In this document: positions 1 through 64,000 of the stretch, in pieces | Layout: each line of letters begins with the position of its first letter | How positions within the stretch are numbered: the first letter of the stretch is position 1 | Assembly (NCBI GenBank): GCA_965552055.1 | Contig: CBEVQO010000005.1 | Location: 13,373 to 77,372, forward strand | Reading direction: 5' to 3' | Source of the DNA: an uncultured bacterium | GTDB taxonomy: Bacteria > Hydrothermota > UBA3073 > NMUJ01 > CBEVQO01 | DNA: 64,000 nucleotides | Program-made: the position numbers and the translations under genes | The notes under the pieces: generated by a model | Seen by the model: the letters and a program-made list of their open reading frames with translations, nothing else | What the model was told of the DNA's origin: nothing | Databases searched by the model: none

Positions 1-650
1 GAATGAGAAAGGGGCAAAAGATTAATTTCATCAATCACTCTGCCATATAGAGGAGCCTCTGGATTATGCACTTGTAAAAATTGATAAAGCAAACCAACTT
101 CAGAACCTGTCAGCACAACGCATAAATTTTTAAGATTATCATAGATGTATGCAAAAATTTTATCCATGCGATACTTAACAAAACGCCGTAGTTCCTGCGC
201 TTCGTCAAAAATCAATAAAAGGCGTGTAGCCTTTTTATTCGCAATGTCATTTAATTTTTCGAAAATATCGATGAAGTCGAGTTTTTTATCATCAAATTCT
301 ACAGAAATTCCATAAAAAGAAATTCCTTTCACTTTTTGCAAAATATCAATAAAAATTTTTCGCCAGCCTGCATTTCTCTTTATGAAGGTGTCTATTGAAT
401 TACAAAGTTCAAGTAAAAAACTCCTTTTGTCGATTAAGCCTTCAGATGGTAGCCTCCCGCAATCAAATACAATTCCTTTTAATTTATAAGAGTTTAAGGC
501 AGTAAGTAAAAGCGAAGTTTTACCAGTTCGCCTCAAACCTTTTATGATGAAAAGAGGAGAGGATAAAGCAAATTCCCTAAATTTTTTCAATTCATCTTCC
601 CTGTCAAAAAAATCTTTTCTATTTACCTTGGGTCTCGGGTCAAAATACAT
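1..650 (-). CDS. P-loop ATPase (archaeal-type AAA-like ATPase family), N-terminal 216 codons; gene continues past window start
   Basis: Minus-strand frame open from ATG at 648-650 (AGGGGG 4 nt upstream) to the window edge. Translation MYFDPRPKVNRKDFFDREDEL... has Walker A GLRRTGKTS and Walker B LLLIFDEAQ. Absent from the ORF track only because no stop lies inside the window. Confidence 0.6.
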   Translation of the reverse strand, partial: MYFDPRPKVNRKDFFDREDELKKFREFALSSPLFIIKGLRRTGKTSLLLTALNSYKLKGIVFDCGRLPSEGLIDKRSFLLELCNSIDTFIKRNAGWRKIFIDILQKVKGISFYGISVEFDDKKLDFIDIFEKLNDIANKKATRLLLIFDEAQELRRFVKYRMDKIFAYIYDNLKNLCVVLTGSEVGLLYQFLQVHNPEAPLYGRVIDEINLLPLSH

Positions 651-703
651 ACTACCCCCTGGTAGTTACTACCACCTGATAGTATATTCGAAATGTCATT
701 ATG

Positions 704-1051
704 TCAATAAATTTTAAACAAATGGGATTTACATCTACAATCAGATGAGCCAAAGTTTTCAACACAATCAAAATATTTTGCCAGATTTTGGGCAATTTTA
801 CATTCGAAAGATTTTTCATTTGTCTCAATACAAAAAGCACAGATAGGAACTGCTTTTCTCAAAAGGTAATCGATATGCCAGTGCAATTTCTTATCCCGTG
901 AAAAATGCCTTTTAATACGAGGAAATAAACCCTGTAATGCCGACCCCACATATACATAAAAACCTTTTTCAAAAAAGATTTCACCAAGTTTCCCTATTTT
1001 TATCCTCTGAGAGACAGGAAGCCAGATTAAAAGAGCATAAACGCCTTTTAT
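704..1051 (-). CDS. GIY-YIG nuclease-superfamily protein (DUF123-like); N-terminal boundary unresolved
   Basis: ORF-track entry 704..949 starts at GTG, but the same frame is open upstream to a stop at 1085-1087 and encodes ...KGVYALLIWLPVSQRIKIGKLGEIFFEKGFYVYVGSA... (GIY- and YIG-like strands). This is followed by HWHIDYL and a C-terminal Cys cluster (CVENFGSSDCRCKSH). No ATG/GTG/TTG lies upstream of the GVY motif. Confidence 0.45.
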   Translation of the reverse strand: MKGVYALLIWLPVSQRIKIGKLGEIFFEKGFYVYVGSALQGLFPRIKRHFSRDKKLHWHIDYLLRKAVPICAFCIETNEKSFECKIAQNLAKYFDCVENFGSSDCRCKSHLFKIY

Positions 1052-2364
1052 TTTTTCTCCTTTTTCCTCTTCATTATCACCGATTTACCGTATTTGAAAA
1101 GGTGTACAAGAGGACGATGGGCAGGACACTGGAAAGCACAGCATCCACATTCAATGCAGTCAAGCAAGCCCCATTCTTCTGCTTCATCAAATTTGCCTTT
1201 CTCAACAAAGTCAGCAATATAAACAGGAGTAAGATGCATCGGACAAACTTCAAGACAACATCCACATCTTATACAATTGGTTTCATGTGGTAGATATACA
1301 TTTTGAATACTTTGAACAAGAATACCAGATGTGCCTTTCACTACGGGTACTTCATCCGATGCCTGAGCTATACCCATCATGGGACCGCCCATTATCACTT
1401 TGCCCGGTGTGTCTATGTATCCTTCACAAAAATCAATCAAGTCTTTAAACAAAGTGCCAATTCTACAAATTAAATTTTTGGGATTTATAACATCACCTGT
1501 TACTGTGATAGCACGCTCGACAAGTGGCTTTCCATATTTGCATGCTTCATAAATCGCAATGCATGTGCCTACATTTTGCACATAACAGCCGATGTGAAAG
1601 GGAAGACCACCAGATGGCACCTCACGCCCAGTTATCGCTTTAATGAGCTGTTTTTCCGCACCCTGGGGATATTTTGTTTTCAAAACTTTTATTTCAAAGC
1701 CATCGTCTTCTTTCAATTCGTTTTCCATCACTTTTATTGCTTCTGGTTTATTATCTTCAATTGCTATGTAGCCTTTTTTTGCATTGAGAGCACGCATTAT
1801 GAGTTTGCCACCTTCGATGATTTCTCTTGGACGCTCAAGCATCAATCTGTAATCACAGGTAAGATAAGGCTCGCATTCACATCCATTTAAGATTACGATT
1901 TCAACGGGATATTCAGGTGGGGGAGAGAGTTTCACATGGGTGGGAAATGCAGCACCACCGAGACCAACGATACCTGCTTCTTTAACTGCCTCAACAATAT
2001 CTTTTGGCGAAAGTTTATCCGTATCTCTCTCTGTGAGGGAAATCCATTCATCTTTTTCATCGCTTTCGATTATGCACGATAAAACTTCCCGGCCAAGTAC
2101 GGGATGGGGATAGGGGGCAACATCTATCACTTTGCCAGATATTGTAGCGTGAATGTTAGCAGAGATAAATCCTTGCAGTTCACCTATTTTTTGACCTGTT
2201 TTAACTACATCGCCTTTTTTCACGAGTGGTTTGGCAGGTGCACCTGTATGCTGTGAGAATGGTATTACAACTTTCTTTGGCAGGGGTGCTTTCTCCAGTT
2301 TGCTGTCTTTTGTAATTTTACATTCTGGTGGATGGACACCTCCTTTAAATGATAGTTTACCCAT
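1048..2364 (-). CDS. RnfC-family FeS flavoprotein (SLBB / NADH-binding / two 4Fe-4S motifs), not in an rnf operon
   Basis: N-terminus MGKLSFKGGVHPPE and the block GAAFPTHVKL...ILNGCECEPYLTCDYRLM are RnfC-like. Two ferredoxin motifs CIRCGCCLEVCP and CIECGCCAFQCP. ORF track starts at GTG 2370; the ATG at 2362-2364 with GAGG 5 nt upstream is the more likely start. Confidence 0.7.
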   Translation of the reverse strand: MGKLSFKGGVHPPECKITKDSKLEKAPLPKKVVIPFSQHTGAPAKPLVKKGDVVKTGQKIGELQGFISANIHATISGKVIDVAPYPHPVLGREVLSCIIESDEKDEWISLTERDTDKLSPKDIVEAVKEAGIVGLGGAAFPTHVKLSPPPEYPVEIVILNGCECEPYLTCDYRLMLERPREIIEGGKLIMRALNAKKGYIAIEDNKPEAIKVMENELKEDDGFEIKVLKTKYPQGAEKQLIKAITGREVPSGGLPFHIGCYVQNVGTCIAIYEACKYGKPLVERAITVTGDVINPKNLICRIGTLFKDLIDFCEGYIDTPGKVIMGGPMMGIAQASDEVPVVKGTSGILVQSIQNVYLPHETNCIRCGCCLEVCPMHLTPVYIADFVEKGKFDEAEEWGLLDCIECGCCAFQCPAHRPLVHLFKYGKSVIMKRKKEKK

Positions 2365-2384
2365 CATCACCTCACATTTCTATA

Positions 2385-2411
2385 AACTTAATCAATATAC
2401 AGGTATGTCAA
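2385..2411 (-). promoter_or_regulatory. sigma70-like promoter (TTGACA-N15-TAAGTT) for the RnfC/GIY-YIG/ATPase genes
   Basis: Minus-strand TTGACA at 2411-2406 and TAAGTT at 2390-2385. Same ~45-nt block as the promoter upstream of the response-regulator gene at 11189-11215. Confidence 0.45.
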
Positions 2412-2413
2412 CA

Positions 2414-2521
2414 ATTTTTAGCCCCGCCTCCCTATCCCCACCGCCCTCGTGCACACCCCTCCTTTCAGTCGGGGTGTTGACTCACAACCCGTATGTAATA
2501 AGCTCGGCTACGCCTCGCATT
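2414..2521 (-). repeat. Intergenic GC/G-tract-rich repeat, copy 1
   Basis: Plus-strand text atttttagccccgcctccctatccccaccgccctcgtgcacacccctcctttcagtcggggtgttgactcacaacccgtatgtaataagctcggctacgcctcgca. Shares blocks with copies at ~11218-11296, ~15680-15846 and (reverse complement) ~24161-24266. Contains inverted repeat ACACCCC/GGGGTGT (2453-2459 / 2471-2477). Confidence 0.5.
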
Positions 2522-2539
2522 AAAAATTTTAAAGCCGCT

Positions 2540-3196
2540 CTAATATTCACCTTTGTGGTGTTTTATGACTTTGCCTTCTACCATAAATATCACATCTTCA
2601 CAGATGTTTGTAGATAAATCTCCTATGCGCTCTAATGCATGAGAAATTCTCAACAAATGCAGTGAGCGCTCGATGGTAGATGGGTCCGAACACATATAAG
2701 TAATTAGCTCTCTTAAAATCTGCTCACCTAAATTATCAACAATTTCATCACTCTGGCACACTATCCTGGCCTTCTCTGTATCTTCGTTTATAAAAGAATC
2801 TATGGCTTTCTTTAACATATTTGTGGCTTCTTCAGCCATCCTTGGAATATCAATTAATGGTTTGACAGGCGGTCTTTCTATCAAAAACATGGCACTTTGT
2901 GATATATTTACTGCTAAATCGCCGATCCTCTCTAAATCGTTATTCATTTTTAAAATCATAAGAATAGTTCTTAAATTTTTTGCCTCTGGCTGATACAGGG
3001 CGATTAAATTTGTGCATAATTCATCTAATTCTATCTCAAATTCATTCATCTTTGGTTCATATTCTTCTATTACTTCTTTTAAAATTTCTTTCCTTTTTTC
3101 AATAAGTCCTTTGATTGACTTTCTAACCATATCTTCAGCCAGTCCTGCCATCTCAATTAATTTCTTTTTTAATATATTGATTTTTTCTGCAAGCAT
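2540..3196 (-). CDS. phoU: Phosphate transport system regulator PhoU
   Basis: 218 aa with two repeated halves, each carrying LERIGD (LERIGDLAVNI, LERIGDLSTNI). Sits directly downstream of pstB. Confidence 0.85.
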   Translation of the reverse strand: MLAEKINILKKKLIEMAGLAEDMVRKSIKGLIEKRKEILKEVIEEYEPKMNEFEIELDELCTNLIALYQPEAKNLRTILMILKMNNDLERIGDLAVNISQSAMFLIERPPVKPLIDIPRMAEEATNMLKKAIDSFINEDTEKARIVCQSDEIVDNLGEQILRELITYMCSDPSTIERSLHLLRISHALERIGDLSTNICEDVIFMVEGKVIKHHKGEY

Positions 3197-3205
3197 ATCA
3201 CCTCC

Positions 3206-3961
3206 TTATCCAAATTTACCCATTAGATAATCTTCTGTACGCTTATCCCTGGGTCTTGTAAATACTTCTTCAGTTGGACCATATTCTATAAACTCTCCAT
3301 GCATAAGAAATGCTACATAGTCAGATACTCTTGCTGCTTGTTGAATATTGTGAGTTACGATAATTATTGTATATTTATTTTTCAAGTTTTCAAGTAATTC
3401 TTCGAGTTTCGCAGTAGCTATTGGGTCTAAAGCAGATGCAGGTTCATCAAGTAGTATTATTTCGGGCTCAACAGCCAGTGCCCTTGCTATACAAAGTCGT
3501 TGCTGCTGACCACCTGAAAGTGCGAGTGCAGAAGTATGTAATCTATCTTTAACTTCATCGAAAAGATTAGCATCTATCAGTGCCTTCTCAACCCTTTCCT
3601 GTAATTCTCTTTTATTTTTAACTCCATGAATTTTTAGTCCATATGCCACATTCTCAAATATTGATTTGGGTAAAGGATTGGGCTTCTGGAATACCATGCC
3701 TACTCGTTTGCGAAGCTCATACACATCGATGTCATCAGAATATATATCTTTGCCGTCAATAAGAATTTGTCCCTCTACTCTTGCATCATCAATTAAATCT
3801 ATCATTCGGTTGATGCATCTTAGAAAAGTAGATTTACCACAGCCAGATGGTCCCATTATCGCAGTTATCTTATTTTCCTTTATAGATATGTTATTATTAA
3901 CCAAAACATGTTTATCCCCGTACCATACATTTAAATTCTTAACGATTATTTTGTCTACCAT
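3206..3961 (-). CDS. pstB: Phosphate ABC transporter ATP-binding protein PstB
   Basis: Walker [13 protein letters not shown] signature [15 protein letters not shown], Walker [13 protein letters not shown]. Position within pstSCAB order. Confidence 0.9.
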
Positions 3962-4800
3962 TTCTTTCTTCTTCTTTTTATTCTTATTAGTATAGCTGTT
4001 AAGTTTATTCCCACAACGAGTATAAGGAGCACAAGAGCAGTTCCGTAAGCGATAGGCACCTGCAAATCGGGTTTCGTTCCTTCTGTCATCAATGCATAAA
4101 TATGGTAGGGTAATGCCATTACTTCATCGAATATTGACCTTGGTAATCTTCTTGTATAAAAAGTAGCGGCTGTGAATAAAATAGGTGCTGTTTCACCTGC
4201 TGCTCGCCCTATCCCGAGTATAACACCTGTTAATATACCGGGCATAGCATTGGGAAGGACAACATGGGTTATCGTTTGCCATTTTGTCGCACCCAGTGCA
4301 TAAGATGCCTCCATGAATGTTTGAGGCACAGTAAGAATAGCCTCTTCACTTGCTCTTATTATCGTGGGTAATATAAGCATCCCTAATGTCAGTGCTCCTG
4401 CAAGGATTGATACTCCAAATTTAAACAATTTTACAAAAACCGCAAGTCCAAAAAGCCCAAATACAACAGAAGGCGTACCGGCGAGTGTATTTATGCCTAT
4501 TCTTATAATTCTTGTTAGTTTAGATGATTTCGCGTATTCGGTTAGATAAACGGCACTCAAAACCCCTAAGGGTAAGGCAAAAAGTATCGCACCTACAGAA
4601 AGATAAAGTGTACCAATAATAGCAGGGAAAATGCCTCCTTTTGTCATGCCTTCTCTCGGGAAGTCAAAAATAAAATTTAAACTCAAAACTTTAAATCCAC
4701 GAATAAAGATAAAAAAGAGTATTATAAAAAGAGAAAGAACCGCTATCAAGCATGCAAACCTGCACATCAAAAAACCTATATTTTGTTTAAATCTTCTCAT
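3955..4800 (-). CDS. pstA: Phosphate ABC transporter permease PstA
   Basis: Multi-pass permease with ABC transmembrane-domain signature region; sits between pstC and pstB. Confidence 0.8.
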
Positions 4801-5656
4801 AACCTTTTTCTTTTATGTAATTTGCCAAAATATTTAATCCCAGAGTTATTAAAAACAGTATTATGCTGATAGCGAATAGTGCGTGATAATGGGGACTTCC
4901 TACGGGTGCTTCTCCCATTTCTGCTGCAATAGTCGCTGTCATAGGTCTAACGGGTTGTAAGAATGAATGCGGGATGACCGCTGCACCTCCTGCAACCATA
5001 AGCACAGTCATTGTCTCACCTATTGCCCTGCCAAGACCCAGAATAATGGCTCCTAAAATTCCTGATTTCGCAGAGGGTATGATTGCTCGCGTTAGCGTCT
5101 CCCATTTGGTTGCTCCCAATGCATATGATGCCTCTTTTATTTCTTTTGGAACAGATGCTATAGCATCTTCTGCTATGCTGGTAATCGTTGGTAGTGCCAT
5201 AATTCCAAGAAGACAAGACGCAGTAAAGGCGTTCAATCCCACAGGTATTTTAAAAAGCTTTTGTACAAATGGTGCAAAAACTACCATACCAAAGAAACCG
5301 TATATTACAGAAGGTATGCCCGCAAGAAGTTCTATCATCGGCTTTATAATTTCTCTAATTTTTGGATGACTCAATTCAGATATATATATTGCCGTGCCTA
5401 TTCCAAGTGGAACGGCTACCATCATTGCACCAAAAGTAACAATAAGTGAAGCCAGAATGAGTGGTAATATGCCGAACTCAGGTGGCTCATGGGTAGGATA
5501 CCAGAACTTACCGAAAATGAATTTTACAGGATTTACTATTTTAAAAATTGGGAGTCCTTCTTTGAACAAAGAAATAGCAATTCCAAATAGAAAGATAATT
5601 GATAAAGAGGCACAGAAGCGAAGCATATATTCGATGAATTTTTCCTTCTTCAACAT
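4787..5656 (-). CDS. pstC: Phosphate ABC transporter permease PstC
   Basis: Multi-pass permease following pstS. ORF track begins at 5713, overlapping pstS by 44 nt; the internal ATG at 5654-5656 (MLKKEKF...) avoids the overlap and has a weak AAGAG upstream. Confidence 0.75.
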   Translation of the reverse strand: MLKKEKFIEYMLRFCASLSIIFLFGIAISLFKEGLPIFKIVNPVKFIFGKFWYPTHEPPEFGILPLILASLIVTFGAMMVAVPLGIGTAIYISELSHPKIREIIKPMIELLAGIPSVIYGFFGMVVFAPFVQKLFKIPVGLNAFTASCLLGIMALPTITSIAEDAIASVPKEIKEASYALGATKWETLTRAIIPSAKSGILGAIILGLGRAIGETMTVLMVAGGAAVIPHSFLQPVRPMTATIAAEMGEAPVGSPHYHALFAISIILFLITLGLNILANYIKEKGYEKI

Positions 5657-5669
5657 TTTATCACTCTTA

Positions 5670-6506
5670 TCATTCATCTGTCGGCTTAACAGGAACAAAT
5701 CCAGCTTCTTCAACTATCTTTTGTCCTTCTGGGTTCAGAACGAAATCAATAAACTCCTTCGCTAAGCCCTTTGGTTTTCCGTCCGTATAAAAATAAAGCG
5801 GTCTTGAGAGTTTGTATTCCCCTGATGCTACTGTCTTTTTAGTAGGCTTTACTCCATCAACTGTGAGTGCTTTAACTTTTGATGAAACATATCCGAGTCC
5901 CACATATCCTATAGCGCCAGGTGTCTTTTCCACAGTTGTAGCAACTGCCTTATTTGATGCTAGCATAAGCGCATCTGCTCTCGTCTTTGCACCTTTTAAA
6001 ACCAGTTTTTTAAAAACTTCAAATGTGCCTGATGCTACATCTCTCGATATCACCACAATTCTGCCGGATTTACCGCCTACATCTTTCCAGTTGCTTATCT
6101 TACCGGTATAAATATCTCTTAATTGTGCCATAGTTATTTCTGACAGCGGGTTAGATGGATGCACGATAATAGCTATACCATCGCGTGCAATTACAGTAGC
6201 TACGGGATTTATACCTTTACTCCTTGCGGATTTAAGTTCTTTTGTTTTCATTGGTCTTGATGCCATAGCAATATCGCATGTTCCGTCAATAAGAGCAGCA
6301 ATACCAACACCAGAGCCACCTCCTCTTACACTTATATCCACATCAGGATGCTGTTCCATGAATTTTTCAGCGCATAATTGAGCGATTGGAAGTACTGTCG
6401 TTGAGCCAGTCAGCGTGAGAGTTTTTTTAGCGAATGCTGTCTCATACATGAGCACCTGTGCAGATATTACACCTGCACATACTATATTTTTGACCCATCC
6501 CTTCAT
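5670..6506 (-). CDS. pstS: Phosphate-binding protein PstS (periplasmic substrate-binding)
   Basis: Signal peptide, then TLTLTGSTTVLPIAQ...VRGGGSGVGIAALIDGTCDIAMASRPMK typical of PstS-family binding proteins. First gene of the pstSCAB block. Confidence 0.8.
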   Translation of the reverse strand: MKGWVKNIVCAGVISAQVLMYETAFAKKTLTLTGSTTVLPIAQLCAEKFMEQHPDVDISVRGGGSGVGIAALIDGTCDIAMASRPMKTKELKSARSKGINPVATVIARDGIAIIVHPSNPLSEITMAQLRDIYTGKISNWKDVGGKSGRIVVISRDVASGTFEVFKKLVLKGAKTRADALMLASNKAVATTVEKTPGAIGYVGLGYVSSKVKALTVDGVKPTKKTVASGEYKLSRPLYFYTDGKPKGLAKEFIDFVLNPEGQKIVEEAGFVPVKPTDE

Positions 6507-6518
6507 GCTACACCTCCC

Positions 6519-7526
6519 TTAAAAAGGATTTGTCGCAAATTCCCATCTTAATTGCATTAGAAATTCATTCTCAGCATCTTTATTCTGGTTTTCATATTGC
6601 TTTCGTTCGTAATTTACCTGTAGCATCACACCTGGTTTACCTTTTTTACGCCTAACAATGTAATAGTTAAAACCGCATATCATTCTGTAGTGCGCATCTT
6701 TTTCTTTATCAATATTTTCATCCCAGTAATCAACTCTGCCTACTAACTCAAGATTAGGGTTGAGTTTTAAAACCGGCATTATCATAGCACCTAATCCGGT
6801 AATTTCGGGTTTGCCCGTTTTTGTAAAAACGAGTTCACCCCAGCAATCAATCGGTCTGCGTGCAACTCTACAAACACCAGCCATTAAAAATCTTTTTGAT
6901 GCTTCTTTTTTCTCATAAAGGAGAGACCCACCGATAGTTAACCCGGGTATGGGTATAAATCTAACATTACCAACAAATGCAGGATACTTATCAACATTAC
7001 TTTTGCATTTCTTATAACCTTCTCCGTTATAGATTCCGAGTTGCCACTCTCCCATTCCTTTCGGAATATCCGCATTGAAAGTTACGCCGTAGTCAGCACT
7101 TGATACTAACTTCTCTTTATCTTCGAATGATTTTTCAATGGTTACATATTTCCAGTCATAAATAGTTCCCCAGTAAGTTTTCTGTAATCCTGCTGTAATC
7201 TTACCATAAGGGATGATACTCTTAAAATCGAGATACCCGTATTTAAGTTTGATACCAGCTCCATGTGGGTCTTTATCGCTTGAGAATATATCGACATTTA
7301 TTCTACATTTGATTTTATCGGTGAATGCATGTTCCCATCGCAAGTAGCATCTCTCCAGTGCAAAATAACTTTCATCCAGTCCTGTAGTTTCGCCTGCCTC
7401 TCTGGCTGTATATCTGAACCATGTATATGCTTTGAACTGAGATTCCCCCGGTATCAGCCCAGCGTACGAGCAATATGCATAAATCGTCCCCAAAAGCATC
7501 AGCACTTTTATAAATTTACACATCAC
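6519..7526 (-). CDS. Outer-membrane beta-barrel protein, putative phosphate-selective porin (OprO/P-like)
   Basis: Signal peptide MMCKFIKVLMLLGTIYAYCSYA, aromatic-rich alternating pattern, C-terminal Phe (..ATNPF). Lies immediately upstream of pstS in the same operon. Porin specificity is inferred from context only. Confidence 0.45.
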   Translation of the reverse strand: MMCKFIKVLMLLGTIYAYCSYAGLIPGESQFKAYTWFRYTAREAGETTGLDESYFALERCYLRWEHAFTDKIKCRINVDIFSSDKDPHGAGIKLKYGYLDFKSIIPYGKITAGLQKTYWGTIYDWKYVTIEKSFEDKEKLVSSADYGVTFNADIPKGMGEWQLGIYNGEGYKKCKSNVDKYPAFVGNVRFIPIPGLTIGGSLLYEKKEASKRFLMAGVCRVARRPIDCWGELVFTKTGKPEITGLGAMIMPVLKLNPNLELVGRVDYWDENIDKEKDAHYRMICGFNYYIVRRKKGKPGVMLQVNYERKQYENQNKDAENEFLMQLRWEFATNPF

Positions 7527-8026
7527 ACCTCCTTTTTGCTTTTCATATTAATCCTCATCTTCCTTATAAGCAGTTGCCTAATTTGTCTCACTTTCTCTCT
7601 CCGAATACCTAACTCCTCAGCTATCTGTGATAAAGTTTTTCCCTCTTGAAAATGCAATTCAAATATTTTTTGCTCAAGTTGAGATAAGTTTTTAGCAATA
7701 GAAGATATATCTAAATTCATTCCTCTATAATCTTCATTCCTGTTATTATCTTCTAAAATTTCTTCATTTAATTCTAAAAGTCTCATGGTTTGTATTTTTT
7801 CTCTCCTGACTGCTTCCACAATTTTTTTCTTTATCCAGTAAAATGCATAAGTTGAAAATTTTGAGCCATTGGATGGTTCAAATCTTTTTTCTGCTTCAAG
7901 TAGTCCCAGAAATCCTTCCTGTATTAAATCCTCGAGTGGCACACCATTTCCTTTGTATTTAGTAGCAATTGATTTTATCATAGGTAAATAATCCATGCAC
8001 AATTTTGTAAGTCTATCGCTTTTCAT
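7523..8026 (-). CDS. Small sigma-70-family sigma factor (ECF-like) embedded in the phosphate cluster
   Basis: Region 2-like DLIQEGFLGLLEAEKRFEPSNGSKFSTYAFYWIKKKI and region 4 HTH-like LSQIAEELGIRREKVRQIRQ. 167 aa. 4-nt overlap with the porin gene. Confidence 0.6.
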   Translation of the reverse strand: MKSDRLTKLCMDYLPMIKSIATKYKGNGVPLEDLIQEGFLGLLEAEKRFEPSNGSKFSTYAFYWIKKKIVEAVRREKIQTMRLLELNEEILEDNNRNEDYRGMNLDISSIAKNLSQLEQKIFELHFQEGKTLSQIAEELGIRREKVRQIRQLLIRKMRINMKSKKEV

Positions 8027-8741
8027 TTGTTTTCCTCATTAAGTAAATTGCAACATTTTCATTTTTTCTTATAGCATCTTTTATTGCTTCGATATTCTTT
8101 TCTGCTTTTATTAATGTCTTCCACGAATAAAGGTGCCAAGGTTCATGGAAATCAGAATTTGCAATATAATTGTATTTCTTTACTCCAATTGAATTAAACA
8201 AATCATCGCGATTGGCAACTTCCCAGGCATCAAACATTTCTTTGAATTTTTCCTGATTCTCCCATAAATACCATGATAGATGTTCTTTATCTTCTTTTTT
8301 CCTGTCCGGATGAGCAGCAATAACAATGGCATTTTGCTCTTTTACTTCTTTAATAATCTCTTCCACAGGTAAAGATGGTTCAACATATTCTTTTATATCT
8401 ATGGCAAGAATGTGATATAAATCACGATTATTGGTGATTTCTACTCCCGGAATTAACAGCATGTTGTATTCTTTCCATGCTCTTTTTGCTTCTTTCCATA
8501 ATGTTTTTAAATAATCCTTAAAATTTTCTTTTGTTATCGCATTTATTTGTTCTCCTTTCCTTATACGCTCTTCAAGGGTATACTTATCTAAAATATGGTC
8601 AGTTATTGAAATAACATCAAAACCATGTTTCCCGAATAGATCAACAACTTCTCTAAGTGGTAGTTTGCCGTCGCTAAATTTTGTGTGAATATGGAAATCG
8701 CAAAGCAACCAGTTCATCTCACTCACATAATTTATACACAA
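8013..8741 (-). CDS. PHP-domain metal-dependent phosphoesterase
   Basis: N-terminal CDFHIHTKFSDG (HxH metal motif), further His/Asp positions (ITDH, AAHPD, SDFHEP). Probable start at the internal Met MNWLLCDF. Confidence 0.6.
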   Translation of the reverse strand: MCINYVSEMNWLLCDFHIHTKFSDGKLPLREVVDLFGKHGFDVISITDHILDKYTLEERIRKGEQINAITKENFKDYLKTLWKEAKRAWKEYNMLLIPGVEITNNRDLYHILAIDIKEYVEPSLPVEEIIKEVKEQNAIVIAAHPDRKKEDKEHLSWYLWENQEKFKEMFDAWEVANRDDLFNSIGVKKYNYIANSDFHEPWHLYSWKTLIKAEKNIEAIKDAIRKNENVAIYLMRKTNEKR

Positions 8742-8780
8742 TAATTGTTAAGTGAGTATAAAGGAAATGTTAATTTTTGG

Positions 8781-10499
8781 TTAAGATGGGAATGTAATTA
8801 TGAATTCTGTTCCTTCACCTACTTTGCTTTTTACATCTATTTTTCCATTATGTAAAAGCACAACATGTTTTACAATAGAAAGACCAAGTCCTGTTCCACC
8901 AAGTTTCTTGGAGCGAGATTTATCAACAACATAAAATCTTTCAAATATTCGGGGAAGATGCTCATCAGGAATGCCAATCCCTGTATCCCTTACGCTCACA
9001 ATTACTTTTTTATCCACTCTCTTTAAGGAAACAGTCACTTCTCCTTTCTCTGTGTATTTAATAGCATTATCTATTAAATTGATAAACAGTTGCTCCAATT
9101 TAAAAGGGTCTCCCTTTATTACAGGTTCGCCTTCACATATCAAATTCAATTTTAGCCCCTTTTCTTTTGCTTTTTGTTCAAATATTTTAAATACATTTTC
9201 TACTATGCACCTTAAATTTGCATTTTCCTTTATTTGGGTTAATCCTTTTTCTTCAAGTTCCGATAAGAGAAGCAAATCGTTAACAATATTTATAAGCCGT
9301 TCTGTATGCCGTTTTATAACCTCTAAATAATGTTTAGCATTACCTTCTATTTCTTCCTCTAAAGTTTCAATATACCCTTTTATAGCTGTAAGAGGCGTTC
9401 TTAACTCATGAGAAACATTTATCACAAAATCTTTCTTTATCCTTTCAAGTTTTTTAAATTCGGTAATATCATGCAAAACAATTATCAGCTCTTCCTTAGA
9501 AGGTATAATGACAAAACTCGCTAAAAATACTTTTCCATTCAATTCTATCTCTTCAGAAGATATTCTTTTTTCTCTCTTTACCTTCTCTATCAATTCTGCT
9601 ATCTTTGGATTTCTTAAAATTTCCCACCAGAATTTTCCTTCGGGATTTGTCTGGACAACTTTTTTGAAAGATTCATTAAAAAGAATGATTTTTCCTTCTT
9701 TATCCAGAACTAAAAGCCCTTCTTCAAGAAAAGAGATGATGCTATTTAATTCCTCTTGCTTCAATGATAAATCATTAAACAGACGCTTTAATTCTTCTGA
9801 CATTCTGTTGAAACTGCGAGCTAATTCTCCTATCTCATCTTCCCTTCTAAACATTACCTTCGTAGAAAAATCACCACCAGACAATTTTTTAAATGCCAAG
9901 GCAAGTTCTTTTAAAGGATGAGAAATATTTCTTGAAAAAAGGAAAGCTCCTATTAAAGATAGAAGTGTCACAAAAATTACAATCGCAAAAATTTTAAGCC
10001 TGAGGTTATTGAGCAATTTATTTATGTCCTTTAAAAATAAACTTACTCTTAAGATGCCCACGAAGTTTCCTTTTGACTTAACAGGTATCGCGACATATAG
10101 CATCTCTTCTTTCACTGTGGTGCTGAATCTTAAAGATTTACCGAAGCCTTTCTCTCTGGCTTGCTTGACCTCAGGTCTGTTGCTGTGGTTCTCCATTTGT
10201 CGAGGGTCTTTCTCTGAATCTGCCCAAACTTCACCAGAAGGTGCAATAACTGTGATCCTTGTCTTTATTTTTTTACCTACATTTTTAACAAGAGAATCTA
10301 AACCATTGTAATCTTTCCTCTCTATAAAAGGTAAAACTTGAGGTTTAAGTGCGTAAGCTAAATTTTTAAGTTCTAAAGACAGGGTGTTTATGTAATGATG
10401 CCTTATCGTTTTAAAAGAAAAAACGAACACAAGGATTGAAATCAAAAAAATGATTAAACAGAAGCAATAAAAGATTTTAAAGAATATGGATTTTTTCAT
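8781..10499 (-). CDS. Sensor histidine kinase, PhoR-like (periplasmic sensor, HAMP, PAS, HisKA, HATPase)
   Basis: Two TM segments flank a ~150-aa extracytoplasmic domain. H-box HELRTPL, N-box NLIDNAIKYT, G-boxes DTGIGIP and GGTGLGLSIVK. 4-nt overlap with the upstream response regulator. Confidence 0.8.
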   Translation of the reverse strand: MKKSIFFKIFYCFCLIIFLISILVFVFSFKTIRHHYINTLSLELKNLAYALKPQVLPFIERKDYNGLDSLVKNVGKKIKTRITVIAPSGEVWADSEKDPRQMENHSNRPEVKQAREKGFGKSLRFSTTVKEEMLYVAIPVKSKGNFVGILRVSLFLKDINKLLNNLRLKIFAIVIFVTLLSLIGAFLFSRNISHPLKELALAFKKLSGGDFSTKVMFRREDEIGELARSFNRMSEELKRLFNDLSLKQEELNSIISFLEEGLLVLDKEGKIILFNESFKKVVQTNPEGKFWWEILRNPKIAELIEKVKREKRISSEEIELNGKVFLASFVIIPSKEELIIVLHDITEFKKLERIKKDFVINVSHELRTPLTAIKGYIETLEEEIEGNAKHYLEVIKRHTERLINIVNDLLLLSELEEKGLTQIKENANLRCIVENVFKIFEQKAKEKGLKLNLICEGEPVIKGDPFKLEQLFINLIDNAIKYTEKGEVTVSLKRVDKKVIVSVRDTGIGIPDEHLPRIFERFYVVDKSRSKKLGGTGLGLSIVKHVVLLHNGKIDVKSKVGEGTEFIITFPS

Positions 10500-11176
10500 T
10501 CTTCTATTTTGTAGCCTATTCCTCTTACGCTTTTTATAAATTTCTTGGCTTTGCCTAATTTTTCTCTTAAATTCTTAATATGGACATCTACTGTCCTATC
10601 CAGAACAACTTTATCAATTCCCCATAATTTATCCAGAATCTGGTCCCTTGTAAATACCCAGCCTTTTCTTTCTGCCAGTATTTTTAGAATCCTGAATTCC
10701 GTTGGAGTTAAGTCCACTTTTTTATTTTCAACAAAGACTTCATATTTATTGAGGTCTATTACGAGGATATCACCTATTTTAATCTTTTTGCAGGTATCAT
10801 GCGGTGCTTTCCTTCTTAAGACTGCTTTTACTCTGGCAACTAACTCCCTTGGTGAGAAGGGCTTTGTCACATAATCATCTGCTCCCAGTTCCAGACCCAA
10901 AACTTTATCTGCTTCGGTAGTGCGTGCGGTAAGCATAATGATAGGAATAGATTTAAATTCATCTTTTGATTTTAGATACTTACAAACCTCAAAGCCATCC
11001 ATATCAGGAAGCATGAGATCCAAAATTATAAGGTCAGGTATCTGTGAGGATAAAAATTCGAAGAAATCTTCAGCATTCTGAAAGCATTTAACTTTAAAAC
11101 CATGCTTAGTGAGATGTAAAGATACAAGCTCTAAAATATCAGGCTCATCATCTATCACAGCTATTAATTCATTCAT
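10496..11176 (-). CDS. OmpR/PhoB-family response regulator (PhoB-like)
   Basis: Receiver domain (DDEPDIL, LDLMLPDMDGFEV, conserved Lys in YVTKPF) plus winged-helix output (LTPTEFRILKILAERKGWVFTRDQI). First gene of the phosphate cluster. Confidence 0.85.
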   Translation of the reverse strand: MNELIAVIDDEPDILELVSLHLTKHGFKVKCFQNAEDFFEFLSSQIPDLIILDLMLPDMDGFEVCKYLKSKDEFKSIPIIMLTARTTEADKVLGLELGADDYVTKPFSPRELVARVKAVLRRKAPHDTCKKIKIGDILVIDLNKYEVFVENKKVDLTPTEFRILKILAERKGWVFTRDQILDKLWGIDKVVLDRTVDVHIKNLREKLGKAKKFIKSVRGIGYKIEE

Positions 11177-11188
11177 CGCATTTCTCTA

Positions 11189-11215
11189 AACTTATTCAAT
11201 ATACAGGTATGTCAA
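11189..11215 (-). promoter_or_regulatory. sigma70-like promoter (TTGACA-N15-TAAGTT) for the Pho cluster; near-leaderless
   Basis: Minus-strand TTGACA 11215-11210 and TAAGTT 11194-11189. The ATG at 11176 lies about 12 nt after the -10 with no SD. Block is near-identical to 2372-2416. Confidence 0.45.
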
Positions 11216-11217
11216 CA

Positions 11218-11296
11218 ATTTTTAGCCCACCTCCCTATCCCCACCTCCCTATCCCCACCCCACAACCCATTGGTAATTAGCTCGCTTACGCTCGCA
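11218..11296 (-). repeat. Intergenic GC/G-tract-rich repeat, copy 2 (internal 14-bp tandem duplication)
   Basis: atttttagcccacctccctatccccacctccctatccccaccccacaacccattggtaattagctcgcttacgctcgca. Tandem 14-mer acctccctatcccc at 11229-11242 and 11243-11256. Lacks the hairpin block seen in copies 1 and 4. Confidence 0.5.
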
Positions 11297-11303
11297 TTTT
11301 TAC

Positions 11304-11331
11304 TTGACATCCTTAAAGATAAAATTATAAT
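11304..11331 (+). promoter_or_regulatory. sigma70-like promoter (TTGACA-N16-TATAAT) for the restriction-modification operon
   Basis: TTGACA 11304-11309 and TATAAT 11326-11331. The ATG at 11340 lies about 8 nt after the -10, so the AGGAG directly abutting the ATG is probably not a functional SD and the mRNA is likely leaderless. Confidence 0.5.
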
Positions 11332-11339
11332 TAAAGGAG

Positions 11340-12041
11340 ATGAATCTAAAGGAAGTTCAAAATAGACTTCAAGAAATTAAAAATAAAGGATTTGTGCCAT
11401 CTTTAAGAAGAGGAACAACAGGAATTGGATACACCTTTGAGATACTTTTTGGAATAAAGGAAAACAATATCCCAATCCCAGACATCGGCGGAAGAGTTGA
11501 AATTAAAACAATAAGAAGAGATTCGCAATCTTTAATAACATTATTTACTTTTAATAGAGGCGTCTGGCATATAAAGCAAAAAGAACTAATCAAAAAATAT
11601 GGATATGTTGATAAAAAGGGTAGATATGCATTAAAAAATACGGTTTTTTATGGCAAATCCATTCCACAAGGAATATCATTAGAAGTAGATGAAGATAAAA
11701 ACACTATTCATTTAGTTGATACGAATACAAAGAAAGTCCTTGCAACATGGGATGTTTATGTCATTGTCGGTATATTTATGACAAAATTGAGCAAATTATT
11801 ACTCGTAATAGCTGATAGAAAGAAAGAGAAAGGTAAAGAATATTTTCACTACAATGAAGCTTACCTTTTGACAGATCCCAGTGCTCGAAATTTTATAAAA
11901 GCATTTAAAAATTCCCTAATAGGCATTGATATTAGAATGCATCTAAAAGAAAGCGGAGAAGTTAGAAATAGAGGAACTGCATTCCGTATAAAAGAAAAGG
12001 ATTTATTAGAACTTTATGAAAATCGCAAGAAACTTATTTAA
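11340..12041 (+). CDS. Putative type II restriction endonuclease, MutH/MvaI/BcnI-like PD-ExK fold
   Basis: 233 aa with a candidate PD...ExK active site (IPIPDIGGRVEIKT) in a MutH-like arrangement. Stop is 2 nt before the SPPY methyltransferase gene. Confidence 0.5.
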   Translation: MNLKEVQNRLQEIKNKGFVPSLRRGTTGIGYTFEILFGIKENNIPIPDIGGRVEIKTIRRDSQSLITLFTFNRGVWHIKQKELIKKYGYVDKKGRYALKNTVFYGKSIPQGISLEVDEDKNTIHLVDTNTKKVLATWDVYVIVGIFMTKLSKLLLVIADRKKEKGKEYFHYNEAYLLTDPSARNFIKAFKNSLIGIDIRMHLKESGEVRNRGTAFRIKEKDLLELYENRKKLI

Positions 12042-12043
12042 AA

Positions 12044-13312
12044 ATGCCTGCAATTATGCATAGATTTAAAAAATATAGAGACAAAACATGGGATTTTCGT
12101 ATGGCGAATACAAAGCAATATACTCATTGTTTTCATTCTTATCCTGCAATGATGATACCGCAAGTCGCAGGACGCATTTTGGATGAATTTGGAAAAAATT
12201 CTAAACTTTTATTCGATCCATATTGCGGTACAGGAACTTCTTTAGTAGAAGCAAATTTAAGAGGCATAAATGCTATCGGCACAGACATTAACCCATTGGC
12301 TAGATTAATAGCTAAAGTTAAAACAACCATTATTCCTTTAAAATCTTTGGATTTATATATAAAAGATTTCAACGATTTTGTTCTTTCAATACGATTAGGA
12401 GGGAGAAAAGTTTCTCCTAAAATTCCTAATTTTAAAAATATCGATTATTGGTTCAAAAAAGAAACACAATATTGGCTCGCTGTCATTAAAGAATATATTG
12501 AAAAAATTGATAACGAAGATATTAGGGACTTCTTTAAAGTAGCATTTAGTGAAACAGTAAGAGAAGTATCGTTGACCCGAAATAGTGAATTTAAACTATA
12601 TAGAATGAGTGAAAAGCAAATAGAGAAATTTAATCCCGATGTTTTCTTTATAATGATGGAGAAATTAATAAGAAATAGAAATGGAATGGCAGAATATATC
12701 AAAATAAAAAAGAACAAAGCATCTTCTAAAATCTACGATTTTAACACAGTCTATGAGATTCCATTCGATATAATTCCACCAGAAAGTATAGATATCGTGG
12801 TAACTTCTCCACCATATGGTGATTCTAGAACCACAGTAGCATATGGACAATTTTCTCGACTCGCTAACCAATGGTTGGAATTTGAAGAAACTAACGAAGT
12901 AGATAAAAAGTCAATAGGTGGAGTAAGAAAGAAAGAATATAGAAATTTTAATGTTGAAGTGTTAGACAAAGTGCTATTTAAAATTGCACGAATAGATGAA
13001 AAAAGATTATATGATGTGATTTCATTTTACATAGACTATGAAAAATCCATAAATAATGTTGCTAAAGTTGTTAAAAAGGGCGGTATTGTAGCGTATGTAG
13101 TGGGTAATCGCAAGGTAAAGGGCATAGAAATTCCAAATGATGAAATAACCAAAGAATTTTTTGAAAGAAATGGCTTTAAGCATATTAAAACCATAATAAG
13201 AGAAATTCCAAATAAAAGGATGCCTAAAAGAAATAGTCCGAGCAATATAGCAGGAATAACGGATACAACTATGAATTACGAATACATTGTTATCTTGAGA
13301 AAAGAAAAATAA
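12044..13312 (+). CDS. DNA methyltransferase with SPPY motif IV (N4-cytosine/N6-adenine class, alpha-like order)
   Basis: AdoMet motif I FDPYCGTGTSLVEA near the N-terminus and motif IV VVTSPPYGD near residue 255, with the intervening region as presumptive target-recognition domain. Confidence 0.75.
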   Translation: MPAIMHRFKKYRDKTWDFRMANTKQYTHCFHSYPAMMIPQVAGRILDEFGKNSKLLFDPYCGTGTSLVEANLRGINAIGTDINPLARLIAKVKTTIIPLKSLDLYIKDFNDFVLSIRLGGRKVSPKIPNFKNIDYWFKKETQYWLAVIKEYIEKIDNEDIRDFFKVAFSETVREVSLTRNSEFKLYRMSEKQIEKFNPDVFFIMMEKLIRNRNGMAEYIKIKKNKASSKIYDFNTVYEIPFDIIPPESIDIVVTSPPYGDSRTTVAYGQFSRLANQWLEFEETNEVDKKSIGGVRKKEYRNFNVEVLDKVLFKIARIDEKRLYDVISFYIDYEKSINNVAKVVKKGGIVAYVVGNRKVKGIEIPNDEITKEFFERNGFKHIKTIIREIPNKRMPKRNSPSNIAGITDTTMNYEYIVILRKEK

Positions 13313-13318
13313 TTCTTT

Positions 13319-15679
13319 TCACTCATGCTCCTCAAAGCCTTTGAGTAATTCTGCCATTTCTCTCAGTTTCTGGTCAACGAGGTAATTTACGGTATCAGGT
13401 TCATAAGTGCCATCGGGCAAAAGTTTTCCCGCTTTTACACCCGTTAGCAATTCAATGCCTTCATCAATGGTTTTTATCGCATAAATATGAAATTTGCCAT
13501 CTTCAACTGCTTTAACAACTTCTTTATTCAACATTAGATTTTTGATATTCTGATAGGGTATAATCACTCCCTGTGTGCCAGTAAGCCCTTTTGCCTTGCA
13601 TACTCTGAAAAAGCCCTCGATTTTTTCGTTAACACCTCCTATTGGCTGTATCTCACCCCATTGATTCACAGAACCTGTAACAGCGAGGTCCTGACGGATA
13701 GGCAGTCCAGATAGGCACGATAAAAGTGCGTAAAGCTCCGTGCTCGAAGCACTATCACCTTCTATTTCTTCATACATCTGCTCAAAGCATATACTCGCAG
13801 AAAGAGAAAGCGGTTTATTATGTGCATATTTGCCAGCAAGATAAGCACTCAAAATCAAAACTCCTTTGCTGTGAATAGGACCACTCATTTCAATTTCACG
13901 CTCAATGTTTAAAATGCCCTTCTTACCCATATAAACCCTGGCAGTAACACGAACAGGATAGCCAAAAGAATAATCACCGAGCTCAACAACAGTCAAACCA
14001 TTCACCTGACCTACTTTTTTGCCTTCAACATCTATAAGTAATCTGCCTCTTTTTATTTCTTCGTGTATTTTTTCTTCTATCAAATTTACCCTGTAGCGCT
14101 TTTTCTCAAGTGCCTTTTCAACATGCTCTGCCGTCACATATTTACTGCCATCCTGTTCTGCCCAGAAACTCGCTTCAGTTATCACATCAACAACTTCTAT
14201 AAATTTTGTGGATAATTTATCCTGGTCTCCCGTTAACTCCGAGCCATATTCAAGTATGCGTGCTACACCAGATGGGTCAAAATGCTTCAAATTTTTATCC
14301 CTGCATTGTTTCGCAATAAACGAAATATAAGCATCAATATGCTCCTTTGTTCTCGGCATCTCTGTATCAAAATCCGCTTTCACTTTAAACAATTTTCTGA
14401 AATCTTCATCAAATTCATGTAAAAGATGATAAAGCAAAGGTGTACCAATCAAAATAACTTTAACATTATGAGGGATGGGTTCTGGACGCAATGTAACAAC
14501 AGGTGTCTGACGCAATTCCTCACCTATATTCTCAATCCTCAACTCCTTTGTCCTTATCGCACGCTTTAAGGCATCCCATACAAATGGATTTAAAAGGGCT
14601 TCTTTCGCCGGTATTATCAAAAAGCCACCATTAGCCCTGTGAAAAGCTCCGGGTTTTATCAAAGTAAAATGAGTTACGAGATTGCCATCAACACTTTTAT
14701 ACTCAATTCTCCCAAAAAGATTATAATATGTCGGATTTGGTTCAAAAACAAGGGGTGCATGAGATAAATGTGAATTATCAACAAAAACATTAACTTTTAA
14801 GTTAAAAAGAAAATCAGGCTCCTCTTCTCCTGAAAGTGATTTTATCTTTTCAGTAAATTGTGCAAGGTATTCTTTGACACCATCAAAATATTCTTTCAAT
14901 TTCTTATATTTCTGATATTTCGCTTTAAGTTGTTTCACATATCTTCCGACCACATTTTTTACAATCCATTCATCGAGCTGTTTTATTTCTTCTCTCATTA
15001 CATCGTCAATTTCATGTAGCTTATGGAAGGTTTCGTCGAGTTTTTCCTTTATATATGCTCCTGCTTTTTCAATTTTTTCTTTTTCCTTTTTCGGAAGGGC
15101 TTCGAGTTCTTCAAGTGTATATTGTGTGCCATCTTCTTTCAGTGGCACTGCAAAAAGACCTGCAGGACGCCTTAAAACTTCAAAATTATATTTGCGGGCT
15201 TCTTTTTGTAATGATTCTAAAATTTCGGATTTCTTAGCTTCATATTTCTCTTTTATCGTATTGACTTCACGAAAATACTCATCGGATTTGAAAAAATGAG
15301 GCAATTTCTTTTTGCATGCGATTATTAATTTCTCCATATCTTCTGCAAGTTCTTTCCCTTTGCCTTTATCAAGTTCAACAAAAATAGGTTCTTCTGGCTT
15401 TTTAAAATTAAAAAGATAACAATAATCCTTTGGCGGTGGTAATTTTTTTGCGTATTCTTCTACAAATGCACGAACAGTGGAAGTCCTGCCGGTGCCAGGC
15501 AATCCCGATACAAATATGTTAAAGCCATCGGCTTTGGTCTGCAGACCAAATTTTATAGCTTCTACTGCACGCTCCTGACCAATGGTGCCGGTAAGTGGTT
15601 TGACTTCTTCAGTACTCTTAAATTTAAATTGCGAAATATCATATTTTAATCTAAGTTTATCAGCACTTAATTTTTCCAT
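13319..15679 (-). CDS. Lon-like protease (LonB/LonC-type) with degenerate P-loop
   Basis: P-loop-like GLPGTGRTS (Arg in place of the Walker A Lys) and no clear hhhhDE Walker B. C-terminal Lon protease domain with EGDSASST (Ser) and FFRVCKAKG (Lys). ORF track starts at TTG 15751, but the first 24 codons are the intergenic repeat; the likely start is ATG 15677-15679 (MEKLSADK...). Confidence 0.7.
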   Translation of the reverse strand: MEKLSADKLRLKYDISQFKFKSTEEVKPLTGTIGQERAVEAIKFGLQTKADGFNIFVSGLPGTGRTSTVRAFVEEYAKKLPPPKDYCYLFNFKKPEEPIFVELDKGKGKELAEDMEKLIIACKKKLPHFFKSDEYFREVNTIKEKYEAKKSEILESLQKEARKYNFEVLRRPAGLFAVPLKEDGTQYTLEELEALPKKEKEKIEKAGAYIKEKLDETFHKLHEIDDVMREEIKQLDEWIVKNVVGRYVKQLKAKYQKYKKLKEYFDGVKEYLAQFTEKIKSLSGEEEPDFLFNLKVNVFVDNSHLSHAPLVFEPNPTYYNLFGRIEYKSVDGNLVTHFTLIKPGAFHRANGGFLIIPAKEALLNPFVWDALKRAIRTKELRIENIGEELRQTPVVTLRPEPIPHNVKVILIGTPLLYHLLHEFDEDFRKLFKVKADFDTEMPRTKEHIDAYISFIAKQCRDKNLKHFDPSGVARILEYGSELTGDQDKLSTKFIEVVDVITEASFWAEQDGSKYVTAEHVEKALEKKRYRVNLIEEKIHEEIKRGRLLIDVEGKKVGQVNGLTVVELGDYSFGYPVRVTARVYMGKKGILNIEREIEMSGPIHSKGVLILSAYLAGKYAHNKPLSLSASICFEQMYEEIEGDSASSTELYALLSCLSGLPIRQDLAVTGSVNQWGEIQPIGGVNEKIEGFFRVCKAKGLTGTQGVIIPYQNIKNLMLNKEVVKAVEDGKFHIYAIKTIDEGIELLTGVKAGKLLPDGTYEPDTVNYLVDQKLREMAELLKGFEEHE

Positions 15680-15846
15680 TTTTAGCCCCGCCTCCGCTGT
15701 CCCCACCTTCCCGATTAAGTCAGCCCACTCCTTACCCTTCTTTAAACGCAATCAGAAGATAAAGCGTAAACAACCCGAATAACCCACATCCCCGTAATGG
15801 GCTGACATATCAACCCTTATGTAATGTGCTCGGCTGCGCCGAGCAA
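15680..15846 (-). repeat. Intergenic GC/G-tract-rich repeat, copy 3 (divergent middle, perfect 7-bp palindrome)
   Basis: tttttagccccgcctccgctgtccccacc ... caacccttatgtaatgtgctcggctgcgccgagca. Shares 5' and 3' blocks with copies 1, 2 and 4; the middle carries inverted repeat GTCAGCCCA/TGGGCTGAC. Abuts the Lon-like start codon directly (GGGGCTAAAAATG). Confidence 0.45.
15828..15844 (-). terminator. Hairpin GCTCGGC-tgc-GCCGAGC just downstream of the membrane-protein gene stop
   Basis: Perfect 7-bp stem, 3-nt loop, 4 nt after the stop at 15849. Only a weak U-rich tail follows, so terminator function is uncertain; it is also the conserved 3' block of the repeat. Confidence 0.3.
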
Positions 15847-15848
15847 TA

Positions 15849-17042
15849 TTACTCTTTCTTCTCTTCCTCTTTCTTCTCCTCTTTCTTTTCTTCTTCCTTC
15901 TTTTCCTCTTCCTCTATCGGCAATTCTTCTTCGGGCTTCTCTTCAAGCAGGTCTTTTTCATCTTTAATCTTAACAAGGACAACATAAAAGAGAGTTTGAC
16001 CGGCACTCCATGTTGCTAAACCATATCCCGCTACAAACATGCCAATGAAGTGGAAGGATAAACCAGCGAGAAAGCCACCAATCCAGTCAGCCCAGGTAAG
16101 AGGCTTCATCCACTCAACGCCCCACAGCAATACAGGAAGATGGAACACTTTTGCACAAAGTATCTCAGCCCATGGTACTCTCGGACAGCGCGGCAGATAC
16201 CACAAACCATTATTCCACATCACTTCCCACCATCTATAAGCACCGAGCTCCGTATATCTCGTGCCAGACCATAAGTTGAGTGCCCAGTGCATCAAAATGA
16301 GTGCCTTCTTAACCAGCCAGCCAAGAATATACACACCTGCAAACGCTGCAAATGCTATGAAAATCTGCCACAGAACTGTACGCCATGTCTGGTCATTCAA
16401 CACACTGAATACCTCAAAAAGAGTATCAAATGCATCGCTCTCCGTAGTAGCAGTAACAGCAGGAGATACTATAAGCGATAAAAACCATACTATCGCAAGG
16501 TAAACAACAAATAGCGCTCCAAATGCTATCGGGATAAAGAGCAAACCCGTTATTATCTGTCCAGCATAGGGAATCCTTCCAACGAGTCCACAGAGAAAAC
16601 CAACAAGAATCAGGAAGCCAATGAGAAATGTAAGCACAAGAGGAGCACCTATCGTGCCTTTCCACTGCTTCATCGCAAATCTTATAGCCTCTGTTACTTC
16701 GTAAAATTCATTGCCCTTTAACTGCTCAAAGGTCATCTTGCTGATAGCACAAACCGTAGTAAGCAGTATGAATACTCCAGCCGATACCCCTATAACCCAT
16801 ATCACCCAGCTCCATGGTCGAAGATGAGTGCCAACTCCCTTTACAGGTATTATCACCCACGGAATATACCTGAACTCACGCCAGACCTCTTTCCATGTCC
16901 AGCCCGAGGTAACATACGCTACATAGGCCAGTATAGAGTACACAACCGTCGCACTCAGTATCCCCAGGAACGCGATCCAGATTTTTTTAGCAGAGAACCC
17001 AAGACGAGGCGCCCTGACTACATCTGCAAAACCCCACTTCAT
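15849..17042 (-). CDS. Trp-rich polytopic membrane protein with acidic/basic (EEKK)n C-terminal tail
   Basis: Multiple hydrophobic helices; 26 Trp in 397 aa; tail ...EEKKEEEKKEEKKEEEKKE. Begins 12 nt after the trpS stop, so probably co-transcribed. Confidence 0.5.
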   Translation of the reverse strand: MKWGFADVVRAPRLGFSAKKIWIAFLGILSATVVYSILAYVAYVTSGWTWKEVWREFRYIPWVIIPVKGVGTHLRPWSWVIWVIGVSAGVFILLTTVCAISKMTFEQLKGNEFYEVTEAIRFAMKQWKGTIGAPLVLTFLIGFLILVGFLCGLVGRIPYAGQIITGLLFIPIAFGALFVVYLAIVWFLSLIVSPAVTATTESDAFDTLFEVFSVLNDQTWRTVLWQIFIAFAAFAGVYILGWLVKKALILMHWALNLWSGTRYTELGAYRWWEVMWNNGLWYLPRCPRVPWAEILCAKVFHLPVLLWGVEWMKPLTWADWIGGFLAGLSFHFIGMFVAGYGLATWSAGQTLFYVVLVKIKDEKDLLEEKPEEELPIEEEEKKEEEKKEEKKEEEKKE

Positions 17043-17054
17043 AATACCTCCTTT

Positions 17055-18029
17055 TTACCACATTCCTATTGCTTCCTTAACTTCCTTTAAAACCTCAGAT
17101 GCAACACTCCTTGCACGCTTCGAACCTTCAAAAATTATATCCTTAACATCTTCATCTTTTAAACTTTTAGCCCTCTCTCTAATCTCTCTGAAAAACTCCG
17201 ATAACTTTTGGGATGCCTCTTCCTTACACGCTACACAACCTCTTTTACCCTCCCTGCATTCCTTCTCAATGATACTTAAATTCTCTGCATTAACAAGGTT
17301 GTGATAGGCGAAAACAACACAACCTTCGGGATGACCAGGGTCATTTTTTCTTATCTTCTGAGGGTCTGTAAAAGCCTGCATAACTTTTTCTTTTATAACT
17401 TCAGGCTCATCTCTCACCAGTATATAATTTTTCAGCGATTTTGACATCTTTTTACCGTCAATCCCCGGTACTTTCGGTGACCTCGATAGAAGTGGCTGTG
17501 GCTCAGGGAATATCTTTTTATAAAGCGAGTTAAACCAGCGAGCAATTTGACGGGTTAATTCAAGATGAGCAAGCTGGTCTTCACCCACAGGTACTTTATT
17601 CGGCTTATACATCAAAATATCAACCGCCTGTAAAACAGGATACCCCAGTAACCCATAATTAACTTTTTCCCTCAAACCATAATCCCTTATCATCTCTTTG
17701 AGTGTTGGATTTCTTTCGAGCCAAGGCACAGGTACAAACATCGAAAAAATTAAATGCAATTCACAATGCTCGGGAACAAGCGATTGCAAAAAAATTACAG
17801 ATTTTTCAGGAGATATACCGGCAGAAAGCCAGTCCTTAGTCATTTCAATTATATTTTCCTTCAATTTAGATGTATCTTTATAATCTGTTGTCAATGCATG
17901 ATAATCTGCCAGCAAAAAATAACATTTATATTCATCCTGAAGTTTCAGCCAGTTACTTAAAGCACCAAAATAATTACCAATGTGAAGCTTGCCTGTTGTA
18001 CGCATACCAGATAAAATATTCTCTTTCAT
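17055..18029 (-). CDS. trpS: Tryptophan--tRNA ligase
   Basis: Class I signature HIGN (GKLHIGNYFG) and KMSKS (KKMSKSLKN); length 324 aa. Confidence 0.9.
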   Translation of the reverse strand: MKENILSGMRTTGKLHIGNYFGALSNWLKLQDEYKCYFLLADYHALTTDYKDTSKLKENIIEMTKDWLSAGISPEKSVIFLQSLVPEHCELHLIFSMFVPVPWLERNPTLKEMIRDYGLREKVNYGLLGYPVLQAVDILMYKPNKVPVGEDQLAHLELTRQIARWFNSLYKKIFPEPQPLLSRSPKVPGIDGKKMSKSLKNYILVRDEPEVIKEKVMQAFTDPQKIRKNDPGHPEGCVVFAYHNLVNAENLSIIEKECREGKRGCVACKEEASQKLSEFFREIRERAKSLKDEDVKDIIFEGSKRARSVASEVLKEVKEAIGMW

Positions 18030-18264
18030 TTCAATAAGATTTCGAGTTTTTTAGCAAGATATAAGAGCATTAAAAACAAAGCAAGCAGAATTATCAATAA
18101 TTTGTAGTTGGGCGAAGGACTTTTTCTTTCTGAAAATAATCTTCTCATTATCATACTATAAATTATCGTCAAATTACAAGGATGTCAAGAATAAAATGAA
18201 AAATTTGAATTGACATTTTTGTGAAATAAACATAATGGTTAGTGCGTTATATTAAAAAGGGGGT

Positions 18265-19107
18265 GTGATGAGGTATGTATTGTTAGGAGTGATATGTTTG
18301 GGACTGGTGGTAGGATGTGCTCGTAAGTGGATTTCGGATGAAGAAGCGATAAGGGAACTCATAGATGAGCTCGGCTATCTGCTGGGTGCGGGCGAATATT
18401 ACGGTAAGGAAACAGGGGATACCACTGTTACTCAAGGTAAGGGATATGCCGGGGTGTTCTGGTACAGAAGTGTCGATAGTGTGAGCGTAGATCTTAAAGT
18501 GAATATAAATGGCGATTCCGCATGGGTTGAAATAGAAAGAATGATTTACGGAGTATTCCACAGGTTTCCTTTCGATACGATGCCAGCAGGTACTCTGGTT
18601 GATAAGCCAAAAGACCTAAAAGATAAAATCACAAGATATGCTATTTTCAGGAAGACAGGTAAGCCGAGGCGTCATCGTGGATGGTGTTTGCATAAATTGT
18701 CGGGAGCTATGGCAAAATCACAACTTGGAGGTCCCGATATAAAGATTGATAGTGTGAAGTTGATATTGAAAGGCGATACGATAACGATAAGAGAGCCCTT
18801 TGAGTTTACAGATACTGTGAATATTATTGAATGCCAGCAAAATGAAGAAATTGAAGTTTATGCCTATGTATCTCCCGATACTGTTCCTGTTCTTGTATTT
18901 TTACATTTTCCAGGTAATCAGCGCCACATAAGGAGGAGATGCATGATAATAAGTGATGGGGTATTTTATGGTGAGTGCAAGGTAGGCAGGAAGGGTTATG
19001 GAAGATTGGGAGTAGATGTGATATGGAGTCCAACATTGTTTGAAGATGATGAGAGTACTTATCCTTACTGTTCGAGGGCATGGATTATAAATATAAGGTG
19101 CAAGTGA
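18265..19107 (+). CDS. Hypothetical lipoprotein
   Basis: Signal peptide with lipobox LVVGC (MMRYVLLGVICLGLVVGCAR); no recognisable catalytic motif. Confidence 0.5.
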   Translation: MMRYVLLGVICLGLVVGCARKWISDEEAIRELIDELGYLLGAGEYYGKETGDTTVTQGKGYAGVFWYRSVDSVSVDLKVNINGDSAWVEIERMIYGVFHRFPFDTMPAGTLVDKPKDLKDKITRYAIFRKTGKPRRHRGWCLHKLSGAMAKSQLGGPDIKIDSVKLILKGDTITIREPFEFTDTVNIIECQQNEEIEVYAYVSPDTVPVLVFLHFPGNQRHIRRRCMIISDGVFYGECKVGRKGYGRLGVDVIWSPTLFEDDESTYPYCSRAWIINIRCK

Positions 19108-19140
19108 GGAATAAAATTTTGAGATTTTTAAAATTTTAGC

Positions 19141-19169
19141 TTGACAAATTGATATTTTGAATATTATAT
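19141..19169 (+). promoter_or_regulatory. rRNA operon promoter P1
   Basis: agcTTGACAaattgatattttgaatattatat: -35 TTGACA at 19141-19146 with a TAtnaT-like -10 15-17 nt downstream. Confidence 0.5.
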
Positions 19170-19207
19170 AAGTGGGTTCTTTGGATTGAAAAAGTGAAAA
19201 AAGAAGC

Positions 19208-19237
19208 TTGACAAATTGGGATTTTTGATAATATAAT
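19208..19237 (+). promoter_or_regulatory. rRNA operon promoter P2 (tandem duplicate of P1)
   Basis: agcTTGACAaattgggatttttgataatataat: TTGACA 19208-19213, TATAAT-like 19231-19237. The ~67-bp unit agcttgacaaattg...ttctttg is repeated from P1. Confidence 0.55.
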
Positions 19238-19261
19238 AAGAGAGTTCTTTGAAAATAAAGT

Positions 19262-20818
<1,557 letters not shown>

Positions 20819-20851
20819 TTTCTCTCCGGGCAGCACACTTTATTTTTTTAT

Positions 20852-20923
<72 letters not shown>

Positions 20924-20924
20924 T

Positions 20925-20996
20925 GGGGATGTAGCTCAGTGGGAGAGCGCCTGCTTTGCAAGCAGGAGGTCAGGGGTTCGAATCCCCTCATCTCCA
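20925..20996 (+). tRNA. tRNA-Ala (anticodon TGC)
   Basis: Acceptor GGGGAUG/CAUCUCC with G3:U70, anticodon loop UUUGCAA, T-loop GGTTCGAAT. Separated from tRNA-Ile by 1 nt. CCA not encoded. Confidence 0.9.
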
Positions 20997-21040
20997 TGGG
21001 AAGCGATTTAGTTCTTTGACAATCAAGGCAGATGAGCATC

Positions 21041-24047
<3,007 letters not shown>

Positions 24048-24087
24048 GATGCTCATCTGCCTACTTTGTAATTAACCTGTTTTTAAC

Positions 24088-24157
24088 GCCCCGACCGCCT
24101 TCTTAATATTGTCCCTTAGAGGACCTGTGTAAGAATAAGGGGTCGGGGCTTTTTTTT
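24088..24157 (+). terminator. Rho-independent terminator of the rRNA operon (long nested hairpin plus T8)
   Basis: gccccgacc (24088-24096) pairs with ggtcggggc (24141-24149), with inner complementary segments ttctta/taagaa and gtcc/ggac, followed by 8 T at 24150-24157. Confidence 0.6.
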
Positions 24158-24160
24158 ATT

Positions 24161-24266
24161 ACGAGCGATAGCGAGTTTATTACATAAGGGTCTTTTGTCA
24201 CACCCCGACCGAAGGGAGGGGTGTGCACATGGGAAGGTGGGGACTGGGAGGAGGGGCTAAAAATAA
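24161..24266 (+). repeat. Intergenic GC/G-tract-rich repeat, copy 4 (opposite genomic orientation)
   Basis: Reverse complement reads tttttagcccctcctcccagtccccaccttcccatgtgcacacccctcccttcggtcggggtgtgacaaaagacccttatgtaataaactcgctatcgctcgt, colinear with copy 1. Oriented toward the downstream plus-strand promoter. Confidence 0.5.
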
Positions 24267-24273
24267 TTTTTAC

Positions 24274-24300
24274 TTGACTTTGTGACTTTCCTGTTATAAT
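24274..24300 (+). promoter_or_regulatory. sigma70-like promoter (TTGACT-N15-TATAAT) for the downstream envelope gene cluster
   Basis: TTGACT 24274-24279, TATAAT 24295-24300. The first ORF start (GTG 24307) lies 7 nt after the -10. Confidence 0.45.
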
Positions 24301-24306
24301 AAATAG

Positions 24307-24678
24307 GTGTTGCAAATTCTTTTAATATCTGTAACTATTGAATGTTATGTATGGGGTCAGGTTCGTAATCCCGGTGCTTATGAATTATCTCCCTCTTCTA
24401 ATTTAATTGAGTTAATATCGCGTGCAGGTGGTCCCACAGATTATGCTGACCTTTCTCGTATAAAGGTACTGAGACACGATAAAGTTTATAAAATCAATTT
24501 GAAAAAATTTTCCCGTGATGCTTTTTTTATTCTTGAACAGGGTGATGTGGTAATAGTCCCCCCTAACAGGACATATAAAATTAAAAAATATCTCGAGAAT
24601 ATGATGATACTTATATCTTTTCTTGACATCTTGAGATTTGGTTTAGAACTTTACTGGAGGTTATATGTCGCTAAATGA
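24307..24678 (+). CDS. SLBB-domain protein related to polysaccharide export (Wza-like); possibly 5'-truncated
   Basis: VWGQVRNPGAYELSPSSNLIELISRAGGPTDYADLSRIKVLR...GDVVIVPP matches the SLBB/polysaccharide-export motif. No signal peptide or lipobox; GTG start abuts the promoter. Confidence 0.45.
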   Translation: MLQILLISVTIECYVWGQVRNPGAYELSPSSNLIELISRAGGPTDYADLSRIKVLRHDKVYKINLKKFSRDAFFILEQGDVVIVPPNRTYKIKKYLENMMILISFLDILRFGLELYWRLYVAK

Positions 24679-26575
24679 TTTATATTTACTTTTGAAATCG
24701 CGTTATAAACTTTTTATCCTATTTTTTTCATTGGTTATTATTGTTTGTATTGTTTATTATGAAGTATCTGAGCGTATTTATGAAGCTAAAGGTACTTTGT
24801 TAATAGAGACGACTCCCCGTCCTATTTCTATTTTTACCGAGATAACGGCTTATTATTTACCGACCATGCGAGTTGAAAATCAAATAAACATTATGAAGAG
24901 TTTACAATTGCTGGAGGAACTGGTTGATAGTTTGCCATCCGAGATAAAGAGCAAAATTATAAAAGGTAATCCTTCTCCTTCCCGTTTAAAATTGGTGAAG
25001 TATATAAGGAAGAGGCTCAATATTTGTCCCCGTCGTAATACAGACATAATAGATGTGAGATTTGCTTCTCATTATCCCGAGGTAGCGCGTGAGATAGTGA
25101 ATACTCTGATGAGGTTGTATATTGCATTTGATTTGAGGGAGAAAAGGCGTGCAGCCCGTGAGTTTAAGAATTTTATAAAGCAAGAACTGGAACATGCTCA
25201 GAAGCAGTTAACAATTATTGAAGAATCTTTAAGAGTTTATAAAGAGAGATATAAAATTTATGAACTGAGTACTTATGCGAAGGGTTTAGTTTCAACGATA
25301 GAAGCTTTTGAGCGTCAATTAAATAAGGCACTTATAGATAAAGCTGAGATAAAGAGCAAACTGGATTATTTGGAGTCACAGATAGTAAAGCTTGCTGATA
25401 CTTCGCTTACTTCTGATTTTAACACTCCTGTTCTTCAGGAGTTACAGTCATCTCTTGCCGAGCTTGAGCGTAAGCGTCTCGAATTATTATTGAAAGGATA
25501 TAGTGAAGCTGATCCAAAGTATCGTAGCATTTTGAAGCAGATAGAAGAGACGAAGGGAGAAATAAATAAGCGTTTAAGAGAGATAGCAGAGAATGTGTAC
25601 AGTACGGTGCCTGTGGAACAGGTTAGTGATTTACTCAGTAGTTCTCTTGAGTTGCGTGGTGAATTGATAAGTGAGGAAGCGAAGATTTCAGCTTTGCGTT
25701 CTGTTATTTCAGTTTATTCTAGGAAATTGCTGTCTTTACCTCGTCATGAGATGGAGTTAGCGCGTCTTGAGCGTGCTCGTCAATCTTATGAAAATGTTTA
25801 TCTTTTATTGTTGAAAAAATATCAGGAAGCTATGATTAGCGAAAGAGAGAAAGTTTCAAATATAAGGGTTCTGGAATGGGCGGAGCTTCCCCGTTCACCT
25901 GTTCGTCCGAAGTTTTCTTCTGTTTTTGGTTTTGGGATAATAGGCGGTGTTATTTTATCTGTTGCACTTACTTTGTTGATTGCCATTACTGATGTAAAAG
26001 TTCGTCAGGATATTGATTTGCGTAAAATAGGTGAGAGCGGTCTTCCTTTGAATGAAATTTTATATAATGTTTACCTTCAGAAGGGTAAAGTCAAAAGGTT
26101 ACTCATATCTTCTGCTGATGAGAAATTTTCTTCTTTGAAGATCATTTCTTCTTTGCTTTCTGAATTGAAGGTGAAAGATTTGCGTGCGGTTATAATAGAT
26201 GCTGATTATCTTAGTTTTTCTCTTACGCGTATTTACTCAAAAAATGAGACGAATTTTCTTTCGTTGTTGCGGGGAGATGAATTTAAATTTGATGAGATTT
26301 TTTCAAATGTTCATTTTATAGGCATTAAGGATACACATTCTCTATTTTTACCGAGTTATGAAGATAGATTAAAGGATGTATTTCTGGAGCTTGATAAAAA
26401 ATATGACTGTATTATAATGCATTGTGCTCCGTTATGTAAGAGTAAAGACTTTTATTACTTATCTAAATTTTTTGATGTTGCTATAATAGGGATAAAGAAA
26501 GGAGAGGTTAATTTAAACTTTTTGAGAGAAGTGAAATCTAATGTTGAAAATAGTTTGTTTGTACTTGTTGATTAG
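24665..26575 (+). CDS. Polysaccharide chain-length determinant (Wzz/Wzc-like) with degenerate C-terminal kinase-like domain
   Basis: N-terminal TM plus Wzz-like region, long coiled-coil, second TM (GFGIIGGVILSVALTLLIAITD). C-terminal domain has Walker A'-like AVIIDADY and Walker B-like DCIIMHCAP, but no GKS/T P-loop. Confidence 0.6.
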   Translation: MSLNDLYLLLKSRYKLFILFFSLVIIVCIVYYEVSERIYEAKGTLLIETTPRPISIFTEITAYYLPTMRVENQINIMKSLQLLEELVDSLPSEIKSKIIKGNPSPSRLKLVKYIRKRLNICPRRNTDIIDVRFASHYPEVAREIVNTLMRLYIAFDLREKRRAAREFKNFIKQELEHAQKQLTIIEESLRVYKERYKIYELSTYAKGLVSTIEAFERQLNKALIDKAEIKSKLDYLESQIVKLADTSLTSDFNTPVLQELQSSLAELERKRLELLLKGYSEADPKYRSILKQIEETKGEINKRLREIAENVYSTVPVEQVSDLLSSSLELRGELISEEAKISALRSVISVYSRKLLSLPRHEMELARLERARQSYENVYLLLLKKYQEAMISEREKVSNIRVLEWAELPRSPVRPKFSSVFGFGIIGGVILSVALTLLIAITDVKVRQDIDLRKIGESGLPLNEILYNVYLQKGKVKRLLISSADEKFSSLKIISSLLSELKVKDLRAVIIDADYLSFSLTRIYSKNETNFLSLLRGDEFKFDEIFSNVHFIGIKDTHSLFLPSYEDRLKDVFLELDKKYDCIIMHCAPLCKSKDFYYLSKFFDVAIIGIKKGEVNLNFLREVKSNVENSLFVLVD

Positions 26576-28295
26576 TCTTGGTGATGCTTTTCTTTTTGAG
26601 GAATCCGGTAATTACTCTGTTGCTATAGAAGAATACAGGAAATTTTTGAAAGATGATTTAATATCTGATTTTGCTCATTACAGAATAGGTTTTTGTTTTC
26701 AAAAGCTGGGAATTTATGATTCTTCTTTGAAGTATTACAAGATAGTTGTAGATAGTTTTCCTTTCAGTTCTTTTTATATTGATGCTTTGTTAAACATTGC
26801 AGAATGTTATTATGCACTTTCCATTTCTGATAGTGCTGTTTCTTATTTTGTTAAGTTGATGAATTTTTCTGATGATTATAAAGATTTATGCTTGTTTCGT
26901 TTGGGCACAATCTTTTATCGTCGTAAAGAACCCGTGTATTTAAATTTTTATCTCGAACTTGCTCGAGAATATCCAACATCTCCTTATTGCCTTTATATAC
27001 TTGATAAATTACCAAGGGACAGTGCATATTTAAAAGCATTGATTTTGTATAATCATAGAAAATATTATGAAGCTCTTAGATTTTTGCGAGGCACCAGTAA
27101 AAGAGAGCTTTTGTTGAAAGCCAAATGTTATTTTGGTTTGAAAAATTACAGAAGTGCGCTTAAGTTTTTTGAACTCGCTGGAGATTTTTATAATGCCGGA
27201 GAATGCTGTTATAAGTTAAAAGATTATGATAAGGCTTTATCTTTTTATTTGAAATCCGGGACAAAATGTGGTTATGCGAAAGCGGGTGAGCTTTTTGAGA
27301 AAAAGGGAGATATTGCATCTGCCATAGAGTATTATGGTAGGAGTGGTCTATCCTATTACCTGATAAGGGCAGGAGTTTTATGTTTGAGGTTGAAAAAATA
27401 TGAAAAAGCTCTTCTTTATTTTAAGCGTGTAAAAGGCGATGCCGGACTATACTGGCGATATAGGGTTTATAGTGAGATGAAAAAAAGGCGAGCCAGAGCA
27501 TTGGTTAAAGAGCTAAAGAGAAAATATCCTGTGTCGTATTATACATATCTTTTATGTAATGGTGAATCTCATTTTGATTTGCCGTCGTCTTATAAATTTT
27601 CCGGTAGTTCTAATGGTTTGACGCGTAGTGATTATTTTCATTACAAAAGGATGGAAATTTTTCTGCGAGAGGGGCTTCGTTTTTTTGCTTATCGTGAGTT
27701 AAATTATATAAAGACGGATGCAGGTAAATTCTGGCTCAAGGTAGCGAAACTTTTGCACCGATATGGCGAAGATAAAAAAGCAATTATGATAGTTGAGAGA
27801 AAGGTATATAATGGTGGTATTCCATCGAAGGAAATAGCTGAGATTTTGTATCCATTGAGGTATAATGATGTTATAGATGAGCTCTCTGTTGATAAGTATC
27901 TTTTGCTTGCTCTCATAAGGGAGGAGAGTCATTTTGACCCTGTTGCTGTATCTCCTGCGAATGCCATAGGTTTGACGCAAATAATTCCCTCTACCGGTAA
28001 ACAAATCGCAAAAGAGATGGGTTTAAGATTTTCCATGAGTTTATTATTTGACCCTGTTATGAATATTAAGATGGGTGCGTATTATTTGAAAAAATGTCTG
28101 AAAATTTTTGGCGGAGAGAAAATTTTAGCACTTGCTGCTTATAATGCTGGTCCTTTTGCTGTGCAAATATGGCTTTCGAAGTATGGAGGTAGATTGGATG
28201 AATTTGTAGAGTTAATCCCTAATTCACAGGCTCGTAACTATGTTAAAAAGGTTTTGAAAAGTTATTGGGGATATAAAATAACTTATGGAGGGTGA
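26541..28295 (+). CDS. Soluble lytic murein transglycosylase (Slt-like; TPR-like superhelical N-domain plus SLT domain)
   Basis: C-terminal SLT motifs LLALIREESHFDPVAVSPANAIGLTQIIP and AAYNAGP; N-terminal Tyr/Leu-rich helical repeats. Confidence 0.7.
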   Translation: MLKIVCLYLLISLGDAFLFEESGNYSVAIEEYRKFLKDDLISDFAHYRIGFCFQKLGIYDSSLKYYKIVVDSFPFSSFYIDALLNIAECYYALSISDSAVSYFVKLMNFSDDYKDLCLFRLGTIFYRRKEPVYLNFYLELAREYPTSPYCLYILDKLPRDSAYLKALILYNHRKYYEALRFLRGTSKRELLLKAKCYFGLKNYRSALKFFELAGDFYNAGECCYKLKDYDKALSFYLKSGTKCGYAKAGELFEKKGDIASAIEYYGRSGLSYYLIRAGVLCLRLKKYEKALLYFKRVKGDAGLYWRYRVYSEMKKRRARALVKELKRKYPVSYYTYLLCNGESHFDLPSSYKFSGSSNGLTRSDYFHYKRMEIFLREGLRFFAYRELNYIKTDAGKFWLKVAKLLHRYGEDKKAIMIVERKVYNGGIPSKEIAEILYPLRYNDVIDELSVDKYLLLALIREESHFDPVAVSPANAIGLTQIIPSTGKQIAKEMGLRFSMSLLFDPVMNIKMGAYYLKKCLKIFGGEKILALAAYNAGPFAVQIWLSKYGGRLDEFVELIPNSQARNYVKKVLKSYWGYKITYGG

Positions 28296-29445
28296 TATGA
28301 AAGCGTTAATTGTTTTGCTTGATGGCGTAGGTGTCGGCGAGCTTCCTGATGCTGCTGAATACAATGATGCTGGTAGCAATACTTTGGGTAATCTTTCGCG
28401 AGTGGTTGACCTTCATCTGCCCAATTTCACAAAACTTGGTCTCGGTAATATAATTGATATAAAGGGGGTGCCTCCTGTTTCTTCGCCTCTCTGTTGTTAT
28501 GGTAAAATGGCAGAAAAATCAAAAGGCAAGGACAGCACCACCGGTCACTGGGAGATAATGGGTGTAATACTTGAAAAGCCTTTTCCTACTTTTCCTCAGG
28601 GTTTTCCTCGCGAAATGCTTGAAAAATTTGAAAGAGCAATAGGCAGAAAAGTGCTGGGTGGCTATCCTGCATCGGGTACAGAAATTATAAAAGAGTTAGG
28701 AGAAGAACATATGAGGACAGGATATCCCATTGTTTACACATCTGCAGATAGTGTCTTTCAGATAGCAGCACATAAAGATGTTATACCTTTAGAGGAGCTG
28801 TACAAAATGTGCGAGATAGCGCGTAAACTTTTTCCGGATATAGGGAGGGTGATAGCGCGTCCTTTTGTTGGCGAGCCGGGAAACTTTACTCGCACACCGG
28901 AGCGCAAAGATTATGCCTTACCACCGCCAGAAAAAACAGTTCTCGAAATCTTAAAGGAAAATGGAATAAAAGTAATTACAATTGGAAAGGTTGATCAGAT
29001 CTTTTGTGAAAGAGGAGTTAGCAAAGCGATTCATACAAAGAATAATCGTGATGGAATGGAGAAAATTTTGAAAGTTTTAGATGAAGAAGAAAATTGTCTA
29101 ATTTTTGCTAATCTAATAGATTTTGATATGTTGTGGGGGCATCGCAACGATTGTGAGGGCTTTGCGCGTGGTCTTGAAGAAGTAGACAGATGGCTTCCGG
29201 ATTTATTGTCAGCCCTTAAAGAAGGTGATTTACTTATAATAACATCTGACCATGGAAATGACCCCACTACTCCATCTACCGACCATTCCCGTGAATATGC
29301 CTTGTTGCTCGCTATGGTAAAGGGAAAGACAAAAGGAAAAAGTTTGGGAGTTAGGGAATGTTTTTGTGATGTAGGAGCCACAATTTGCAAATATTTTGAT
29401 ATAGAGCCAAAGAGGGGCAAGAGTTTTCTCGATTTATTGCTATGA
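28285..29445 (+). CDS. deoB: Phosphopentomutase
   Basis: Collinear with DeoB blocks: LLDGVGVGELPDA, TGHWEIMGV, LGEEHMRTGYPIVYTSADSVFQIAAH, RVIARPF, ITSDHGNDPTTPSTDHSREY. Likely start at the internal Met MKALIV. Confidence 0.85.
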   Translation: MEGDMKALIVLLDGVGVGELPDAAEYNDAGSNTLGNLSRVVDLHLPNFTKLGLGNIIDIKGVPPVSSPLCCYGKMAEKSKGKDSTTGHWEIMGVILEKPFPTFPQGFPREMLEKFERAIGRKVLGGYPASGTEIIKELGEEHMRTGYPIVYTSADSVFQIAAHKDVIPLEELYKMCEIARKLFPDIGRVIARPFVGEPGNFTRTPERKDYALPPPEKTVLEILKENGIKVITIGKVDQIFCERGVSKAIHTKNNRDGMEKILKVLDEEENCLIFANLIDFDMLWGHRNDCEGFARGLEEVDRWLPDLLSALKEGDLLIITSDHGNDPTTPSTDHSREYALLLAMVKGKTKGKSLGVRECFCDVGATICKYFDIEPKRGKSFLDLLL

Positions 29446-30122
29446 GTGAGATAAAAAATTATGAGAATTTGAAAAAACTTGCGTTAAATTATGGCATAAA
29501 GCTTTTTGGTGTATGTGAGATAACGGAGGATATGCGAAAGGAGTTTCATCCAGAGATTTTAGAAATTTCCAAAAATTTAAAATTCGGGATAGCACTTGGT
29601 TATCCACTTGATAAGAAAGTAATTAAAGGGATTAAAGATAAGCCAACTTTGATTTATAAGCATCATTATAAAACGGTAAACTGGCTTCTTGACCAGGCAT
29701 CTGAATTGATATCTTTATATATTCGAGAACAAGGTTTTAGTGCGCTTTCGATTCCCGCGTCCCAGGTTGTCGATTTTGAAAAACAATTGGGTCATTTGTC
29801 TCATAAAATGATTGCAAAGAAAGCGGGATTGGGTTTTATTGGAAGGTCGGGTCTGCTTATAAATCCACATTATGGACCTGCTGTAAGATATGCTACAATA
29901 TTAACAAATTTTCCATTAAAAATTGATGAAGAATATAAGGGCGATTGCGGAGATTGCATGCTTTGTGCAGATGCATGTCCTGCTGGTGCAATAACAAAAG
30001 AAGGTTATGACCGCTGGAAATGCTATCAAAAATTAAAAGAATTTGCTGGAATGAGGGGAATAGGTGTTTGTATTTGCGGTATCTGTATAAAAGTTTGTCC
30101 GTATTCAAAGATTGAGGAGTAA
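29442..30122 (+). CDS. QueG-like 4Fe-4S protein (epoxyqueuosine-reductase family core, short form)
   Basis: GLGFIGRSGLLINPHYGPAVRYATILTNFPL followed by CGDCMLCADACPAGAI and CICGICIKVCP. 226 aa, shorter than canonical QueG. Confidence 0.45.
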   Translation: MSEIKNYENLKKLALNYGIKLFGVCEITEDMRKEFHPEILEISKNLKFGIALGYPLDKKVIKGIKDKPTLIYKHHYKTVNWLLDQASELISLYIREQGFSALSIPASQVVDFEKQLGHLSHKMIAKKAGLGFIGRSGLLINPHYGPAVRYATILTNFPLKIDEEYKGDCGDCMLCADACPAGAITKEGYDRWKCYQKLKEFAGMRGIGVCICGICIKVCPYSKIEE

Positions 30123-30820
30123 GAAAGAGATAAGAGAATACATTTGGGATTTATTGTATAAGAAAGGGGTATGGGATTTTCCTCCGCCTTATGGTCGCAT
30201 TCCGAATTTTAAAAACGCAAAGAAATGTGCGGATTTAATTAGAAAAATGGAAATATGGAAAAATGCAAAAGTTTTAAAGATAAATCCTGACAGTCCACAA
30301 TACTGGGTTAGATATTATTGCTTATGTGATAGGAAGATTTTAGTAATGCCGACTCCCCGTCTCAGGGAAGGTTTTTTATTGCTTGAACCACAGACTATAC
30401 CTGAAAGCGAGTACAGATATGCAGCGAAGATAAAAGGTGCGTTTATGTGGGGTAAAAAAAGTGAAACCCTGGGATTTACCCGAGATAGACCTTATTGTTG
30501 AGGGTTCAGTTGCTGTTACGCTAAAAGGTGCGCGTATAGGCAAGGGCGAGGGCTACGGCGAAATAGAATACGCTATTCTAAGACAATTTGGCAAGGTTAA
30601 AGAGGAAACACCCATTGTGACAACGATTCACAATTTACAAATAGTTGATGATTTTGAAATAGATGAATGGGATGTTCCCGTTGATTACATAGTTTTGCCA
30701 GATAAAATAATAGAAACCAGGACAAAAATAAAGAGACCTGAAGGAATTTTATGGGATAAATTGAAAAAAGAGAAACTAGAAGAAATACCTTTGTTGCGTG
30801 AGATAAGGAAATTAAAGTAA
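30112..30820 (+). CDS. 5-formyltetrahydrofolate cyclo-ligase-like family protein, interrupted by a frameshift in an A7 run
   Basis: Two overlapping ORFs (30112..30501, 30437..30820) in different frames. The second carries GARIGKGEGYGEIEY and DEWDVPVDYIVLPDKII, resembling the 5-FCL G-rich and C-terminal blocks. Removing one A from the run at 30454-30460 fuses them into a single ~235-aa protein. Confidence 0.45.
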
Positions 30821-32578
30821 TTTTTTGACTGCATATACTTTTACTGGTAGTTCTTTTCCTCTTATTTTCACATAACCCAAATCTTCTGCTTCTACAAATC
30901 CTCTAACTTCTTTATATGTCATTTCGCTTATTATTATTTCTTTTTTAAACTCTTTTGTTAGGGGTTCTAATCTTGCAGCCAGGTTTACATTATCGCCTAT
31001 GACTGTGTAATCGAGGCGTTTTTCCGAGCCAACAAATCCGCATACCATTTCGCCAGTATTTATTCCGACTCCTATTCTTATTCCGAGTCTCATTTCCTTT
31101 ACTGTTTCTACCATTTTGATAGCGGTTCTGACTGCTCTAAGTGCGTGGTCGTGATAGTAGATGGGTGCTCCAAATATTGCCATGATGCCATCACCAATAA
31201 ATTTATCAACGGTTCCTCCTTCGGAAAAGATGATATCTGTCATTTTAGAATGATAAATGTTTAACATTTTTAAAACTTCTTCGGGTGGCAATTTCTCCGA
31301 AAGCGAAGTAAATCCTCTGATATCTGCGAACATTACGGTTAATACTTTTCTTTCTGCTGTCTTTTCGTCTATTTCTCTTTTTTCTGTAAGAATTTGAATA
31401 ACAGGTTCGTCCACAAATCTTCTAAATAGCCCTCTTATTTTATTTTTTTCTCTTTGTTCCGTTAAAAACTTTTGCAAAGCAGTGATTGCAAATCCAAAAA
31501 ATATGCAGTAAGTTGGTCTTACTACTTCAATCCATAAATTATATTTTGCGAAGAATAAATATGATATGTAAAAAAATAAGAATCCGAATAATAGGGCAAA
31601 AATTCCCCCTCCCAATGGCGGTAGGTTCATTACACAGAAAATAGTTATAAATCCACATAATAAGGATAGTAAAAAGATAAAAGGATTCGAGATTTTTTTG
31701 ATCATCGAATTTTTAAGTAGAGAATAAAGTGCAGAGGCATGTATTTTGACACCGGGATATCTTCCACCTGAGGCAACCGGTTTTATGTCGAACAGTCCTT
31801 TGGCACTACCCCCTATAAAAATGATTTTATCTTTAAAAAATTCTGCAGGTAATCTTCTTTTCAACACATCATAAAATGAGATATCACGGAACTTAAAGAA
31901 TTTTATAAAAATTGATTTCGATTTTAAAATCTTCAGTGAATCTTTCATTAAATCAATGGCTACTCTTGCTGCTAAAGTTAAATAAGTTGAATCTCTGGTA
32001 GAAAAAATTAAAGGATATCTCCTTACTATTCCATCAGCTTCTGGCATTATTAAACCGACTCCTATTCCTTTTGCATTTTCTCGTAACATAGATATGGGTA
32101 ATTTAACGGCATTTGGCAAAGGTAAGGCTGCCAAGTAAACTTTTCCACTTCTTTTGATAGCGTCTGCAAGAACTTTATCGAAACTAATTTTTCTAAGGAT
32201 TTGAGAAATTCGCAGTGAATCTGTAAAGTCCGTGTTAGTTAGAAATTCATGAATTATAATTTCCGGAAAGCTATCGGGTTCGGTAAAGAAAACATCGAAA
32301 ACTATAGCTTTTGCTTTGCCCTGAGATAAGAAATCAATTACTTTTGCGTAAAAAGACCTTGGCCAGTGTCTGAAATTGCCGAGTTTTTCTATGCTTTTTT
32401 CATCAACATCAACGATTACAATTTCTTCTATTTGCTTTTTAGGAGCGTTCAAATAGTGGAAGAGGTCAAATATCCTTAATTCAAATTCTTGATATGAAGA
32501 ACGCCAAAATGTTACAAAAGATAAAATTAAAATTATCGCTATTGAAGGTGTTAAAATATCTTTCTTCAAATAGCCCAT
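30812..32578 (-). CDS. CHASE2-domain sensor adenylate/guanylate cyclase (class III)
   Basis: N-terminal CHASE2-like extracytoplasmic domain, four TM helices, C-terminal cyclase domain (VLTVMFADIRGFTSLSEKL, KFIGDGIMAIFGAP, IGVGINTGEMVCGFVGS, GDNVNLAARLE). Confidence 0.75.
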   Translation of the reverse strand: MGYLKKDILTPSIAIILILSFVTFWRSSYQEFELRIFDLFHYLNAPKKQIEEIVIVDVDEKSIEKLGNFRHWPRSFYAKVIDFLSQGKAKAIVFDVFFTEPDSFPEIIIHEFLTNTDFTDSLRISQILRKISFDKVLADAIKRSGKVYLAALPLPNAVKLPISMLRENAKGIGVGLIMPEADGIVRRYPLIFSTRDSTYLTLAARVAIDLMKDSLKILKSKSIFIKFFKFRDISFYDVLKRRLPAEFFKDKIIFIGGSAKGLFDIKPVASGGRYPGVKIHASALYSLLKNSMIKKISNPFIFLLSLLCGFITIFCVMNLPPLGGGIFALLFGFLFFYISYLFFAKYNLWIEVVRPTYCIFFGFAITALQKFLTEQREKNKIRGLFRRFVDEPVIQILTEKREIDEKTAERKVLTVMFADIRGFTSLSEKLPPEEVLKMLNIYHSKMTDIIFSEGGTVDKFIGDGIMAIFGAPIYYHDHALRAVRTAIKMVETVKEMRLGIRIGVGINTGEMVCGFVGSEKRLDYTVIGDNVNLAARLEPLTKEFKKEIIISEMTYKEVRGFVEAEDLGYVKIRGKELPVKVYAVKKLL

Positions 32579-33645
32579 ATTTTTAGTGATATGGCAAGAA
32601 AGATAAAAATAAATCCAAGTGCTAATTTTATCCAGAAATTATTTTTTCTCAGGAATTTTGAAATTTTTTCAATAGAATAAATTTTTGTAAGGCATGCTAT
32701 TGCTATTAAAGGTGTTATGAAACACACATTATAAAGGACAAGGTAAGAGTATGCTTTGAACTTCAGGGAGGGTACTGCTGTCATATAAATTATAGTCGGC
32801 AAGTAAATTTGTCCTGTGCAACCAAATTCCAATCCTCCTATTAATATTCCTGTGATAAATCCAAGAGAAATATTACTTATTTTGCTTTTTATAAGCATAT
32901 GCATTATTCTGTGTAATTTTCCCGGTAATTTTAAAATTTGCTGACTTATGTTTTTGCGTGAGATATAAGCATCATAAAAACTAAAACCAGCAAAAATTAT
33001 TAAAATTATAATTGTGATAGGATAAATGTATTTTTTGATAATCTGGTAATTAAGAAGTAAAACTGTTTCGAAAAATCCTATGCCTATTAAGAAATAAATT
33101 GTGAAAATTCCGATAATGAAAGAAAGAGCAATAAAAATTATTTTCTTTTCTTCGGTCTGTCTATAGGTTAAAAATGATAATAGAAAGATGAGAGTAGCGA
33201 ATGCACAGGGGTTAATTCCGTCGATAAGTCCTGCTGAGATTATGTTTATGATTTTTATTTTTTCGAAGACAGCTCTAATTTTCAATCGTGCGGTGTCAAG
33301 AAAAGGTGCTGCCTGTTTCCATGGAGGTTCTACTTTCCTATCGGCATATTTTTCGATATAATGTTTTATCCATTTTTCTGATATCTGGAAATAAGGTATA
33401 TAATTGTATCCCACAAAAATAATTGGCACGACACACATTCTTGGATGCACTTTATATTTTTCGCAAAGAGCATACAACATTTCAATTCCTTCTCTTTCTT
33501 TTACATTGTATCTTCTTACTCTGATAAAGGGATATTTTTTCTCAAATTTTTTAAGCATTTTATCAACTTCTGAACAATGTTTGCATCCTGGTTTGTAAAA
33601 AAATGCAAAATAGATAACGGATAGTAATAAGAGCAGCTGCATCAT
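32566..33645 (-). CDS. Thiol:disulfide interchange protein (thioredoxin-like CxxC domain fused to CcdA/DsbD-like membrane domain)
   Basis: N-terminal YKPGCKHCSEV (CxxC), then polytopic domain with GLIDGINPCAF and LEFGCTGQ Cys-containing helices. Confidence 0.6.
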   Translation of the reverse strand: MMQLLLLLSVIYFAFFYKPGCKHCSEVDKMLKKFEKKYPFIRVRRYNVKEREGIEMLYALCEKYKVHPRMCVVPIIFVGYNYIPYFQISEKWIKHYIEKYADRKVEPPWKQAAPFLDTARLKIRAVFEKIKIINIISAGLIDGINPCAFATLIFLLSFLTYRQTEEKKIIFIALSFIIGIFTIYFLIGIGFFETVLLLNYQIIKKYIYPITIIILIIFAGFSFYDAYISRKNISQQILKLPGKLHRIMHMLIKSKISNISLGFITGILIGGLEFGCTGQIYLPTIIYMTAVPSLKFKAYSYLVLYNVCFITPLIAIACLTKIYSIEKISKFLRKNNFWIKLALGFIFIFLAISLKIWAI

Positions 33646-33719
33646 ATAATTTTAATTGGGATATGTAAAAGTCAATAAATAATAAATGTTGACATACTTT
33701 TTATTTCATTAAAATATGG

Positions 33720-34832
33720 GTGTTTGTTTTACTGCGATTATATTTTCTGGCGTTTTGTGGTAATACTATTTTCTGGATTTTGCGACCACTTCTTACGGTA
33801 TATGTGAGGGACCTTGGTTTTTCTGCTTTACTTGTTGGTGCTTTATCTTCTGCTTTTATGTCTGGCAGGGGTTTATTTTCTGTGCTTATCGGCATTTTAT
33901 CTGACAGGCTCAAGAATCGCAAGTTATTTGTTATTGCTGGTTTCTTCATTTTTTCTCTTGCTTCTTATCTTATTTCGGTTTCTAAAAAGAGCTATGAGTT
34001 TTTATTGTCTTCTTTTCTACTGGGTGTTGCGTCTGGCAGTGTATGGCCTGTGGTTCAGACGATGGTTGTTGAGAGTGTCGATAGCGTCAAAGCTGGCAGG
34101 TCTTTAAGTATTTATTTTAATTGCGGAGCAATGGGAAGAATTCTGGGTAATTTTCTTCTCGCACAGCTGAGTGCACTTTTCTCCAGCAATCGCATTTTCT
34201 TCTTTTGTGCATTATTCTATGTTTTGCCATTTTGTATTTCCTGTTTTATAAGTGATACTTATAAAGAGAAGGTGAAGCCGGAATCTTCTTTTGCTTCCGG
34301 TAGTTTTTTATGGTTTTTCATTATAATATTCCTTGTGGGATGGATAATGGGGAGGGCTATGATAATTCTTTATTTAAAAGAAAGATTTTTGATGAGCACA
34401 TCGGATATTGCTTATGTTCTGATGATTTTATCTGTTGTTACAATTCCTTTGAGTTATATTATTTCATGGGTTTTTGACAGGAATATGAGAGCGGGCTTTT
34501 TACTGCTGTCATCTTTGCTTTTCCTTGGTGTGTTTTTACCTTTAGCCGGGACTAAATATTTATTCGTAATTTTACTTTCTTTGTGGTTCTCCGGGACATC
34601 TTCTTTCTTTTCTATTTCCCGTGCTTATATTTCTCGTATGTCAAAGAATGTTGGTAGTGCGATAGGTGTATTGAATACGGTTTCGAATGCAGGTACTGCG
34701 ATAGGTCCGCTTTTCCTTGGTTATATTTATGATTTGTTCCCAAAAGGTTCTCCACTTACCATGATAGGTTATTCTATTTTATCGTTCGTTGTATGTGCAG
34801 GAATATGGTTGACAATTTTAAAAAAGAGATAA
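33720..34832 (+). CDS. MFS transporter
   Basis: About 12 TM helices; MFS loop motif GILSDRLKNRKL between TM2 and TM3. Confidence 0.7.
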   Translation: MFVLLRLYFLAFCGNTIFWILRPLLTVYVRDLGFSALLVGALSSAFMSGRGLFSVLIGILSDRLKNRKLFVIAGFFIFSLASYLISVSKKSYEFLLSSFLLGVASGSVWPVVQTMVVESVDSVKAGRSLSIYFNCGAMGRILGNFLLAQLSALFSSNRIFFFCALFYVLPFCISCFISDTYKEKVKPESSFASGSFLWFFIIIFLVGWIMGRAMIILYLKERFLMSTSDIAYVLMILSVVTIPLSYIISWVFDRNMRAGFLLLSSLLFLGVFLPLAGTKYLFVILLSLWFSGTSSFFSISRAYISRMSKNVGSAIGVLNTVSNAGTAIGPLFLGYIYDLFPKGSPLTMIGYSILSFVVCAGIWLTILKKR

Positions 34833-34840
34833 ATTAACAG

Positions 34841-35860
34841 ATGAAAGTAGGGGTACTTGCAGGTGGTAACAGTCCTGAATACGATATTTCTTTGATGTCA
34901 GCAAGGGAAGTTGTTTCACATGCTCCTTCTGGGTATCTTATAAAGCCAATAATTTTGACAAAAGAAGGTAAATGGAAGATACCTGTTAATTTTACCAGAG
35001 AATTTGAAGAAGTACTTAATTTGAAGGAAGTTTCCACAGATGAAGCAATACCATTACTTAAAGAGCTTTCTGTTATTTTCATTGCGATGCACGGCCCCCA
35101 GGGAGAAGATGGCAAGATACAGGGTTTTTTTGAAATACTGGGAATTCCCTATACGGGTCCGGATGTGCTCGGTGCATCAATTACCATGAGTAAATCAAAG
35201 ACACACGAAATATTAAAATTACACGGAATAAAAACTCCTGAATTCATGGTGATTAAAAAATGGGATTATAACAGGGATAAAAATATTTTTTTGAAATTGA
35301 TAGAGGAGAAAATGGGTTTTCCCTGCGTAATAAAGCCAGATAATCAGGGTTCGAGTATAGGCACATCGATACCTGAATCTGCGAATGAGCTGAAAGAAGC
35401 TCTTTCTGATTGTTTTAAATACTCTGATATTTGTGTATGTGAGAAATATATTGGAGGCGAAGAATTTACCTGTTCTGTTTTACAGGCTAAAAAATCGGAT
35501 AAACCTGTGGCACTTGCTGTTACCAAAATCGTTCCGAAAAGGGGCAAATTTTTTGAATTTTCTGTTAAATATGAAGAAGGAGCGACAGAAGAGTTGACAC
35601 CAGCACCGATAAGTAAGGATTTAGAGGATAAGATAAAGGAAATTAGTATAAAGGCACATGAGGTATTGCGGGCAGGACAGATGTCACGCACAGATATTAA
35701 AATTTTTAGAGAAGAAATATATGTGCTGGAGACAAATTCGATACCAGGTTTAACAAGGTATAGTATTTATCCTAAAGCCGCTGAATATTATGGTATAAGT
35801 TTTGAGAAATTGATAAAGATTTTAGTTGAAGGAGCTTTGGAAAATTTTCAAAATTTTTAA
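34841..35860 (+). CDS. ddl: D-alanine--D-alanine ligase
   Basis: N-terminal GGNSPEYDISLMSA, HGPQGEDGKIQGFFEILGIPYTG, and an ATP-grasp C-terminal half. Confidence 0.85.
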   Translation: MKVGVLAGGNSPEYDISLMSAREVVSHAPSGYLIKPIILTKEGKWKIPVNFTREFEEVLNLKEVSTDEAIPLLKELSVIFIAMHGPQGEDGKIQGFFEILGIPYTGPDVLGASITMSKSKTHEILKLHGIKTPEFMVIKKWDYNRDKNIFLKLIEEKMGFPCVIKPDNQGSSIGTSIPESANELKEALSDCFKYSDICVCEKYIGGEEFTCSVLQAKKSDKPVALAVTKIVPKRGKFFEFSVKYEEGATEELTPAPISKDLEDKIKEISIKAHEVLRAGQMSRTDIKIFREEIYVLETNSIPGLTRYSIYPKAAEYYGISFEKLIKILVEGALENFQNF

Positions 35861-35863
35861 CAT

Positions 35864-37081
35864 TTAGAGATTTAAGAATTCTCTAATAGCACTACAAATT
35901 CTTCGTGCTCCTTCTTTAGTTCTCTCTTCAGGATAATAAGGAAAGTTAATTCTCAAAGCTTTTTGTATTTCTATATCGCAATCCGGTGGATAAAAGTCAT
36001 AACTTGGTATGAAAGCAACTCCTTTTTTAATTGCGAATTCCAAAAACTTATCAAGGTCGATATCTTGAGGCAAAGTAAGCCAGATGTAGGTGCCTCCTTC
36101 AGGTTCATTATAGGTTATCTCAGGGTGTTTTGGAAGTTCTTTTTTCAAAACTTCAAGCATCGCAAGTAATCTTGGATAATGAACATTTTTTATTCTTTTT
36201 ATTTGTTCATCCCACAATCCTCTTTCTATAAATTCTTTTATTATGTATTGATTTAATCTGGGAGTATTATAATCGCAGAGCTGTTTTATTGGTTTCATTT
36301 TCTTTATAAAATCTTTTTGTGCGAGCACATATCCTACTCTGAGACCTGTTGAAAGAACTTTTGAAAAGCTATTGCAATGTATAACGATATCTTTTGCGAG
36401 TTCAAATAGCGAAGGGATGCTTTTGCCTTTATATCTCATATATCTGTAAGGTGTGTCTTCGAATACTGGTAATTCATATTTTTTAGCGATTTCAATTATT
36501 TCTTTTCTCCTTTGAAGGGGCAAAGTTCTGCCTGTGGGATTTTGAAAATCCGGAATCGTATATAAAAACTTTGGTTTAATTCCTTTCTTTTTCAGTTCGA
36601 ATAATCTTTTTTCTAAGTCTTCGGGTATCAATCCGTTTTCGTCCATTTTTACGCTTACGATGTTTGCCTGGAACATCCTGAAATTTTGCAGATGAAGTGA
36701 ATAAAATGGAGTTTCAGCGAGTATGTAATCACCGGGATTCAAAAGAGTTTGGCAGGTAAGAAATCCACCCTGAAGAGCGCCAGTCAAAATTATCACTTCG
36801 TCTTCCTCTACCTCTATAGTGTCGTATTTTTTAAGAAAATCTACTATTGTTGGGATTATATCACCGCATGTAGCACCATATTGAAGCACTTTTGTGCCAT
36901 ATTTTGAGAGGACATCTTCTGTAATTTCTTTTATCTTTTCTGTTGGTATTATTTCAGGTGCAGGTTCTCCGACTGTGAATGCAATGAGGTCTTTGACTTC
37001 CTTTGCAAGTTCAGTGAGCTTTACGATTGAAGTGAGGGTAGATGTTTCAGCAAATTTCGAATATCTAAAAACTTCTTTCAT
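35864..37081 (-). CDS. PLP-dependent aminotransferase (class I/II fold)
   Basis: Candidate PLP-lysine motif NSFSKVLSTGLRVGY; overall aminotransferase layout; 405 aa. Confidence 0.7.
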   Translation of the reverse strand: MKEVFRYSKFAETSTLTSIVKLTELAKEVKDLIAFTVGEPAPEIIPTEKIKEITEDVLSKYGTKVLQYGATCGDIIPTIVDFLKKYDTIEVEEDEVIILTGALQGGFLTCQTLLNPGDYILAETPFYSLHLQNFRMFQANIVSVKMDENGLIPEDLEKRLFELKKKGIKPKFLYTIPDFQNPTGRTLPLQRRKEIIEIAKKYELPVFEDTPYRYMRYKGKSIPSLFELAKDIVIHCNSFSKVLSTGLRVGYVLAQKDFIKKMKPIKQLCDYNTPRLNQYIIKEFIERGLWDEQIKRIKNVHYPRLLAMLEVLKKELPKHPEITYNEPEGGTYIWLTLPQDIDLDKFLEFAIKKGVAFIPSYDFYPPDCDIEIQKALRINFPYYPEERTKEGARRICSAIREFLNL

Positions 37082-38007
37082 ACTTCAGGAATAGCCAAAT
37101 CTTGTGGTGTTTTTTCAGAGCATTTTATATCTGGATTCTGTTTCTGTATCAATTCTATAATTATTTCTGCGTATTTTACTTTTTCTCGAGCAAACCATGC
37201 TAAAAATTCTGGCGATACCCAGGGTTTATAAAGTGCACTTACGCTTACACCGGGTTCTATTTTGAAATAACAGGGCGAAGCAATTCTGGCTATTTCTGCA
37301 CATTCATAAAAACGATTAAATCCTCCCCATTGATCAAAAAGATAAACATGGATATCCATTGGGATGTCGATTACCTTTCTTATAGCTGCGAGTGTTGGCA
37401 AACTAATATCGCCGATTGGATTGAAAGTATTTGCTCCCAGGTCCTGTAAGACCTTCGCAGAAAAAGGTGTGCCATGACCCGTATAAATCGAAACTTTGAA
37501 AACAGTATTTTTGGGAATAATTCCTTCTTCCCTGAGTTTGTTCATAAGCCATAGGACGCCTTCATCCCACACCAGAAAGCCTCTAAATCCAGCATCACAA
37601 CATCTGAGCACATCTTCGACATAATATTTGACCCAGCGAGTACTGCGAAAGCGCGGACCACAGACCATTCCCTCTGGAGTAACAATTTGACGCCCTGTAT
37701 CCCAGAAGGCACGGGGTCCAGGGGTTAATATCGCTTCAACACCGTAATCTTTGCATAATTTTGCAAACCTTTTGAGTTCTTCTTTCGATAAAAGAGTAGC
37801 TCCCATTACAGTTGATATCAAACGATGCACAGGTACTCCTCTTTTATCAGCTTCGTCGAGCACGGCTTCGCAAACTTCCGGTCTTTCGATACCCGAGATT
37901 TCTATCCTGTAATGTGCACCATCCGGAAAGCGCTTATCAGAGGAAGGTAGTCCCCATTCATCGTCTTCAGGCATACCAATTTTTTTAAAAAAATCAGACA
38001 AATTCAT
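37078..38007 (-). CDS. Hypothetical protein (possible TIM-barrel-like enzyme) co-transcribed with the aminotransferase
   Basis: 309-aa ORF with alternating hydrophobic-strand/helix pattern, 4-nt overlap with the aminotransferase gene. No family recognised by eye. Confidence 0.3.
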   Translation of the reverse strand: MNLSDFFKKIGMPEDDEWGLPSSDKRFPDGAHYRIEISGIERPEVCEAVLDEADKRGVPVHRLISTVMGATLLSKEELKRFAKLCKDYGVEAILTPGPRAFWDTGRQIVTPEGMVCGPRFRSTRWVKYYVEDVLRCCDAGFRGFLVWDEGVLWLMNKLREEGIIPKNTVFKVSIYTGHGTPFSAKVLQDLGANTFNPIGDISLPTLAAIRKVIDIPMDIHVYLFDQWGGFNRFYECAEIARIASPCYFKIEPGVSVSALYKPWVSPEFLAWFAREKVKYAEIIIELIQKQNPDIKCSEKTPQDLAIPEV

Positions 38008-38086
38008 AACCCCTCCTTACAAATTATAGAGGAAATATGGATTAGTCAACATTTTTCTTGACAAGGGAAAATATAATTTAAAATTT

Positions 38087-40768
38087 ATGATGGTGATTTT
38101 AATTTTCATACTGGGAACATTAATTGACTCTGCAGGTGGCAAATGTATAATTTCGCCGAAAGAGGATTTTGTAATTAAGGTGACACCCTTTTTATGGATA
38201 AAAATAGAAGATTTACCCGAAATTGTAAAGGAAGCCATAGATTCTGCTCCTTCCTGGCTTCGAGGTCGCTTAACTTTGAATTTTATGAAAATGTACGGTC
38301 AATGTCAAGAAGTTTATGCTGGACTTATTCTTTCTGTTGATAAAAGTTATCGTGATGAAATTGCTTTTCAGATAGCAACGCTTGACCCCCTTATCCTTTA
38401 TCATTATGTAGGTGACCCTTCGCTCTTTGTAGAAAATGTGAAGTTGATTTATAAAAGCGATAGTTTACTCGATTATGTTGAGCTTGTGGAGTATCCAGAA
38501 TATACAACCTGCAGATATAGAATATCTGACCATGGGAAAGATACTTTTGAGATTGAGATTCCGAAAGAGATTTATTACTGGGATATTGTTCATCCTGTAA
38601 TTGGCTGGGAGGCTCCTCTTTATATTGACCCGAAGGTACCTGACCCTTATCATACAGGTGCAGGGGAAGCGCCTCCGCCCCGTGGACATTTCTGGCGCGA
38701 ATATTATCTCTTTTATCCTGATACCGTTGAAAGTACAGTGATATCGGATAATGGTAAAGATACAGTTAAAGAAGGATATGTTTGCACTCCTTTAAAAGAC
38801 CTGTTAAAGGATGAAAAAATATTATGGGCGATGAAGAAAGATACAATAGAAGGTAACGGTGCAATAGGTAAACTTACTCAATGGGTTAAAGATGTTATGG
38901 TTTTTAACTCTGGTAGTGAGCGTCCCTGGCAGCCTGTTCGTGTTTATCACATGCATATGGGGAGGTGTGGTGAGCATGGGCATATTACTGGAGCAGCTGC
39001 AAGAGCAGCTCTTATACCTGCAACTTATATTTTGACACTTTGCAATGACCATGTATGGAATGAATTTTATGACGAAGAATGGCATACATGGGAGCCTGTA
39101 AACACTTATATAAATCATCCTGAAAGCTATGATAACTGGTGGAGCGGAAAGGCAGTGTTACCCTTTGCTTTCAGAGGCGACGGATGCATTATCGATGTTA
39201 CACAAAGATACACCCCGCATTGTACTCTTACCGTGTTTGTTGCAGATAGCGTGGGTAATCCGGTTGATGGTGCATGTGTAAAACTTTATGCAACACATAT
39301 TTATGGTGGGACTTATATATGCGGATGGCATTACACAAATACAGATGGATTGGCAAGATTTATAATCGGTGATAATGTAAGTTATTACATAAAAATAGAA
39401 TCAGACATTGGTAACTATCCTTCAAGTGGAAGTATGCAGATAATAACGATTTCGCAACCAGATACTCATTATTATTATGAGCATTATTTTGATGAATTTT
39501 TACCGCAATTAAATGCAGAAAGTACCCAAATAACAGAACCTGTAGAATATCGAGTTGAGATAACATTTAAACTTGAGGATGAATATACAGAAGCACAAAC
39601 TTTGTTTTCGAATGAACTGGGAGTTGCGCAAAAGTGGTTTAAAAAAGGGTTGCCAAAAATAAACTTTTTCATTTGTGATGAGGAGAATTATAAAAAATAT
39701 CTTGAAGGTGAAAATTTTGATGCTGTTTACATTGCAAAAAATGTAGATTCGGGATATGTGTCTTTTCAATTTCCAGTGCCTCATCTTACAAATTGGTACA
39801 TTGTTTTTATGAATAAAAATAAATGCAAGACTTATGAACTTCTTGAATTTGAAGTGAAGAGCTATCAATTAACTTCAGTAGCACATATTAAAGTTGAGAA
39901 AGCAGTTTATGATTTTGGGACAGTTATAGCAGGTAAATTTTCACAGGATACAATGTGGATTTATAACATTGGACTTGGTGACTTAAAAGTTGATAGTATA
40001 AAATTAATTTCAAATGTTTTTGATTTTGATGATAATTTGCCTTATATGCTTTCCTCGCATGATAGTGTGGGTGTTTTATTATATTTTGCTCCAGAAGATA
40101 CAGGTATTTTTTGTGATACTTTGTTTATTTATTCAGATGACATTGATGCCCAAGAGTTACCGGTAGTTTTGGTTGGTGAGAGTAGAGTGCCCGATATTGA
40201 GTTTGCAGATAGTGTGTGTGATTTTGGTACGGTATCCATAGGCCAAACTGTTTATAAAAGAGAAAAAGTGTGGAATTGCGGGAGTTATCCTTTAAAAATT
40301 GACAGTGTTATCTCGACGAGCAATTCATTTGGTGTTTACTCTCCTTCTTTTCCACAACAGTTAGAAGAGGGTGATACTCTCGAGATGATAATTTATTGTT
40401 CGCCACGGGATACGGGAATTCTTGAAGGCGAGTTTTTGTTCTATTCAAATGATCCCGATGAAAATCCAGCTGTGTTAAAATTAACGGCAAGGGGATATGG
40501 TCTTCAGGAAAAGTTAGGCAGTTTTTATGTGAAATACAATCCAAATCCCTGTAAGGATTTCTGTGTTATTACTTATTATTTGCCAAGAGAAGAAAAAGTT
40601 AGTTTAAAGATATATGATGTATGTGGCAGATGTGTTGAAAAAATTAATTCTTTTGAGAAAACAGGCATTCACAAAATTTTTATTAAAGATTTGCCATCGG
40701 GAGTGTATTTCTGCGAGTTTAAAGCAATGAAAAAATTGCATAGATTTAAGATAATCTTTATAAGATGA
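38087..40768 (+). CDS. Secreted transglutaminase-like domain protein with Ig-like domains and T9SS C-terminal sorting domain
   Basis: Transglutaminase-like core GRCGEHGHITGAAARAALIPATYILTLCNDHVWNEFYDEEWHTWEP (Cys/His). DUF1573-like Ig modules (YDFGTV...NIGLGDLKVDSI). C-terminal tail KIYDVCGRCV...GVYFCEF...FKIIFIR typical of T9SS sorting domains. Confidence 0.6.
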   Translation: MMVILIFILGTLIDSAGGKCIISPKEDFVIKVTPFLWIKIEDLPEIVKEAIDSAPSWLRGRLTLNFMKMYGQCQEVYAGLILSVDKSYRDEIAFQIATLDPLILYHYVGDPSLFVENVKLIYKSDSLLDYVELVEYPEYTTCRYRISDHGKDTFEIEIPKEIYYWDIVHPVIGWEAPLYIDPKVPDPYHTGAGEAPPPRGHFWREYYLFYPDTVESTVISDNGKDTVKEGYVCTPLKDLLKDEKILWAMKKDTIEGNGAIGKLTQWVKDVMVFNSGSERPWQPVRVYHMHMGRCGEHGHITGAAARAALIPATYILTLCNDHVWNEFYDEEWHTWEPVNTYINHPESYDNWWSGKAVLPFAFRGDGCIIDVTQRYTPHCTLTVFVADSVGNPVDGACVKLYATHIYGGTYICGWHYTNTDGLARFIIGDNVSYYIKIESDIGNYPSSGSMQIITISQPDTHYYYEHYFDEFLPQLNAESTQITEPVEYRVEITFKLEDEYTEAQTLFSNELGVAQKWFKKGLPKINFFICDEENYKKYLEGENFDAVYIAKNVDSGYVSFQFPVPHLTNWYIVFMNKNKCKTYELLEFEVKSYQLTSVAHIKVEKAVYDFGTVIAGKFSQDTMWIYNIGLGDLKVDSIKLISNVFDFDDNLPYMLSSHDSVGVLLYFAPEDTGIFCDTLFIYSDDIDAQELPVVLVGESRVPDIEFADSVCDFGTVSIGQTVYKREKVWNCGSYPLKIDSVISTSNSFGVYSPSFPQQLEEGDTLEMIIYCSPRDTGILEGEFLFYSNDPDENPAVLKLTARGYGLQEKLGSFYVKYNPNPCKDFCVITYYLPREEKVSLKIYDVCGRCVEKINSFEKTGIHKIFIKDLPSGVYFCEFKAMKKLHRFKIIFIR

Positions 40769-40798
40769 GATTTAATTCAGAAAGAGAAAGGGAGTGTT

Positions 40799-43141
40799 AT
40801 GAAGAAGTGTGTTTTAATACTATGTGTATTTTGGGGTCTATTAATGGCTAATGCCGATGCTGAGAAATGGGTTGTGGATACTTCTGGTGTAGAGGGCGAA
40901 TCTTTACAGGTGGCGATAGATAAAGCATGGAATGACCCTGGAATTGATACTGTAGTGGTTAAAAACGGGAAATATCATCTTGCTATAAATGGCGATACGG
41001 GTTTAATAATGCGAGATTCTGTTGTATTGATAAGCGAAGGTGGTGCGTACAAATGCACACTTACAGCAATAAAAGAAGATTTCAGTGACACTGCATGGCA
41101 TGTGATTTTTTGTGATACAAGTGGCTTCAAAGATACTGCATCTCATGCAGCACTGATAAAAGGTTTTACAATAAAAGATGGCAAGACAGAGTTCGGTTCT
41201 CCACCGCACAACCAAGGTGGAGGCATTTTCTTATACAGGGCTTCTCCTGTTATTGAATCATGCAATATTGTTTACAATACCGCCTACAATGGAGCAGGCA
41301 TTTACATTGAATATGCTTCACCTATATTGAGGGATAACATAATAGCGCATAATTATGCTTACTATTTTTGCGGAGGCGTTCATATTGCTGACCATTCCTC
41401 ACCTTATTTAAGCGGTAACATTATAAAAGATAACTCGGGATATTATGCAGGTGGTATTTGCATTATAGGTTATTCAAGACCTGAATTGTGCAATAATATT
41501 ATAGAAAAGAATTGGGCGGGTGCTCTTGGTGCGGGCATTTATATCCTTGCTTCTTCTTCAGCAACTCTAAATAATAACATTATTAAAAACAATCATGCCG
41601 ATTATAAAGGAGGCGGTATTTGCATTTTGCAAAATTCTTCCGCGATATTAAGGGCTAGCATTATAAAGGGCAATAGTGTTTATCACCATGGTGGTGCTTT
41701 ATGCATAGGTAAAAATTCTTGGTGTGTGCTTTCGAATAATGTTATTATCGATAATAAAGCTCGTGATTATGGTGGATGTGTTTTTATTTGTGATAATGCT
41801 TCTCTTTTGATGAAAAATTGTGTTATTGCGATGAACAAAGCACTGGAAGGCGGGGTAATATTTGAAAGTTGTTCAAGCAAAACTGTAATTGATTCGTGTT
41901 TTATAATTGATAATGGCAGTCATTCTTCGCGCACGGGTCTTGCATTCATTGATAGCACTGCGGATTCAGGTGTGACATTTAAAATTTCAAATTCAAATGT
42001 TTATTATAATACCTATCAGCCCGATACCGAGATTTATAACTTATCGAGTGTTATGATAGATTTAAAGAACAATTTCTGGTGGGATACAACCGATAGTGAA
42101 ATATCATCATTGATTTACGGCTTAAATGACCATTCTAACTGGCGAAAAGATTTTGTGTCTGGTGTGCCAGGTGAGCCTCTTCAAGTTGATTCTGTAAAAG
42201 TGTATATTGATTCGATGTATTCTGAATTAGCCGATAACATATGGGAACCATGCACCCTTTATTTGAGATTATTCGGCAGAGATAGATTAAGGAATGTGAA
42301 AGAAATAGCCATTGCCATCGTTAAGACATCCATTTACCAGGTAGGGATTGCTGTTAGTTTGTTAGAAACGGATACTTCATCTGGAATATACGAGGGTGAA
42401 ATTTATGTGAAGGAAGTTACAGGAAAGGATACCATTCAAACTGATGATATTTATCAAAGAATAAAGGTTGATTCAATATGGGATACGATAATTGTTTTTC
42501 CTAACATTGATGTTACAAAGAGATACCGTGTAATTTACAAAGGTCCTGATATTGATGTATCTTATAAGAATTATGATTTTGGAAGTATAAATGTTGGAGA
42601 TAGTGCTGATTTTGAATTTTACTGCATGAATAAAGGTATTGCGAATCTTATAATTGATAGTGCAAAAGTAGATTCACCTTTCTTTGTAGTTTCTCCTGTA
42701 TTACCTTGCAGTATCGGGAGTGGTGATAGTGTAAAAATGGTTGTAAGATTTATCCCGCGTGATACGGGCAACTATACGGATACACTTAAAATTTATTCCA
42801 ATGACCCGAATGAACAGGTGATTTATATTTTGCTATCAGGTAGCGCTGTTTCGCCTTTTGTAAAAGAAATAAAACCTGTTAGATTCGAATTTAAAGGCGT
42901 GACCCCCAATCCTTTATGCAATCACGGTAAAATTCATTATGCTGTTCCTGAGAAATCGCACATTAATATAAGAATATATGATGTCACCGGTAGATTCATC
43001 AAAGAAATTATCAATGAAGAAAGTTCACCTGGCTTTTATGATGTTGAATTCAAAATTAATTTACCGGAAGGCGTTTACTTCATCGTAATGGAAGCTGACA
43101 AATTCAAATCGATTCGCAAATTTCTGGTAATAAAATGGTGA
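40799..43141 (+). CDS. Secreted right-handed parallel beta-helix repeat protein with T9SS C-terminal sorting domain
   Basis: Signal peptide; more than 8 repeats of ~23 aa of the form NNII.(D/N)N...GGGI.I.; Ig-like module (YDFGSINVGDSADFEF); tail RIYDVTGRFIKEI...GVYFIVMEADKFKSIRKFLVIKW. Confidence 0.6.
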   Translation: MKKCVLILCVFWGLLMANADAEKWVVDTSGVEGESLQVAIDKAWNDPGIDTVVVKNGKYHLAINGDTGLIMRDSVVLISEGGAYKCTLTAIKEDFSDTAWHVIFCDTSGFKDTASHAALIKGFTIKDGKTEFGSPPHNQGGGIFLYRASPVIESCNIVYNTAYNGAGIYIEYASPILRDNIIAHNYAYYFCGGVHIADHSSPYLSGNIIKDNSGYYAGGICIIGYSRPELCNNIIEKNWAGALGAGIYILASSSATLNNNIIKNNHADYKGGGICILQNSSAILRASIIKGNSVYHHGGALCIGKNSWCVLSNNVIIDNKARDYGGCVFICDNASLLMKNCVIAMNKALEGGVIFESCSSKTVIDSCFIIDNGSHSSRTGLAFIDSTADSGVTFKISNSNVYYNTYQPDTEIYNLSSVMIDLKNNFWWDTTDSEISSLIYGLNDHSNWRKDFVSGVPGEPLQVDSVKVYIDSMYSELADNIWEPCTLYLRLFGRDRLRNVKEIAIAIVKTSIYQVGIAVSLLETDTSSGIYEGEIYVKEVTGKDTIQTDDIYQRIKVDSIWDTIIVFPNIDVTKRYRVIYKGPDIDVSYKNYDFGSINVGDSADFEFYCMNKGIANLIIDSAKVDSPFFVVSPVLPCSIGSGDSVKMVVRFIPRDTGNYTDTLKIYSNDPNEQVIYILLSGSAVSPFVKEIKPVRFEFKGVTPNPLCNHGKIHYAVPEKSHINIRIYDVTGRFIKEIINEESSPGFYDVEFKINLPEGVYFIVMEADKFKSIRKFLVIKW

Positions 43142-43172
43142 TAAAAATTGATAAAAATTTTTAATTTTTAGC

Positions 43173-43199
43173 TTGACAAAGTCAAAATTTGATTAAAAT
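43173..43199 (+). promoter_or_regulatory. sigma70-like promoter (TTGACA-N15-TAAAAT) for the giant surface-protein gene
   Basis: agcTTGACAaagtcaaaatttgatTAAAAT, then SD AGGAGG at 43206-43211 and ATG at 43217. Confidence 0.5.
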
Positions 43200-43216
43200 A
43201 GATAAAGGAGGTTGTT

Positions 43217-46200
43217 ATGAGGTGGTTAATTTTTATGTTTTTAACTGCAAATCTGTGGGGGGCTGAATACTGGTGGAGGATTGAGGTCGTTGATTCTGGG
43301 GTTCAGCGTGGTCAATATACAAGTGTTGTTCTTGATGATAGTGGTAGACCCTGGATTTCTTATTATGATGCCAATAATGGGTGGTTGATGTGTGCGCACT
43401 GGACAGGGACTGCATGGGATATTGATACGGTTGATGATAGTGGCAATGTTGGTATGTATTCGAATATTGCTCTTGATAAAGCAGGTTATCCTCATATCGT
43501 TTACTTTGATGATGGGAATACAAGGTTAAAGCATGCGTGGTGGACTGGTGCTTTTTGGAAAACAGAGACCGTGAATGACCCTAACTCAAATGATTATGGA
43601 TACTGGTGCGATATTGCTATAGATTCTTTAAATCGCATCTGGGTATCGTACTATGATGCTGATAACAAAAGGCTTATGTGTGCACGCAAAGTAGGAGCTG
43701 TGTGGGATACTATTTATATCGTAGTTGAAGCATTTGGACCTCCGGTCGGGGAATACTCATCAATTTGTATTGATACATCTAATAATCCCCATATATCCTA
43801 TTATCATCAGATTAATGGGTTATCTCATGCATGGTGGGATGGTTCAAAATGGCAGGCTCAGCAGGTTGATTTTGCAGGCGGTTATTACACAAGCATAATT
43901 GCAAGCGAATGTGATACACTGCATATATCTTATTACAATCCTTCTTCGCGGGATTTAAAATATGCGAAAGGTTATTATTCTTCGGGTAGCTGGGGATGGA
44001 CGACGCAGGTAGTTGATACACAGGGAGATGTTGGCAAATGGACGAGCATAGCTGTCTGTGGAAATTCACCTCATATATCCTATTATGATGCTACAAATTT
44101 ATGTCTCAAATATGCACATTTTGAGAATGGTAGCTGGGAGATAGAAGTTGTTGATTCGCCGAAAGTCGGTGAATACACATCAATTGCACTTGATACAAAT
44201 GGCTTACCCTGTATATCCTATTATGACGGAGGTAGTGAATGGCTTAAATTTGCAAGATTGCTTATAAGACCAGAGGTTGATTCAACTTCACCTCTTCATA
44301 ATGAAGTTAATGTATCGCGTGCAACTCAGATAAATGTCTGGTTCTCAAAGGATATTGAATCTGCAACAATAAATAGTGCGAGTTTTAAAGTAATTGGTTC
44401 ACAATCGGGTGAAAGGAAGGGCACGATAACTTACGATTCTAATGAACGCAAAGCAACTTTTACATTGAATGCAGGTGAAACTTTCTATACCGGTGAGAAG
44501 GTGACAGTAATTTTAACAGATTCTATTAAGTCAGTGGATGGTGCACCACTTGTGCCTTATGTGTTTGAATTTACGATAAAGGCAGCCGAAGGGATTGCAG
44601 AGTTTAGTAATGAGGTAAGGTATAGTGTATTGGGTACGCCTGTTGATATAGAGGTTTGTGACCTTGACCTTGATGGTGACCCAGACATTGTTACGCTTTC
44701 ACAGGATACGATAATGATATGGCGTAATGATGTTGATAGTCTGGTACCTGTGGATACTATTCCCTCGCCTTCTTCACAGTACTGCATTGCGATATTAGAC
44801 CTTGATTTGGATGGTTTACCTGATATTGTGGTTGATTCAACTCCATCGAGTGCTCCTTATAGTATAAAGTTTTACAAAAATCAAGGTGGATTGAATTTCG
44901 CCTGGGGTTTTCGTTGTCAAACTGCTTATGGTGTAACAGATATGTTTGTGTCTGACTTTGATGGAGATGGCGACTTTGATATTGCTGCACTGGAATTAAC
45001 TCAGGTTGAGATTCTTTTAAATGAAGGATTTTTTAATTTTACATCGAGTGATACGATTGACCTTACATTTTCGCACAATAAATTATATGGTGCTGATTAT
45101 AATAATGATGGGTTGATTGACCTTGCTGTTACTGCCGCAGCGGGCACTCCCGGTTATGATGTTCTTGCAAATGAAGGTGAAGGCAAATTTAAGCACATTG
45201 GAACAATAACTTTAAGTCAGGGTGTTAAGGATATTATTGCATCTGATTTCGACAATGATTACAATGCGGATAATGCTTTGACGGGCGATGATACACTTAT
45301 TATTTCAGAAGGCAATGGTGATTTTAGTTTTGCACCGGAAGATGATTATGTTGCTACTGGTTCAAATTTTCTTACTTCCGGTGATTTTGATGCAGATGGT
45401 GATATAGACCTTGCGGTTAGTGGGAATGTTACAGGTGGTGATACTTTATTTATATTTTTGAATGATAATGCTAGTTTTGATTCTGTTCACAAATTTTCTG
45501 CAACTGCGATAGAAAGAATTGTGAGTGCAGATTTTAACCTTGATAGCACAATTGATATTGCATCTATTCATTCTGGTGGAATATTATCAATATTTTACAA
45601 TACGCCCGATACATTTCCACCTCCGCCTCCTGAAAGTTTAACTGCAAATGGTGGTTCTCCCTCTCCATGGGATTCCAGTGCTCGATTTGTAATTGACTGG
45701 ATAAATCCTAATGACCCATCGGGGATACTTTTTGCCAATTATAAGATAGGTTCGAGACCTGTGAGTGACTGGGATACAACAGGTCATATGTCTGCACCGT
45801 ATACTCATCCCAAAGATACGATTTACTGGAAAGGGGAAGGGATAGATACATTGTGGGTGTGGCTTGTTGATGGTAACCTTAACACCTCGAAAGATTCTGT
45901 TTCATTTGTGCTTTTAAGAAGGGATACAACACCTCCTCCTGAGCCACAAAAGATTTCTCCATCTGATGGAATATGGGTTGATAGTGCAAGGATAAAATTT
46001 ATGTGGCATTCTGTTGTTGATTCTCTATCAGGGACAATGAGTTATGGGATAGTGCTTGAATATGATGATGTAATAGGTCCTCCTTATATTAGAACAGCGG
46101 GCGATTTGAGTGGCACAACTTACTTTTATACATGTCCTGAGACTGCTGTTTACTGGAGAGTATTTGCAAAGGATTCGGCAACAAACAGGAGTCCGCAATC

Positions 46201-49200
46201 ATTCTGGTGTGTAAAAATAGACACAACTCCTCCAAATAAATTTTATGTTATTTCTCCCGATGGTGTATGGTTGAGGAAACCTCCTTATACATTTATCTGG
46301 CATAGTGCAAAAGACCACTGGTCAGGTGTTGAAAGTTATAAATTGAGAGTGTGGAGAGAAGGTTTTGCTGCTAGCAATTGGTCCGGTATAACTGATACCT
46401 CTTACATTGTGTTTGGTTTGCCTGGTTTTGCCGAAACTACATACTGGTGGTGTGTTATAGCGTATGATTCTGCTGGAAATTATGTGTATAGTGATACAGG
46501 GATTTTCTGGACAGATACTACAATTTTGCCGCCTTCTAATCTCACGATAAATGGTAAAAATCCGAACGACTGGACCAATGATAGTGTATTTACATTGAAC
46601 TGGACAAATCCTTCTGATTATTCCGGTATCGTTAGAGCATTATATAAGATTGGCAATAGACCTTCTTCTGATTATGATACAACTGGTTCTCTCACAGGAA
46701 TTCCTCCTGTAAGTATTATCTGGCGGGATGAAGGTGTAGAAACATTATGGCTGTGGCTCGAAGATAAGGCAGGTAATGTTGATTACACAAAAAATGCATT
46801 TGCAATAATAAGAAGGGATATAACTCCGCCTCAATCTTTTACTCAGATTTCACCTGTAAATAATTTCTGGCTAAATACCATTAATCCTCGCCTTATATGG
46901 CACAGCACTATGGATACTTTGTCGGGCTTGGCTTATTATACGATAAATGTTGATACAGTTCAAACATTTTCAACGAAAATAATTTGTGATACTGTTTCGG
47001 ATACCATTTACAATGCAAATCTATTTGAAGACGCGTTTTACTGGTATGTTGAGGCATGGGATTCTGCTGGTAATGTATGTTCTACTTTTGTGTGGAATTT
47101 CAAAATAGATACAACCCATCCTCCCAAACCTGTTTTAATATCTCCTCCTGATGGCTCATGGAACGGCAAATATGCTCATTTTGTATGGCATAAAGTTGAA
47201 GATTACTGGTCTGGTCTAGCTGCTTATCGCTTAAACATTGATACGAATGCTTTGATGCCAAATCCTCTGACATTTTCACTTACAGATACAGAGACAACAA
47301 TTGTGCTTACTCATGAAGGCAAAACTTATTACTGGATGGTGGAAGCTGAAGATTCGGCATTTAATATATCGCAAAGTTTGGTATGGACTTTCAAACTTGA
47401 CACAACAGTTCTTGCACCGATTAATTTAATTGCAAATGATAGTTCTCCGTCACCGTGGCAAAGGAGTTCTATGTTTGTTATTAACTGGCAAAATCCATCT
47501 GATTCCGCTGGAATAAAGTTTGCATTATACAAACTTGGCACAGGACCCAGTAATAACTGGGATACCACAGGTACGATGCATTTACCACCCGATACGATTT
47601 ACTGGCAGGGCGAGGGCAAAGAAACTTTATGGGTATGGCTTTGCGATAGTGCAGGCAATGTTAATTACCATAATCGCTCTTTTGTGTTGTTAAGAAGAGA
47701 TACAACTCCTCCTTTTGCATTTTCAAAAATAAGACCCCAGGATAATGCGTGGATAAGGGTTGTTAAGCCTTCTCTTATCTGGCATAGCACTCAAGATTCT
47801 CTATCGGGTCTGAGGATTTATCGTGTTGCTGTAGATAAAGATATGACTCCTCCTTTTATGATTGATTTTGTTTTGCGAGGTACTCTATATGTTACACCCC
47901 ATTTACCTGAGACGATACTTTACTGGGCAGTCGTAGCAGTTGATTCTGCAGGTAACTTTAAAGAAGCTGATGCGGATACAAAAGTATGGTGGAAGATGAA
48001 AATAGATACAACTCCTCCTGATACAGTCCATCCAGTTTATCCTGTATCTAATCAATGGACGAGAGGTGGATTTATGTGGCGTAGTGCTAAAGATTACTGG
48101 TCAGGGATTAGATTTTATCATTTTGTGATAGATACAGTTTATCCATTCACTCCCAGTCCCATAAAGGATACAGTTTGCAGGGATACCGTGATATTTATCA
48201 AAGGACTTTCTGAGCGGAATTATTACTGGAAAGTTGTAGCATTAGATTCTGCTTTTAATGGAGGTGCTGGTGTTGTTCATCAATGTCGAGTTGATACCAC
48301 GCCACCGGATAGCGTTAAATTAATCTCTCCTGAGAACCTTTCTTACACGAATGATATACATTCTGTATTTACATGGGATACAGGCTATGATGCGCGTTCA
48401 GGTGTTATGGGCTATATTTTCTGGGATTCTTCACTTGCATATGGTGAAAAAATTGATACTCTTATCTTAGGCGTATTTAACACATCTTATAAGCCTTTAA
48501 AAGGTTTAAAGGAGGGCTGGCATTGCTGGGCAGTTGTAGCAATGGATTCAGCCTACAATGTTAGTGATGGTCATTATCCTTATTCTGTGCATTTGTTATG
48601 TGTGGATACTACTCCTCCTGAGTCCGCAATTGCAACTTCGCCTCTTTATGTTGATAGCCTTGTATTTGTTGTGCAATGGAGTAAAGGTAAAGATACTTTA
48701 TCGGGCATCACAGATACTTATAAATTGAGATATTCTACAGATTTAGTTTCATGGTATGATACGGCTGTTACGGGTACCGCATTTATTTTCAAAGGAGAAG
48801 ACCAGACAAAATATTACTTTGAGGTGCTTTCTCGGGATTATGCTGGCAATTTTGAGCGCATCACAGGAGTGCCTGAATGCTCAACCTATGTTGATACTAC
48901 ACCGCCTCAGCAGGTTCAGTTAATCTCACCTGAAGGCTGGATTAAAGAATTATCACCTGTTTTAATATGGCACAAAGCAAATGACTTTACAGGGATAGCA
49001 GAATATTATGTGCAGCTAAGTAAAGATATGGGTTTCGATACCATTATTTTTTCGGATACCGTTGCAGATACATTTGCGGTGGTAGGTTTAAATTTAATGG
49101 AAAATGTTAAGTACTACTGGCGAGTTAGGGCAAAAGACAACGCAGGCAATGTAAACATGTGGTCAGGTTATAATATGTTTAAAGTGGATACATCATCGCC

Positions 49201-51430
49201 GCAAATACCTGAACTTGTAAGTCCTCTAAATGATACTCCAGTAACAACGGTTGATGATACTTTGACACTTATATGGAGGGCATCTTACGATGAGCTTTCT
49301 GGTATTTATGCTTATCAGGTGCAGATAAGCGAAGTTCCTGATTTCTCATCGCTTATACTTGATACTATTTTGTATCATCCTGATACTATATTGAGGTATC
49401 CAAGAGAATTAAATGAAATTAAGCATTATTGGCGAGTATTTGCGATAGATAGTGTCTGGAATGTTAGCGATGGACATAAAGGGACATTTATGGTTGACAA
49501 TACCGCGCCTGTACTTGTTCATAAGTATCCTGACCTGAATGACACGGTTGACCCGCGTATAAAAATAGAAATTGCATTTTCTGAAAAAGTAGACCCCAAA
49601 ACGGTTGATACTCTCTCCTTCTGTTTATATATGGAAGCAGAAAAAGTGAGAGGAAATGTTTATCAACATCCAGCTATAGAGACATTGTTTTACTTTGAGC
49701 CTAAAGAAAATCTTGAACCCAACACCAAATATCTTGTTGTTGTTTCAACAAAAGATAAAAAAGTTAAAGATATTGCAGGTAATAAGATGTCGATGGTGAG
49801 CTGGAGTTTTTACACTGCAGGCAGTGCTGATAATATGCCTCCGGATGTTAAGGAAATAAAAACTTATCCCGAAGTTACTTATGGTGCGCCTTATGTAGTT
49901 ATAAAAGCATTGCTAAAGGATGATATTTCGCGCATTAAATATGCTGAATATTTCGTTGATTCAGTGGGTTCACCTGGTACGGGCGATGCAATGATGCCAC
50001 TCGATGGTGCGTTTGATAGCAAAGAAGAGTGGGTGATAGATACTCTATTCACTAAAGATTATAGTGGCACTTTGAGGATATTTATTCAGGGTAAGGATGA
50101 ATGGGACAACTGGAGTGATGCAGTTAAATCGAAGATAATAGTATGTCCTCCCGATACAATACCTCCGCTTTTTGATATAATGGTTAATGGAAGCCGAGAA
50201 GATACACTTCAGGTGACAGATACTATTGTAGTGAGAACTAAATCTTCGGAAATTATAAATCCCGATTATCCCGTAGTATGCACTTTGAAATACAATTCCA
50301 CAGTTATTGCACAAACTATGAAGAGAGAAGATAGTGTTACCTATACTGTGCAATTTGTAATTACACATCCTCCTTTGACAGAATATGATGTTAAAGTGCT
50401 TGGTTACGATTATGGATGGCATTGGGATACTTTGAAGGATAGCATTGTAAGTATGCCAAATCTCGGTGTCAACGAAAAGCATTTTATACTTTATGACTTT
50501 GAATCACCCAGTATAATCTCATTTACATTAAAACCAGAGACCCTTGAAATAACGGATAAACTAAATGTGGAGATTACAATAAAAGATAATTATGAGCTTA
50601 AAGAAGTTAGATTTTATTTTGACTCCGACACCGTACCTGTGGAAACGATTTCATTGAGTGGCAGGGATACTTCTTTAACAACGAACATACCTGTTAGTGG
50701 TTTGACTCCTGCCTCTTCCCATATATTGCGTGCCCTTGCATCTGATATATGTGATAATATTAGCCCTGAAGTTTCTGCTGGCTTTTATATCAGAGAACTC
50801 GATGTCATACCACCTGTTTTGATGCTTCAGAGACCGGATACATTTTATCTTGGAGATTCCGTTTTAATAGTAGCAATCGCGAGCGAGAAATTGTCAAGAG
50901 ATTCAATTCCGGTTTGTTTGATAAAAGGCTTAAGAGGTAATGATACTTTGATAGATACTTTAAAGATGACTTTTGTGGATGATTCTACCTGTCAGACGAA
51001 ATACAGGGTTCAGGGTTTAAATCTGGGAGTTGCTTACATTGATGTATATGCTTATGATGAAGCAGGCAACCTTGGACTCGTTGAAGATTCGGTTTACATC
51101 AGTAAGAGAGGAAGATTATTTGACCCAAGGAGAGATGTGTTCCCGTTTCCTAATCCTGTTAGAAAATCCAACGAGGTGTATTTCCATATTTATGTGAATC
51201 AAAATGCCTATGTTGATATAAGAATTTATACGATAGAAGGTCGTCTTGTTAAGAGATTAGAAAGAATATTTGTAGAAGGAGGTCGTCCGAAATACAGCTG
51301 GGAGGCAAATGTAATTAAGGTTGACATTTCTAAATTAAAAACAGGATTATATTATGCCAAGATTACGATAAGGAGTCTGGATGGGAAAGAAAAACAGAGT
51401 TGCACCAAGAGATTTGTGGTGATAAAGTAA
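43217..51430 (+). CDS. Giant (2737 aa) modular secreted surface protein: N-terminal propeller-like repeats, FG-GAP/VCBS-like repeats, at least ten Ig/FN3-like modules, T9SS C-terminal sorting domain
   Basis: Signal peptide; about seven ~45-aa repeats (G.YTSIALD..G.PHISYYD....LKYA); DxDxDG repeats (DLDLDGDPDIV, DFDGDGDFDIA, DFDADGDIDLA); ~100-aa modules separated by (K/R)(I/V)DTTPP linkers, each with YW.V.A.D.AGN; tail FPFPNPV...IRIYTIEGRLV...KRFVVIK. Confidence 0.75.
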   Translation: MRWLIFMFLTANLWGAEYWWRIEVVDSGVQRGQYTSVVLDDSGRPWISYYDANNGWLMCAHWTGTAWDIDTVDDSGNVGMYSNIALDKAGYPHIVYFDDGNTRLKHAWWTGAFWKTETVNDPNSNDYGYWCDIAIDSLNRIWVSYYDADNKRLMCARKVGAVWDTIYIVVEAFGPPVGEYSSICIDTSNNPHISYYHQINGLSHAWWDGSKWQAQQVDFAGGYYTSIIASECDTLHISYYNPSSRDLKYAKGYYSSGSWGWTTQVVDTQGDVGKWTSIAVCGNSPHISYYDATNLCLKYAHFENGSWEIEVVDSPKVGEYTSIALDTNGLPCISYYDGGSEWLKFARLLIRPEVDSTSPLHNEVNVSRATQINVWFSKDIESATINSASFKVIGSQSGERKGTITYDSNERKATFTLNAGETFYTGEKVTVILTDSIKSVDGAPLVPYVFEFTIKAAEGIAEFSNEVRYSVLGTPVDIEVCDLDLDGDPDIVTLSQDTIMIWRNDVDSLVPVDTIPSPSSQYCIAILDLDLDGLPDIVVDSTPSSAPYSIKFYKNQGGLNFAWGFRCQTAYGVTDMFVSDFDGDGDFDIAALELTQVEILLNEGFFNFTSSDTIDLTFSHNKLYGADYNNDGLIDLAVTAAAGTPGYDVLANEGEGKFKHIGTITLSQGVKDIIASDFDNDYNADNALTGDDTLIISEGNGDFSFAPEDDYVATGSNFLTSGDFDADGDIDLAVSGNVTGGDTLFIFLNDNASFDSVHKFSATAIERIVSADFNLDSTIDIASIHSGGILSIFYNTPDTFPPPPPESLTANGGSPSPWDSSARFVIDWINPNDPSGILFANYKIGSRPVSDWDTTGHMSAPYTHPKDTIYWKGEGIDTLWVWLVDGNLNTSKDSVSFVLLRRDTTPPPEPQKISPSDGIWVDSARIKFMWHSVVDSLSGTMSYGIVLEYDDVIGPPYIRTAGDLSGTTYFYTCPETAVYWRVFAKDSATNRSPQSFWCVKIDTTPPNKFYVISPDGVWLRKPPYTFIWHSAKDHWSGVESYKLRVWREGFAASNWSGITDTSYIVFGLPGFAETTYWWCVIAYDSAGNYVYSDTGIFWTDTTILPPSNLTINGKNPNDWTNDSVFTLNWTNPSDYSGIVRALYKIGNRPSSDYDTTGSLTGIPPVSIIWRDEGVETLWLWLEDKAGNVDYTKNAFAIIRRDITPPQSFTQISPVNNFWLNTINPRLIWHSTMDTLSGLAYYTINVDTVQTFSTKIICDTVSDTIYNANLFEDAFYWYVEAWDSAGNVCSTFVWNFKIDTTHPPKPVLISPPDGSWNGKYAHFVWHKVEDYWSGLAAYRLNIDTNALMPNPLTFSLTDTETTIVLTHEGKTYYWMVEAEDSAFNISQSLVWTFKLDTTVLAPINLIANDSSPSPWQRSSMFVINWQNPSDSAGIKFALYKLGTGPSNNWDTTGTMHLPPDTIYWQGEGKETLWVWLCDSAGNVNYHNRSFVLLRRDTTPPFAFSKIRPQDNAWIRVVKPSLIWHSTQDSLSGLRIYRVAVDKDMTPPFMIDFVLRGTLYVTPHLPETILYWAVVAVDSAGNFKEADADTKVWWKMKIDTTPPDTVHPVYPVSNQWTRGGFMWRSAKDYWSGIRFYHFVIDTVYPFTPSPIKDTVCRDTVIFIKGLSERNYYWKVVALDSAFNGGAGVVHQCRVDTTPPDSVKLISPENLSYTNDIHSVFTWDTGYDARSGVMGYIFWDSSLAYGEKIDTLILGVFNTSYKPLKGLKEGWHCWAVVAMDSAYNVSDGHYPYSVHLLCVDTTPPESAIATSPLYVDSLVFVVQWSKGKDTLSGITDTYKLRYSTDLVSWYDTAVTGTAFIFKGEDQTKYYFEVLSRDYAGNFERITGVPECSTYVDTTPPQQVQLISPEGWIKELSPVLIWHKANDFTGIAEYYVQLSKDMGFDTIIFSDTVADTFAVVGLNLMENVKYYWRVRAKDNAGNVNMWSGYNMFKVDTSSPQIPELVSPLNDTPVTTVDDTLTLIWRASYDELSGIYAYQVQISEVPDFSSLILDTILYHPDTILRYPRELNEIKHYWRVFAIDSVWNVSDGHKGTFMVDNTAPVLVHKYPDLNDTVDPRIKIEIAFSEKVDPKTVDTLSFCLYMEAEKVRGNVYQHPAIETLFYFEPKENLEPNTKYLVVVSTKDKKVKDIAGNKMSMVSWSFYTAGSADNMPPDVKEIKTYPEVTYGAPYVVIKALLKDDISRIKYAEYFVDSVGSPGTGDAMMPLDGAFDSKEEWVIDTLFTKDYSGTLRIFIQGKDEWDNWSDAVKSKIIVCPPDTIPPLFDIMVNGSREDTLQVTDTIVVRTKSSEIINPDYPVVCTLKYNSTVIAQTMKREDSVTYTVQFVITHPPLTEYDVKVLGYDYGWHWDTLKDSIVSMPNLGVNEKHFILYDFESPSIISFTLKPETLEITDKLNVEITIKDNYELKEVRFYFDSDTVPVETISLSGRDTSLTTNIPVSGLTPASSHILRALASDICDNISPEVSAGFYIRELDVIPPVLMLQRPDTFYLGDSVLIVAIASEKLSRDSIPVCLIKGLRGNDTLIDTLKMTFVDDSTCQTKYRVQGLNLGVAYIDVYAYDEAGNLGLVEDSVYISKRGRLFDPRRDVFPFPNPVRKSNEVYFHIYVNQNAYVDIRIYTIEGRLVKRLERIFVEGGRPKYSWEANVIKVDISKLKTGLYYAKITIRSLDGKEKQSCTKRFVVIK

Positions 51431-52428
51431 TGTTGAAGCAATTAGAGTACTGGATAAGAAAGGTGATAAGAGAAACAAAAGACCTTGAATTTGACACTCA
51501 CCTGATCGGTGTAAGGACTAAAAAAGAGGATTATCCGAAAGCCATTTTTAATAGGACTTTAAGTGAAGCTGTAAAAAGGAAATATGGTTCAAGGTTTGAC
51601 CCCAAGAATCCCGATGTTCAGATAATATGCGATATTGATAAAGATGAGATAGAATTTTACATAAAGCCTGTCTTCCTTTATGGTAGATACAGAAAACTTG
51701 TGCGTGGTATTCCTCAAACTCGCTGGGATTGTAAGGAATGCGGAGGAAAAGGATGTGAAAAATGTAATTACACAGGCAAAATGTATCCTGAATCTGTAGA
51801 GGAGATAATAGGTGATAAGGTTAAAGAATATTTTAAAGCAGAAGAAATAATTTTGCATGGTTGTGGCAGAGAAGATGTAGATGCGAGGATGCTTGGAAAT
51901 GGCAGACCATTTGTGCTCGAAATAAGAAAACCATGGAAAAGAAGAGTTGATTTGAACAAACTTACAGAAGAAATAAATGATAGTGCAAAAGGGAAAATTG
52001 AAGTTTTATTTTTGCGTTATACTGAGAGGCATGCCGTTAGATTGATAAAAGCGGTTCGTCCAAAGAAAGTTTATCTTGTAAATGTGAAGTTCGAGGAGCG
52101 GGTTGACAAAAGTAAGCTTCTGATGGCACTGGATGAATTAAAAGGTAAGGAGATAGTGCAAAGGACACCGATAAGGGTTCTGCATCGCAGAGCCAATTTA
52201 AAAAGGATAAGAAAAGTTTATGATTGTAAATTGATAGAGTTTAACGATTCTACTGCAAAGATAGAGTTTACATGTGAAAGCGGTATGTATGTTAAAGAGA
52301 TGATTTCAGGTGACTTTGGCAGGACGAAGCCCAGTTTAAGCGAAATACTCGGCGTGCAATGTGAGGTGCAGGAGCTCGATGTAATAGGTGTTGAGAAGAT
52401 TCCGTTAGAAGAATTTGGGTTCCTCTAA
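51430..52428 (+). CDS. tRNA pseudouridine synthase Pus10-like (archaeal/eukaryotic type)
   Basis: Zinc ribbon CKECGGKGCEKCNYTG and block HGCGREDVDARMLGNGRPF resembling the Pus10 catalytic-Asp region. ORF track starts at 51400; the ATG at 51430 (MLKQLEYW) overlaps the giant gene stop as TAATG. Confidence 0.55.
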   Translation: MLKQLEYWIRKVIRETKDLEFDTHLIGVRTKKEDYPKAIFNRTLSEAVKRKYGSRFDPKNPDVQIICDIDKDEIEFYIKPVFLYGRYRKLVRGIPQTRWDCKECGGKGCEKCNYTGKMYPESVEEIIGDKVKEYFKAEEIILHGCGREDVDARMLGNGRPFVLEIRKPWKRRVDLNKLTEEINDSAKGKIEVLFLRYTERHAVRLIKAVRPKKVYLVNVKFEERVDKSKLLMALDELKGKEIVQRTPIRVLHRRANLKRIRKVYDCKLIEFNDSTAKIEFTCESGMYVKEMISGDFGRTKPSLSEILGVQCEVQELDVIGVEKIPLEEFGFL

Positions 52429-53217
52429 AACATAATCCAGTGGATTTTTTGGTACACCGTCATATAAAATTTCATAATGGAGGACAGGTCCCACTGTTAA
52501 TCCTGTTTTGCCGACATATCCGATAATTTGTCCTCTTTTTACTTTATCTCCTTTTTTAACGATAATTTCTTTTAAATGTGAATATTTTGTTTTAAAGCCA
52601 TTGCCGTGATCAATAACAATTGTTTTTCCGAAGAATCTTTTATAACCTGCGAATTCCACTTCTCCTGATGCTGTGGCTATAACAGCTGCCCCTTCTTTAC
52701 ACGCAATATCTATGCCCGTTGAAATACGCGTTTGGTCTGTAAAAATATCCCTTTGATAGCCATAAGTCTTTATAATCCAGCCATCTACAGGTAGAATCGA
52801 TGGAACAGTTTCTGAAAGTTTTTTATCTTTACTGATAATATCTTCAATATGACTTAACAAAAATGAACTTAATCTTACATCCTGATACATTTTGTTAATA
52901 TCCATTGTGAAGACTTCTTTTTTCTTTTTATAATTTGTATAAAAGGATTTTCTTACTTTTTTCGCAAGCGAGAATAATGCTTCCGTTTTTTCCTTTAAGG
53001 AATCAAGTTTCACTTTTAAATTTTGCAGTTTTTCTCTTTTAATTTTTAAATCTTCAATAACTTTTTGCGGTGATTTTCTTACAAACTGTATTTTAAACCC
53101 AATAATAGGCGTCGCAATCATCGCAGATAAAAATATGATCAGTAATATGAAAAGAGGTAGAGGTATCTTTATTTGTCTTATTTTACCTGAATGATGGGGA
53201 ATTATTTTTATAACCAT
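52405..53217 (-). CDS. M23/LytM-domain protein with coiled-coil N-terminus and degenerate active site (EnvC/NlpD-like activator candidate)
   Basis: TM/signal segment, coiled-coil (LKIKREKLQNLKVKLDSLKEKTEAL), M23 domain with VIDHGNGFKTKYSHL but GPVLHYEI where catalytic M23 enzymes have an HxH motif (first His missing). Confidence 0.6.
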   Translation of the reverse strand: MVIKIIPHHSGKIRQIKIPLPLFILLIIFLSAMIATPIIGFKIQFVRKSPQKVIEDLKIKREKLQNLKVKLDSLKEKTEALFSLAKKVRKSFYTNYKKKKEVFTMDINKMYQDVRLSSFLLSHIEDIISKDKKLSETVPSILPVDGWIIKTYGYQRDIFTDQTRISTGIDIACKEGAAVIATASGEVEFAGYKRFFGKTIVIDHGNGFKTKYSHLKEIIVKKGDKVKRGQIIGYVGKTGLTVGPVLHYEILYDGVPKNPLDYVLEEPKFF

Positions 53218-54026
53218 TTAGACATTTTTCTGAGCTTCTCGATTGCTCTGTTTTTAATTTGTCTTACTCTTTCTCTTGTGAGTCCCAGCATTTCTCCTAT
53301 TTCCTTCAAAGTATGAGGTCTATTATCTCCGAGTCCGAAATATTTTTCGAGAACGAATCTTTCCTTATCGGACAATTCTTTTATTTTTTCTTGAATTTCC
53401 TCGCGTACCATTTCTTTCAGTGCAACATCTTCCAGTGGCTCTGTATGTTCTTCTATTACTTCCAGCATCTGTAATCCATCTCTTACCGATGCATCTAGTG
53501 AGATATCTTTTTGTGCAAGTTCCATGGCATAGAGAACTTCTTTTTCTCTCAATCCAAGTGCTTTTGCTATTTCTTTGACACCCGGTTGCTTTCCTTCTTC
53601 TGCCATTATTTTCTCTTCATGTTCTCTTACCGCTTTTGAGCTTATCATTTTGTGTGTCGGATAGCGTACTACTTTCATTTGACTGCATATTAGTTTCAGC
53701 ATTCTTTGTCTTATCCACCATGCAGCATAGGATATAAACCTCACTCCTTTGTTGGGGTCAAAACTCTGGAAAGCTCTAACCAGTCCCCAGTTACCTTCAT
53801 TTATCAATTCGGCAAAAGGTATACCTTCTCTCTTATAGAGCTTCGCAAGATTTATTACGAATTTCAGATGAGCGCTTAAGAATCTCTCCATCGCTTTTCT
53901 ATCTCCTGCTTTGGCTCGTTTCAATAATTCTTTCTCCTCTTCAGGCGTTAAATCAGGGATTCTGGCTATTTCTTTCATATATATGCTTAAAGGATCGTCC
54001 CTCATTTTGGCTCCACTGTTAACCAA
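53208..54026 (-). CDS. Sigma-70-family RNA polymerase sigma factor (group 2/3-like, 272 aa)
   Basis: Region 2 LINEGNWGLVRAFQSFDPNKGVRFISYAAWWIRQRM, region 3, and region 4.2 HTH LKEIGEMLGLTRERVRQIKNRAIEKLR. Confidence 0.75.
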   Translation of the reverse strand: MVNSGAKMRDDPLSIYMKEIARIPDLTPEEEKELLKRAKAGDRKAMERFLSAHLKFVINLAKLYKREGIPFAELINEGNWGLVRAFQSFDPNKGVRFISYAAWWIRQRMLKLICSQMKVVRYPTHKMISSKAVREHEEKIMAEEGKQPGVKEIAKALGLREKEVLYAMELAQKDISLDASVRDGLQMLEVIEEHTEPLEDVALKEMVREEIQEKIKELSDKERFVLEKYFGLGDNRPHTLKEIGEMLGLTRERVRQIKNRAIEKLRKMSKWL

Positions 54027-55300
54027 ACTTTCATTTCACCTCTTTTCAAAACAAACAAAATTGGCTTCTCTGAATCTTTATATTGATTGATAGCTTCTTT
54101 ATAATCTTTAATGTCTTTTATTCTTTTATCTCCTATTCTTATGATTATGTCATCTTTTTCAATCCCTGCTTTTTCTGCTTTGCTTCTTGGTGCTACTTCA
54201 ACGACTTTCACACCTTCTTCTGTCTGCTTGACTTTGATTCCAAGCCATTCTGTCTCTGCTACTTCTAACTTCTCTGGTCTTTCACCCAATTTTACTTTTA
54301 TGGTTTTTTCTTTCTTTTCTCTCAAGATTTTGAGTGTTATTTCTGTTCCCGGTTTTGTATACATTATTTTCCACTGGAAGTTATCAGGATTCACTTTTTC
54401 TCCGTCTATTTCCAGTATTATGTCTCCTGCTTCGAGACCTGCTTTTTCCGCAGGACTTCCTTTTATTACATCCTGAACAAGTATTCCGTCTTCTTTAACT
54501 CCGAGTGCCTCTTTTAAGCTTTTTGTAAGCGGTCGCCAGTAAATTCCGAGGTATCCGTATTTTATCCCTCCTGCAATCAATTCTCCAAGAAATCTTTTCA
54601 CAAGATTTATAGGAATTGCAAAGCCTATCCCCACATTTCCGCCACTTGGAGTCGCTATAGCAGTATTTACACCTATGACCCTTCCGTAAATGTCACAGAG
54701 AGGACCTCCTGAATTCCCCGGATTTATAGCTGCGTCTGTTTGAATAAAGTTCTGATAACGGGGACCCCCGGGTAGTGGCACATGAGAGCGTCCTTTTGCA
54801 CTTACTACTCCAACGGTAACAGTATATTCGAAACCAAAAGGATTACCGATGGCGATAACCCAGTCACCCACTTCTATTGAATCAGAATTACCAAGTTCAG
54901 CACATGGTAAATTTTTTGCATCAATCTTTAGTAATGCGATATCAATGTTTGCATCTTTGCTGACAATCTTTGCATCATATTCTTTTTCTCCCACTTTTAC
55001 TTTAATTTTTTGCGCTCCCTTAACAACATGATAATTTGTGATGATATAACCATCTTCCCTGATGATAAATCCTGAACCCAAACTTCTTCTTGGTATTTCA
55101 TACTCTCTGAACAGTTCAGGGAACAATTGTTTTAGCCATTCATCAGCAAAGAAAGGTTCGAAAGGCGACTTATATTTTATCACACTTTCAGCGCTTATGT
55201 TCACAACTGCTGGCTTTATCTTTTTAACCGCTTTCGTAAAAGGACTGTGATAGGTAAATACATTCTGCGACACTATTAAGAGTGCCAGCAATACACCCAT
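54002..55300 (-). CDS. HtrA/DegP-family periplasmic serine endopeptidase with PDZ domains
   Basis: Signal peptide; catalytic triad context (ITNYHVV His, DIALLKI Asp, GNSGGPL Ser); two PDZ-like regions (GSPAEKAGLEAGDIILEIDG, APRSKAEKAGIEKDDIIIRIG). Confidence 0.85.
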   Translation of the reverse strand: MGVLLALLIVSQNVFTYHSPFTKAVKKIKPAVVNISAESVIKYKSPFEPFFADEWLKQLFPELFREYEIPRRSLGSGFIIREDGYIITNYHVVKGAQKIKVKVGEKEYDAKIVSKDANIDIALLKIDAKNLPCAELGNSDSIEVGDWVIAIGNPFGFEYTVTVGVVSAKGRSHVPLPGGPRYQNFIQTDAAINPGNSGGPLCDIYGRVIGVNTAIATPSGGNVGIGFAIPINLVKRFLGELIAGGIKYGYLGIYWRPLTKSLKEALGVKEDGILVQDVIKGSPAEKAGLEAGDIILEIDGEKVNPDNFQWKIMYTKPGTEITLKILREKKEKTIKVKLGERPEKLEVAETEWLGIKVKQTEEGVKVVEVAPRSKAEKAGIEKDDIIIRIGDKRIKDIKDYKEAINQYKDSEKPILFVLKRGEMKVWLTVEPK

Positions 55301-55309
55301 TTTGCCCTC

Positions 55310-55888
55310 CTATTCATAACGCTTAACTTCCCCATTATATTTCTTATATTTTTTTCCACATTTCTTACATACTGCTTTGCCATTTTCAAAATATAATTTT
55401 TCTCCACATTCACACATGTAACCTATTATCTTTGCAGGCACTCCTACAACGATTGCGTAATCTGGCACATCTTTCGTTACAACCGCACCAGCACCAACAA
55501 ATGCCCATCTCCCAATAGTTATTCCGCAAACTATAGTAGCATTTGCACCAATAGTGGCACCCTCTTTCACAAGAGTTGGCACCCAATTACCATGTTTCGG
55601 ATAAGGGGCACGCGGATTAATATCATTCGTGAAAACGGCAGAAGGTCCTACAAAAACATTATCTTCGAGGGTGACAAGGTCATAAACAGATACATTATTT
55701 TGTATTTTTACACCGTTTCCAATCACGGCTCTTCTTCCTATAAAGCAATTTTGTCCTATTACACAGTTTTTACCTATTTTCGCACCGCCCATTACATGAG
55801 TGAAATGCCAGATCTTTGTGCCATCGCCAATCTCTGCACCTTCATCAACAACAGCCGTCGGATGAATAAAATAATCTCCCATATCCAA
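55310..55888 (-). CDS. Left-handed beta-helix (hexapeptide-repeat) acyltransferase with C-terminal Cys4 zinc ribbon
   Basis: Tandem hexapeptide repeats ([43 protein letters not shown]...); C-terminal CECGEK...CKKCGKK. Confidence 0.65.
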
Positions 55889-55914
55889 AAATTTATTATA
55901 TTCATATTTTCAAT

Positions 55915-56889
55915 TTGTCAAGTAGAAATTTCTTTATTGCCATTTTAATATTCCGAATAAATTTAATGGTGAAAAGATTTTTATTCATGATAATTATTTT
56001 GCTAACCTGTTCGCCACCCAGGGACAACCCCTTTGACCCCAATTCTCCCATTTTTAAATTTGGTTTCTTAAAGGGAAGTGTTAAAAATCATTATCATATT
56101 CCTGTTCCTTATCCCGAAATCTATATTTTAGGTTCACAGAAAGGTTGTGGAGATTCTACGGGTAACTTCTTTTTTAAACTCGAAGAGGATTCCTATAAAG
56201 TCATTTTTTCAAAAAGCGGATATACATCGTCAACTTTATCTGTATGGATTGCATCTAAAGATACTCTTGAGGTCTTTCCCGTTATTGCAGGGATACCTTA
56301 TTTTGAAGAAGTCGGTGTTGCTTCTGAATTTTACAAAGGTACAGCGATTCAACCTGATAGATGTTATCTCACTATAAGAGCGGAAGTCAAAGACCCCGAT
56401 GGATTACAGGATATAGATAGTGTGAAGTGCCTTATACCTGCTGATAATCCATATTATGTAACTCTTTTTCCTTCTGCAGGATACTATGAGGCTACAATAA
56501 AGGGCACGAGTATTGTGACGATAGAAAACTGGGTTGGCAGGACTTTTCGCGCTTATGCAGTAGATAAATGGGGGATTAGGGGTTTTTCTCGTGATTTTAC
56601 ACTTGTAAGAGTTATAAAGGAGACAGCGAATCCTTTATATCCCCAAAATGGTGATTCGGTGGAATCTCCCGTGACCTTTGTGTGGAGAAAGCCGGATGTG
56701 AATTTTAGCATTCATTATCAGCTGATATTATACGAAGAAAACGGTGCAGAGAGAATTTTCGATACAGAAGATACCACAATTACGCTTTCACTTAATCCTT
56801 CACGCTATAGCTATTACATAAGAGCAATAGACGAATTCGGTAATTTCTCACAATCCACTTACACTGTCTTTTATGTTATCTCAAAATGA
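55915..56889 (+). CDS. Hypothetical lipoprotein with Ig-like beta-sandwich regions
   Basis: Probable start at internal Met MVKRFLFMIIILLTCSPP (lipobox LLTC); beta-rich sequence. Confidence 0.45.
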   Translation: MSSRNFFIAILIFRINLMVKRFLFMIIILLTCSPPRDNPFDPNSPIFKFGFLKGSVKNHYHIPVPYPEIYILGSQKGCGDSTGNFFFKLEEDSYKVIFSKSGYTSSTLSVWIASKDTLEVFPVIAGIPYFEEVGVASEFYKGTAIQPDRCYLTIRAEVKDPDGLQDIDSVKCLIPADNPYYVTLFPSAGYYEATIKGTSIVTIENWVGRTFRAYAVDKWGIRGFSRDFTLVRVIKETANPLYPQNGDSVESPVTFVWRKPDVNFSIHYQLILYEENGAERIFDTEDTTITLSLNPSRYSYYIRAIDEFGNFSQSTYTVFYVISK

Positions 56890-58438
56890 TGAGCTTTTCT
56901 ACTCTATTATCCTGAGTTCTTACAAAGTAAATTCCCTCTTTAAGATTTGAAATACGAATAATCCCTGACTCATTTTTCAAAGAGCATATTTTTCTGCCTG
57001 TTATGTCGAATATTTCAATATTGCCTTTATAATTTATTTTTATGTAATCTTTTGCGGGATTTGGTATTAATTTTAATTTTGAAATCTTATTTTTATTTTC
57101 ATAGGTTGCTACTACTCCTTCGTTTATAACAACAGGTATCGATTCGTCGAAAGTTGCTGCGAAAACAGTATCACTGATAAAATCAGGTGTATTCCCGTAA
57201 ATTTTGTATAAGCCCGGAGTTAAACCGGTGAGATAAAAATTACCATAGGGGTCAGAGAGCGTAGTTTTCACACTTTTAGAGTTTCTGGCGATTATAATGC
57301 CTATCTTCTGTATCTTACAATAAGAAAGTTTTCCGTAAAGTGTAAAATACCCTGTTTTGCTTCTATTAAGTTTAAAGTTAATGTTCGAAGCCGATGATGA
57401 GAATTTAATCGCTTCCTGAAAATTAAAAGTGGATGGATAAAGTACACCTGTATGATTTTTTGCGAAGCAATAAAGATAAACTTCACCATGTAATCCGCTT
57501 AATCTGTAAAATCCATCACGATTTGTGATCGCACAATAGAACTTTGAGTTTTCATCAAATGCAAATACAAAAGCAGGATAAATTGGTGCACTGTCTTCTA
57601 CATAGCCTTCGATTGAAAAGCCTGTATTAACACTATCAAAAGTAAGTATAAGTGATGTATCGTTTTTGAGAAAAATGCTATCTATCGATGGTAGATAACC
57701 ATTTGCTACCGCTAATATCTTGTAGTTACCCTCAGGTAATAATAGAGTGTCCGTTATATCAACTTTTTTAATGGTGCAATATGTTTTTGATGCTATAAAA
57801 ACATAAGCTGAGCAATTTGTTGTTAGAGTTAAATTCAATAAGTTTGAAGGTTGCCTATATATTTCGATGTAGTAGTTTTCATCGGGTGCGAGATGTAAGT
57901 TTTCTATTTTGTTGATTATAAGGCCTTTGTAAAATGCTTCGAGTGTATAATGTGAGATTTTGCTTGTGTCCGGTGGTATATTATCGATGATGAACTCACC
58001 ATTTTCATCCGTTGATGCTGTTCCTACCGTATAAAGGTCGTTAAATTTTAATATTAAAGTTGCATCTTTTAAAGGTGTGGAATCCGTGTCCATTACTTTT
58101 CCGCTTATAGTAGCCGGATGCCAGTCGGGATTAGGCGATAGATTAAAATTTACATCTGTTATTTCACCTGTGATGATTATTTCAACGGCATCCTCAGGGA
58201 AATCCGCATTATACCACCACTGGGGGAAATATCCTCCTTTTTCTGCGTAAACATAAACGGTTTCCCCTGCTCTTAGACCGCTGAATTTATATCTCCCATC
58301 AGGAAAAGTATATGTCCATTTGTAAGGATATAAAGGTGCATCGAAAGCATTTTTTAATAGCAGTACGATAGAAAAATTCAAAGGTTCTCCATTACTTTCT
58401 ACTCTGCCAGTAAGTAATATTCCGATTAAAAAAATCAT
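56876..58438 (-). CDS. Secreted protein with carboxypeptidase-regulatory-like domains and T9SS C-terminal sorting domain
   Basis: Signal peptide; repeated CarboxypepD_reg-like modules (ISGKVMDTDSTPLKDATLIL...TDENGEFIID; GYVEDSAPIYPAFVFAFDENS...TNRDGFYRLSGL); tail LIPNPAKDYIKINYKGNIEIFDITGRKI...GIYFVRTQDNRVEKLIILR. Confidence 0.55.
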   Translation of the reverse strand: MIFLIGILLTGRVESNGEPLNFSIVLLLKNAFDAPLYPYKWTYTFPDGRYKFSGLRAGETVYVYAEKGGYFPQWWYNADFPEDAVEIIITGEITDVNFNLSPNPDWHPATISGKVMDTDSTPLKDATLILKFNDLYTVGTASTDENGEFIIDNIPPDTSKISHYTLEAFYKGLIINKIENLHLAPDENYYIEIYRQPSNLLNLTLTTNCSAYVFIASKTYCTIKKVDITDTLLLPEGNYKILAVANGYLPSIDSIFLKNDTSLILTFDSVNTGFSIEGYVEDSAPIYPAFVFAFDENSKFYCAITNRDGFYRLSGLHGEVYLYCFAKNHTGVLYPSTFNFQEAIKFSSSASNINFKLNRSKTGYFTLYGKLSYCKIQKIGIIIARNSKSVKTTLSDPYGNFYLTGLTPGLYKIYGNTPDFISDTVFAATFDESIPVVINEGVVATYENKNKISKLKLIPNPAKDYIKINYKGNIEIFDITGRKICSLKNESGIIRISNLKEGIYFVRTQDNRVEKLIILR

Positions 58439-58516
58439 CTCATTTGTTTTTTAGCAAATTTCATATCTACAGAATTTTGTAAAATTTAACCAATTTCATG
58501 CTTTATAAAGATAAAG

Positions 58517-58537
58517 TTAATGCAAATTTTGCATTAA
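58517..58537. promoter_or_regulatory. Perfect 10-bp inverted repeat TTAATGCAAA-t-TTTGCATTAA (operator or AT-rich terminator candidate)
   Basis: Located 15 nt downstream of the stop of gene 58553..59188 and ~80 nt upstream of the start of gene 56876..58438. A U-rich tract follows on the minus strand. Confidence 0.3.
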
Positions 58538-58552
58538 AATTGCAATTTTTGC

Positions 58553-59188
58553 TTACTTTAACAAAAAAATAAGATTTATAATGGGAAAGCAAAATGCAAG
58601 TGTAAAAGAGATATTACGCACATTATACCATAATTTGTATTTTTTATAAAATCTTTCAATTTCGCTTTCTTCCTTTGCACTTAAATATTTAAGATGAGCT
58701 TCTTCGTATTCTTTTTGCGAAAAATAAGAAAATCCAATCAAAAATAATTGTGTTCCCAGCAAAATAAATCCCTTTTTTCTTTTCCCGTTTTGTATGTCGT
58801 AAACACCCGGAATTATATGAATTGGTTTCAATACTTTTTTTCTCACAAAAACGGTTTCGATTTTTATTTTTTCGATAACAGGAATTTTAAATTCTTCTTT
58901 TGCTTTTTTAAACACTTTTATTACTTTTGGGGGAGTTACTGTGGGGTCGAGTTCGAGTTCAGGATTCAGAATAAGAGCCTCTCCGAACTCCAGCATTGCA
59001 AGATTTTCTTTGGATAAAGCAATATAAGAATATGCGAGGATTAAATGTAAATCTATTTTTTCACTTTTTTTCAACTTTTCTTCTTTCAAAATTTTTTTGG
59101 CAAGTTCTATTGTTGTTAAAAAATCGCCTTCTTCAAAATGTTTTTTTACTTCACTTAAATCGACCAAAATCAAAAAAATGAAAATCAT
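58553..59188 (-). CDS. Hypothetical membrane-anchored protein (TPR-like helical N-region, two C-terminal TM helices)
   Basis: 211-aa ORF, 4-nt overlap with the upstream Ser/Thr kinase gene; hydrophobic segments LLGTQLFLIGFSYF and FTLAFCFPIINLIFLL. Confidence 0.4.
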   Translation of the reverse strand: MIFIFLILVDLSEVKKHFEEGDFLTTIELAKKILKEEKLKKSEKIDLHLILAYSYIALSKENLAMLEFGEALILNPELELDPTVTPPKVIKVFKKAKEEFKIPVIEKIKIETVFVRKKVLKPIHIIPGVYDIQNGKRKKGFILLGTQLFLIGFSYFSQKEYEEAHLKYLSAKEESEIERFYKKYKLWYNVRNISFTLAFCFPIINLIFLLK

Positions 59189-60576
59189 TTTAGTTTGACT
59201 TTTATTCTTACGGTATCTCCTGCTTTAAAATTTATCTCCTTTTCCCACGGTTCAAAGTATGGATTTTGTAATCTTACTTTATGTTTTCCCGGTTTTATCT
59301 TAATAGCTTCTGCAATGGGTGTTTGGGTTATATATTCACCGTCTATGAAAACTTCTGCCCATGGTTTCACATTTAAAAATAGATAAGAAACTTCATTAAA
59401 TAAATTTACTGCAATTTTTTTATTTCCATTTATCTCAACTATTTTTGCAATTTCAGGAAAAGCCGGGTTCTTGAATTTAAGAGTATATTTTCCTTCTTTT
59501 AGCCCAAGTTTACAATAATTCGTATTTTTTGCGATTAACTTTTCGTTAAGGTAAATATCGCATTTGGGCTTGCATTCCACTTCTATTTCGTAAATTTTTA
59601 TCCGCTCTCTTATGATTTCAACTTTTCTTACAGTATCAACTTTTATTATAGTTTCTTTTGTTATTTTTTCCTCTGCTATTTTTCCTTTCCCCTTCTGTTC
59701 TTTTAAAAAGAGAATTAAAAATGCGAGCAAAACCGGGATTATATAAAACCATGATAATCTTTTTACTTTTTTCTTTGGGAGTTCTACTTTTAAATCTCTC
59801 AAAACTTCATCTGCGGATTTATATCTTTTTTCTGGCTCTTTTTCTATCATTTTCAATATCACATTTGCAAAGTCTTCGGGTGTTTGTTCCTGTAATTCTT
59901 TAATTCCTTCTGGTTTTTCTGTTAATATTTTTTTTAAAATCTCTGTAAATGTTTTTCCTGAATAAGGTGGTTTTCCTGTTATCATTTCGAGTGCGCATAT
60001 TCCCAGTGAATAGATGTCGGATGATGGTGTATAATCACGCCCTTGTAGCACTTCAAAGGGCAGGTAAGCTGGAGTGCCGGGTAATGTATCTTCTGATGTT
60101 ATTCTTAAAGCTTCCTTTGAGACAGCGAGACCGAAATCGGTTAAAACAGCTCTTTCTTCTGTTAGAATTATATTTTCGGGCTTAATATCTCTATGCACTA
60201 TTCCACGCGAATGAATATAAGATAATGCAGATAAAATATCTATTAAAATTTTTCTGGCTTCATTTAAAGGAATTCTTCCACGATTTATCCTTTGCCTTAA
60301 AGTTTCACCTTTTATGTATTCGAGACAGATGAAATAAGAGTCATCCATTTTTCCGAAATCTATAACCTTGACAATAGAAGGATGATTTAATTTTGATAAA
60401 ATTCTCGCTTCTCTGTGGAATCTTTTAATCATTTCTTCATTTTTTGAGATGGAATGATGTAAAACTTTTAAAATTACTTCTCTATCAAGTGATTTCTGTT
60501 TAGCGAGGTAGCATACGGATAAACCACCTCTTGCTATTTCTTTTATTATTTCAAATCCACAGATGATATTCCCCAT
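59185..60576 (-). CDS. Hanks-type serine/threonine protein kinase with TM segment and C-terminal beta-rich domain
   Basis: ATP-site Lys (VILKVL), catalytic loop HRDIKPENIIL, DFGLA, GTPAYLPFEVL; TM segment WFYIIPVLLAFLILFL; C-terminal ~170-aa extracytoplasmic region. Confidence 0.8.
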   Translation of the reverse strand: MGNIICGFEIIKEIARGGLSVCYLAKQKSLDREVILKVLHHSISKNEEMIKRFHREARILSKLNHPSIVKVIDFGKMDDSYFICLEYIKGETLRQRINRGRIPLNEARKILIDILSALSYIHSRGIVHRDIKPENIILTEERAVLTDFGLAVSKEALRITSEDTLPGTPAYLPFEVLQGRDYTPSSDIYSLGICALEMITGKPPYSGKTFTEILKKILTEKPEGIKELQEQTPEDFANVILKMIEKEPEKRYKSADEVLRDLKVELPKKKVKRLSWFYIIPVLLAFLILFLKEQKGKGKIAEEKITKETIIKVDTVRKVEIIRERIKIYEIEVECKPKCDIYLNEKLIAKNTNYCKLGLKEGKYTLKFKNPAFPEIAKIVEINGNKKIAVNLFNEVSYLFLNVKPWAEVFIDGEYITQTPIAEAIKIKPGKHKVRLQNPYFEPWEKEINFKAGDTVRIKVKLK

Positions 60577-61997
60577 TGTTTTAATTTATGATATAAAGTG
60601 CGTACGGGAATACCGAGGCTTTCTGCTGCTTTCTTCTTATTACCACCAAATTCTTTAATCCTTTCGAGAATTACTTTTTTCTCAATTTCTTCGAGGGTTC
60701 TGGGTTTTAATTCTTTTTTCTCTTCCCATTGTATATGTTCGGGTTTTATAACTGTTCCCTGGCATAATAAAACGGCTTTTTGTATTATATTTTCAAGTTC
60801 TCTTACATTCCCGGGGTAATGCCATTCCATCAGTTTTTTGATGGCAGCATCGGATAAAACTAAATTTTCTTTTCCCCATTTTTTACCATATTTTTTAACA
60901 AAATAAGACGCCAAAGCGGGTATGTCTTCTTTTCTTTCCCTTAAAGGTGGAATTCTTATGGTTATAACATTCAGCCTGTAATAAAGGTCTTCTCTGAATC
61001 TTTTTTCTTTAATTTCTTCTTCGACATCTTTGTTAGTTGCGGATATTATTCTTACATTAACCTTTTTAATTTTTGTATCGCCCACTCTTCTTATTTCTCC
61101 AAGTTCTATTGCTCTTAGCAATTTTGCTTGAGTTTCTATTGGTATATCGCATACTTCATCCAAAAAGAGTGTTCCTTCGTGCGCTACTTCGAATAATCCT
61201 TTTTTATCTTCGTGTGCACCTGTAAAAGCTCCTTTTTTGTGTCCAAATAATTCTGATTCTATTAAAGTTTCGGGTAATCCGCCGCAATAAAGCGGTACAA
61301 ATTCTTTGTTCTTTCTCGCGCTGTTAAAATGAATTGCTCTTGCTACGAGTTCCTTTCCTGTTCCACTTTCGCCTAATATTAGCACAGGGCAGTCAACTGC
61401 TGCTGTTTTCTTGATAAGGTCAAAAATATGCTGCATCTTCTCACTTACTCCAATCAGGTCACCAAATTGGGTTATTCTTTTTAATCTTTCGTGTTCTTTT
61501 TTCAAAGAAGAATAAAGCAAAGCATTTTTAAGAGCTATCGAAACAATGTTTGTGAAAAGTTCGAGAAAGTTAAGAGTATCTTTTGTGAAAAGACCCGATT
61601 TAAGACTTGAATCAAGATAAATTATCCCTCTTAACTCTTCATCAATAAAAATCGGAGCAGATATTACAGATGAAATTGATTGGGTTAAAACGGTTTCTGA
61701 ATCTTTAAATCGTGGGTCTTCTCTTGCATTTACGGACAATATGGGTTTTCTTTCCTTTTCTACTTCCTTTATTATTTTTGTGGAAATATCTTCTGTTACA
61801 TCTTCTTTCTGTATGTTTCTTCCGATTTTGAATTCAAAAGGAGCATTTTTCTCTTCGCGTAAGAGGAAAAAACCCCTTTCAGCGCCCGTGTGTTCGAGAA
61901 GAACATCCATCACTCTGCGTAGCAATTCTTCTATGTCAAGTGTGGAGTTTAGAATCTGCGAAATCCTGTAAAGTGCTTCAAATTGATTCCGCATCAA
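60546..61997 (-). CDS. Sigma-54-dependent transcriptional activator (GAF sensor, AAA+ domain with GAFTGA, Fis-type HTH)
   Basis: Walker A GESGTGKELVARAIH, GAFTGA loop (KKGAFTGAHEDKKG), Walker B LFLDEV, arginine-finger region, C-terminal HTH GGNKKKAAESLGIPVRTLYHKLK; N-terminal GAF-like domain. Confidence 0.85.
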   Translation of the reverse strand: MMRNQFEALYRISQILNSTLDIEELLRRVMDVLLEHTGAERGFFLLREEKNAPFEFKIGRNIQKEDVTEDISTKIIKEVEKERKPILSVNAREDPRFKDSETVLTQSISSVISAPIFIDEELRGIIYLDSSLKSGLFTKDTLNFLELFTNIVSIALKNALLYSSLKKEHERLKRITQFGDLIGVSEKMQHIFDLIKKTAAVDCPVLILGESGTGKELVARAIHFNSARKNKEFVPLYCGGLPETLIESELFGHKKGAFTGAHEDKKGLFEVAHEGTLFLDEVCDIPIETQAKLLRAIELGEIRRVGDTKIKKVNVRIISATNKDVEEEIKEKRFREDLYYRLNVITIRIPPLRERKEDIPALASYFVKKYGKKWGKENLVLSDAAIKKLMEWHYPGNVRELENIIQKAVLLCQGTVIKPEHIQWEEKKELKPRTLEEIEKKVILERIKEFGGNKKKAAESLGIPVRTLYHKLKQWGISSVDLK

Positions 61998-62056
61998 TAA
62001 TTATAATGCATTTTACGAATTTGTCAATAATTTTCTACATTTATCAAATTTTATCC

Positions 62057-62083
62057 TTGACATTGTGACTTTTTCATTAAAAT
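62057..62083 (+). promoter_or_regulatory. sigma70-like promoter (TTGACA-N15-TAAAAT) for dxs; likely leaderless
   Basis: TTGACA 62057-62062, TAAAAT 62078-62083, ATG 62089 only ~6 nt after the -10. The ORF-track GTG start at 62065 lies inside the promoter spacer. Confidence 0.45.
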
Positions 62084-62088
62084 GTTTG

Positions 62089-63945
62089 ATGATAGAAAAG
62101 ATAAAATCTCCGGAGGATATAAAAAGATTATCCATTGGTGAACTTTATGAACTTGCTGGAGAAATAAGGAAAGTGATTATTGAAACTGTTGCGAAAAATG
62201 GGGGACATCTTGCACCGAATTTGGGAGCAGTTGAGCTGACGCTTGCACTCCATTATGTTTTTAACAGCCCAAAGGACAAGATAATATGGGATGTGGGTCA
62301 TCAGTGTTATACTCATAAATTGATAACAGGGAGGTATGGGGTTTTTCACACTTTAAGGCAATATGGTGGGATAAGTGGTTTTCCGAGGCTTGAAGAAAGT
62401 CCGCACGATGTTTTTGGTACAGGACATGCCAGCACTTCTATTTCTGCTGCTCTTGGCTTTGCCTGTGCTCGCGACATTAAAGGAGAAGATTATAAAGTAA
62501 TAGCCGTAATAGGTGATGGCGCCTTAACAGGGGGAATGGCATTCGAAGGTTTAAATAATGCAGCATATTTGAAGAAAAATTTGATAGTTGTTTTGAACGA
62601 TAATAAAATGTCAATATCAGAAAATGTCGGAGGCTTATCACAGTATTTACGAAAAATATCTCTGTCTCCTGTTTACAATGAATTGAAAAAAGATGTATGG
62701 GAGCTTCTTGGCAGGTTGCCCGATAATCTTGGTTCGAGGGCACGCGGTCTTGTACGCAAAATAAAAGAATCTTTAAAAAGTTTTATAGTGCCTACCGTTC
62801 TATTTGAAGAACTCGGTTTTCGTTATATAGGTCCTGTTGATGGTCATAATTTAAAGGTTTTGATCGATACTTTTGAAGCTGTGAAAAGGATGAAAGGTCC
62901 CATTTTAGTACATGTACTTACAGAGAAAGGAAGGGGCTACACTCCTGCGGAGAGAGCTCCATCGAAGTTCCATGGTATAGGTAAATTCGACCCAAGTACA
63001 GGTGAGCCTGTTTCATCTGGTAAATCTTATTCCCGGGTATTTGGAGAAAAGATGGTCGAGCTTGGTAAGAGATACAAGGACCTTGTTGCTATTACTGCTG
63101 CTATGGCGGAGGGCACGGGTCTAATTCTTTTTGCTCGAGAGTTTCCCGAAAGATTTTTCGATGTGGGGATATGTGAACAGCATGCTGTTACATTTGCAGC
63201 TGGACTTGCTTTACAGGGTCTCAGGGTAGTTTGTGCGATTTACTCTACATTTCTACAAAGGGCATTTGACCAGATAATACATGATGTATGTCTTCAAAAA
63301 ATACCCGTTGTGTTTTGTCTTGATAGAGCAGGGATTGTAGGTGAAGATGGTCCGACACATCACGGATGTTTTGATTTGTCGTATTTGCGTATGATTCCGA
63401 ATATAGTGGTTTGTGCACCGAAGGATGCACCTGAACTTTGTGCTATGCTAGATTTCGCAGTGGAATATAAAAAATCGGCAATAGCAATAAGGTATCCAAG
63501 AGATAGAGCCATAGAAATTGAGAAAACGCCAAAAGAAGTAAAATTAGGAAAATGGGAAATTTTAAAAGAGGGAAAAGAGGGTTATATAATCGCTGTTGGT
63601 AGCATGGTTGCAGAGGCATTGAAGGCTGTAGAAGATATTCCAGAATTTGGAGTTATAAATGCCCGTTTTGTAAAACCTCTGGATGAAGATATGCTTCTTG
63701 CTATTATAAATCGAGTGAAAAAGATAGTTACTTGTGAAGAAAATGTTTTACAGGGAGGATTTGGCAGTGCGGTTCTGGAATTCTATGAAGAAAAAGGGCT
63801 AAAAGCAGATGTTTTGCGAATAGGGATACCCGACAGATTTATAGAACATGGAGAGAGACATTTTCTACTCGAGAAATATGGCTTAAAGGCAAAGTGCATT
63901 CGTGAAAAAATTTTGAAGTATTTTGGAAGGAGGGGCAATGCGTAA
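62089..63945 (+). CDS. dxs: 1-deoxy-D-xylulose-5-phosphate synthase
   Basis: N-terminal GGHLAPNLGAVELTLALHYVFNSPKDKIIWDVGHQCYTHKLITGR, ThDP motif GDGALTGGMAFEGLNNA...NDN, transketolase-like C-terminal domains. Confidence 0.9.
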   Translation: MIEKIKSPEDIKRLSIGELYELAGEIRKVIIETVAKNGGHLAPNLGAVELTLALHYVFNSPKDKIIWDVGHQCYTHKLITGRYGVFHTLRQYGGISGFPRLEESPHDVFGTGHASTSISAALGFACARDIKGEDYKVIAVIGDGALTGGMAFEGLNNAAYLKKNLIVVLNDNKMSISENVGGLSQYLRKISLSPVYNELKKDVWELLGRLPDNLGSRARGLVRKIKESLKSFIVPTVLFEELGFRYIGPVDGHNLKVLIDTFEAVKRMKGPILVHVLTEKGRGYTPAERAPSKFHGIGKFDPSTGEPVSSGKSYSRVFGEKMVELGKRYKDLVAITAAMAEGTGLILFAREFPERFFDVGICEQHAVTFAAGLALQGLRVVCAIYSTFLQRAFDQIIHDVCLQKIPVVFCLDRAGIVGEDGPTHHGCFDLSYLRMIPNIVVCAPKDAPELCAMLDFAVEYKKSAIAIRYPRDRAIEIEKTPKEVKLGKWEILKEGKEGYIIAVGSMVAEALKAVEDIPEFGVINARFVKPLDEDMLLAIINRVKKIVTCEENVLQGGFGSAVLEFYEEKGLKADVLRIGIPDRFIEHGERHFLLEKYGLKAKCIREKILKYFGRRGNA

Positions 63946-64000
63946 GTATGTGTTTTTATTCTTATTTTCAGCAAATCTATTTGCAGAGACATTTGTGGTG
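63938..64000 (+). CDS. Start of a secreted/membrane protein gene (N-terminal 21 codons only; runs off window end)
   Basis: ATG at 63938 overlapping the dxs stop; MRKYVFLFLFSANLFAETFVV looks like a signal peptide. Too short to classify. Confidence 0.3.
   Translation, partial: MRKYVFLFLFSANLFAETFVV

Follow-up and report, generated by a model that had tools for sequence, protein, structure and literature searches.

A probable LonC-subfamily Lon-like protease with a degenerate ATPase site next to a type II restriction-modification pair in an uncultured bacterium

The sole characterised LonC proteins are MtaLonC from Meiothermus taiwanensis and TTC1975 from Thermus thermophilus (MEROPS S16.007; PDB 4FW9, 4FWD, 7EUY and 8K8V). 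Both are devoid of ATPase activity and degrade unfolded substrates only, and MtaLonC still binds ATPγS in isothermal titration calorimetry (PMC3391209). The subfamily is marked by insertion 1 in the α3-β9 loop, with the consensus CX3GLX(G/E), and by insertion 2 in helix α5, with the consensus φ-X2-A-φ, where φ is written phi in full (Liao 2012, PMC3391209). Cryo-EM of MtaLonC revealed only phosphate in the P-loop, described a helical-hairpin extension (HHE) with a β-hairpin hook, and assigned a dual protease/chaperone function to the protein (PMC13069640). The archaeal LonB proteases, represented by TonLonB from Thermococcus onnurineus (PDB 3K1J), lack the two LonC insertions and have canonical Walker A and B motifs, ATPase activity and a membrane anchor. 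LonA proteases (E. coli Lon, MtaLonA, LONP1) are ring-forming quality-control enzymes with a large N-terminal substrate-binding domain, canonical AAA+ motifs and the active-site context PKDGPSAG, in which Pro precedes the catalytic Ser; an Asp at that position is typical of LonB and LonC. BrxL (PDB 8EMH) combines a Lon_C-type C-terminal domain with an AAA+-like ring module and can occur at defence loci.

Here, we analysed a 64,000-nucleotide stretch of DNA (the window), in which an uninterrupted open reading frame runs from 13319 to 15751 on the minus strand. The encoded protein is very probably a soluble Lon-like protease of the LonC subfamily, of the MtaLonC/TTC1975 kind (MEROPS S16.007 type), with a mechanism that can be proposed by homology and with no relation to the restriction-modification (R-M) genes beside it. 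The features discussed below are as follows, with residues counted from the ATG at 15679.

11340-13312, plus strand: type II R-M pair, consisting of an MvaI/BcnI-family restriction endonuclease (11340-12041) and an N4/N6 DNA methyltransferase (12044-13312)
13319-15679, minus strand: LonC-family Lon-like protease coding sequence, 786 aa, from ATG 15677-15679 to stop codon TGA 13319-13321
13505-13519, minus strand: LonC-specific insertion 2, VVKAV (V721-V725)
13577-13600, minus strand: LonC-specific insertion 1, CKAKGLTG (C694-G701)
13622-13624, minus strand: catalytic Lys686 (AAA) in GGVNEKIEG
13751-13753, minus strand: catalytic Ser643 (AGT) in EGDSASST, preceded by Asp642
14600-14629, minus strand: vestigial Walker B, GGFLIIPAKE (residues 351-360)
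14918-15361, minus strand: HHE (residues ~107-254), within the AAA-like α/β domain between the Walker A-like and Walker B-like motifs
15479-15505, minus strand: degenerate P-loop (Walker A-like), GLPGTGRTS (residues 59-67)
15680-15848, minus strand: non-coding leader formed by an intergenic modular repeat (repeat families D4 and I11), supported by alignment with other gene-upstream regions and by an inter-strain frameshift indel inside it

The protein displayed the Pfam architecture AAA_32, LonB_AAA-LID, LonC_helical and Lon_C. Its closest relatives are 55% and 81% identical, and the best GTDB species match is 52% identical. The original prediction had called it an ATP-independent Lon-like enzyme of the LonC type and had proposed alignment with LonA, LonB, LonC and BrxL references; the comparison, judged by bit scores and TM scores, bore the call out, with MtaLonC closest in both sequence and fold. 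A phmmer search against the PDB returned MtaLonC (4fwd) at E 8e-104 and 351.6 bits, TonLonB at 5e-36 and 127.4 bits, and LonA at ~32 bits. The AF2 model had an overall pLDDT of 83, with low confidence at residues 547-643, the N-terminal part of the protease domain, and its top Foldseek match was full-length MtaLonC (8k8v; E 1e-46, TM 0.77/0.84). TonLonB was the second-best match in sequence and fold (TM 0.52/0.70), and the Foldseek TMq values were 0.77 for MtaLonC, 0.52 for TonLonB, ~0.23 for LonA and 0.17 for BrxL.

With MtaLonC, the protein shares the domain order (degenerate P-loop, HHE, Walker B-like strand, LID, Lon protease domain), a Ser-Lys dyad spaced by 43 residues, the Asp ahead of the Ser, both LonC insertions, and the lack of a catalytic Glu and of a transmembrane segment. 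No 19-residue Kyte-Doolittle window in the protein exceeded 1.13, which is below 1.6. Identity to the characterised LonC proteins is 26-28%, and the host appears to be an organism of low GC content (38%) with T9SS-type secreted proteins rather than a Deinococcus-Thermus thermophile. Other Lon classes were considered and rejected. The likeness to archaeal LonB extends to AAA_32, LonB_AAA-LID, the GDSA context and the lack of a LonA-type N-domain, but the NCBIfam equivalog TIGR00764 reached 184.5 bits, with its cut-off at 516.6, the motifs are not canonical, and a soluble hairpin sits where LonB has its transmembrane insertion. The protease domain is homologous to the Ser-Lys domain of LonA, but LonA references matched only the last ~100 residues (E ~1e-7 to 1e-5), LonA models matched residues 640-743 only and far below cut-off, and Asp rather than Pro precedes Ser643. 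The models for the Bacillus sporulation LonB and LonC (TIGR02902 and TIGR02903) also scored far below their cut-offs, so the protein is not "LonC" in that sense.

All three motifs quoted in the original prediction were found in the protein, at residues 59-67 (GLPGTGRTS), 640-647 (EGDSASST) and 690-698 (FFRVCKAKG). Ser643, in its B/C-type active-site context, aligns with S582 of MtaLonC and is invariant in all 120 closest database homologues and in 123 of 124 related loci. The catalytic Lys had been sought in FFRVCKAKG, but that Lys sits in LonC-specific insertion 1; the catalytic residue is K686, at Ser643+43, which corresponds to MtaLonC K625 (S582+43) and is equally invariant (120/120 homologues, 123/124 loci). 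Insertion 1 fits its consensus, and its signature residues are conserved in nearly all of the 120 homologues (C694 in 120, G698 in 119, L699 in 113 and G701 in 120). Insertion 2 likewise fits its consensus and aligns with VLEAV of MtaLonC; A724 is kept in 118 of the 120. The dyad spacing, both insertions, the HHE and the degenerate AAA+ motifs, together with the closeness to MtaLonC, are the features by which the protein falls within LonC.

Degeneracy of the ATPase site was scored on the Walker A and Walker B motifs. R65 (codon AGG, 15485-15487) occupies the canonical Walker A Lys position and aligns with the Lys of GPPSLGKHE in MtaLonC, where the Lys is kept but the Ser/Thr is lost. The Arg is genuine rather than a read error, because two independent assemblies (P0122 and P0121) carry identical GLPGTGRTS and GGFLIIPAKE segments. 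As a distinctive substitution, which is how it had first been presented, it did not hold up: Arg is the majority residue in the family at ~55%, with 66 Arg and 54 Lys in the 120 homologues and 66 Arg and 53 Lys in 119 loci. The glycine-rich loop GxxGxG[KR][TS][ST] is well kept in homologues and loci alike, and in the homologues G59, G62 and G64 are invariant and position 65 is always Lys or Arg. An Arg in ~55% of the family within an invariant glycine-rich loop suggests that the site is kept for ligand binding rather than for hydrolysis. In these respects the protein shows ordinary family traits, the Arg P-loop being, by the sequences compared, the commoner state in the LonC family.

The original prediction saw no canonical Walker B. 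The canonical acidic residues are indeed gone, but a vestigial segment, GGFLIIPAKE, can be located by its alignment with GGYLILDAL, the Walker B-like motif of MtaLonC (Liao 2012). P357 stands at the position of the Mg-coordinating Asp, which MtaLonC retains, and A358 at that of the catalytic Glu, which is Ala in 109 of the 120 homologues. The Asp position is variable (D/Q/N/H/P). One extra residue relative to MtaLonC follows the Walker B-like strand, the family-conserved acidic E360 (Walker B +3), with Asp or Glu in 118 of 120 homologues and 113 of 126 loci. The Walker A and B residues seemed to pair in the 120 closest database homologues, where Arg occurred with Asp, Lys occurred with Asn, Gln or His, and Lys with Asp never occurred. 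In 126 independent loci, however, Lys with Asp was found twice and Arg was found with N, Q, P, D or E; the pairing dissolves there, and it was treated as clade structure rather than as functional coupling.

Between the two Walker-like motifs, the HHE is modelled as two long helices (residues 107-163 and 197-254) with a β-hairpin at the tip (166-171/174-180), at pLDDT ~80-95. Pfam LonC_helical matched at residues 85-118 with 45.7 bits against a cut-off of 24, and the structure matched 4fwv and 8k8v. The extension is ~26 residues longer than in MtaLonC and is charged rather than hydrophobic (40% charged residues).

Might the departures from canonical motifs reflect a decaying or inactive enzyme, or a sequencing error? 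The degenerate ATPase motifs fit such a reading, as does a Walker B Pro that is unique among the 120 closest database homologues, but we regard it as barely credible. The reading frame of 786 codons is unbroken, homologues at 50% identity share the dyad and ~150 further columns without exception, and the independent assemblies agree, with only 4 substitutions in 786 aa. Pro357 is also not a unique feature, since Pro occupies that position in 16 of 126 loci; its combination with Arg65 recurs in 13 other loci, and the AF2 model is confident. Conversely, the protein could be a functional ATP-dependent protease of the LonB type, with Arg65 in the role of the Walker A Lys and catalysis taken on by a different acidic residue such as E360. 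The preserved GxxGxG[KR][TS][ST] loop, the acidic residue at Walker B +3 and the ATPγS binding of MtaLonC all speak for it. This is nevertheless quite improbable, given that Pro and Ala stand in place of the Walker B Asp and the catalytic Glu, that the LonB equivalog reaches 184 bits where 517 are needed, that no membrane anchor is present and that the nearest homologues to have been characterised lack ATPase activity. In P-loop NTPases generally, moreover, a Lys-to-Arg change in Walker A normally abolishes hydrolysis.

The genomic setting had suggested a third reading, in which the protease belongs to a small defence island, either as a BrxL-like effector or as an accessory or regulator of the type II R-M pair. 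The pair itself is bona fide (Pfam MvaI_BcnI at 3.5e-43 and N6_N4_Mtase; PADLOC REase_II at 1.4e-24 and MTase_II at 1.7e-138) and is convergent with the LonC gene, as predicted, with 6 nt between the two stop codons; the arrangement is tail-to-tail, not back-to-back as the original prediction also had it. Lon-like domains are known in BREX systems, in BrxL, and PADLOC gave a weak mad8 match (E 1e-3), which was dismissed since it covers the P-loop region only. The proposed likeness to BrxL failed on direct comparison: no BrxL model matched, the family was absent from the PADLOC matches at E<=0.01, and the 8emh structure was remote (TMq 0.16-0.17, 10-11% identity), ranking below all LonA, LonB and LonC structures and differing in architecture. 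The BREX partners PglX, PglZ and BrxA/B/C are missing here; the annotated part of the window (~1-43 kb) held no BREX genes and no defence genes other than the R-M pair, and the genes flanking LonC in 80 related loci encoded no BREX proteins.

Nor is the linkage to R-M genes found in relatives, where a check of the neighbourhood had been suggested. Homologues of the endonuclease and methyltransferase lie beside LonC in 0 of 127 related loci, no window neighbour recurs beside LonC in those 127, and among 80 species-level loci no family is a constant neighbour, the commonest being a generic ABC ATPase in 15 of the 80. The 136 adjacent genes of relatives match 195 different Pfam families and are heterogeneous housekeeping genes, with few PADLOC matches, mostly to generic IscS/HtrA/radical-SAM enzymes. 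The closest relatives (55% and 81% identical) have metabolic neighbours; the 81%-identical one carries an aldehyde-dehydrogenase-like gene and membrane-protein genes downstream and has no R-M genes. In the window, LonC is surrounded by Pst/PhoU/PhoR-PhoB genes, a two-component system, a membrane protein, TrpRS and an rRNA operon, and the region is core chromosome. The defence reading is thereby largely refuted, and we consider it most improbable. We judge the R-M pair to be an unrelated neighbour that is not functionally part of LonC; it may be a lineage-specific insertion, and its placement beside LonC is, as far as the compared loci indicate, peculiar to the genome studied. Composition gave no decisive sign of horizontal acquisition: the GC content of the pair (0.30; GC3 0.21-0.23) is somewhat below that of its neighbours (GC3 0.27-0.33 in flanking genes).

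At its other end, the gene is preceded by its own leader. The annotated TTG start (15749-15751) lies inside the intergenic repeat and is spurious, and the ATG at 15677-15679, proposed earlier as the true start, is backed by the repeat, by homologue starts and by an inter-strain indel. Homologue starts fall 0-4 residues ahead of its Met in 85 of 120 cases, and a sister strain carries a frameshifting indel within the supposed N-terminal extension, while downstream of the ATG only 4 of 786 residues differ. Alignment of gene-upstream regions placed the same modular repeat (15680-15848) upstream of three other genes. Directly past the stop of the upstream gene comes a GC hairpin, TGCTCGGC-GCA-GCCGAGCA, followed by TTACATAAGGGTTG and a promoter-like box, TTGTTTACG..., and a G-rich tract, GGGAAGGTGGGGACAGCGGAGGCGGGGCTAAAA, abuts the ATG of the LonC gene. 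The pattern GGAGGNGGGGCTAAAAA occurred 3 times, where 0.02 matches were expected. Scans for promoters and terminators near the LonC gene returned none above shuffled expectation, and the promoter-like box is a proposal made solely by homology to the repeat upstream of the other genes. LonC is a chromosomal proteostasis gene that stands alone behind a leader of its own.

For the LonC-type protease we therefore infer ATP independence, phosphate binding and a chaperone/protease function from homology. Because identity to the sole characterised LonC proteins is this low, its biochemical properties are extrapolated. Subunits would assemble into oligomeric rings, with a degradation chamber built from the C-terminal domains, and the Ser643-Lys686 dyad would cleave polypeptides that are unfolded or only loosely folded. 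The AAA-like module at the N-terminus would no longer be a motor, with both acidic residues of its Walker B replaced (by Pro357 and Ala358) and Arg65 in place of the Walker A Lys; it would be retained as a ring scaffold that carries the long helical-hairpin extension. Jointly, these extensions may shape a basket for catching unfolded substrates, with the capacity to serve as a holdase chaperone. The P-loop, which is under strong selection with its three invariant Gly and always Lys or Arg at position 65, would most likely bind phosphate/anion or nucleotide without hydrolysis and in this way stabilise or tune the assembly of the ring. The large ~800-aa LonC clade has a nucleotide site unlike that of MtaLonC, with Arg or Lys in the P-loop and a conserved acidic residue at Walker B +3 that MtaLonC lacks, and its hairpin extension is longer; a residual nucleotide-dependent activity is therefore possible. 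It is also conceivable, although we think it unlikely, that the strongly conserved but non-hydrolytic P-loop of this clade is a phosphate/nucleotide sensor which switches the ring between protease and chaperone assemblies, with Arg-type and Lys-type sites tuned to different ligands. Equally unlikely, in our view, is that convergent-transcription interference at the 6-nt tail-to-tail junction with the R-M operon links R-M expression in this genome to the induction of LonC under stress.

These results allow the gene to be confidently annotated as a LonC-family (ATP-independent) Lon-like protease starting at ATG 15679, and it should be left out of any tally of defence genes. The discovery value is small, with modest by-products for Lon specialists. 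The "eight members" given under MEROPS S16.007 greatly understate both the size and the spread of the LonC family, which yields more than 5,700 database matches in many phyla of bacteria and archaea.

The LonC gene lies in an uninterrupted reading frame on the minus strand (13319-15751; 810 codons counted from a TTG), and all the strings quoted in the original prediction were found in its product. Numbering from the ATG at 15677-15679, GLPGTGRTS spans residues 59-67, EGDSASST 640-647 and FFRVCKAKG 690-698. That this ATG is the true start, as had been proposed, was confirmed by the leader repeat, the homologue starts and a sister-strain indel. The 169 nt from the stop codon of the upstream gene to the ATG form a modular repeat that also lies 5′ of three other window genes, an RnfC-like gene (1048-2370), the gene of a PhoB-like regulator (10496-11176) and an SLBB gene (from 24307), and the G-rich tract of the LonC copy (...GGAGGCGGGGCTAAAA) directly adjoins the ATG. 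Among the 120 closest database homologues, 85 start 0-4 residues ahead of the column of the LonC Met. Further, the annotated N-terminus of the sister-strain protein P0122 is another reading frame of the upstream DNA in the window, indicating a 1-nt indel within the supposed N-terminal extension and, therefore, a stretch free of coding constraint. The copies of the repeat are as follows.

2372-2540, modular intergenic repeat upstream of a minus-strand gene
11176-11340, modular intergenic repeat upstream of a minus-strand gene
15680-15848, modular intergenic repeat upstream of a minus-strand gene (LonC)
24130-24306, modular intergenic repeat upstream of the plus-strand gene at 24307

The four genes behind this repeat family are unrelated. 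The repeat combines a GC hairpin, the conserved TTATTACATAAGGGTTG, a ACACCCCGAC...GGGGTGT hairpin, the G-rich tract GGGNGGTGGGGAYAGGGAGGNGGGGCTAAAAA, whose sense strand may form a G-quadruplex, and a promoter-like box, TTGTTGACA; the order of these modules in the LonC copy is unlike that in the other copies. The repeat had no match in Rfam; it might serve as a regulatory leader, or represent a REP-like element or MITE. The 53 nt directly 5′ of the RnfC-like and PhoB-like response regulator genes (2372-2424 and 11176-11228) are 94% identical, which suggests that the two genes share a promoter or an operator; with the pst-phoU genes adjacent, this might be a control region of the Pho type.

The assignment of the protein to the LonC type was borne out by Pfam, by sequence and fold matches to MtaLonC from Meiothermus taiwanensis, and by the published features of the family. 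Pfam identified AAA_32 (LonB-like AAA), LonB_AAA-LID, LonC_helical and Lon_C, each above the gathering threshold. The top match among PDB sequences, by a wide margin, was MtaLonC/TTC1975 (4FWD, 7EUY, 8K8V; E 8e-104, 351 bits), although the identity to MtaLonC is only 26-28%, followed by archaeal TonLonB (E 5e-36), while LonA proteins matched at about 1e-7 and only over the last ~100 residues. Scores against the archaeal LonB equivalog, the LonA models and the Bacillus sporulation LonB/LonC models were far under the cut-offs. An AlphaFold2 model built from 20 homologues (mean pLDDT 83, pTM 0.71) contains very long helices at 107-163 and 197-254 with a beta-hairpin (166-180) at the tip, which is the helical-hairpin extension and its 'hook' known from MtaLonC. 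In a Foldseek search against the PDB, this model matched full-length MtaLonC (8K8V; E 1.3e-46, TM 0.77/0.84) and TonLonB (TM 0.52/0.70), and gave a TMq of 0.17 with 11% identity for the BREX protein BrxL (8EMH). The protein is soluble by sequence, as its highest 19-residue hydropathy window is 1.13 and its inserted region is 40% charged.

Following the definition of LonC by Liao et al. 2012 (PMC3391209), we located Ser643 within GDSA, preceded by Asp, which is the B/C-type context, and Lys686 within GGVNEK, exactly 43 residues further on, the same spacing as in the S582/K625 dyad of MtaLonC. Both residues are invariant in the 120 homologues and present in 123 of 124 related loci. The protein also carries the LonC helical insertion, insertion 1 (consensus CX3GLX(G/E)) as C694-KAK-G-L-T-G701 and insertion 2 (consensus phi-X2-A-phi) as VVKAV at 721-725. 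The Lys of FFRVCKAKG, taken at first for the catalytic one, falls in insertion 1 and is thus not the dyad Lys, which is Lys686. Taken together, the gene is an ordinary member of the LonC family and was correctly spotted as such. The family comprises at least 5,702 database clusters at E<1e-10 from many bacterial and archaeal phyla; the top 120 database homologues all have the same four Pfam domains, and the best match in the species-representative genome set is 52% identical.

The neighbouring restriction-modification (R-M) genes are genuine and form a type II pair (11340-13312), convergent with LonC and with stop codons 6 nt apart.

11340-12041, type II restriction endonuclease of the MvaI/BcnI family
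12044-13312, N4/N6 methyltransferase

However, the idea of a defence island found no support besides this adjacency. PADLOC BrxL models did not match the LonC protein, and tblastn of the endonuclease, the methyltransferase, TrpRS and the upstream 397-aa membrane protein against 127 LonC loci gave no match in any. Of the closest relatives with context, those at 55% identity have LonC surrounded by genes for PRPP synthetase, transketolase and OTCase; in another, with 81% identity across the last 220 residues, an aldehyde-dehydrogenase-like gene and membrane-protein genes follow, not R-M. When all flanking ORFs of 80 species-level loci were clustered (up to 10 kb per side), the largest neighbour family reached at most 15 loci, the commonest being generic ABC ATPases and two-component proteins. 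The 136 genes directly adjoining LonC matched 195 Pfam families, most often XerC/D-like recombinases (6) and lipid A acyltransferases (5), and their few PADLOC matches were mostly generic IscS-, HtrA- and radical-SAM-type enzymes. The lower GC3 of the R-M genes (0.21-0.23 versus 0.27-0.33 in neighbours) is compatible with an insertion, without being decisive. Nothing beyond convergent adjacency supports a functional link between LonC and R-M.

The surroundings of LonC in the window are core chromosome, with genes for RnfC, PhoU-PstBACS, an ECF sigma factor, PhoR/PhoB-like proteins, TrpRS and the cell envelope, and a 16S-tRNAIle-tRNAAla-23S operon that is complete over 19266-24049.

19266-20818, 16S rRNA
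20851-20924, tRNA-Ile(GAT)
20924-20997, tRNA-Ala(TGC)
21041-24049, 23S rRNA

ORFs listed at 20391-23916 lie inside this operon and are spurious; no 5S was detected downstream of the 23S at the gathering threshold. Promoter-like direct repeats (…AGCTTGACAAATTG…TATA) occur in two copies 5′ of the 16S (19113-19235) and in one copy (43145-43200) 5′ of a giant ORF (43217-51430; 2,737 aa) with internal tandem repeats of ~890 nt (families D1, D5, D8, D9). Two large secreted proteins with Por_Secre_tail (T9SS C-terminal sorting) domains are encoded at 38087-40768 and 40799-43141, and they point towards a host that is FCB-group-like or from a related candidate phylum. The gene directly upstream of LonC (15849-17042, minus strand) encodes a multi-pass membrane protein of 397 aa whose C-terminal tail is rich in Glu and Lys; Pfam, NCBIfam and PADLOC assigned it to no family, other loci have no homologue of it next to LonC, and its GC (0.455, with a GC3 of 0.455) is clearly above the window mean of 0.381 and that of its neighbours.

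The Arg in the P-loop is genuine. GLPGTGRTS and GGFLIIPAKE are the same in two independent entries from other assemblies, the fragment P0121 and P0122 (817 aa as annotated, differing at 4 of 786 residues), ruling out a sequencing artefact. A Walker B had been thought not evident, which does not hold: GFLIIPA aligns with the Walker B-like GYLILDA of MtaLonC, placing Pro357 at the Asp and Ala358 at the catalytic Glu position. The Lys-to-Arg change proved unremarkable, as Arg is found in ~55% of family members: of the 120 closest homologues, 66 have Arg and 54 have Lys, with the three glycines invariant, and in a second, independent sample of 126 loci, drawn from species-representative genomes and metagenomes and covering the site in 119 cases, the counts are 66 and 53. 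The Walker B Glu position is Ala in 109/120 homologues, and the Asp position varies (N/Q/H/P/D/S/E). Pro occurs there in 16 of the 126 loci, 13 of them also with Arg, indicating that Arg plus Pro is a recurrent family state. An apparent Arg-Asp/Lys-Asn covariation in the 120-homologue sample was not borne out in the 126 loci and was put down to clade structure.

MtaLonC and TTC1975 are heat-shock proteins with chaperone activity that lack ATPase activity and degrade unfolded substrates only (PMC3391209), and in cryo-EM of MtaLonC the P-loop contained no ligand other than a phosphate ion, and the protein switched between two assemblies, a hexamer acting as protease and a heptamer acting as chaperone (PMC13069640). 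Given that both Walker B acids are gone and Arg replaces the Walker A Lys, the window protein would be predicted to lack ATPase activity at least as completely as MtaLonC. The invariant glycine-rich loop and the obligatory basic residue speak for retention of the P-loop within the ring scaffold as an element that binds anions or nucleotides. This mechanism would be carried over from MtaLonC and TTC1975 by homology, at 26-28% identity to the former. Genes for Hsp20 and for universal stress proteins are each found no more than 10 kb from LonC in about 5/80 loci (e.g. 9192-9653 in locus L029 and 13546-14010 in locus L003), a weak hint of a stress/proteostasis context that fits the heat-shock MtaLonC and is too infrequent to be called conserved. 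Three positions beyond the Walker B Asp position, 118/120 proteins and 113/126 loci have D or E (E360 here); this acidic residue is conserved in the ~800-aa clade, whereas it is deleted in MtaLonC. Together with Arg in ~55% of members, this conserved acid suggests that the ~800-aa clade may be biochemically unlike the Thermus and Meiothermus enzymes.

Follow-up and report, generated by a model that had tools for sequence, protein, structure and literature searches.

Four proteins encoded in the 64,000-nucleotide stretch of DNA analysed here (the window) are probably the cargo of a T9SS or of a system closely resembling it; the host would be a thermophilic diderm bacterium of the WOR-3/EM3 lineage. 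Three of them are encoded next to each other on the forward strand: TG893 (38087-40768; 893 aa), a predicted secreted transglutaminase-fold (Cys-His) enzyme with an Ig domain and a type A CTD; BH780 (40799-43141; 780 aa), a predicted secreted right-handed parallel beta-helix protein, again with an Ig domain and a type A CTD; and G2737 (43217-51430; 2737 aa), a giant adhesin-like surface protein with a PorU-like CTD. The fourth, C520 (56876-58438, reverse strand; 520 aa), combines CarboxypepD_reg and SdrD-B-like domains with a type A CTD. All four ORFs agree exactly with an earlier reading of this DNA from its letters alone (the sequence-only reading), and their coordinates leave gaps of 30 nt between TG893 and BH780 and of 75 nt between BH780 and G2737. 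CTD proteins account for four of the approximately 43 genes in the window, and a search of its 263 six-frame ORFs with an HMM trained on these tails detected no further ones. The large secretome that had been proposed is an extrapolation from these four genes.

The claim that the tails are of the T9SS type was supported by profile matches, conserved motifs, matches to solved CTDs and the CTD fold. Compared to the gathering score of PF18962 (Por_Secre_tail; 27) and the cut-off of TIGR04183 (23), both models scored above threshold in TG893 (CTD at residues 819-893, 40541-40765, forward strand; PF18962 match at residues 819-883; 38.3 and 32.9 bits, respectively) and BH780 (CTD at residues 701-780, 42899-43138, forward strand; PF18962 match at residues 703-777; 31.9 and 31.6 bits). 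The same was true of C520 (CTD at 56879-57067, reverse strand; PF18962 match at residues 459-518; 45.1 and 33.0 bits), encoded where the sequence-only reading had put the fourth such cargo. These three tails qualify as type A CTDs, with matches stopping no more than 10 residues before the stop codon. The tail of G2737 (residues ~2639-2737; 51131-51427, forward strand) scored 25.6 (residues 2644-2719) and 18.8 bits, which is under both cut-offs, narrowly so for PF18962. A tail length of about 80 aa, as originally described, holds for the other three proteins but not for G2737, in which two loop insertions extend the tail to approximately 100 aa. None of the four proteins matched the type B CTD models (TIGR04131/PF13585), and a type C assignment of C520 was rejected, as the NF033708 match overlapped the type A match and, at 20.3 bits, did not reach the cut-off of 40.

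Alignment of the four tails, to which that of G2737 could be aligned as well, revealed an invariant P-N-P, G43, R44, G68 and Y70, and all four finish in a hydrophobic strand containing Lys or Arg. The common motifs are PNP, IYDxxGR (whose functionally important Gly starts beta4), LxxGxY and a last strand of basic character, corresponding to the CTD motifs described previously, namely the Gly that opens beta4 (L-beta3-beta4), GxY (motif D) and the Lys/Arg-containing last strand (motif E / C-t.) (PMC11285876, PMC10202324). A profile of the four tails matched PDB entries of T9SS CTDs that have been defined by experiment, including 8GLK_D (E=9.5e-6), 8GLJ_D, mirolase, PorU and gingipain. Structurally, the tails are seven-stranded Ig-like beta-sandwiches that can be superposed on solved CTDs, and among the compact matches T9SS CTDs ranked best: they were covered in full, their rmsd was the lowest and their identity the highest.

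The tail of G2737, together with the Ig-like domain that directly precedes it (residues ~2560-2638), matched the C-terminus of the PorU model NF033707 with 43.5 bits, exceeding the generic CTD models, and the tail aligned with the CTD of PorU 6ZA2 (E=0.008). Among the best 150 matches to this tail in a set of 1.84 billion representative proteins, about 60 were PorU-type C25 sortases, and the tails closest to it (the '...DIYIFR...KKFAIVK' class) sit on other large non-PorU proteins. We considered whether G2737 is itself a PorU sortase and rejected this, since the match covers only positions 950-1094 of the 1095 in NF033707, its 43.5 bits fall short of the cut-off of 420, and a C25 peptidase domain is missing from the protein.

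Upstream of the tails, the passenger domains (Transglut_core, Beta_helix/NosD, FG-GAP and Big_5) agree with the sequence-only reading, and together the passengers resemble a surface toolkit consisting of a Cys-His enzyme, a beta-helix of the polysaccharide-active type and two adhesin-like proteins, of which C520 is the smaller. In TG893, profile searches identified Transglut_core (31.3 bits) and an Ig domain (37.2 bits), the latter of the choice-of-anchor-D/HYDIN type at residues 702-799. Its core aligns with PNGase 2F4M with conservation of RCGE (Cys) and DHVW (His), and a metagenomic homolog that is 30% identical to TG893 shows the same TGase and CTD architecture. The passenger of BH780 resembles the parallel beta-helices of polysaccharide-active enzymes and is followed by an Ig domain at residues 583-677. 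G2737 begins with a signal peptide, about seven blade-like 'W.ISYYD' repeats (residues 1-350) and a Big_5 domain, continues with an FG-GAP/VCBS region (~460-800) and 13 tandem Fn3-like repeats of ~97 aa (804-2088; 13 copies by the repeat HMM), and ends with Big_5 (2094-2200), Ig-like domains and the PorU-like CTD; the profile search scores were 67.9 bits for FG-GAP_3 and 94.5 bits for Big_5. The adhesin-like G2737 has propeller-like regions besides its 13 Fn3-like repeats. In C520, CarboxypepD_reg scored 84.6 bits. The product of gene O324 (55915-56889, forward strand) is probably a lipoprotein (lipobox LLTC); it lacks a CTD and has a CarboxypepD_reg-like domain (weak matches). It carries one G2737-type repeat at residues 238-322 (iE 2.9e-6 with the repeat HMM) and is only a peripheral surface protein, perhaps a related one.

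Hydropathy analysis showed an N-terminal hydrophobic segment in all four cargo proteins and other TM-like segments in none. As read from their sequences, BH780 and G2737 begin with n-h-c regions of the textbook type, and BH780 combines a GGGAG Shine-Dalgarno site with the classical signal peptide MKKCVLILCVFWGLLMANA/DAEK (the slash marks the predicted cleavage), while the signal peptides of TG893 and C520 are only probable due to the absence of a charged n-region. The host is a diderm with an outer membrane: the window encodes a beta-barrel-like protein ending in ...ATNPF that adjoins the pst operon, LpxC is present on the contig of a relative, and inner and outer membranes have been described in a cultured WOR-3 isolate (PMC12285271). 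Each protein would be exported over the inner membrane by Sec via its N-terminal signal peptide and would fold in the periplasm, where its C-terminal seven-stranded beta-sandwich CTD would be recognised. By analogy with Bacteroidota, the cargo would then use a SprA/Sov-type translocon and the PorV shuttle to pass the outer membrane, and a PorU sortase would release it or attach it to the cell surface.

Within the 64-kb window we recognised no SprA/Sov, PorV, PorU, PorK/L/M/N, PorW/SprE or PorT, and the T9SS component shown in relatives is PorU only. Three proteins on related contigs, the full-length PorU sortases P0293, P0418 and P0420, scored above the curated PorU cut-off (462-485 bits compared to 420) and share conserved synteny with a fragment labelled candidate division WOR-3 by NCBI. 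One of the PorU-bearing contigs also encodes a Dxs 60% identical to that of the window. No porV adjoined the PorU genes on these related contigs. According to a review, a few exceptions aside, CTDs and the core components of T9SS are correlated in their distribution (PMC10202324).

The proposal that the DNA derives from a probably thermophilic lineage outside Bacteroidia fits our results. Homologs of Dxs and of the beta-helix protein pointed to a WOR-3/Stahlbacteria-like host, and the nearest homologs of the cargo proteins carry a WOR-3 label; in some phylogenies WOR-3/Pyropristinus forms a deep branch that is not within FCB (PMC11696919). Thermophily is probable, as the 16S rRNA has a GC content of 62.2% compared to 36.2% in the rest of the window, and the amino-acid index indicates approximately 70-80 C. 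The classical expression signals described earlier were also recovered. The anti-SD is CCUCC, strong Shine-Dalgarno sites read GGAGG, and a perfect sigma-70 promoter (TTGACA-18-TATAAT; 19208-19237, forward strand) lies 5' of the rRNA operon, in which the 16S rRNA gene (19266-20818, forward strand) has the 3' end GGATCACCTCCTTT. A promoter-like element, TTGACA (43173-43178), a 15-nt spacer and TAAAAT (43194-43199), lies on the forward strand 5' of the G2737 gene and is followed by the Shine-Dalgarno sequence AAGGAGG (43205-43211). It shares the -35 context AGCTTGACAAA with the rRNA promoters and is a putative promoter whose spacer is shorter than canonical.

The three adjacent genes form a species-level cluster that is ~99% conserved in three other assemblies. 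The proteins are 99.2-99.6% identical in independent assemblies (99.2% for G2737 compared to strain L019), and the order from a CHASE2 cyclase via the trio to Pus10 recurs in an independent ENA assembly, with parts of it in separate Logan and JGI assemblies. Samples in which the species is present are ENA ERZ27248328, SRR7051321 and JGI Ga0190367. The trio had been described as a surface-protein island. Three adjacent co-oriented genes are indeed present and may be co-expressed. The term 'island' describes no more than this: composition shows no anomaly, conservation of the gene order stops at the species, and the trio is not a conserved operon.

If the tails were generic C-terminal Ig-like domains of the FlgD-Ig/Fn3 type, they would have no sorting role, there would be no working T9SS, and the proteins would be periplasmic or otherwise exported. 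We consider this unlikely, since one domain with CTD-specific motifs occupies the extreme C-terminus of four unrelated passengers, three of the tails exceed curated CTD cut-offs, the compact structural matches favour T9SS CTDs, and bona fide PorU sortases bearing the same tail type occur in WOR-3-type genomes. Another sorting system, such as PEP-CTERM/exosortase, LPXTG/sortase, GlyGly-CTERM or an autotransporter, is very improbable. The window does contain an XrtA-type chain-length-determinant-like gene, although its TIGR03007 score of 135 bits is under the cut-off of 278.85, and the beta-helix passenger fold resembles the autotransporter passengers Vag8 and UpaB. Against this, a search of NCBIfam and Pfam, together with hydropathy, for a different sorting signal in the tails returned no such match: PEP-CTERM, LPXTG, GlyGly-CTERM and autotransporter models matched none of the four proteins, there was no C-terminal TM helix (19-residue hydropathy maximum at the C-terminus <=0.69) and no PEP or LPXTG motif, and a C-terminal beta-barrel translocator domain was absent. 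The profiles that the tails do match are those of T9SS CTDs.

The source contig seems to stem from a metagenome, with identical proteins encoded on an NCBI contig of 180,121 bp, which raises the question of whether Bacteroidota-type CTD genes were joined to a thermophile rRNA operon during assembly or binning. We regard such an artefact as having a negligible chance of being correct, given that GC is uniform (~36-39%) over the cluster and its flanks, that the CHASE2 cyclase to Pus10 order recurs elsewhere with ~99% protein identity, that the WOR-3 label attaches to the nearest cargo homologs and that the genes, in contrast to those of Bacteroidia, have strong Shine-Dalgarno sites in front of them. 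Export by a T9SS or a close T9SS-like system is the reading we prefer. A bolder version, which we find doubtful, is that WOR-3/EM3 ('Pyropristinus') runs a T9SS at ~70-80 C with its own CTD subclass ('...YIFR...KKFAIVK'), and that the PorU/PorZ-like CTD of G2737 is retained and tethered to a PorV-like barrel. If true, the retained CTD would represent a second anchoring mode for ordinary cargo, and the phylogenetic and thermal range of T9SS would be wider.

With these results WOR-3/EM3 joins the lineages that encode T9SS-type cargo, and related contigs show a PorU sortase in it as well. The members of this group are poorly known, mostly uncultured thermophiles whose genome papers do not discuss protein secretion, and in the literature searched we found no mention of T9SS in a WOR-3/Stahlbacteria-like lineage. 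The finding lends support to an envelope biology of the FCB type in WOR-3 and yields candidate surface enzymes and adhesins for a heterotroph of hot springs or vents. It also supplies thermostable CTD and PorU sequences that can be tested in tractable T9SS hosts, and it leaves the understanding of T9SS itself unchanged.

Type A cargo proteins of Bacteroidota, such as P. gingivalis RgpB, T. forsythia mirolase and F. johnsoniae NucA and RemA, have the same layout of signal peptide, passenger, Ig-like linker and seven-stranded CTD, and the beta4 Gly, GxY and basic last strand of their CTDs recur in the window tails, although identity is only ~18-28%. The host differs from Bacteroidota in being a thermophile of the WOR-3/EM3 kind that uses Shine-Dalgarno sites and sigma-70 promoters of the classical form, and the residue after the predicted signal-peptide cleavage is D or A, in contrast to the Q reported as typical of Bacteroidetes (PMC5837995). 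Compared to PorU and PorZ, whose CTDs are retained uncleaved, G2737 has a tail resembling the PorU C-terminus but lacks the C25 domain. T9SS probably exists in other FCB phyla according to reviews (PMC11285876), and Ignavibacteriota, Rhodothermota, Fibrobacterota, Cloacimonadota and Gemmatimonadota are further non-Bacteroidota FCB phyla with TIGR04183 secretomes. The thermophilic 'Candidatus Kryptonia', with 811 proteins ending in a Por sorting domain (PMC4737851), is likewise a non-Bacteroidia lineage rich in TIGR04183 proteins, whereas the lineage of the window is WOR-3/Stahlbacteria-like. Large TIGR04183 secretomes are thus already known from thermophilic lineages outside Bacteroidia, and our finding soundly, if unsurprisingly, extends a known system to a lineage that has been little studied.

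Four genes of the window encode proteins with a T9SS-type C-terminal sorting domain (CTD): TG893 (38087-40768, + strand, 893 aa), in which a Transglut_core and an Ig domain precede the CTD; BH780 (40799-43141, + strand, 780 aa; Beta_helix/NosD, Ig domain and CTD); G2737 (43217-51430, + strand, 2737 aa; FG-GAP, Big_5 and CTD); and C520 (56876-58438, - strand, 520 aa; CarboxypepD_reg and CTD). The ORF positions proposed for all four in a sequence-only reading were recovered with exactly the same coordinates, and Pfam and NCBIfam concur with the passenger types that it described. Both databases also showed each protein to carry, at its very C-terminal end, the T9SS type A sorting domain (PF18962/TIGR04183), in agreement with the tails that this reading had ascribed to the trio and to a fourth cargo. 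Both curated cut-offs were exceeded by the tails of TG893, BH780 and C520, and the G2737 tail fell a little under both (25.6 vs 27 bits for PF18962 and 18.8 vs 23 bits for TIGR04183). The four tails align over an invariant P-N-P motif, the Gly-Arg within an IYDxxGR turn, LxxGxY and a last strand that is hydrophobic and basic, a set with counterparts in the type A CTD motifs B, D and E (PMC10202324); in P. gingivalis CTDs, experiments showed the importance of the Gly that opens beta4 and of a basic residue in the last strand (PMC11285876). When searched against the PDB, a profile of the four tails retrieved experimentally defined T9SS CTDs, including 8GLK_D (E=9.5e-6) and 8GLJ_D, two cargo CTDs of F. 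johnsoniae visualised within the SprA translocon, as well as mirolase, PorU and gingipain, and the borderline tail of G2737 aligned with the PorU CTD (6ZA2, E=0.008). The shared motifs, the PDB matches and the G2737-PorU alignment thus identify the four tails, as judged from sequence, as real T9SS CTDs.

The possibility that the tails represent a different sorting signal was rejected, since none of the four proteins matched PEP-CTERM, LPXTG or autotransporter models in NCBIfam, and hydropathy revealed no internal or C-terminal TM-like segment in any of them. All four carry a hydrophobic N-terminal segment, signal peptides having been assessed by eye and hydropathy; secretion of the proteins, and any cleavage of their CTDs, are predictions. 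An HMM of the four tails found no further copies in the window. Regarding the passengers, the core of TG893 aligns to peptide:N-glycanase 2F4M with conservation of a catalytic Cys in RCGE and a catalytic His in DHVW, and TG893 is likely to be catalytically active as an enzyme of the transglutaminase fold. G2737 combines blade-like repeats at its N-terminus with an FG-GAP region and, at residues 804-2088, 13 tandem Fn3-like repeats of ~97 aa, a predicted architecture that is adhesin-like; one diverged copy of the ~97-aa repeat is found in O324, a probable lipoprotein encoded at 55915-56889.

TG893, BH780 and G2737, separated by spacers of 30 and 75 nt, had been described as a surface-protein island. 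The three cargo genes are indeed neighbours and are conserved in a second strain of this species, where protein identity (99.2-99.6%) equals that of housekeeping neighbours, but no compositional anomaly was detected over the cluster, and more distant BH780 and TG893 homologues sit in unrelated gene contexts, although a 30%-identical transglutaminase homologue retains the TGase and CTD architecture. Hence, the trio is a species-level cargo-gene cluster and not a conserved operon. Directly 3' of G2737 lies a gene for Pus10, the archaeal-type tRNA pseudouridine-54/55 synthase (51400-52428, + strand, likely true start ~51433; TIGR01213, 405 bits), which is kept in the second strain at 98% amino-acid identity. 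Its relatives among 185,579 species-representative genomes are solely archaeal (Thermoplasmata, Methanobacteriota, Methanothermococcus) with at most 50% identity, and it looks like an archaeon-to-bacterium transfer; according to the literature, Bacteria lack Pus10 (PMC5682645). A second gene with an archaeal or thermophile flavour encodes an 810-aa LonB/LonC-like protease (13319-15751, - strand) that combines AAA and lid domains of the archaeal LonB type with a LonC helical domain. The window also holds a compact type II restriction-modification pair (11340-13312, + strand), in which the gene for a restriction endonuclease of the MvaI/BcnI family (148.7 bits) precedes one for an N4/N6 DNA methyltransferase, and a gene for a 397-aa multi-pass membrane protein (15849-17042, - strand) with no family match and an E/K-rich low-complexity C-terminal tail (EEEEKKEEEKKEEKKEEEKKE). 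Adjoining C520, a regulatory cluster (58553-61997, - strand) encodes a small protein of the TPR/TssQ-like type, a Ser/Thr kinase ending in a PEGA domain and a sigma-54 activator that contains a GAF domain, and a putative link to surface-protein expression is possible.

Classical promoters and Shine-Dalgarno sites had been taken to set this genome apart from Bacteroidia. This contrast stands because of a classical rRNA promoter, GGAGG sites and the 3' end of the 16S rRNA (...GGATCACCTCCTTT). The 16S rRNA is preceded, at a distance of 29 nt, by a perfect TTGACA-18-TATAAT promoter (19208-19237), with a second similar box (TTGACA at 19142) further upstream, and GGAGG occurs at 13 of 43 maximal-ORF starts compared to a 13.5% background, with strong sites before BH780, G2737 and several other genes. 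G2737 is preceded by TTGACA-15-TAAAAT and AAGGAGG. In contrast, the TTGACA/TATAAT pair upstream of TG893 is not a canonical promoter, its 8-nt spacer bringing TTGACA too near for a -35 element. No Shine-Dalgarno site of TG893 was found (38058-38086), and since just 9 nt separate the TATAAT box (38072-38077) from the ATG, the mRNA may be leaderless.

The rRNA operon (19140-24450; 16S-tRNAIle(GAT)-tRNAAla(TGC)-23S) has a GC content of 62% compared to 36% for the rest of the window, and the non-CTD proteins have an IVYWREL fraction of 0.444, corresponding to roughly 70-80 C by published regression, both pointing to a thermophilic host, as anticipated. No 5S rRNA was detected in the 257-nt spacer downstream of the 23S, even at a relaxed threshold. 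A protein identical to BH780 occurs on an NCBI contig of 180,121 bp. Named homologues of BH780 carry the label candidate division WOR-3, and the window's Dxs is nearest to Ca. Stahlbacteria (65%) and WOR-3 entries (~60%), then TA06, Edwardsbacteria and Cloacimonadota. The best-match labels of these two proteins suggest a WOR-3/Stahlbacteria-like host, in line with the non-Bacteroidia lineage proposed earlier. WOR-3, also named EM3, Caldipriscota, Hydrothermota or Stahliibacteriota, was first sighted in Yellowstone hot springs (PMC12285271), and the deep placement of WOR-3/Pyropristinus is disputed (PMC11696919). A pstSCAB-phoU phosphate-uptake operon (2540-7526, - strand) is followed by a 335-aa protein without Pfam match ending in ...EFATNPF; this protein is probably an outer-membrane beta-barrel, and may be a phosphate porin, in support of a diderm envelope.

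No T9SS core genes were recognisable among the other ~39 genes of the 64-kb window. In a representative set of 1.84 billion proteins, PorU-type C25 sortases made up about 60 of the best 150 matches to the G2737 tail, among which P0293 is the PorU with the closest tail. This protein and two further homologues, P0418 and P0420, exceed the curated PorU cut-off (462-485 vs 420 bits) and share a conserved UbiE-methyltransferase/MJ0043_C/PorU synteny that recurs on a fragment labelled candidate division WOR-3 by NCBI; on one of the PorU contigs there is also a gene for a Dxs that shares 60% identity with that of the window. Based on these cut-offs, synteny and Dxs, predicted PorU sortases exist in WOR-3-type genomes. 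The tails nearest that of G2737 (P0260-P0295) form their own subclass, with a conserved GG(R/K)P loop and the ending '...(D/G)xYxFRxxAxSxxxGExxxVxKKFAIVK'. This subclass is carried by many large metagenomic proteins of up to ~2000 aa and may be a lineage-specific CTD subtype.

The T9SS pathway is well described, comprising Sec export, CTD recognition, SprA/PorV translocation and PorU processing (PMC10202324). CTD proteins are an accepted feature of several FCB phyla other than Bacteroidota (PMC11285876), and 811 TIGR04183 proteins were reported in Kryptonia, a thermophilic candidate phylum (PMC4737851). In the literature searched, we found no paper linking WOR-3 to T9SS, and NCBI automatic annotation already names CTD proteins of this kind in related MAGs. 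At three porU loci of WOR-3-type contigs (L021, L022 and L028), a conserved block encodes a UbiE-like methyltransferase, an MJ0043_C-domain protein, Trm112p, PorU, bactofilin and TatD, with a ~937-aa CARDB/FlgD_ig/Por_Secre_tail protein ~4 kb downstream. While porU is paired with porV in Bacteroidota, no porV adjoins porU at these three loci. The CTDs of PorU and PorZ stay on without cleavage, and the tail of G2737, which scored 43.5 bits on the PorU model over its last 145 positions, is PorU-like in character.

Follow-up and report, generated by a model that had tools for sequence, protein, structure and literature searches.

An unnamed 8.2-kb open reading frame (ORF) in the stretch of bacterial DNA analysed here (64,000 nucleotides, hereafter the window) has now been parsed in full as a surface protein of the T9SS (type IX secretion system) type. 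The reading frame and the order of its domains are established. In the reading favoured here, which is considered reasonably probable, the product is a non-enzymatic protein exported by the T9SS, anchored by its C-terminus, whose long stalk bears propellers for ligand binding at its distal end. Though large, it is an ordinary representative of a known, adhesin-like kind of protein, and specialists in bacterial surface proteins will find nothing surprising in it. What the analysis brings is the flagging of a seven-bladed propeller that occurs in tens of thousands of clusters, the ligand of which would bear on how many uncultured lineages attach to substrates, and added evidence that thermophiles resembling WOR-3/Stahlbacteria put T9SS-type tails on clustered surface proteins. 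The features discussed below are collected in Table 1.

Table 1. Features of the giant gene, its product and its upstream region; positions are those of the window.
Feature	Position	Strand	Residues	Basis or detail
Two co-oriented upstream genes with T9SS type-A tails	38087..43141	+		profile scans
Upstream gene 1: transglutaminase core and Ig-like domain	38087-40768	+		30 nt to next gene
Upstream gene 2: right-handed beta-helix and Ig-like domain	40799-43141	+	780 aa	75 nt to giant gene
Upstream signals	43173..43211	+		read directly from sequence
TTGACA	43173-43178	+		within palindrome TTGACAAAGTCAA
TAAAAT	43194-43199	+		best -10 for TTGACA at 43173-43178; spacer 15 nt
Shine-Dalgarno AGGAGG	43206-43211	+		canonical, 5 nt ahead of ATG
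Giant-protein ORF	43217..51430	+	2737 aa	ATG start, 8214 bp
Signal-peptide-like N-terminus, MRWLIFMFLTANLWGA	43217..43264	+	1-16	basic residue, then hydrophobic core
Propeller 1, 7 blades of ~47 aa	43265..44266	+	17-350	repeats and AF2
Big_5 no. 1	44276..44596	+	~354-460	Pfam; exact end approximate
Propeller 2, FG-GAP/VCBS type	44624..45610	+	~470-798	Pfam, motifs, internal repeat matches
13 FN3 modules	45614..49495	+	800-2093	internal matches and profile
Big_5 no. 2	49496..49816	+	2094-2200	Pfam best stretch, profile positions 1-105 of 105
~4 further all-beta modules	49826..51106	+	2204-2630	(D)xxPP linkers; AF2
T9SS type-A C-terminal sorting domain	51134..51427	+	~2640-2737	PF18962, profile, motifs

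An earlier note on this DNA had described an 8.2-kb gene for a modular protein of 2737 aa, and the ORF was found exactly so (308 kDa and an acidic pI of 4.7, both computed). The same note feared assembly error or chimerism. That a repeat-rich gene was collapsed or fused during assembly is suggested by the metagenomic origin of the contig and by the abundance of repeats, which were located in the protein by windowed BLASTP self-comparison. However, pairs of modules are only 17-56% identical at the protein level, DNA repeats inside the gene do not exceed 60 nt or 84% identity, the GC content of the ORF is uniform with that of its flanks, and the frame runs without interruption. In addition, four versions of the protein were compared, on contigs of 180, 53, 40 and 16 kb originating from NCBI, ENA and JGI; the three other public versions are each 2737 aa long and differ from the window protein by 21-24 substitutions and no indels. 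Repeats so short and diverged, together with four versions of the same size, make collapse or chimerism unlikely, to the point that an artefact is scarcely credible. The gene is real and intact, and its repeat-rich sequence is trustworthy as assembled. A database copy, P0001, is identical to the giant protein.

The order of domains proposed in the earlier note (signal peptide, propeller-like repeats, calcium-binding-like repeats, Ig/FN3-like modules, T9SS tail) was broadly right, but it omitted two Big_5 domains, one separating the propellers and the other following the FN3 array. The N-terminus (MRWLIFMFLTANLWGA) has the basic n-region and hydrophobic core of a signal peptide, with a non-canonical W at position -3, and its residues 2-11 are modelled by AF2 as a low-confidence helix lying outside the propeller. 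Homologues display the same N-terminal arrangement with an AxA-like site (...CSAGA/YYW). Beyond it, residues 20-347 consist of segments that match one another (BLASTP E = 1e-5 to 1e-17) with the consensus G.YTSIALD..G.PHISYYD....LKYA...W..E.VD. The fold is established by a high-confidence AF2 model (pLDDT 92.1, pTM 0.90) in which 28 strands form seven blades of four, closed by the N-terminal strand 19-26; the beta-propeller that had been anticipated from about seven repeats of ~45 aa is thereby confirmed.

Placing propeller 1 among known families relies on structure and on its relatives. By sequence, the window copy matches no Pfam model and falls into neither a lectin nor a BNR family, a single-sequence PDB search with it gave chance-level matches only, and the HISYYD/LKYA family as a whole has no dedicated model in the Pfam-A copy or the NCBIfam used. 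AI-designed repeat proteins, the top PDB matches of the propeller profile, were disregarded as products of spurious periodicity. The Foldseek neighbours of the model are multivalent sugar-binding lectins (PLL, PHL, AAL, AofleA) together with GH145, at identities of 11-17% (14-17% in the PLL/PHL alignments). With the seven-bladed lectins of the PLL family, propeller 1 shares the fold, but since the family profile retrieves no PLL or PHL chain at E<=10 and identity is limited to the values just given, it is not filed as a PLL member; the Aleuria fucose lectin is reached at E=0.07. Nor is membership in BNR_4/GH145 (PF15892) supported, the window copy having no match at E<=1. Among 23 relatives of the propeller, however, eight match BNR_4 (best 4.2e-13) and one matches Fungal_lectin, and because of the former a distant superfamily link to BNR_4/GH145 is likely.

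A rival reading is a secreted enzyme, carbohydrate-active or other, whose catalysis would reside in the N-terminal propeller (GH145/BNR_4-like, lyase-like or CylK/Vgb-like), everything else being spacer and anchor. Against this, sequence searches with the window copy retrieve no enzyme family, its identity to the structural neighbours is as low as stated above, and no catalytic residues could be mapped on propeller 1. Moreover, strong conservation falls on residues that are repeated in all of its blades, as expected for structural or multivalent-binding repeats rather than for a single active site. Across the whole protein, the domains detected by Pfam, NCBIfam and profile search are binding or spacer folds only (Big_5, FG-GAP_3, FN3), and no catalytic domain was found among them. 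A catalytic role for the protein is regarded as unlikely.

The propeller is widely distributed. Its family counts ~36,700 cluster representatives (50% identity) in Bacteria and Archaea and is nearly always part of giant extracellular proteins. At least 117 other giant proteins combine this propeller with a wide variety of stalk and catalytic modules; one propeller with so many module partners fits a portable binding head. A more ambitious version is rather doubtful. Propeller 1 would be the head of a huge Pfam-less family, a multivalent binder of glycans or polymers or even a catalyst, tipping a fibril of ~60-80 nm (an estimate of ours, from ~19 beta-sandwich modules of 3.5-4 nm each), with type IX-like export operating outside the classical Bacteroidota and using a lineage-specific extended tail.

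Downstream of propeller 1, the Big_5 family (PF13205) is represented by two stretches totalling 94.5 bits (Pfam cut-off 23.6), and a weak CopC-like match covers residues 354-418. The block of DxDxDG repeats noted earlier as FG-GAP/VCBS-like is indeed of this type: FG-GAP_3 (PF13517) scores 67.9 bits over six stretches (cut-off 26.9, E=1.2e-18), and seven DxDxDG-type motifs at residues 482, 528, 580, 627, 677, 723 and 772 are spaced by 45-52 aa. Propeller 2 consists, as read from these motifs, of seven repeats, each with a calcium-loop-like motif.

The ~100-aa modules linked by TTPP, as they had been described, are FN3 modules, and there are 13 of them where at least ten had been counted. Each starts with D-T-T-x-P-P and ends with YW.V.A.DsAGN. 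Two subtypes are distinguished, A with three members (44-56% identical among themselves) and B with ten (26-45%), arranged as (A-B-B)x3 followed by Bx4. Their homology is established by a profile of the 13 modules, ~100 aa each, whose similarity to solved FN3 domains is significant by sequence: its best matches are two chitinase FN3 domains, that of Bacillus circulans chitinase A1 (1k85, E=2.5e-6) and 6bt9 (E=1.6e-5), and after them come those of titin, fibronectin and contactin, the classical FN3 domains numbering ~15 with E values of 0.015-1. Scanned one by one, the 13 modules yield a single match to Pfam fn3 (E=0.12), and a single-sequence PDB search with the array gave chance-level matches only.

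Further Ig-like domains had also been announced, and beyond the FN3 array lie the second Big_5 domain and about four beta-sandwich modules. Residues 2204-2630 match no family and are all-beta in an AF2 model built from an alignment of seven sequences, with pLDDT values of 56-78 for 2219-2310, <40 and thus unreliable for ~2310-2430, and 56-91 for 2432-2630. Residues 2297-2358 resemble 2513-2570 in the BLASTP self-comparison. Foldseek relates this C-terminal model to tandem Ig/FN3/MG arrays, to an adhesin extender region (6xi3) and to PorU.

The T9SS tail recognised earlier is upheld by homology. Its motifs are FPNP, IRIYTIEGRLV, GLYYAKI and KRFVVIK-COOH, the last strand in the tail alignment being KRFVVIK, and residues P21, N22, P23, G51, G65 and Y88 are invariant with ten other tails, in keeping with a type-A C-terminal domain (CTD). 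Por_Secre_tail (PF18962), with a cut-off of 27, gives 31.0 bits when the 113-aa tail is submitted by itself and 25.6 bits when the whole protein is, while TIGR04183 gives 18.8 bits, under its cut-off of 23. Homology of the CTD is nevertheless established, since the C-terminus of the giant protein matches that of PorU with E=8.5e-12, and the tail profile retrieves three PDB entries, 6za2 (C-terminus of PorU, E=6e-6) and the T9SS substrate CTDs 8glk_D (1e-5) and 8glj_D (5e-4). The tail also aligns with those of three other window proteins, two encoded directly upstream and one nearby, all three above the Pfam and NCBIfam cut-offs; the same tail on these proteins means that the organism uses the sorting signal repeatedly. 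In each of the three other assemblies, too, the giant protein lies on one contig with the two upstream proteins.

From these elements a path from synthesis to surface can be proposed. The short N-terminal signal would direct export by Sec to the periplasm, where recognition of the type-A sorting domain would lead to crossing of the outer membrane via a type IX-like secretion system. By analogy with characterised T9SS cargo, the tail would then be cleaved off, and the C-terminus so created would be fixed to the cell surface. The C-terminal Ig-like modules would lie nearest the cell, and the 13 FN3 modules with the Big_5 domains would form a stalk of tens of nanometres. Ligand-binding heads would stand at its distal end, first the FG-GAP propeller with its calcium loops and then, outermost, the HISYYD/LKYA propeller. 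Both may serve in attachment, whether to another cell, to a particle or to a polymer, which would most likely be a glycan.

Of the functions guessed earlier, an adhesin-like surface protein is still the best reading, whereas an S-layer-like or sheath protein finds no support, since SLH and other domains for S-layer anchoring are absent. A subunit of a structural envelope, S-layer or sheath, that tiles the surface instead of forming a discrete adhesin would account for a very large, acidic protein (pI 4.7) made solely of beta-sandwich and propeller modules, and an in-situ S-layer protein (7ptp) is among the Foldseek matches to the C-terminal model. S-layer proteins of Tannerella are T9SS cargo. 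A thick cell wall has furthermore been described for a WOR-3 isolate (PMC12285271), in a paper that mentions neither secretion systems nor S-layers. However, the 7ptp match has a TM of 0.18 and concerns generic tandem Ig domains only, Pfam and NCBIfam detect no SLH, other S-layer anchoring or lattice domain, and a linear array of >20 modules is closer to fibrillar adhesins than to lattice formers. The number of modules also varies widely among relatives (1575-2443 aa), and a lattice subunit would not be expected to vary so. An envelope subunit is accordingly judged quite improbable. Two more specific candidates were rejected, namely an SLH-anchored S-layer protein (no SLH match at E<=0.1 in Pfam and NCBIfam) and a giant adhesin of the RTX/T1SS type (no RTX nonapeptide repeats or T1SS C-terminal signal at E<=0.1 in the same libraries).

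As to expression, the canonical Shine-Dalgarno sequence reported earlier is present, but two accompanying claims did not survive. A strong promoter of its own had been attributed to the gene; the TTGACA/TAAAAT pair has a 15-nt spacer, and a scan requiring 16-18 nt found no site upstream of the giant gene (43 sites in total against 32.9 +/- 5.3 in shuffles, ~2 SD higher). The pair is best called a candidate promoter. No terminator-like site was seen at either end of the gene. The contrast drawn with leaderless genes nearby is unsupported because several neighbours have SD-like motifs: AAGGAGG at 38007(-), AGGAGG at 55300(-), GGAGG at 24665 and AGGGAG at 40799.

The host is probably a thermophile resembling WOR-3/Stahlbacteria. 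Among named homologues, the Dxs encoded in the window is nearest to sequences from Stahlbacteria, WOR-3, TA06 and Cloacimonadota; against GTDB species representatives its matches stay at <=59% identity and are spread over many phyla, which is uninformative for taxonomy. A search of the GTDB species-representative genomes found no relative of the giant protein. No T9SS machinery (porV, sprA/sov, porU, porK-N) was recognised among the scanned window ORFs of >=120 aa, which cover most of the 64 kb, and around the genes of homologues P0003 and P0007 there is neither a conserved operon nor any T9SS gene. The T9SS has been described as a system of the FCB superphylum (PMC12421860, PMC9170169), and a literature search found no paper tying WOR-3 to it.

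Among known systems, the protein is first compared with T9SS type-A CTD cargo of the FCB superphylum, which includes large surface adhesins. It shares with this cargo a CTD of ~100 aa that bears PNP and GxY motifs and a basic one at its end and has as homologues the PorU C-terminus and solved CTDs bound to the translocon, as well as an N-terminal signal (putative here), a multi-domain passenger and side-by-side cargo genes. In contrast to the cargo of Bacteroidota, the host is WOR-3/Stahlbacteria-like and the machinery is not seen among the scanned window ORFs; the tail exceeds the Pfam model in length, has an insertion of ~15 aa (EGGRPKYSWEANV) common to WOR-3 relatives, and scores at or slightly under the cut-offs of the curated models. 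For the stalk, the likeness to the FN3 domains of bacterial chitinases (1k85, 6bt9) extends over the whole domain, including the strand-B W, D..GV..Y and the Y.F.V.A.DaAGN of strands F-G, and 6bt9 begins with DTEPP where the window modules begin with DTTxPP. The window protein differs by its 13 tandem copies in two subtypes, without catalytic partner, and by single modules that score below Pfam fn3. Propeller 2 resembles the integrin-alpha-type FG-GAP/VCBS propellers of bacterial surface proteins in its seven FG-GAP_3 repeats with DxDxDG motifs, a likeness read from sequence; here it is the second of two propellers and is placed between a Big_5 domain and the FN3 array. For propeller 1, the seven-bladed lectins (Photorhabdus PLL/PHL, Burkholderia BP39L, Chromobacterium CV39L) and the GH145/BNR_4 propellers are among the closest known systems. 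Over the full architecture, the closest relatives are found in WOR-3/Hydrothermales metagenome-assembled genomes, with a propeller at the N-terminus, an FN3/Ig array and the same tail. These Ig-like proteins of WOR-3 and Candidatus Hydrothermales (P0002-P0007, P0040, P0107; 26-38% identity) are shorter (1575-2443 aa) and differ in module number, and the FG-GAP propeller recurs only in P0002 among those scanned. They nonetheless follow the same plan, with the HISYYD/LKYA propeller, DTTPP-linked FN3/Ig modules, Big_5 and the extended CTD.

The gene at 43217..51430 (+) is a single ORF in the ORF listing of the window, with an ATG start, zero internal stops and a GC content of 0.36–0.39, the same as that of its flanks; it encodes a giant protein of 2737 aa (computed mass 308 kDa, pI 4.7). 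The earlier note feared that the internal repeats of this gene make it prone to assembly error. An identical protein (P0001) is found on a 180-kb contig in a public collection, and three more cluster members on other contigs (53, 40 and 16 kb; NCBI, ENA, JGI) are 2737 aa long each, with 21–24 substitutions relative to the window protein and no indels. Direct DNA repeats within the gene reach at most 60 nt and 84% identity, and pairwise identity of the protein modules is 17–56%. Equal-length versions free of indels, short diverged DNA repeats and diverged modules, all taken from assembled sequence and not from long reads, argue strongly against a collapse or a chimera, and an artefact is extremely improbable.

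Profile searches and AF2 models back the domain order of the earlier note (propeller, FG-GAP block, FN3/Ig modules, T9SS tail), which is summarized in the table together with the other tail-bearing genes of the window. No catalytic domain was detected with Pfam and NCBIfam at E<=0.1. As to the proposed signal peptide, the composition of the N-terminus is indeed signal-like, and AF2 places it as a low-confidence helix outside the fold. The N-terminal HISYYD/LKYA propeller (propeller 1) consists of seven ~47-aa units alike among themselves (windowed BLASTP, E down to 1e-17); its AF2 model, computed from an alignment of 23 homologous segments (pLDDT 92.1, pTM 0.90), has 28 strands forming seven blades of four strands, the last blade being completed by the N-terminal strand 19–26. 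The FG-GAP region, with seven DxDxDG-type motifs (residues 482, 528, 580, 627, 677, 723 and 772), is predicted to be a second seven-blade propeller (propeller 2), integrin-alpha-like.

Domains of the giant protein (residues) and other genes with T9SS-type tails in the window (nucleotides)
Feature	Position	Strand	Details and basis
Signal-like N-terminus	1-16		MRWLIFMFLTANLWGA; basic residue then hydrophobic core
Propeller 1	17-350		Windowed BLASTP repeats and AF2 model
Big_5 Ig-like domain no. 1	~354-460		Pfam
Propeller 2	~470-798		FG-GAP_3, 67.9 bits, six stretches
Thirteen ~100-aa modules	800-2093		FN3 profile similarity
Big_5 domain no. 2	2094-2200		Pfam
About four more all-beta modules	2204-2630		AF2
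C-terminal sorting domain	~2640-2737		Por_Secre_tail, PorU C-terminus similarity
Transglutaminase core and choice-of-anchor-D/HYDIN-like Ig domain, T9SS tail	38087-40768	+	Profile scans
Right-handed beta-helix and choice-of-anchor-D/HYDIN-like Ig domain, T9SS tail	40799-43141	+	Profile scans
CarboxypepD_reg/SdrD_B protein, T9SS type-A tail	56876-58438	-	Profile scans

The modules of the central array start with D-T-T-x-P-P, in some cases slightly varied, and end with YW.V.A.DsAGN; at least ten TTPP-linked modules had been noted, and the modules stand with their number raised to 13. Singly they score below the Pfam fn3 threshold. By profile similarity they are bacterial FN3 domains of the 'D..GV..Y / DaAGN' type, since the 13-module profile matches the FN3 domains of chitinase A1 from Bacillus circulans (1k85, E=2.5e-6) and of another chitinase (6bt9, E=1.6e-5), followed almost throughout by classical FN3 domains. 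Three modules of subtype 'A' (800–902, 1100–1200 and 1395–1494; mutual identity 44–56%) and ten of subtype 'B' (26–45%) are ordered as (A-B-B)x3, then Bx4, which suggests that a three-module unit was triplicated long ago. For residues 2204–2630, which lack family matches, AF2, run on a shallow alignment of seven sequences, predicts secondary structure resembling that of beta-sandwiches, with moderate to good confidence at 2219–2310 and 2432–2630 and poor confidence at 2310–2430; in Foldseek this model matches tandem Ig/FN3/MG arrays, an adhesin extender region (6xi3) and PorU.

In scans of the full-length protein, the T9SS type-A sorting domain (CTD) scored 25.6 bits against a cut-off of 27 with Por_Secre_tail and 18.8 bits against a cut-off of 23 with TIGR04183, its NCBIfam counterpart; an insertion of ~15 residues, common to the giant protein and its WOR-3-type relatives, accounts for these marginal scores. 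The last 113 aa scanned by themselves reach 31.0 bits with Por_Secre_tail (E=3.1e-7), and the PorU model aligns its C-terminal end with the same region (8.5e-12). The tail carries the diagnostic motifs FPNP, IRIYTIEGRLV, GLYYAKI and terminal KRFVVIK. Por_Secre_tail is matched by all 11 aligned tails (the giant protein, seven relatives and three other window proteins), and the profile built on them finds the PorU C-terminus in 6za2 (6e-6), and the 75-residue CTD chains 8glk_D and 8glj_D (1e-5 and 5e-4). PG93 antigen (5m11) and a beta-agarase (8h97) are also matched at their C-terminal ends, though less strongly (E=0.05).

The analysis shows the domain order, propeller fold, FN3 homology and CTD homology of a protein that we consider rather likely to be a T9SS-exported, surface-anchored stalk with distal propeller binding heads. 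Going by the established T9SS pathway, the giant protein would reach the periplasm via Sec and cross a T9SS-like translocon in a CTD-dependent manner, after which the tail would be cut off and the new C-terminus attached to the surface. The Ig-like modules would then lie nearest the cell and the 13 FN3 modules with the Big_5 domains would form a stalk of tens of nanometres (our estimate, ~19 beta-sandwich modules of 3.5–4 nm each), bearing the two propellers as predicted distal binding heads. That the protein is instead a lattice or sheath subunit is unlikely: domains for anchoring or lattice formation were not detected in it, and its relatives differ in how many modules they have.

Both genes directly upstream, like the fourth tail-bearing gene at 56876–58438, exceed the two curated cut-offs (Pfam and NCBIfam) for Por_Secre_tail; the upstream pair is co-oriented with the giant gene, the gaps between the three being 30 and 75 nt, and the three genes share contigs in other assemblies too. 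They probably form an operon, and co-transcription is possible given that no terminator-like site was found in a scan of 42900–43217. The canonical AGGAGG of the earlier note lies 5 nt before the ATG. The 'own strong promoter' of that note is not borne out, TTGACA being only 15 nt from the best -10 (TAAAAT) and the scanner giving no promoter, and the contrast drawn with leaderless genes nearby fails because SD-like motifs precede several neighbours. At 43140–43185, a tandem GATAAAAATT x2 overlaps the stop codon of the preceding gene, and a 13-nt palindrome TTGACAAAGTCAA, which includes the -35-like hexamer, could be an operator. Downstream of the fourth CTD-bearing gene lie a Ser/Thr kinase with PEGA domain and a GAF-sigma54 activator (58553–60576 and 60546–61997, both -), adjoined by a small protein whose TssQ-like lipoprotein similarity is weak (25 bits, far under the cut-off). 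Among ORFs >=120 aa, covering most of the 64-kb window, no T9SS machinery genes were recognised.

The window is bacterial and contains a 16S-tRNA-tRNA-23S operon at 19266–24049 (+); Rfam gathering thresholds gave no 5S rRNA after the 23S. The GC content of the operon is ~61% against ~36% for the genome, and high rRNA GC over low genome GC is a thermophile signature. An archaeal-type Pus10, a tRNA pseudouridine(54/55) synthase that typically occurs in Archaea and Eukarya, is encoded at 51400–52428 (+) (TIGR01213, 404.8 bits, cut-off 200, model positions 58–402 only; Pfam Pus10_C, 3.5e-70); its true start is probably further downstream, because the listed TTG overlaps the 3' end of the giant gene by 31 nt. 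Another archaeal-flavoured gene encodes a Lon-like protease with LonB-type AAA, archaeal LonB lid and LonC helical domains (13319–15751, -), and an MvaI/BcnI-family restriction endonuclease adjoins an N4/N6 DNA methylase as a type II restriction-modification pair (11340–13312, +). The closest full-architecture relatives of the giant protein carry the names WOR-3 or Candidatus Hydrothermales, and the window Dxs is nearest to Candidatus Stahlbacteria (65%, 61%) and WOR-3 (59–61%), then to TA06, Edwardsbacteria and Cloacimonadota. The names WOR-3, Hydrothermota, Caldipriscota and Stahliibacteriota all refer to one candidate lineage, the first isolate of which is a thermophilic diderm (PMC12285271). 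T9SS is described as belonging to the FCB superphylum (PMC12421860, PMC9170169, PMC12398890); a literature search found no paper linking it to WOR-3.

Nearly all of the 119 non-self matches listed for the full protein cover residues ~20–350 only, and 117 of them align over the whole propeller 1 unit (29–43% identity). Many relatives hold several tandem copies, often 2–5 units in giant bacterial and archaeal proteins (P0008–P0239), with partners as diverse as Kelch, PKD, FN3, subtilisin, M4 protease, kinase and SLH, among others, in hosts including Thermoplasmata, Methanomassiliicoccales, Elusimicrobiota, Planctomycetota, Bacillota and Chloroflexi. Exhaustive HMMER with a 23-sequence profile over 1.84 billion cluster representatives yields 36,714 proteins at E<=1e-3, of which 26,718 reach E<=1e-10 and 14,189 reach E<=1e-30. 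The Pfam-A/NCBIfam copy used contains no dedicated model for this propeller. Pfam matches on 23 relatives are BNR_4 (8/23, best 4e-13), DUF7253 (8/23), SBBP (6/23) and Fungal_lectin (1/23), and the window copy itself has no match among the Pfam and NCBIfam models, BNR_4 included; the DUF7253 match is short and partial, and this model seems to cover just part of one repeat. In Foldseek the top ranks (TM 0.55–0.71) go to the Photorhabdus PLL/PHL lectins, to GH145 enzymes and to fungal fucose lectins, but this likeness is one of fold: by sequence the profile reaches the Aleuria fucose lectin only (E=0.07), so membership of the PLL lectin family was rejected. Propeller 1 is not assigned to BNR_4 either. 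As modelled, propeller 1 is a generic seven-bladed propeller, probably distantly related to BNR_4/sialidase-like and lectin propellers.

The wider interest is confined to two points: that the propeller 1 family is very large and poorly annotated, and that T9SS-type tails, with a putative secretion machinery, are used in a WOR-3-like thermophile. The FG-GAP, Big_5 and FN3 parts all fall into known families, and because of tail homology and architecture the giant protein itself would belong to a known class, that of T9SS type-A CTD cargo and fibrillar multi-domain surface proteins.

What the first reader, a model, noticed from the sequence alone, without database searches (positions are those of the whole stretch)
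51400..52428. Archaeal/eukaryotic-type Pus10-like pseudouridine synthase in a bacterium, start overlapping the giant gene stop (TAATG)
The protein has a Cys4 zinc ribbon (CKECGGKGCEKC) and the block HGCGREDVDARMLGNGRPF, which matches my recollection of the Pus10 catalytic-Asp region. Pus10 is the archaeal and eukaryotic tRNA Psi54/55 synthase, whereas bacteria normally use TruB. If confirmed, this is a likely inter-domain transfer. Its probable ATG (51430) shares a nucleotide with the stop of the 8.2-kb gene, which is an odd coupling between a highly expressed surface protein and a tRNA-modification enzyme.
Basis: partly seen in the sequence, partly recalled or inferred. Interest (0 to 1): 0.5.

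Follow-up and report, generated by a model that had tools for sequence, protein, structure and literature searches.

The report
Archaeal-type Pus10 in a WOR-3 bacterium
A bacterium of the uncultured WOR-3 group carries a working-looking, shortened copy of Pus10, a tRNA-modifying enzyme that reviews say exists only in archaea and eukaryotes, so it was most likely acquired from an archaeon.

Summary

It is not an assembly artefact. The giant gene -> pus10 <- M23 arrangement recurs on independently assembled contigs, including a second species at 83% nt identity. dN/dS is 0.04, and GC and codon usage match the host.

All other homologues found are archaeal, at most about 50% identical. The bacterial pair nests among them in NJ trees, with the donor unresolved.

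- The Cys4 motif is the forefinger-loop cluster of the catalytic domain, not Pus10's N-terminal zinc motif. That motif is missing, along with 17 aa of the THUMP region.
- The TAATG overlap is strain-specific. Other strains have TAA, 1-2 nt, then GTG.

All 15 mapped MjPus10 residues are kept except two: R231 is Gly and I412 is Val. The likely function is tRNA Psi55, possibly also Psi54.

I could not test whether truB is present. The result is moderately interesting.

The parts
51430..52428 (+). pus10-like CDS, 332 aa plus stop. A Pus10-family pseudouridine synthase lacking the N-terminal Zn motif.
51430..51669 (+). aa 1-80: reduced THUMP-like accessory domain. It starts just after the position of the second CxxC of archaeal Pus10 and has a 17-aa internal deletion.
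51730..51765 (+). aa 101-112, CKECGGKGCEKC: the Cys4 cluster of the forefinger-loop region (MjPus10 C227/C230/C235/C238; ffl1 and the start of ffl2).
   Evidence: Mapping through Methanocaldococcus homologue P0466, where all 19 published MjPus10 residues match at a constant offset of 16. Nearly invariant in archaeal homologues. Role in Psi54 formation: PMC3753934.
51856..51912 (+). aa 143-161, HGCGREDVDARMLGNGRPF: catalytic motif. D149 (nt 51874-51876) is the catalytic Asp, equivalent to MjPus10 D275 and, by my numbering, human D344.
   Evidence: Invariant columns in A1, A2 and A3. Mapping. Alignment to 2v9k. D275A abolishes all activity (PMC3753934).
52159..52215 (+). aa 244-262, QRTPIRVLHRRANLKRIRK: thumb loop, including the H252/R253 'hook' (MjPus10 H376/R377).
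   Evidence: Invariant Q244, T246, P247, R249, H252, R253, R254 and R259 (R249 to R259). Mapping. Functional data: PMC3753934.
51428..51432 (+). TAATG junction: the stop of the 2737-aa T9SS cargo gene overlaps the pus10 start by 1 nt.
   Evidence: Orthologous junctions are TAA-AA-GTG (L024, L003) and TAA-A-GTG (L001).
52405..52428 (.). 24-nt overlap of the 3' ends of pus10 (+) and the convergent M23 peptidase gene (-). It encodes a lineage-specific Pus10 C-terminal tail, IPLEEFGFL.
   Evidence: The same arrangement occurs in L001, L002, L003 and L024.
43217..51430 (+). Context: upstream 2737-aa gene with FG-GAP, Big_5 and a T9SS C-terminal sorting domain. Probably co-transcribed with pus10.
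   Evidence: Pfam. Synteny conserved in all related contigs.
52405..53217 (-). Context: convergent M23 peptidase gene, followed by sigma-70 and HtrA genes on the minus strand.
   Evidence: Pfam. Synteny.

Best explanation
The gene encodes a functional, horizontally acquired, archaeal-type Pus10 pseudouridine synthase in a WOR-3/Stahlbacteria-like bacterium.

History (inferred). An ancestor of at least two sampled species took up an archaeal, euryarchaeote-like pus10. The gene lost the N-terminal Zn-binding module and a helical segment of the THUMP region. Its composition drifted to match the host. It now sits directly behind a giant T9SS cargo gene, with which it is probably co-transcribed.

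Mechanism (inferred from the family). The reduced THUMP domain plus the catalytic domain bind the tRNA T-arm. The thumb and forefinger loops clamp it. U55, and possibly also U54, is flipped into the active site and isomerised to pseudouridine through the catalytic Asp149.

What is shown here: family membership, fold, bacterial context, conservation of the mapped residues (two substitutions), purifying selection, and position within archaeal sequences.

What is inferred: the actual substrate and position (54, 55 or both), and whether the enzyme replaces or supplements TruB, TrmA or TrmFO.
For: Family and fold:
- TIGR01213 399.7 bits against cutoff 200.
- Pus10_C 3.4e-70.
- AF2 pLDDT 93.3, pTM 0.86.
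- Foldseek to 2v9k: E 9e-29, TMq 0.80.

Active-site integrity. All 19 MjPus10 residues studied by Joardar et al. (PMC3753934) map at a constant offset through P0466. The 15 outside the N-terminal Zn motif have window counterparts: C101, C104, G105 (for R231), C109, C112, V123, R147, D149, D151, Y215, H252, R253, V288 (for I412), K289 and L316.

Bacterial host:
- Bacterial SSU and LSU rRNA.
- Sigma-70, M23 peptidase, HtrA and T9SS CTD proteins.
- Ddl, Pst/PhoU and DXS.
- DXS best named hits are Stahlbacteria and WOR-3.

Not an artefact:
- The exact protein is on record on four contigs read plus one JGI contig. I inspected three of these, from NCBI, Logan and JGI. An ENA contig from a second species carries a 91%-aa / 83%-nt orthologue. 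All four inspected contigs show the same synteny.
- GC is 37.3% against 38.1% for the window.
- Codon-usage distance ranks 15th of 39 genes.

Selection: dN 0.059, dS 1.44, dN/dS 0.041.

Archaeal origin:
- Only one 90%-identity cluster (three 332-aa sequences) is close. The next hits are about 50% identical, and all named ones are archaeal except one misbinned contig.
- The scan of 185,579 species genomes returned 20 confirmed relatives, all archaeal.
- In NJ trees the bacterial pair is monophyletic at 100% and sits among archaeal sequences. Its sister is euryarchaeotal P0011 at 54-62% bootstrap.
- P0011 lies in the archaeal Pus10-L21e-RpoF-KsgA cluster.

Plausibility of activity without the N-terminus (PMC3753934):
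- A 17-mer T-arm is a sufficient substrate for MjPus10.
- The C106A/C109A Zn-motif mutant keeps both activities.
- MjPus10 modifies E. coli tRNAs in vivo.
Against: - No biochemical or RNA-modification data exist for this organism.
- The N-terminal Zn motif and 17 aa of the THUMP region are missing. A 2025 review (PMC12710931) says the Zn cysteines and basic THUMP residues matter for Psi54 formation, so specificity, and perhaps tRNA affinity, may differ from characterised Pus10.
- The donor lineage is unresolved. Deep nodes have under 20% bootstrap, and I used NJ only, with no ML tree.
- The source genome is not in the GTDB-representative collection searched. Host taxonomy therefore rests on one marker protein (DXS) and on gene content.
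- Whether truB, trmA, trmFO or trmY are present in the genome is unknown.
Confidence: 0.7

Rival explanations
1. Non-orthologous displacement. Pus10 has replaced TruB as the only tRNA Psi55 synthase in this lineage, and works as a Psi55-only enzyme because the Zn/THUMP elements that support Psi54 formation were lost. This is a specific sub-case of the best explanation.
For: - Strong purifying selection, dN/dS 0.041, and 91% aa identity between species. That is as high as the neighbouring M23 peptidase (93%) and higher than the giant gene (77%), which fits an indispensable housekeeping role.
- Zn cysteines and THUMP basic residues are reported as important for Psi54 but not Psi55 (PMC12710931).
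- No truB in the 64-kb window.
Against: - The window is only a small part of the genome, so the absence of truB there says almost nothing.
- The forefinger loop (ffl1/ffl2), Y215 and the H252/R253 hook are all retained. These are the determinants whose loss makes Pyrococcus Pus10 Psi55-only (PMC3753934).
Confidence: 0.3
2. Addition rather than replacement. The bacterium keeps TruB, and Pus10 installs Psi54, giving an archaeal-type Psi54-Psi55 T-loop in place of m5U54.
For: - All MjPus10 Psi54 determinants in the catalytic domain are conserved.
- MjPus10 expressed in E. coli makes Psi54 and outcompetes native TrmA (PMC3753934).
- The closest archaeal relatives come from lineages with full-length, presumably dual-specificity enzymes.
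Against: - Loss of the N-terminal Zn motif reduces Psi54 formation in vitro in MjPus10 (PMC3753934), and it is reported as crucial for Psi54 (PMC12710931).
- No trmY-like gene is in the window.
- No modification data exist.
Confidence: 0.3
3. Retargeted enzyme. The truncated protein no longer acts on tRNA positions 54/55. It either pseudouridylates another RNA with a T-loop-like motif (rRNA, tmRNA, mRNA) or acts mainly as an RNA-binding or chaperone protein.
For: - The accessory domain, which is thought to position tRNA, is heavily reduced.
- Human PUS10 has a catalysis-independent RNA-binding role in miRNA processing (PMC9957541).
- The unusual linkage to a T9SS cargo gene gives no functional hint.
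Against: - The catalytic Asp and every mapped RNA-clamping element are conserved under strong purifying selection.
- The THUMP core fold is still predicted.
- A T-arm minihelix alone is a substrate for archaeal Pus10 (PMC3753934).
- Zn-less short forms recur in archaeal contexts.
Confidence: 0.12
4. Artefact or junk. The gene is an assembly or binning chimera of an archaeal fragment into a bacterial contig, or a decaying, non-functional remnant.
For: - MAG-derived Pus10 with a bacterial label can be an artefact. The 'Thermotoga sp.' Pus10 P0015 lies next to L21e and Rpb4, so it is a misbinned archaeal contig.
- The N-terminal truncation could look like decay.
Against: - The same junctions on both sides occur in independent assemblies from four sources and in a second species.
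- The gene abuts or overlaps bacterial genes at both ends.
- GC and codon usage are host-like.
- The ORF is intact in all copies, with dN/dS 0.041.
Confidence: 0.02

Closest known systems
Archaeal Pus10 (tRNA pseudouridine 54/55 synthase; COG1258, TIGR01213), e.g. Methanocaldococcus jannaschii and Pyrococcus furiosus Pus10
   Same: - Passes the curated equivalog model.
- 45-54% identity across the THUMP and catalytic regions.
- Identical catalytic motif GREDxDxRMLGxGRPF.
- Cys4 forefinger cluster, thumb-loop HRR and Y215 / K289 / L316 equivalents are all present.
- Predicted fold agrees.
   Different: - It is encoded in a bacterium.
- It lacks the first ~70-110 residues, which carry the CxxC...CxxC Zn motif (Mj C31/34/106/109), and a further 17 aa inside the THUMP region.
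- It has a short extra C-terminal tail.
- It is not in the archaeal Pus10-L21e-RpoF neighbourhood. It lies behind a T9SS cargo gene instead.
Human PUS10 (PDB 2v9k)
   Different: - The human enzyme has a much larger N-terminal accessory domain with a Zn site.
- It lacks the Cys4 cluster in the forefinger region: the aligned segment is WIIDGERKLES.
Bacterial TruB (tRNA Psi55 synthase)
   Different: - A different family: Pfam TruB_N scores only 15.4 bits against a cutoff of 27.3.
- TruB has a PUA domain rather than THUMP, no forefinger loop, and makes no Psi54 (PMC3753934).
Short, Zn-motif-less Pus10 variants in metagenomic archaea (e.g. P0339, P0428, P0278)
   Same: Same reduced architecture: no N-terminal CxxC pair and a shortened THUMP segment. 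It occurs in 32 of the other 182 diverse representatives examined. The catalytic residues are conserved.
   Different: - Where the gene context is informative, these are archaeal: diphthamide synthase next to P0339; MCM and PvlArgDC near P0428.
- They are scattered in the tree and are not sister to the bacterial pair, so the reductions appear to be independent.

Membership tests
Pus10 (TIGR01213 / COG1258 / Pfam Pus10_C) | Scores above the curated family threshold of the sequence models | tested here: met
   TIGR01213 399.7 bits (cutoff 200), E 1.3e-119. Pus10_C 236.6 bits (cutoff 27) over model positions 1-232 of 232.
Pus10 (TIGR01213 / COG1258 / Pfam Pus10_C) | Psi-synthase catalytic domain with the conserved catalytic Asp in GREDxD, the conserved Tyr, and Lys/hydrophobic core residues | tested here: met
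   R147, D149, D151, Y215, V288, K289 and L316 correspond to MjPus10 R273, D275, D277, Y339, I412, K413 and L440. These columns are invariant or nearly so in A1-A3.
Pus10 (TIGR01213 / COG1258 / Pfam Pus10_C) | Thumb and forefinger loops flanking the active site | tested here: met
   Forefinger segment C101-V123 is full length, covering ffl1 and ffl2. The thumb loop carries H252/R253.
Pus10 (TIGR01213 / COG1258 / Pfam Pus10_C) | N-terminal THUMP-containing accessory domain | tested here: inconclusive
Pus10 (TIGR01213 / COG1258 / Pfam Pus10_C) | N-terminal Cys4 Zn-binding motif (Mj C31/C34/C106/C109; seen in the human PUS10 structure) | tested here: not met
   The protein begins just after the column of the second CxxC. 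All 24 archaeal sequences in A1 have these cysteines. No convincing remnant lies upstream or elsewhere in the window.
Pus10 (TIGR01213 / COG1258 / Pfam Pus10_C) | Overall three-dimensional fold of Pus10 | tested here: met
Pus10 (TIGR01213 / COG1258 / Pfam Pus10_C) | Catalyses Psi55 (and Psi54) formation in tRNA | not testable with these tools
   Needs enzymology, complementation or Psi mapping.
TruB family (bacterial Psi55 synthase) | TruB_N catalytic domain above threshold, with a PUA domain | tested here: not met
   TruB_N 15.4 bits against cutoff 27.3, with no stretch passing on its own. Cbf5 models score 38-41 bits against cutoffs near 240.
Inter-domain horizontal gene transfer (archaea to bacteria) | The recipient context is truly bacterial and reproducible | tested here: met
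   rRNA and marker genes. The same synteny appears on the four inspected contigs, from four sources and two species.
Inter-domain horizontal gene transfer (archaea to bacteria) | The gene nests phylogenetically within the donor domain and is patchy in the recipient domain | tested here: met
   The bacterial pair sits among archaeal sequences in NJ trees rooted on human PUS10. The pair has 100% bootstrap; its sister P0011 has 54-62%. No other bacterial homologue appeared in 5.8 billion proteins or 185,579 genomes. The specific donor clade is unresolved.

The most novel reading that the evidence does not exclude
This WOR-3 lineage is the first bacterium whose tRNA T-loop is modified the archaeal way. 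A minimal, Zn-motif-less Pus10 would have displaced TruB, and perhaps TrmA/TrmFO too, and would make Psi55 and Psi54. That would show that the Zn-THUMP accessory module is dispensable in vivo, and that the 'Bacteria use TruB/T54, Archaea use Pus10/Psi54' rule can be crossed.
Probability: 0.25. Interest if true: 0.65.

Novelty: new variant of a known kind. Interest (0 to 1): 0.45.

Why it matters
Reviews up to 2025 state that Pus10 is present in Archaea and some Eukarya but absent from Bacteria (PMC7912444, PMC9957541, PMC12710931, PMC5682645). This locus is a well-supported counter-example: a selected, host-adapted Pus10 fixed in a bacterial lineage.

Two questions become directly testable:
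- Can TruB, the bacterial Psi55 synthase, be displaced or supplemented by the archaeal enzyme in nature?
- Is the N-terminal Zn/THUMP module needed for Pus10 function? Nature has here produced a 332-aa minimal version.

It also gives a caution for annotation. Another 'bacterial' Pus10 in NCBI, labelled Thermotoga sp., is a misbinned archaeal contig.

The scope is limited. This is one gene in a narrow, uncultured lineage, and inter-domain transfer of tRNA-modification genes has precedents, such as the RlmD-derived TrmU54 of Thermococcales (PMC3753934).

Tried and rejected
1. Assembly chimera. Rejected: identical junctions recur in independent assemblies and in a second species, and composition is host-like.

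2. Remnant of the lost N-terminus upstream of the ATG. tblastn alignments ran 20-60 nt upstream in frame, with an 'ICGD' resembling the second CxxC. However, that frame has stops in L001 and L024. An HMM of the archaeal N-terminal region found nothing significant anywhere in the window (best E 0.06, elsewhere). That DNA also encodes the T9SS CTD of the giant gene. I treat the resemblance as chance.

3. N-terminal module encoded as a separate gene ('split Pus10'). An archaeal short form (L031) has a 135-aa Zn-ribbon ORF 2 nt upstream. hhalign against the Pus10 alignment shows no homology (probability 1%). No such ORF exists in the window.

4. The short forms as a single clade that donated the gene. 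Rejected: they are scattered in the NJ tree, and the nearest relative, P0011, is full length.

5. Other bacterial Pus10s. P0015, labelled 'Thermotoga', is archaeal by context. The profile search returned only archaeal names. The genome scan returned only archaea.

6. An internal sigma-70 promoter at 51321-51350. It is not conserved in L001, and the number of promoter-like sites is not above the shuffled expectation.

7. Reaching the rest of the genome to look for truB. Look-ups of the edge genes on the 180-kb contig failed. The afdb50 fold library was unavailable.

8. An 'empty site' in relatives. Only one distant syntenic locus turned up (L034; sigma 62%, M23 41% identity). There a queA-like ORF follows M23, with no pus10 in the 182 nt available. 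This is suggestive only.

9. Sample provenance. Literature searches for the sample accessions found nothing.


Full report
**Observation.** The window has an ORF at 51400..52428 (+). Read from the ATG at 51430 it gives 332 aa. It contains CKECGGKGCEKC (aa 101-112) and HGCGREDVDARMLGNGRPF (aa 143-161). The upstream 2737-aa ORF (43217..51430) ends in TAA at 51428-51430, which shares one base with the ATG, so the TAATG overlap is real. At its 3' end the gene overlaps the convergent M23 peptidase gene (52405..53217, minus strand) by 24 nt.

**What the protein is.**
- Pfam gives Pus10_C at 3.4e-70 over the whole 232-position model. The archaeal Pus10 THUMP model matches only at positions 47-78 of 78.
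- NCBIfam's equivalog TIGR01213 (tRNA pseudouridine(54/55) synthase Pus10) scores 399.7 bits against a cutoff of 200. Only model positions 110-402 of 402 are matched.
- The best solved-structure relative by sequence is human PUS10 (2v9k, 4e-36). Cbf5 and TruB are far weaker, around 4e-4.
- An AlphaFold2 model built on alignment A1 is confident: pLDDT 93.3, pTM 0.86.

**Is the host a bacterium?** Yes.
- The window carries a bacterial 16S - tRNA-Ile - tRNA-Ala - 23S operon.
- It encodes sigma-70 factors, an M23 peptidase, HtrA, D-Ala-D-Ala ligase, Pst/PhoU, RnfC, DXS, and several proteins with the type IX secretion C-terminal sorting domain.
- The best named relatives of its DXS are from Candidatus Stahlbacteria and candidate division WOR-3, at 60-65% identity.

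**Is the gene really in that genome?**
- The exact protein is on record on four contigs read plus one JGI contig. I inspected three of them: NCBI GCA_964419125.1, Logan SRR7051321 and JGI 3300022470.
- A 91%-aa / 83%-nt orthologue lies on an ENA contig from a second species.
- All four inspected contigs show the same order: giant T9SS gene, then pus10, then convergent M23.
- The gene's GC content (37.3%) matches the window (38.1%). Its synonymous codon usage ranks 15th of 39 window genes by distance from the pool.
- Between the two species dN = 0.059 and dS = 1.44, so dN/dS = 0.041.
- Pus10 is as conserved as the neighbouring M23 peptidase (91% against 93% aa identity) and more conserved than the giant gene (77%).

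This rules out a chimeric assembly and a decaying pseudogene. The acquisition predates the split of the two species.

**Origin.**
- Among 5.8 billion proteins, the only close relatives are three 332-aa sequences in one 90% cluster. Identity then drops to about 50%. Every named hit is archaeal: Methanophagales/ANME-1, Alkanophagales, Syntropharchaeia, Archaeoglobi, Thermoplasmata, Methanococci and others.
- One hit is labelled 'Thermotoga sp.'. It lies beside ribosomal protein L21e and RNA polymerase subunit Rpb4/RpoF, so it is a misbinned archaeal contig.
- A scan of one genome for each of 185,579 species returned 20 relatives, all archaeal. The source genome itself is not in that collection.
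- In neighbour-joining trees rooted on human PUS10, the two bacterial sequences form a 100%-supported pair among archaeal sequences. Their sister is a full-length Euryarchaeota MAG protein (P0011), with 54-62% bootstrap. Deeper nodes are unresolved.
- P0011 lies in the typical archaeal NUDIX-Pus10-L21e-RpoF-DUF655-KsgA neighbourhood. None of that neighbourhood accompanies the bacterial gene.

Together with the literature statement that Pus10 is absent from Bacteria (PMC7912444, PMC9957541, PMC12710931, PMC5682645), this supports an archaeon-to-bacterium transfer. The donor clade cannot be named from these data.

**Anatomy and the two corrections.**
- Alignment with 24 archaeal homologues (A1) shows that the bacterial protein starts immediately after the second CxxC of the archaeal N-terminal Zn motif. 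It also lacks 17 residues inside the THUMP region.
- I mapped the MjPus10 residues studied by Joardar et al. (PMC3753934) through the Methanocaldococcus homologue P0466. All 19 published residues match it at a constant offset of 16.
- The four N-terminal Zn cysteines (Mj C31/34/106/109) have no counterpart in the bacterial protein.
That is the forefinger-loop region (ffl1/ffl2) of the catalytic domain.
- The other mapped residues have counterparts: R147, D149 (catalytic), D151, Y215, H252/R253 (thumb 'hook'), V288 (Ile in Mj), K289 and L316. G105 replaces Mj R231.
- The junction with the giant gene varies: TAATG here, TAA-AA-GTG in near-identical strains, and TAA-A-GTG in the second species. 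Close abutment is conserved, but the overlap is not.
- A sigma-70-like site at 51321-51350 is not conserved. Co-transcription with the giant gene is therefore the simplest reading (inference). Nothing indicates that the giant gene is highly expressed.

**Is the short architecture unique?** No.
- An exhaustive search of 1.84 billion cluster representatives found 2550 Pus10 relatives at E up to 0.001.
- Of 185 diverse sequences I aligned, 34 lack any N-terminal CxxC, the two bacterial sequences among them. Most of these 34 have a shortened THUMP segment.
- The informative contexts I could examine are archaeal: diphthamide synthase next to P0339, and MCM and PvlArgDC near P0428. Others are ambiguous.
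- The short forms are scattered in the tree. Loss of the Zn module appears to have happened repeatedly, and the bacterial case is one more instance.
- A Zn-ribbon ORF just upstream of one archaeal short form shows no homology to the Pus10 N-terminus. I found no evidence for split genes.

**Mechanism.** Established knowledge of the family comes from PMC3753934, PMC7912444 and PMC9957541:
- In enzymes with a full forefinger loop and the H/R hook, it also isomerises U54.
- A 17-mer T-arm is a sufficient substrate.
- The C106A/C109A Zn-motif mutant keeps both activities, with reduced Psi54 in vitro.
- MjPus10 modifies E. coli tRNAs in vivo and outcompetes TrmA.

Because the bacterial protein keeps these catalytic-domain determinants under strong purifying selection, the most likely function is tRNA Psi55 synthesis, with Psi54 possible. 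Against Psi54, a 2025 review reports that the Zn cysteines and basic THUMP residues matter for Psi54 (PMC12710931).

Whether the enzyme replaces TruB or works beside it cannot be decided here. truB is not among the 41 window ORFs scanned with Pfam. Attempts to reach more of the 180-kb source contig failed.

**Verdict.** This is a real, selected, horizontally acquired Pus10-family enzyme in a WOR-3-type bacterium. It lacks the family's N-terminal Zn motif. It contradicts a repeated textbook statement and makes TruB displacement and the dispensability of the accessory module testable. It remains a single-gene transfer of a known enzyme family in a narrow lineage. Interest is moderate (0.45), and I rate the novelty as a new variant of a known kind.

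Noticed in passing
window 19266-24049: Bacterial rRNA operon: 16S, tRNA-Ile(GAT), tRNA-Ala(TGC), 23S. No 5S rRNA reached the Rfam gathering threshold anywhere in the window, so the 5S gene seems unlinked or divergent.
   Followed up: no
window 11340-13312: An MvaI/BcnI-family restriction endonuclease gene followed directly by an N4/N6 DNA methylase gene. This is a probable type II restriction-modification pair.
   Followed up: no
window 13319-15751 (-): An 810-aa Lon-like protease with LonB-like AAA, 'archaeal LonB LID' and LonC helical Pfam domains. It may be another gene with archaeal affinities in this genome.
   Followed up: no
window 38087-51430 and 56876-58438: A run of large secreted proteins with T9SS C-terminal sorting domains, also carrying transglutaminase, beta-helix, FG-GAP and Big_5 domains. 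The 2737-aa giant gene directly upstream of pus10 is one of them.
   Followed up: partly
L025 (JGI 3300014914 Ga0164311_10032827) 583-2591: A Pus10 labelled 'MAG: Thermotoga sp.' in NCBI lies next to ribosomal protein L21e and Rpb4/RpoF. The contig is archaeal and the bacterial label is a binning error.
   Followed up: yes
L031 1105-2470 (NCBI GCA_054010715.1): In an archaeal contig (MCM and PvlArgDC nearby), a short 318-aa Pus10 is preceded at 2 nt by a 135-aa ZPR1-like Zn-ribbon ORF. hhalign finds no homology to the Pus10 N-terminus (probability 1%), so a split gene is not supported.
   Followed up: yes
representatives (e.g. P0250, P0267, P0278, P0339, P0428): About a fifth of diverse Pus10 representatives (34 of 185) lack the N-terminal Zn motif and have a shortened THUMP segment. 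They are scattered across the tree. I did not come across this 'mini-Pus10' class in the papers consulted.
   Followed up: partly
L034 (Ga0180300_10063508) 1340-1529: In a distant relative with conserved sigma-70 / M23 synteny (62% and 41% identity), a queA-like ORF (MLVKEFDYDLPKELIAQYP...) follows M23 in the same direction. There is no convergent pus10 within the 182 nt available.
   Followed up: partly
window 52402-52428: The bacterial Pus10 proteins carry a C-terminal tail (IPLEEFGFL) absent from archaeal homologues. It is encoded by the stretch that overlaps the 3' end of the M23 gene, and model confidence drops there.
   Followed up: no
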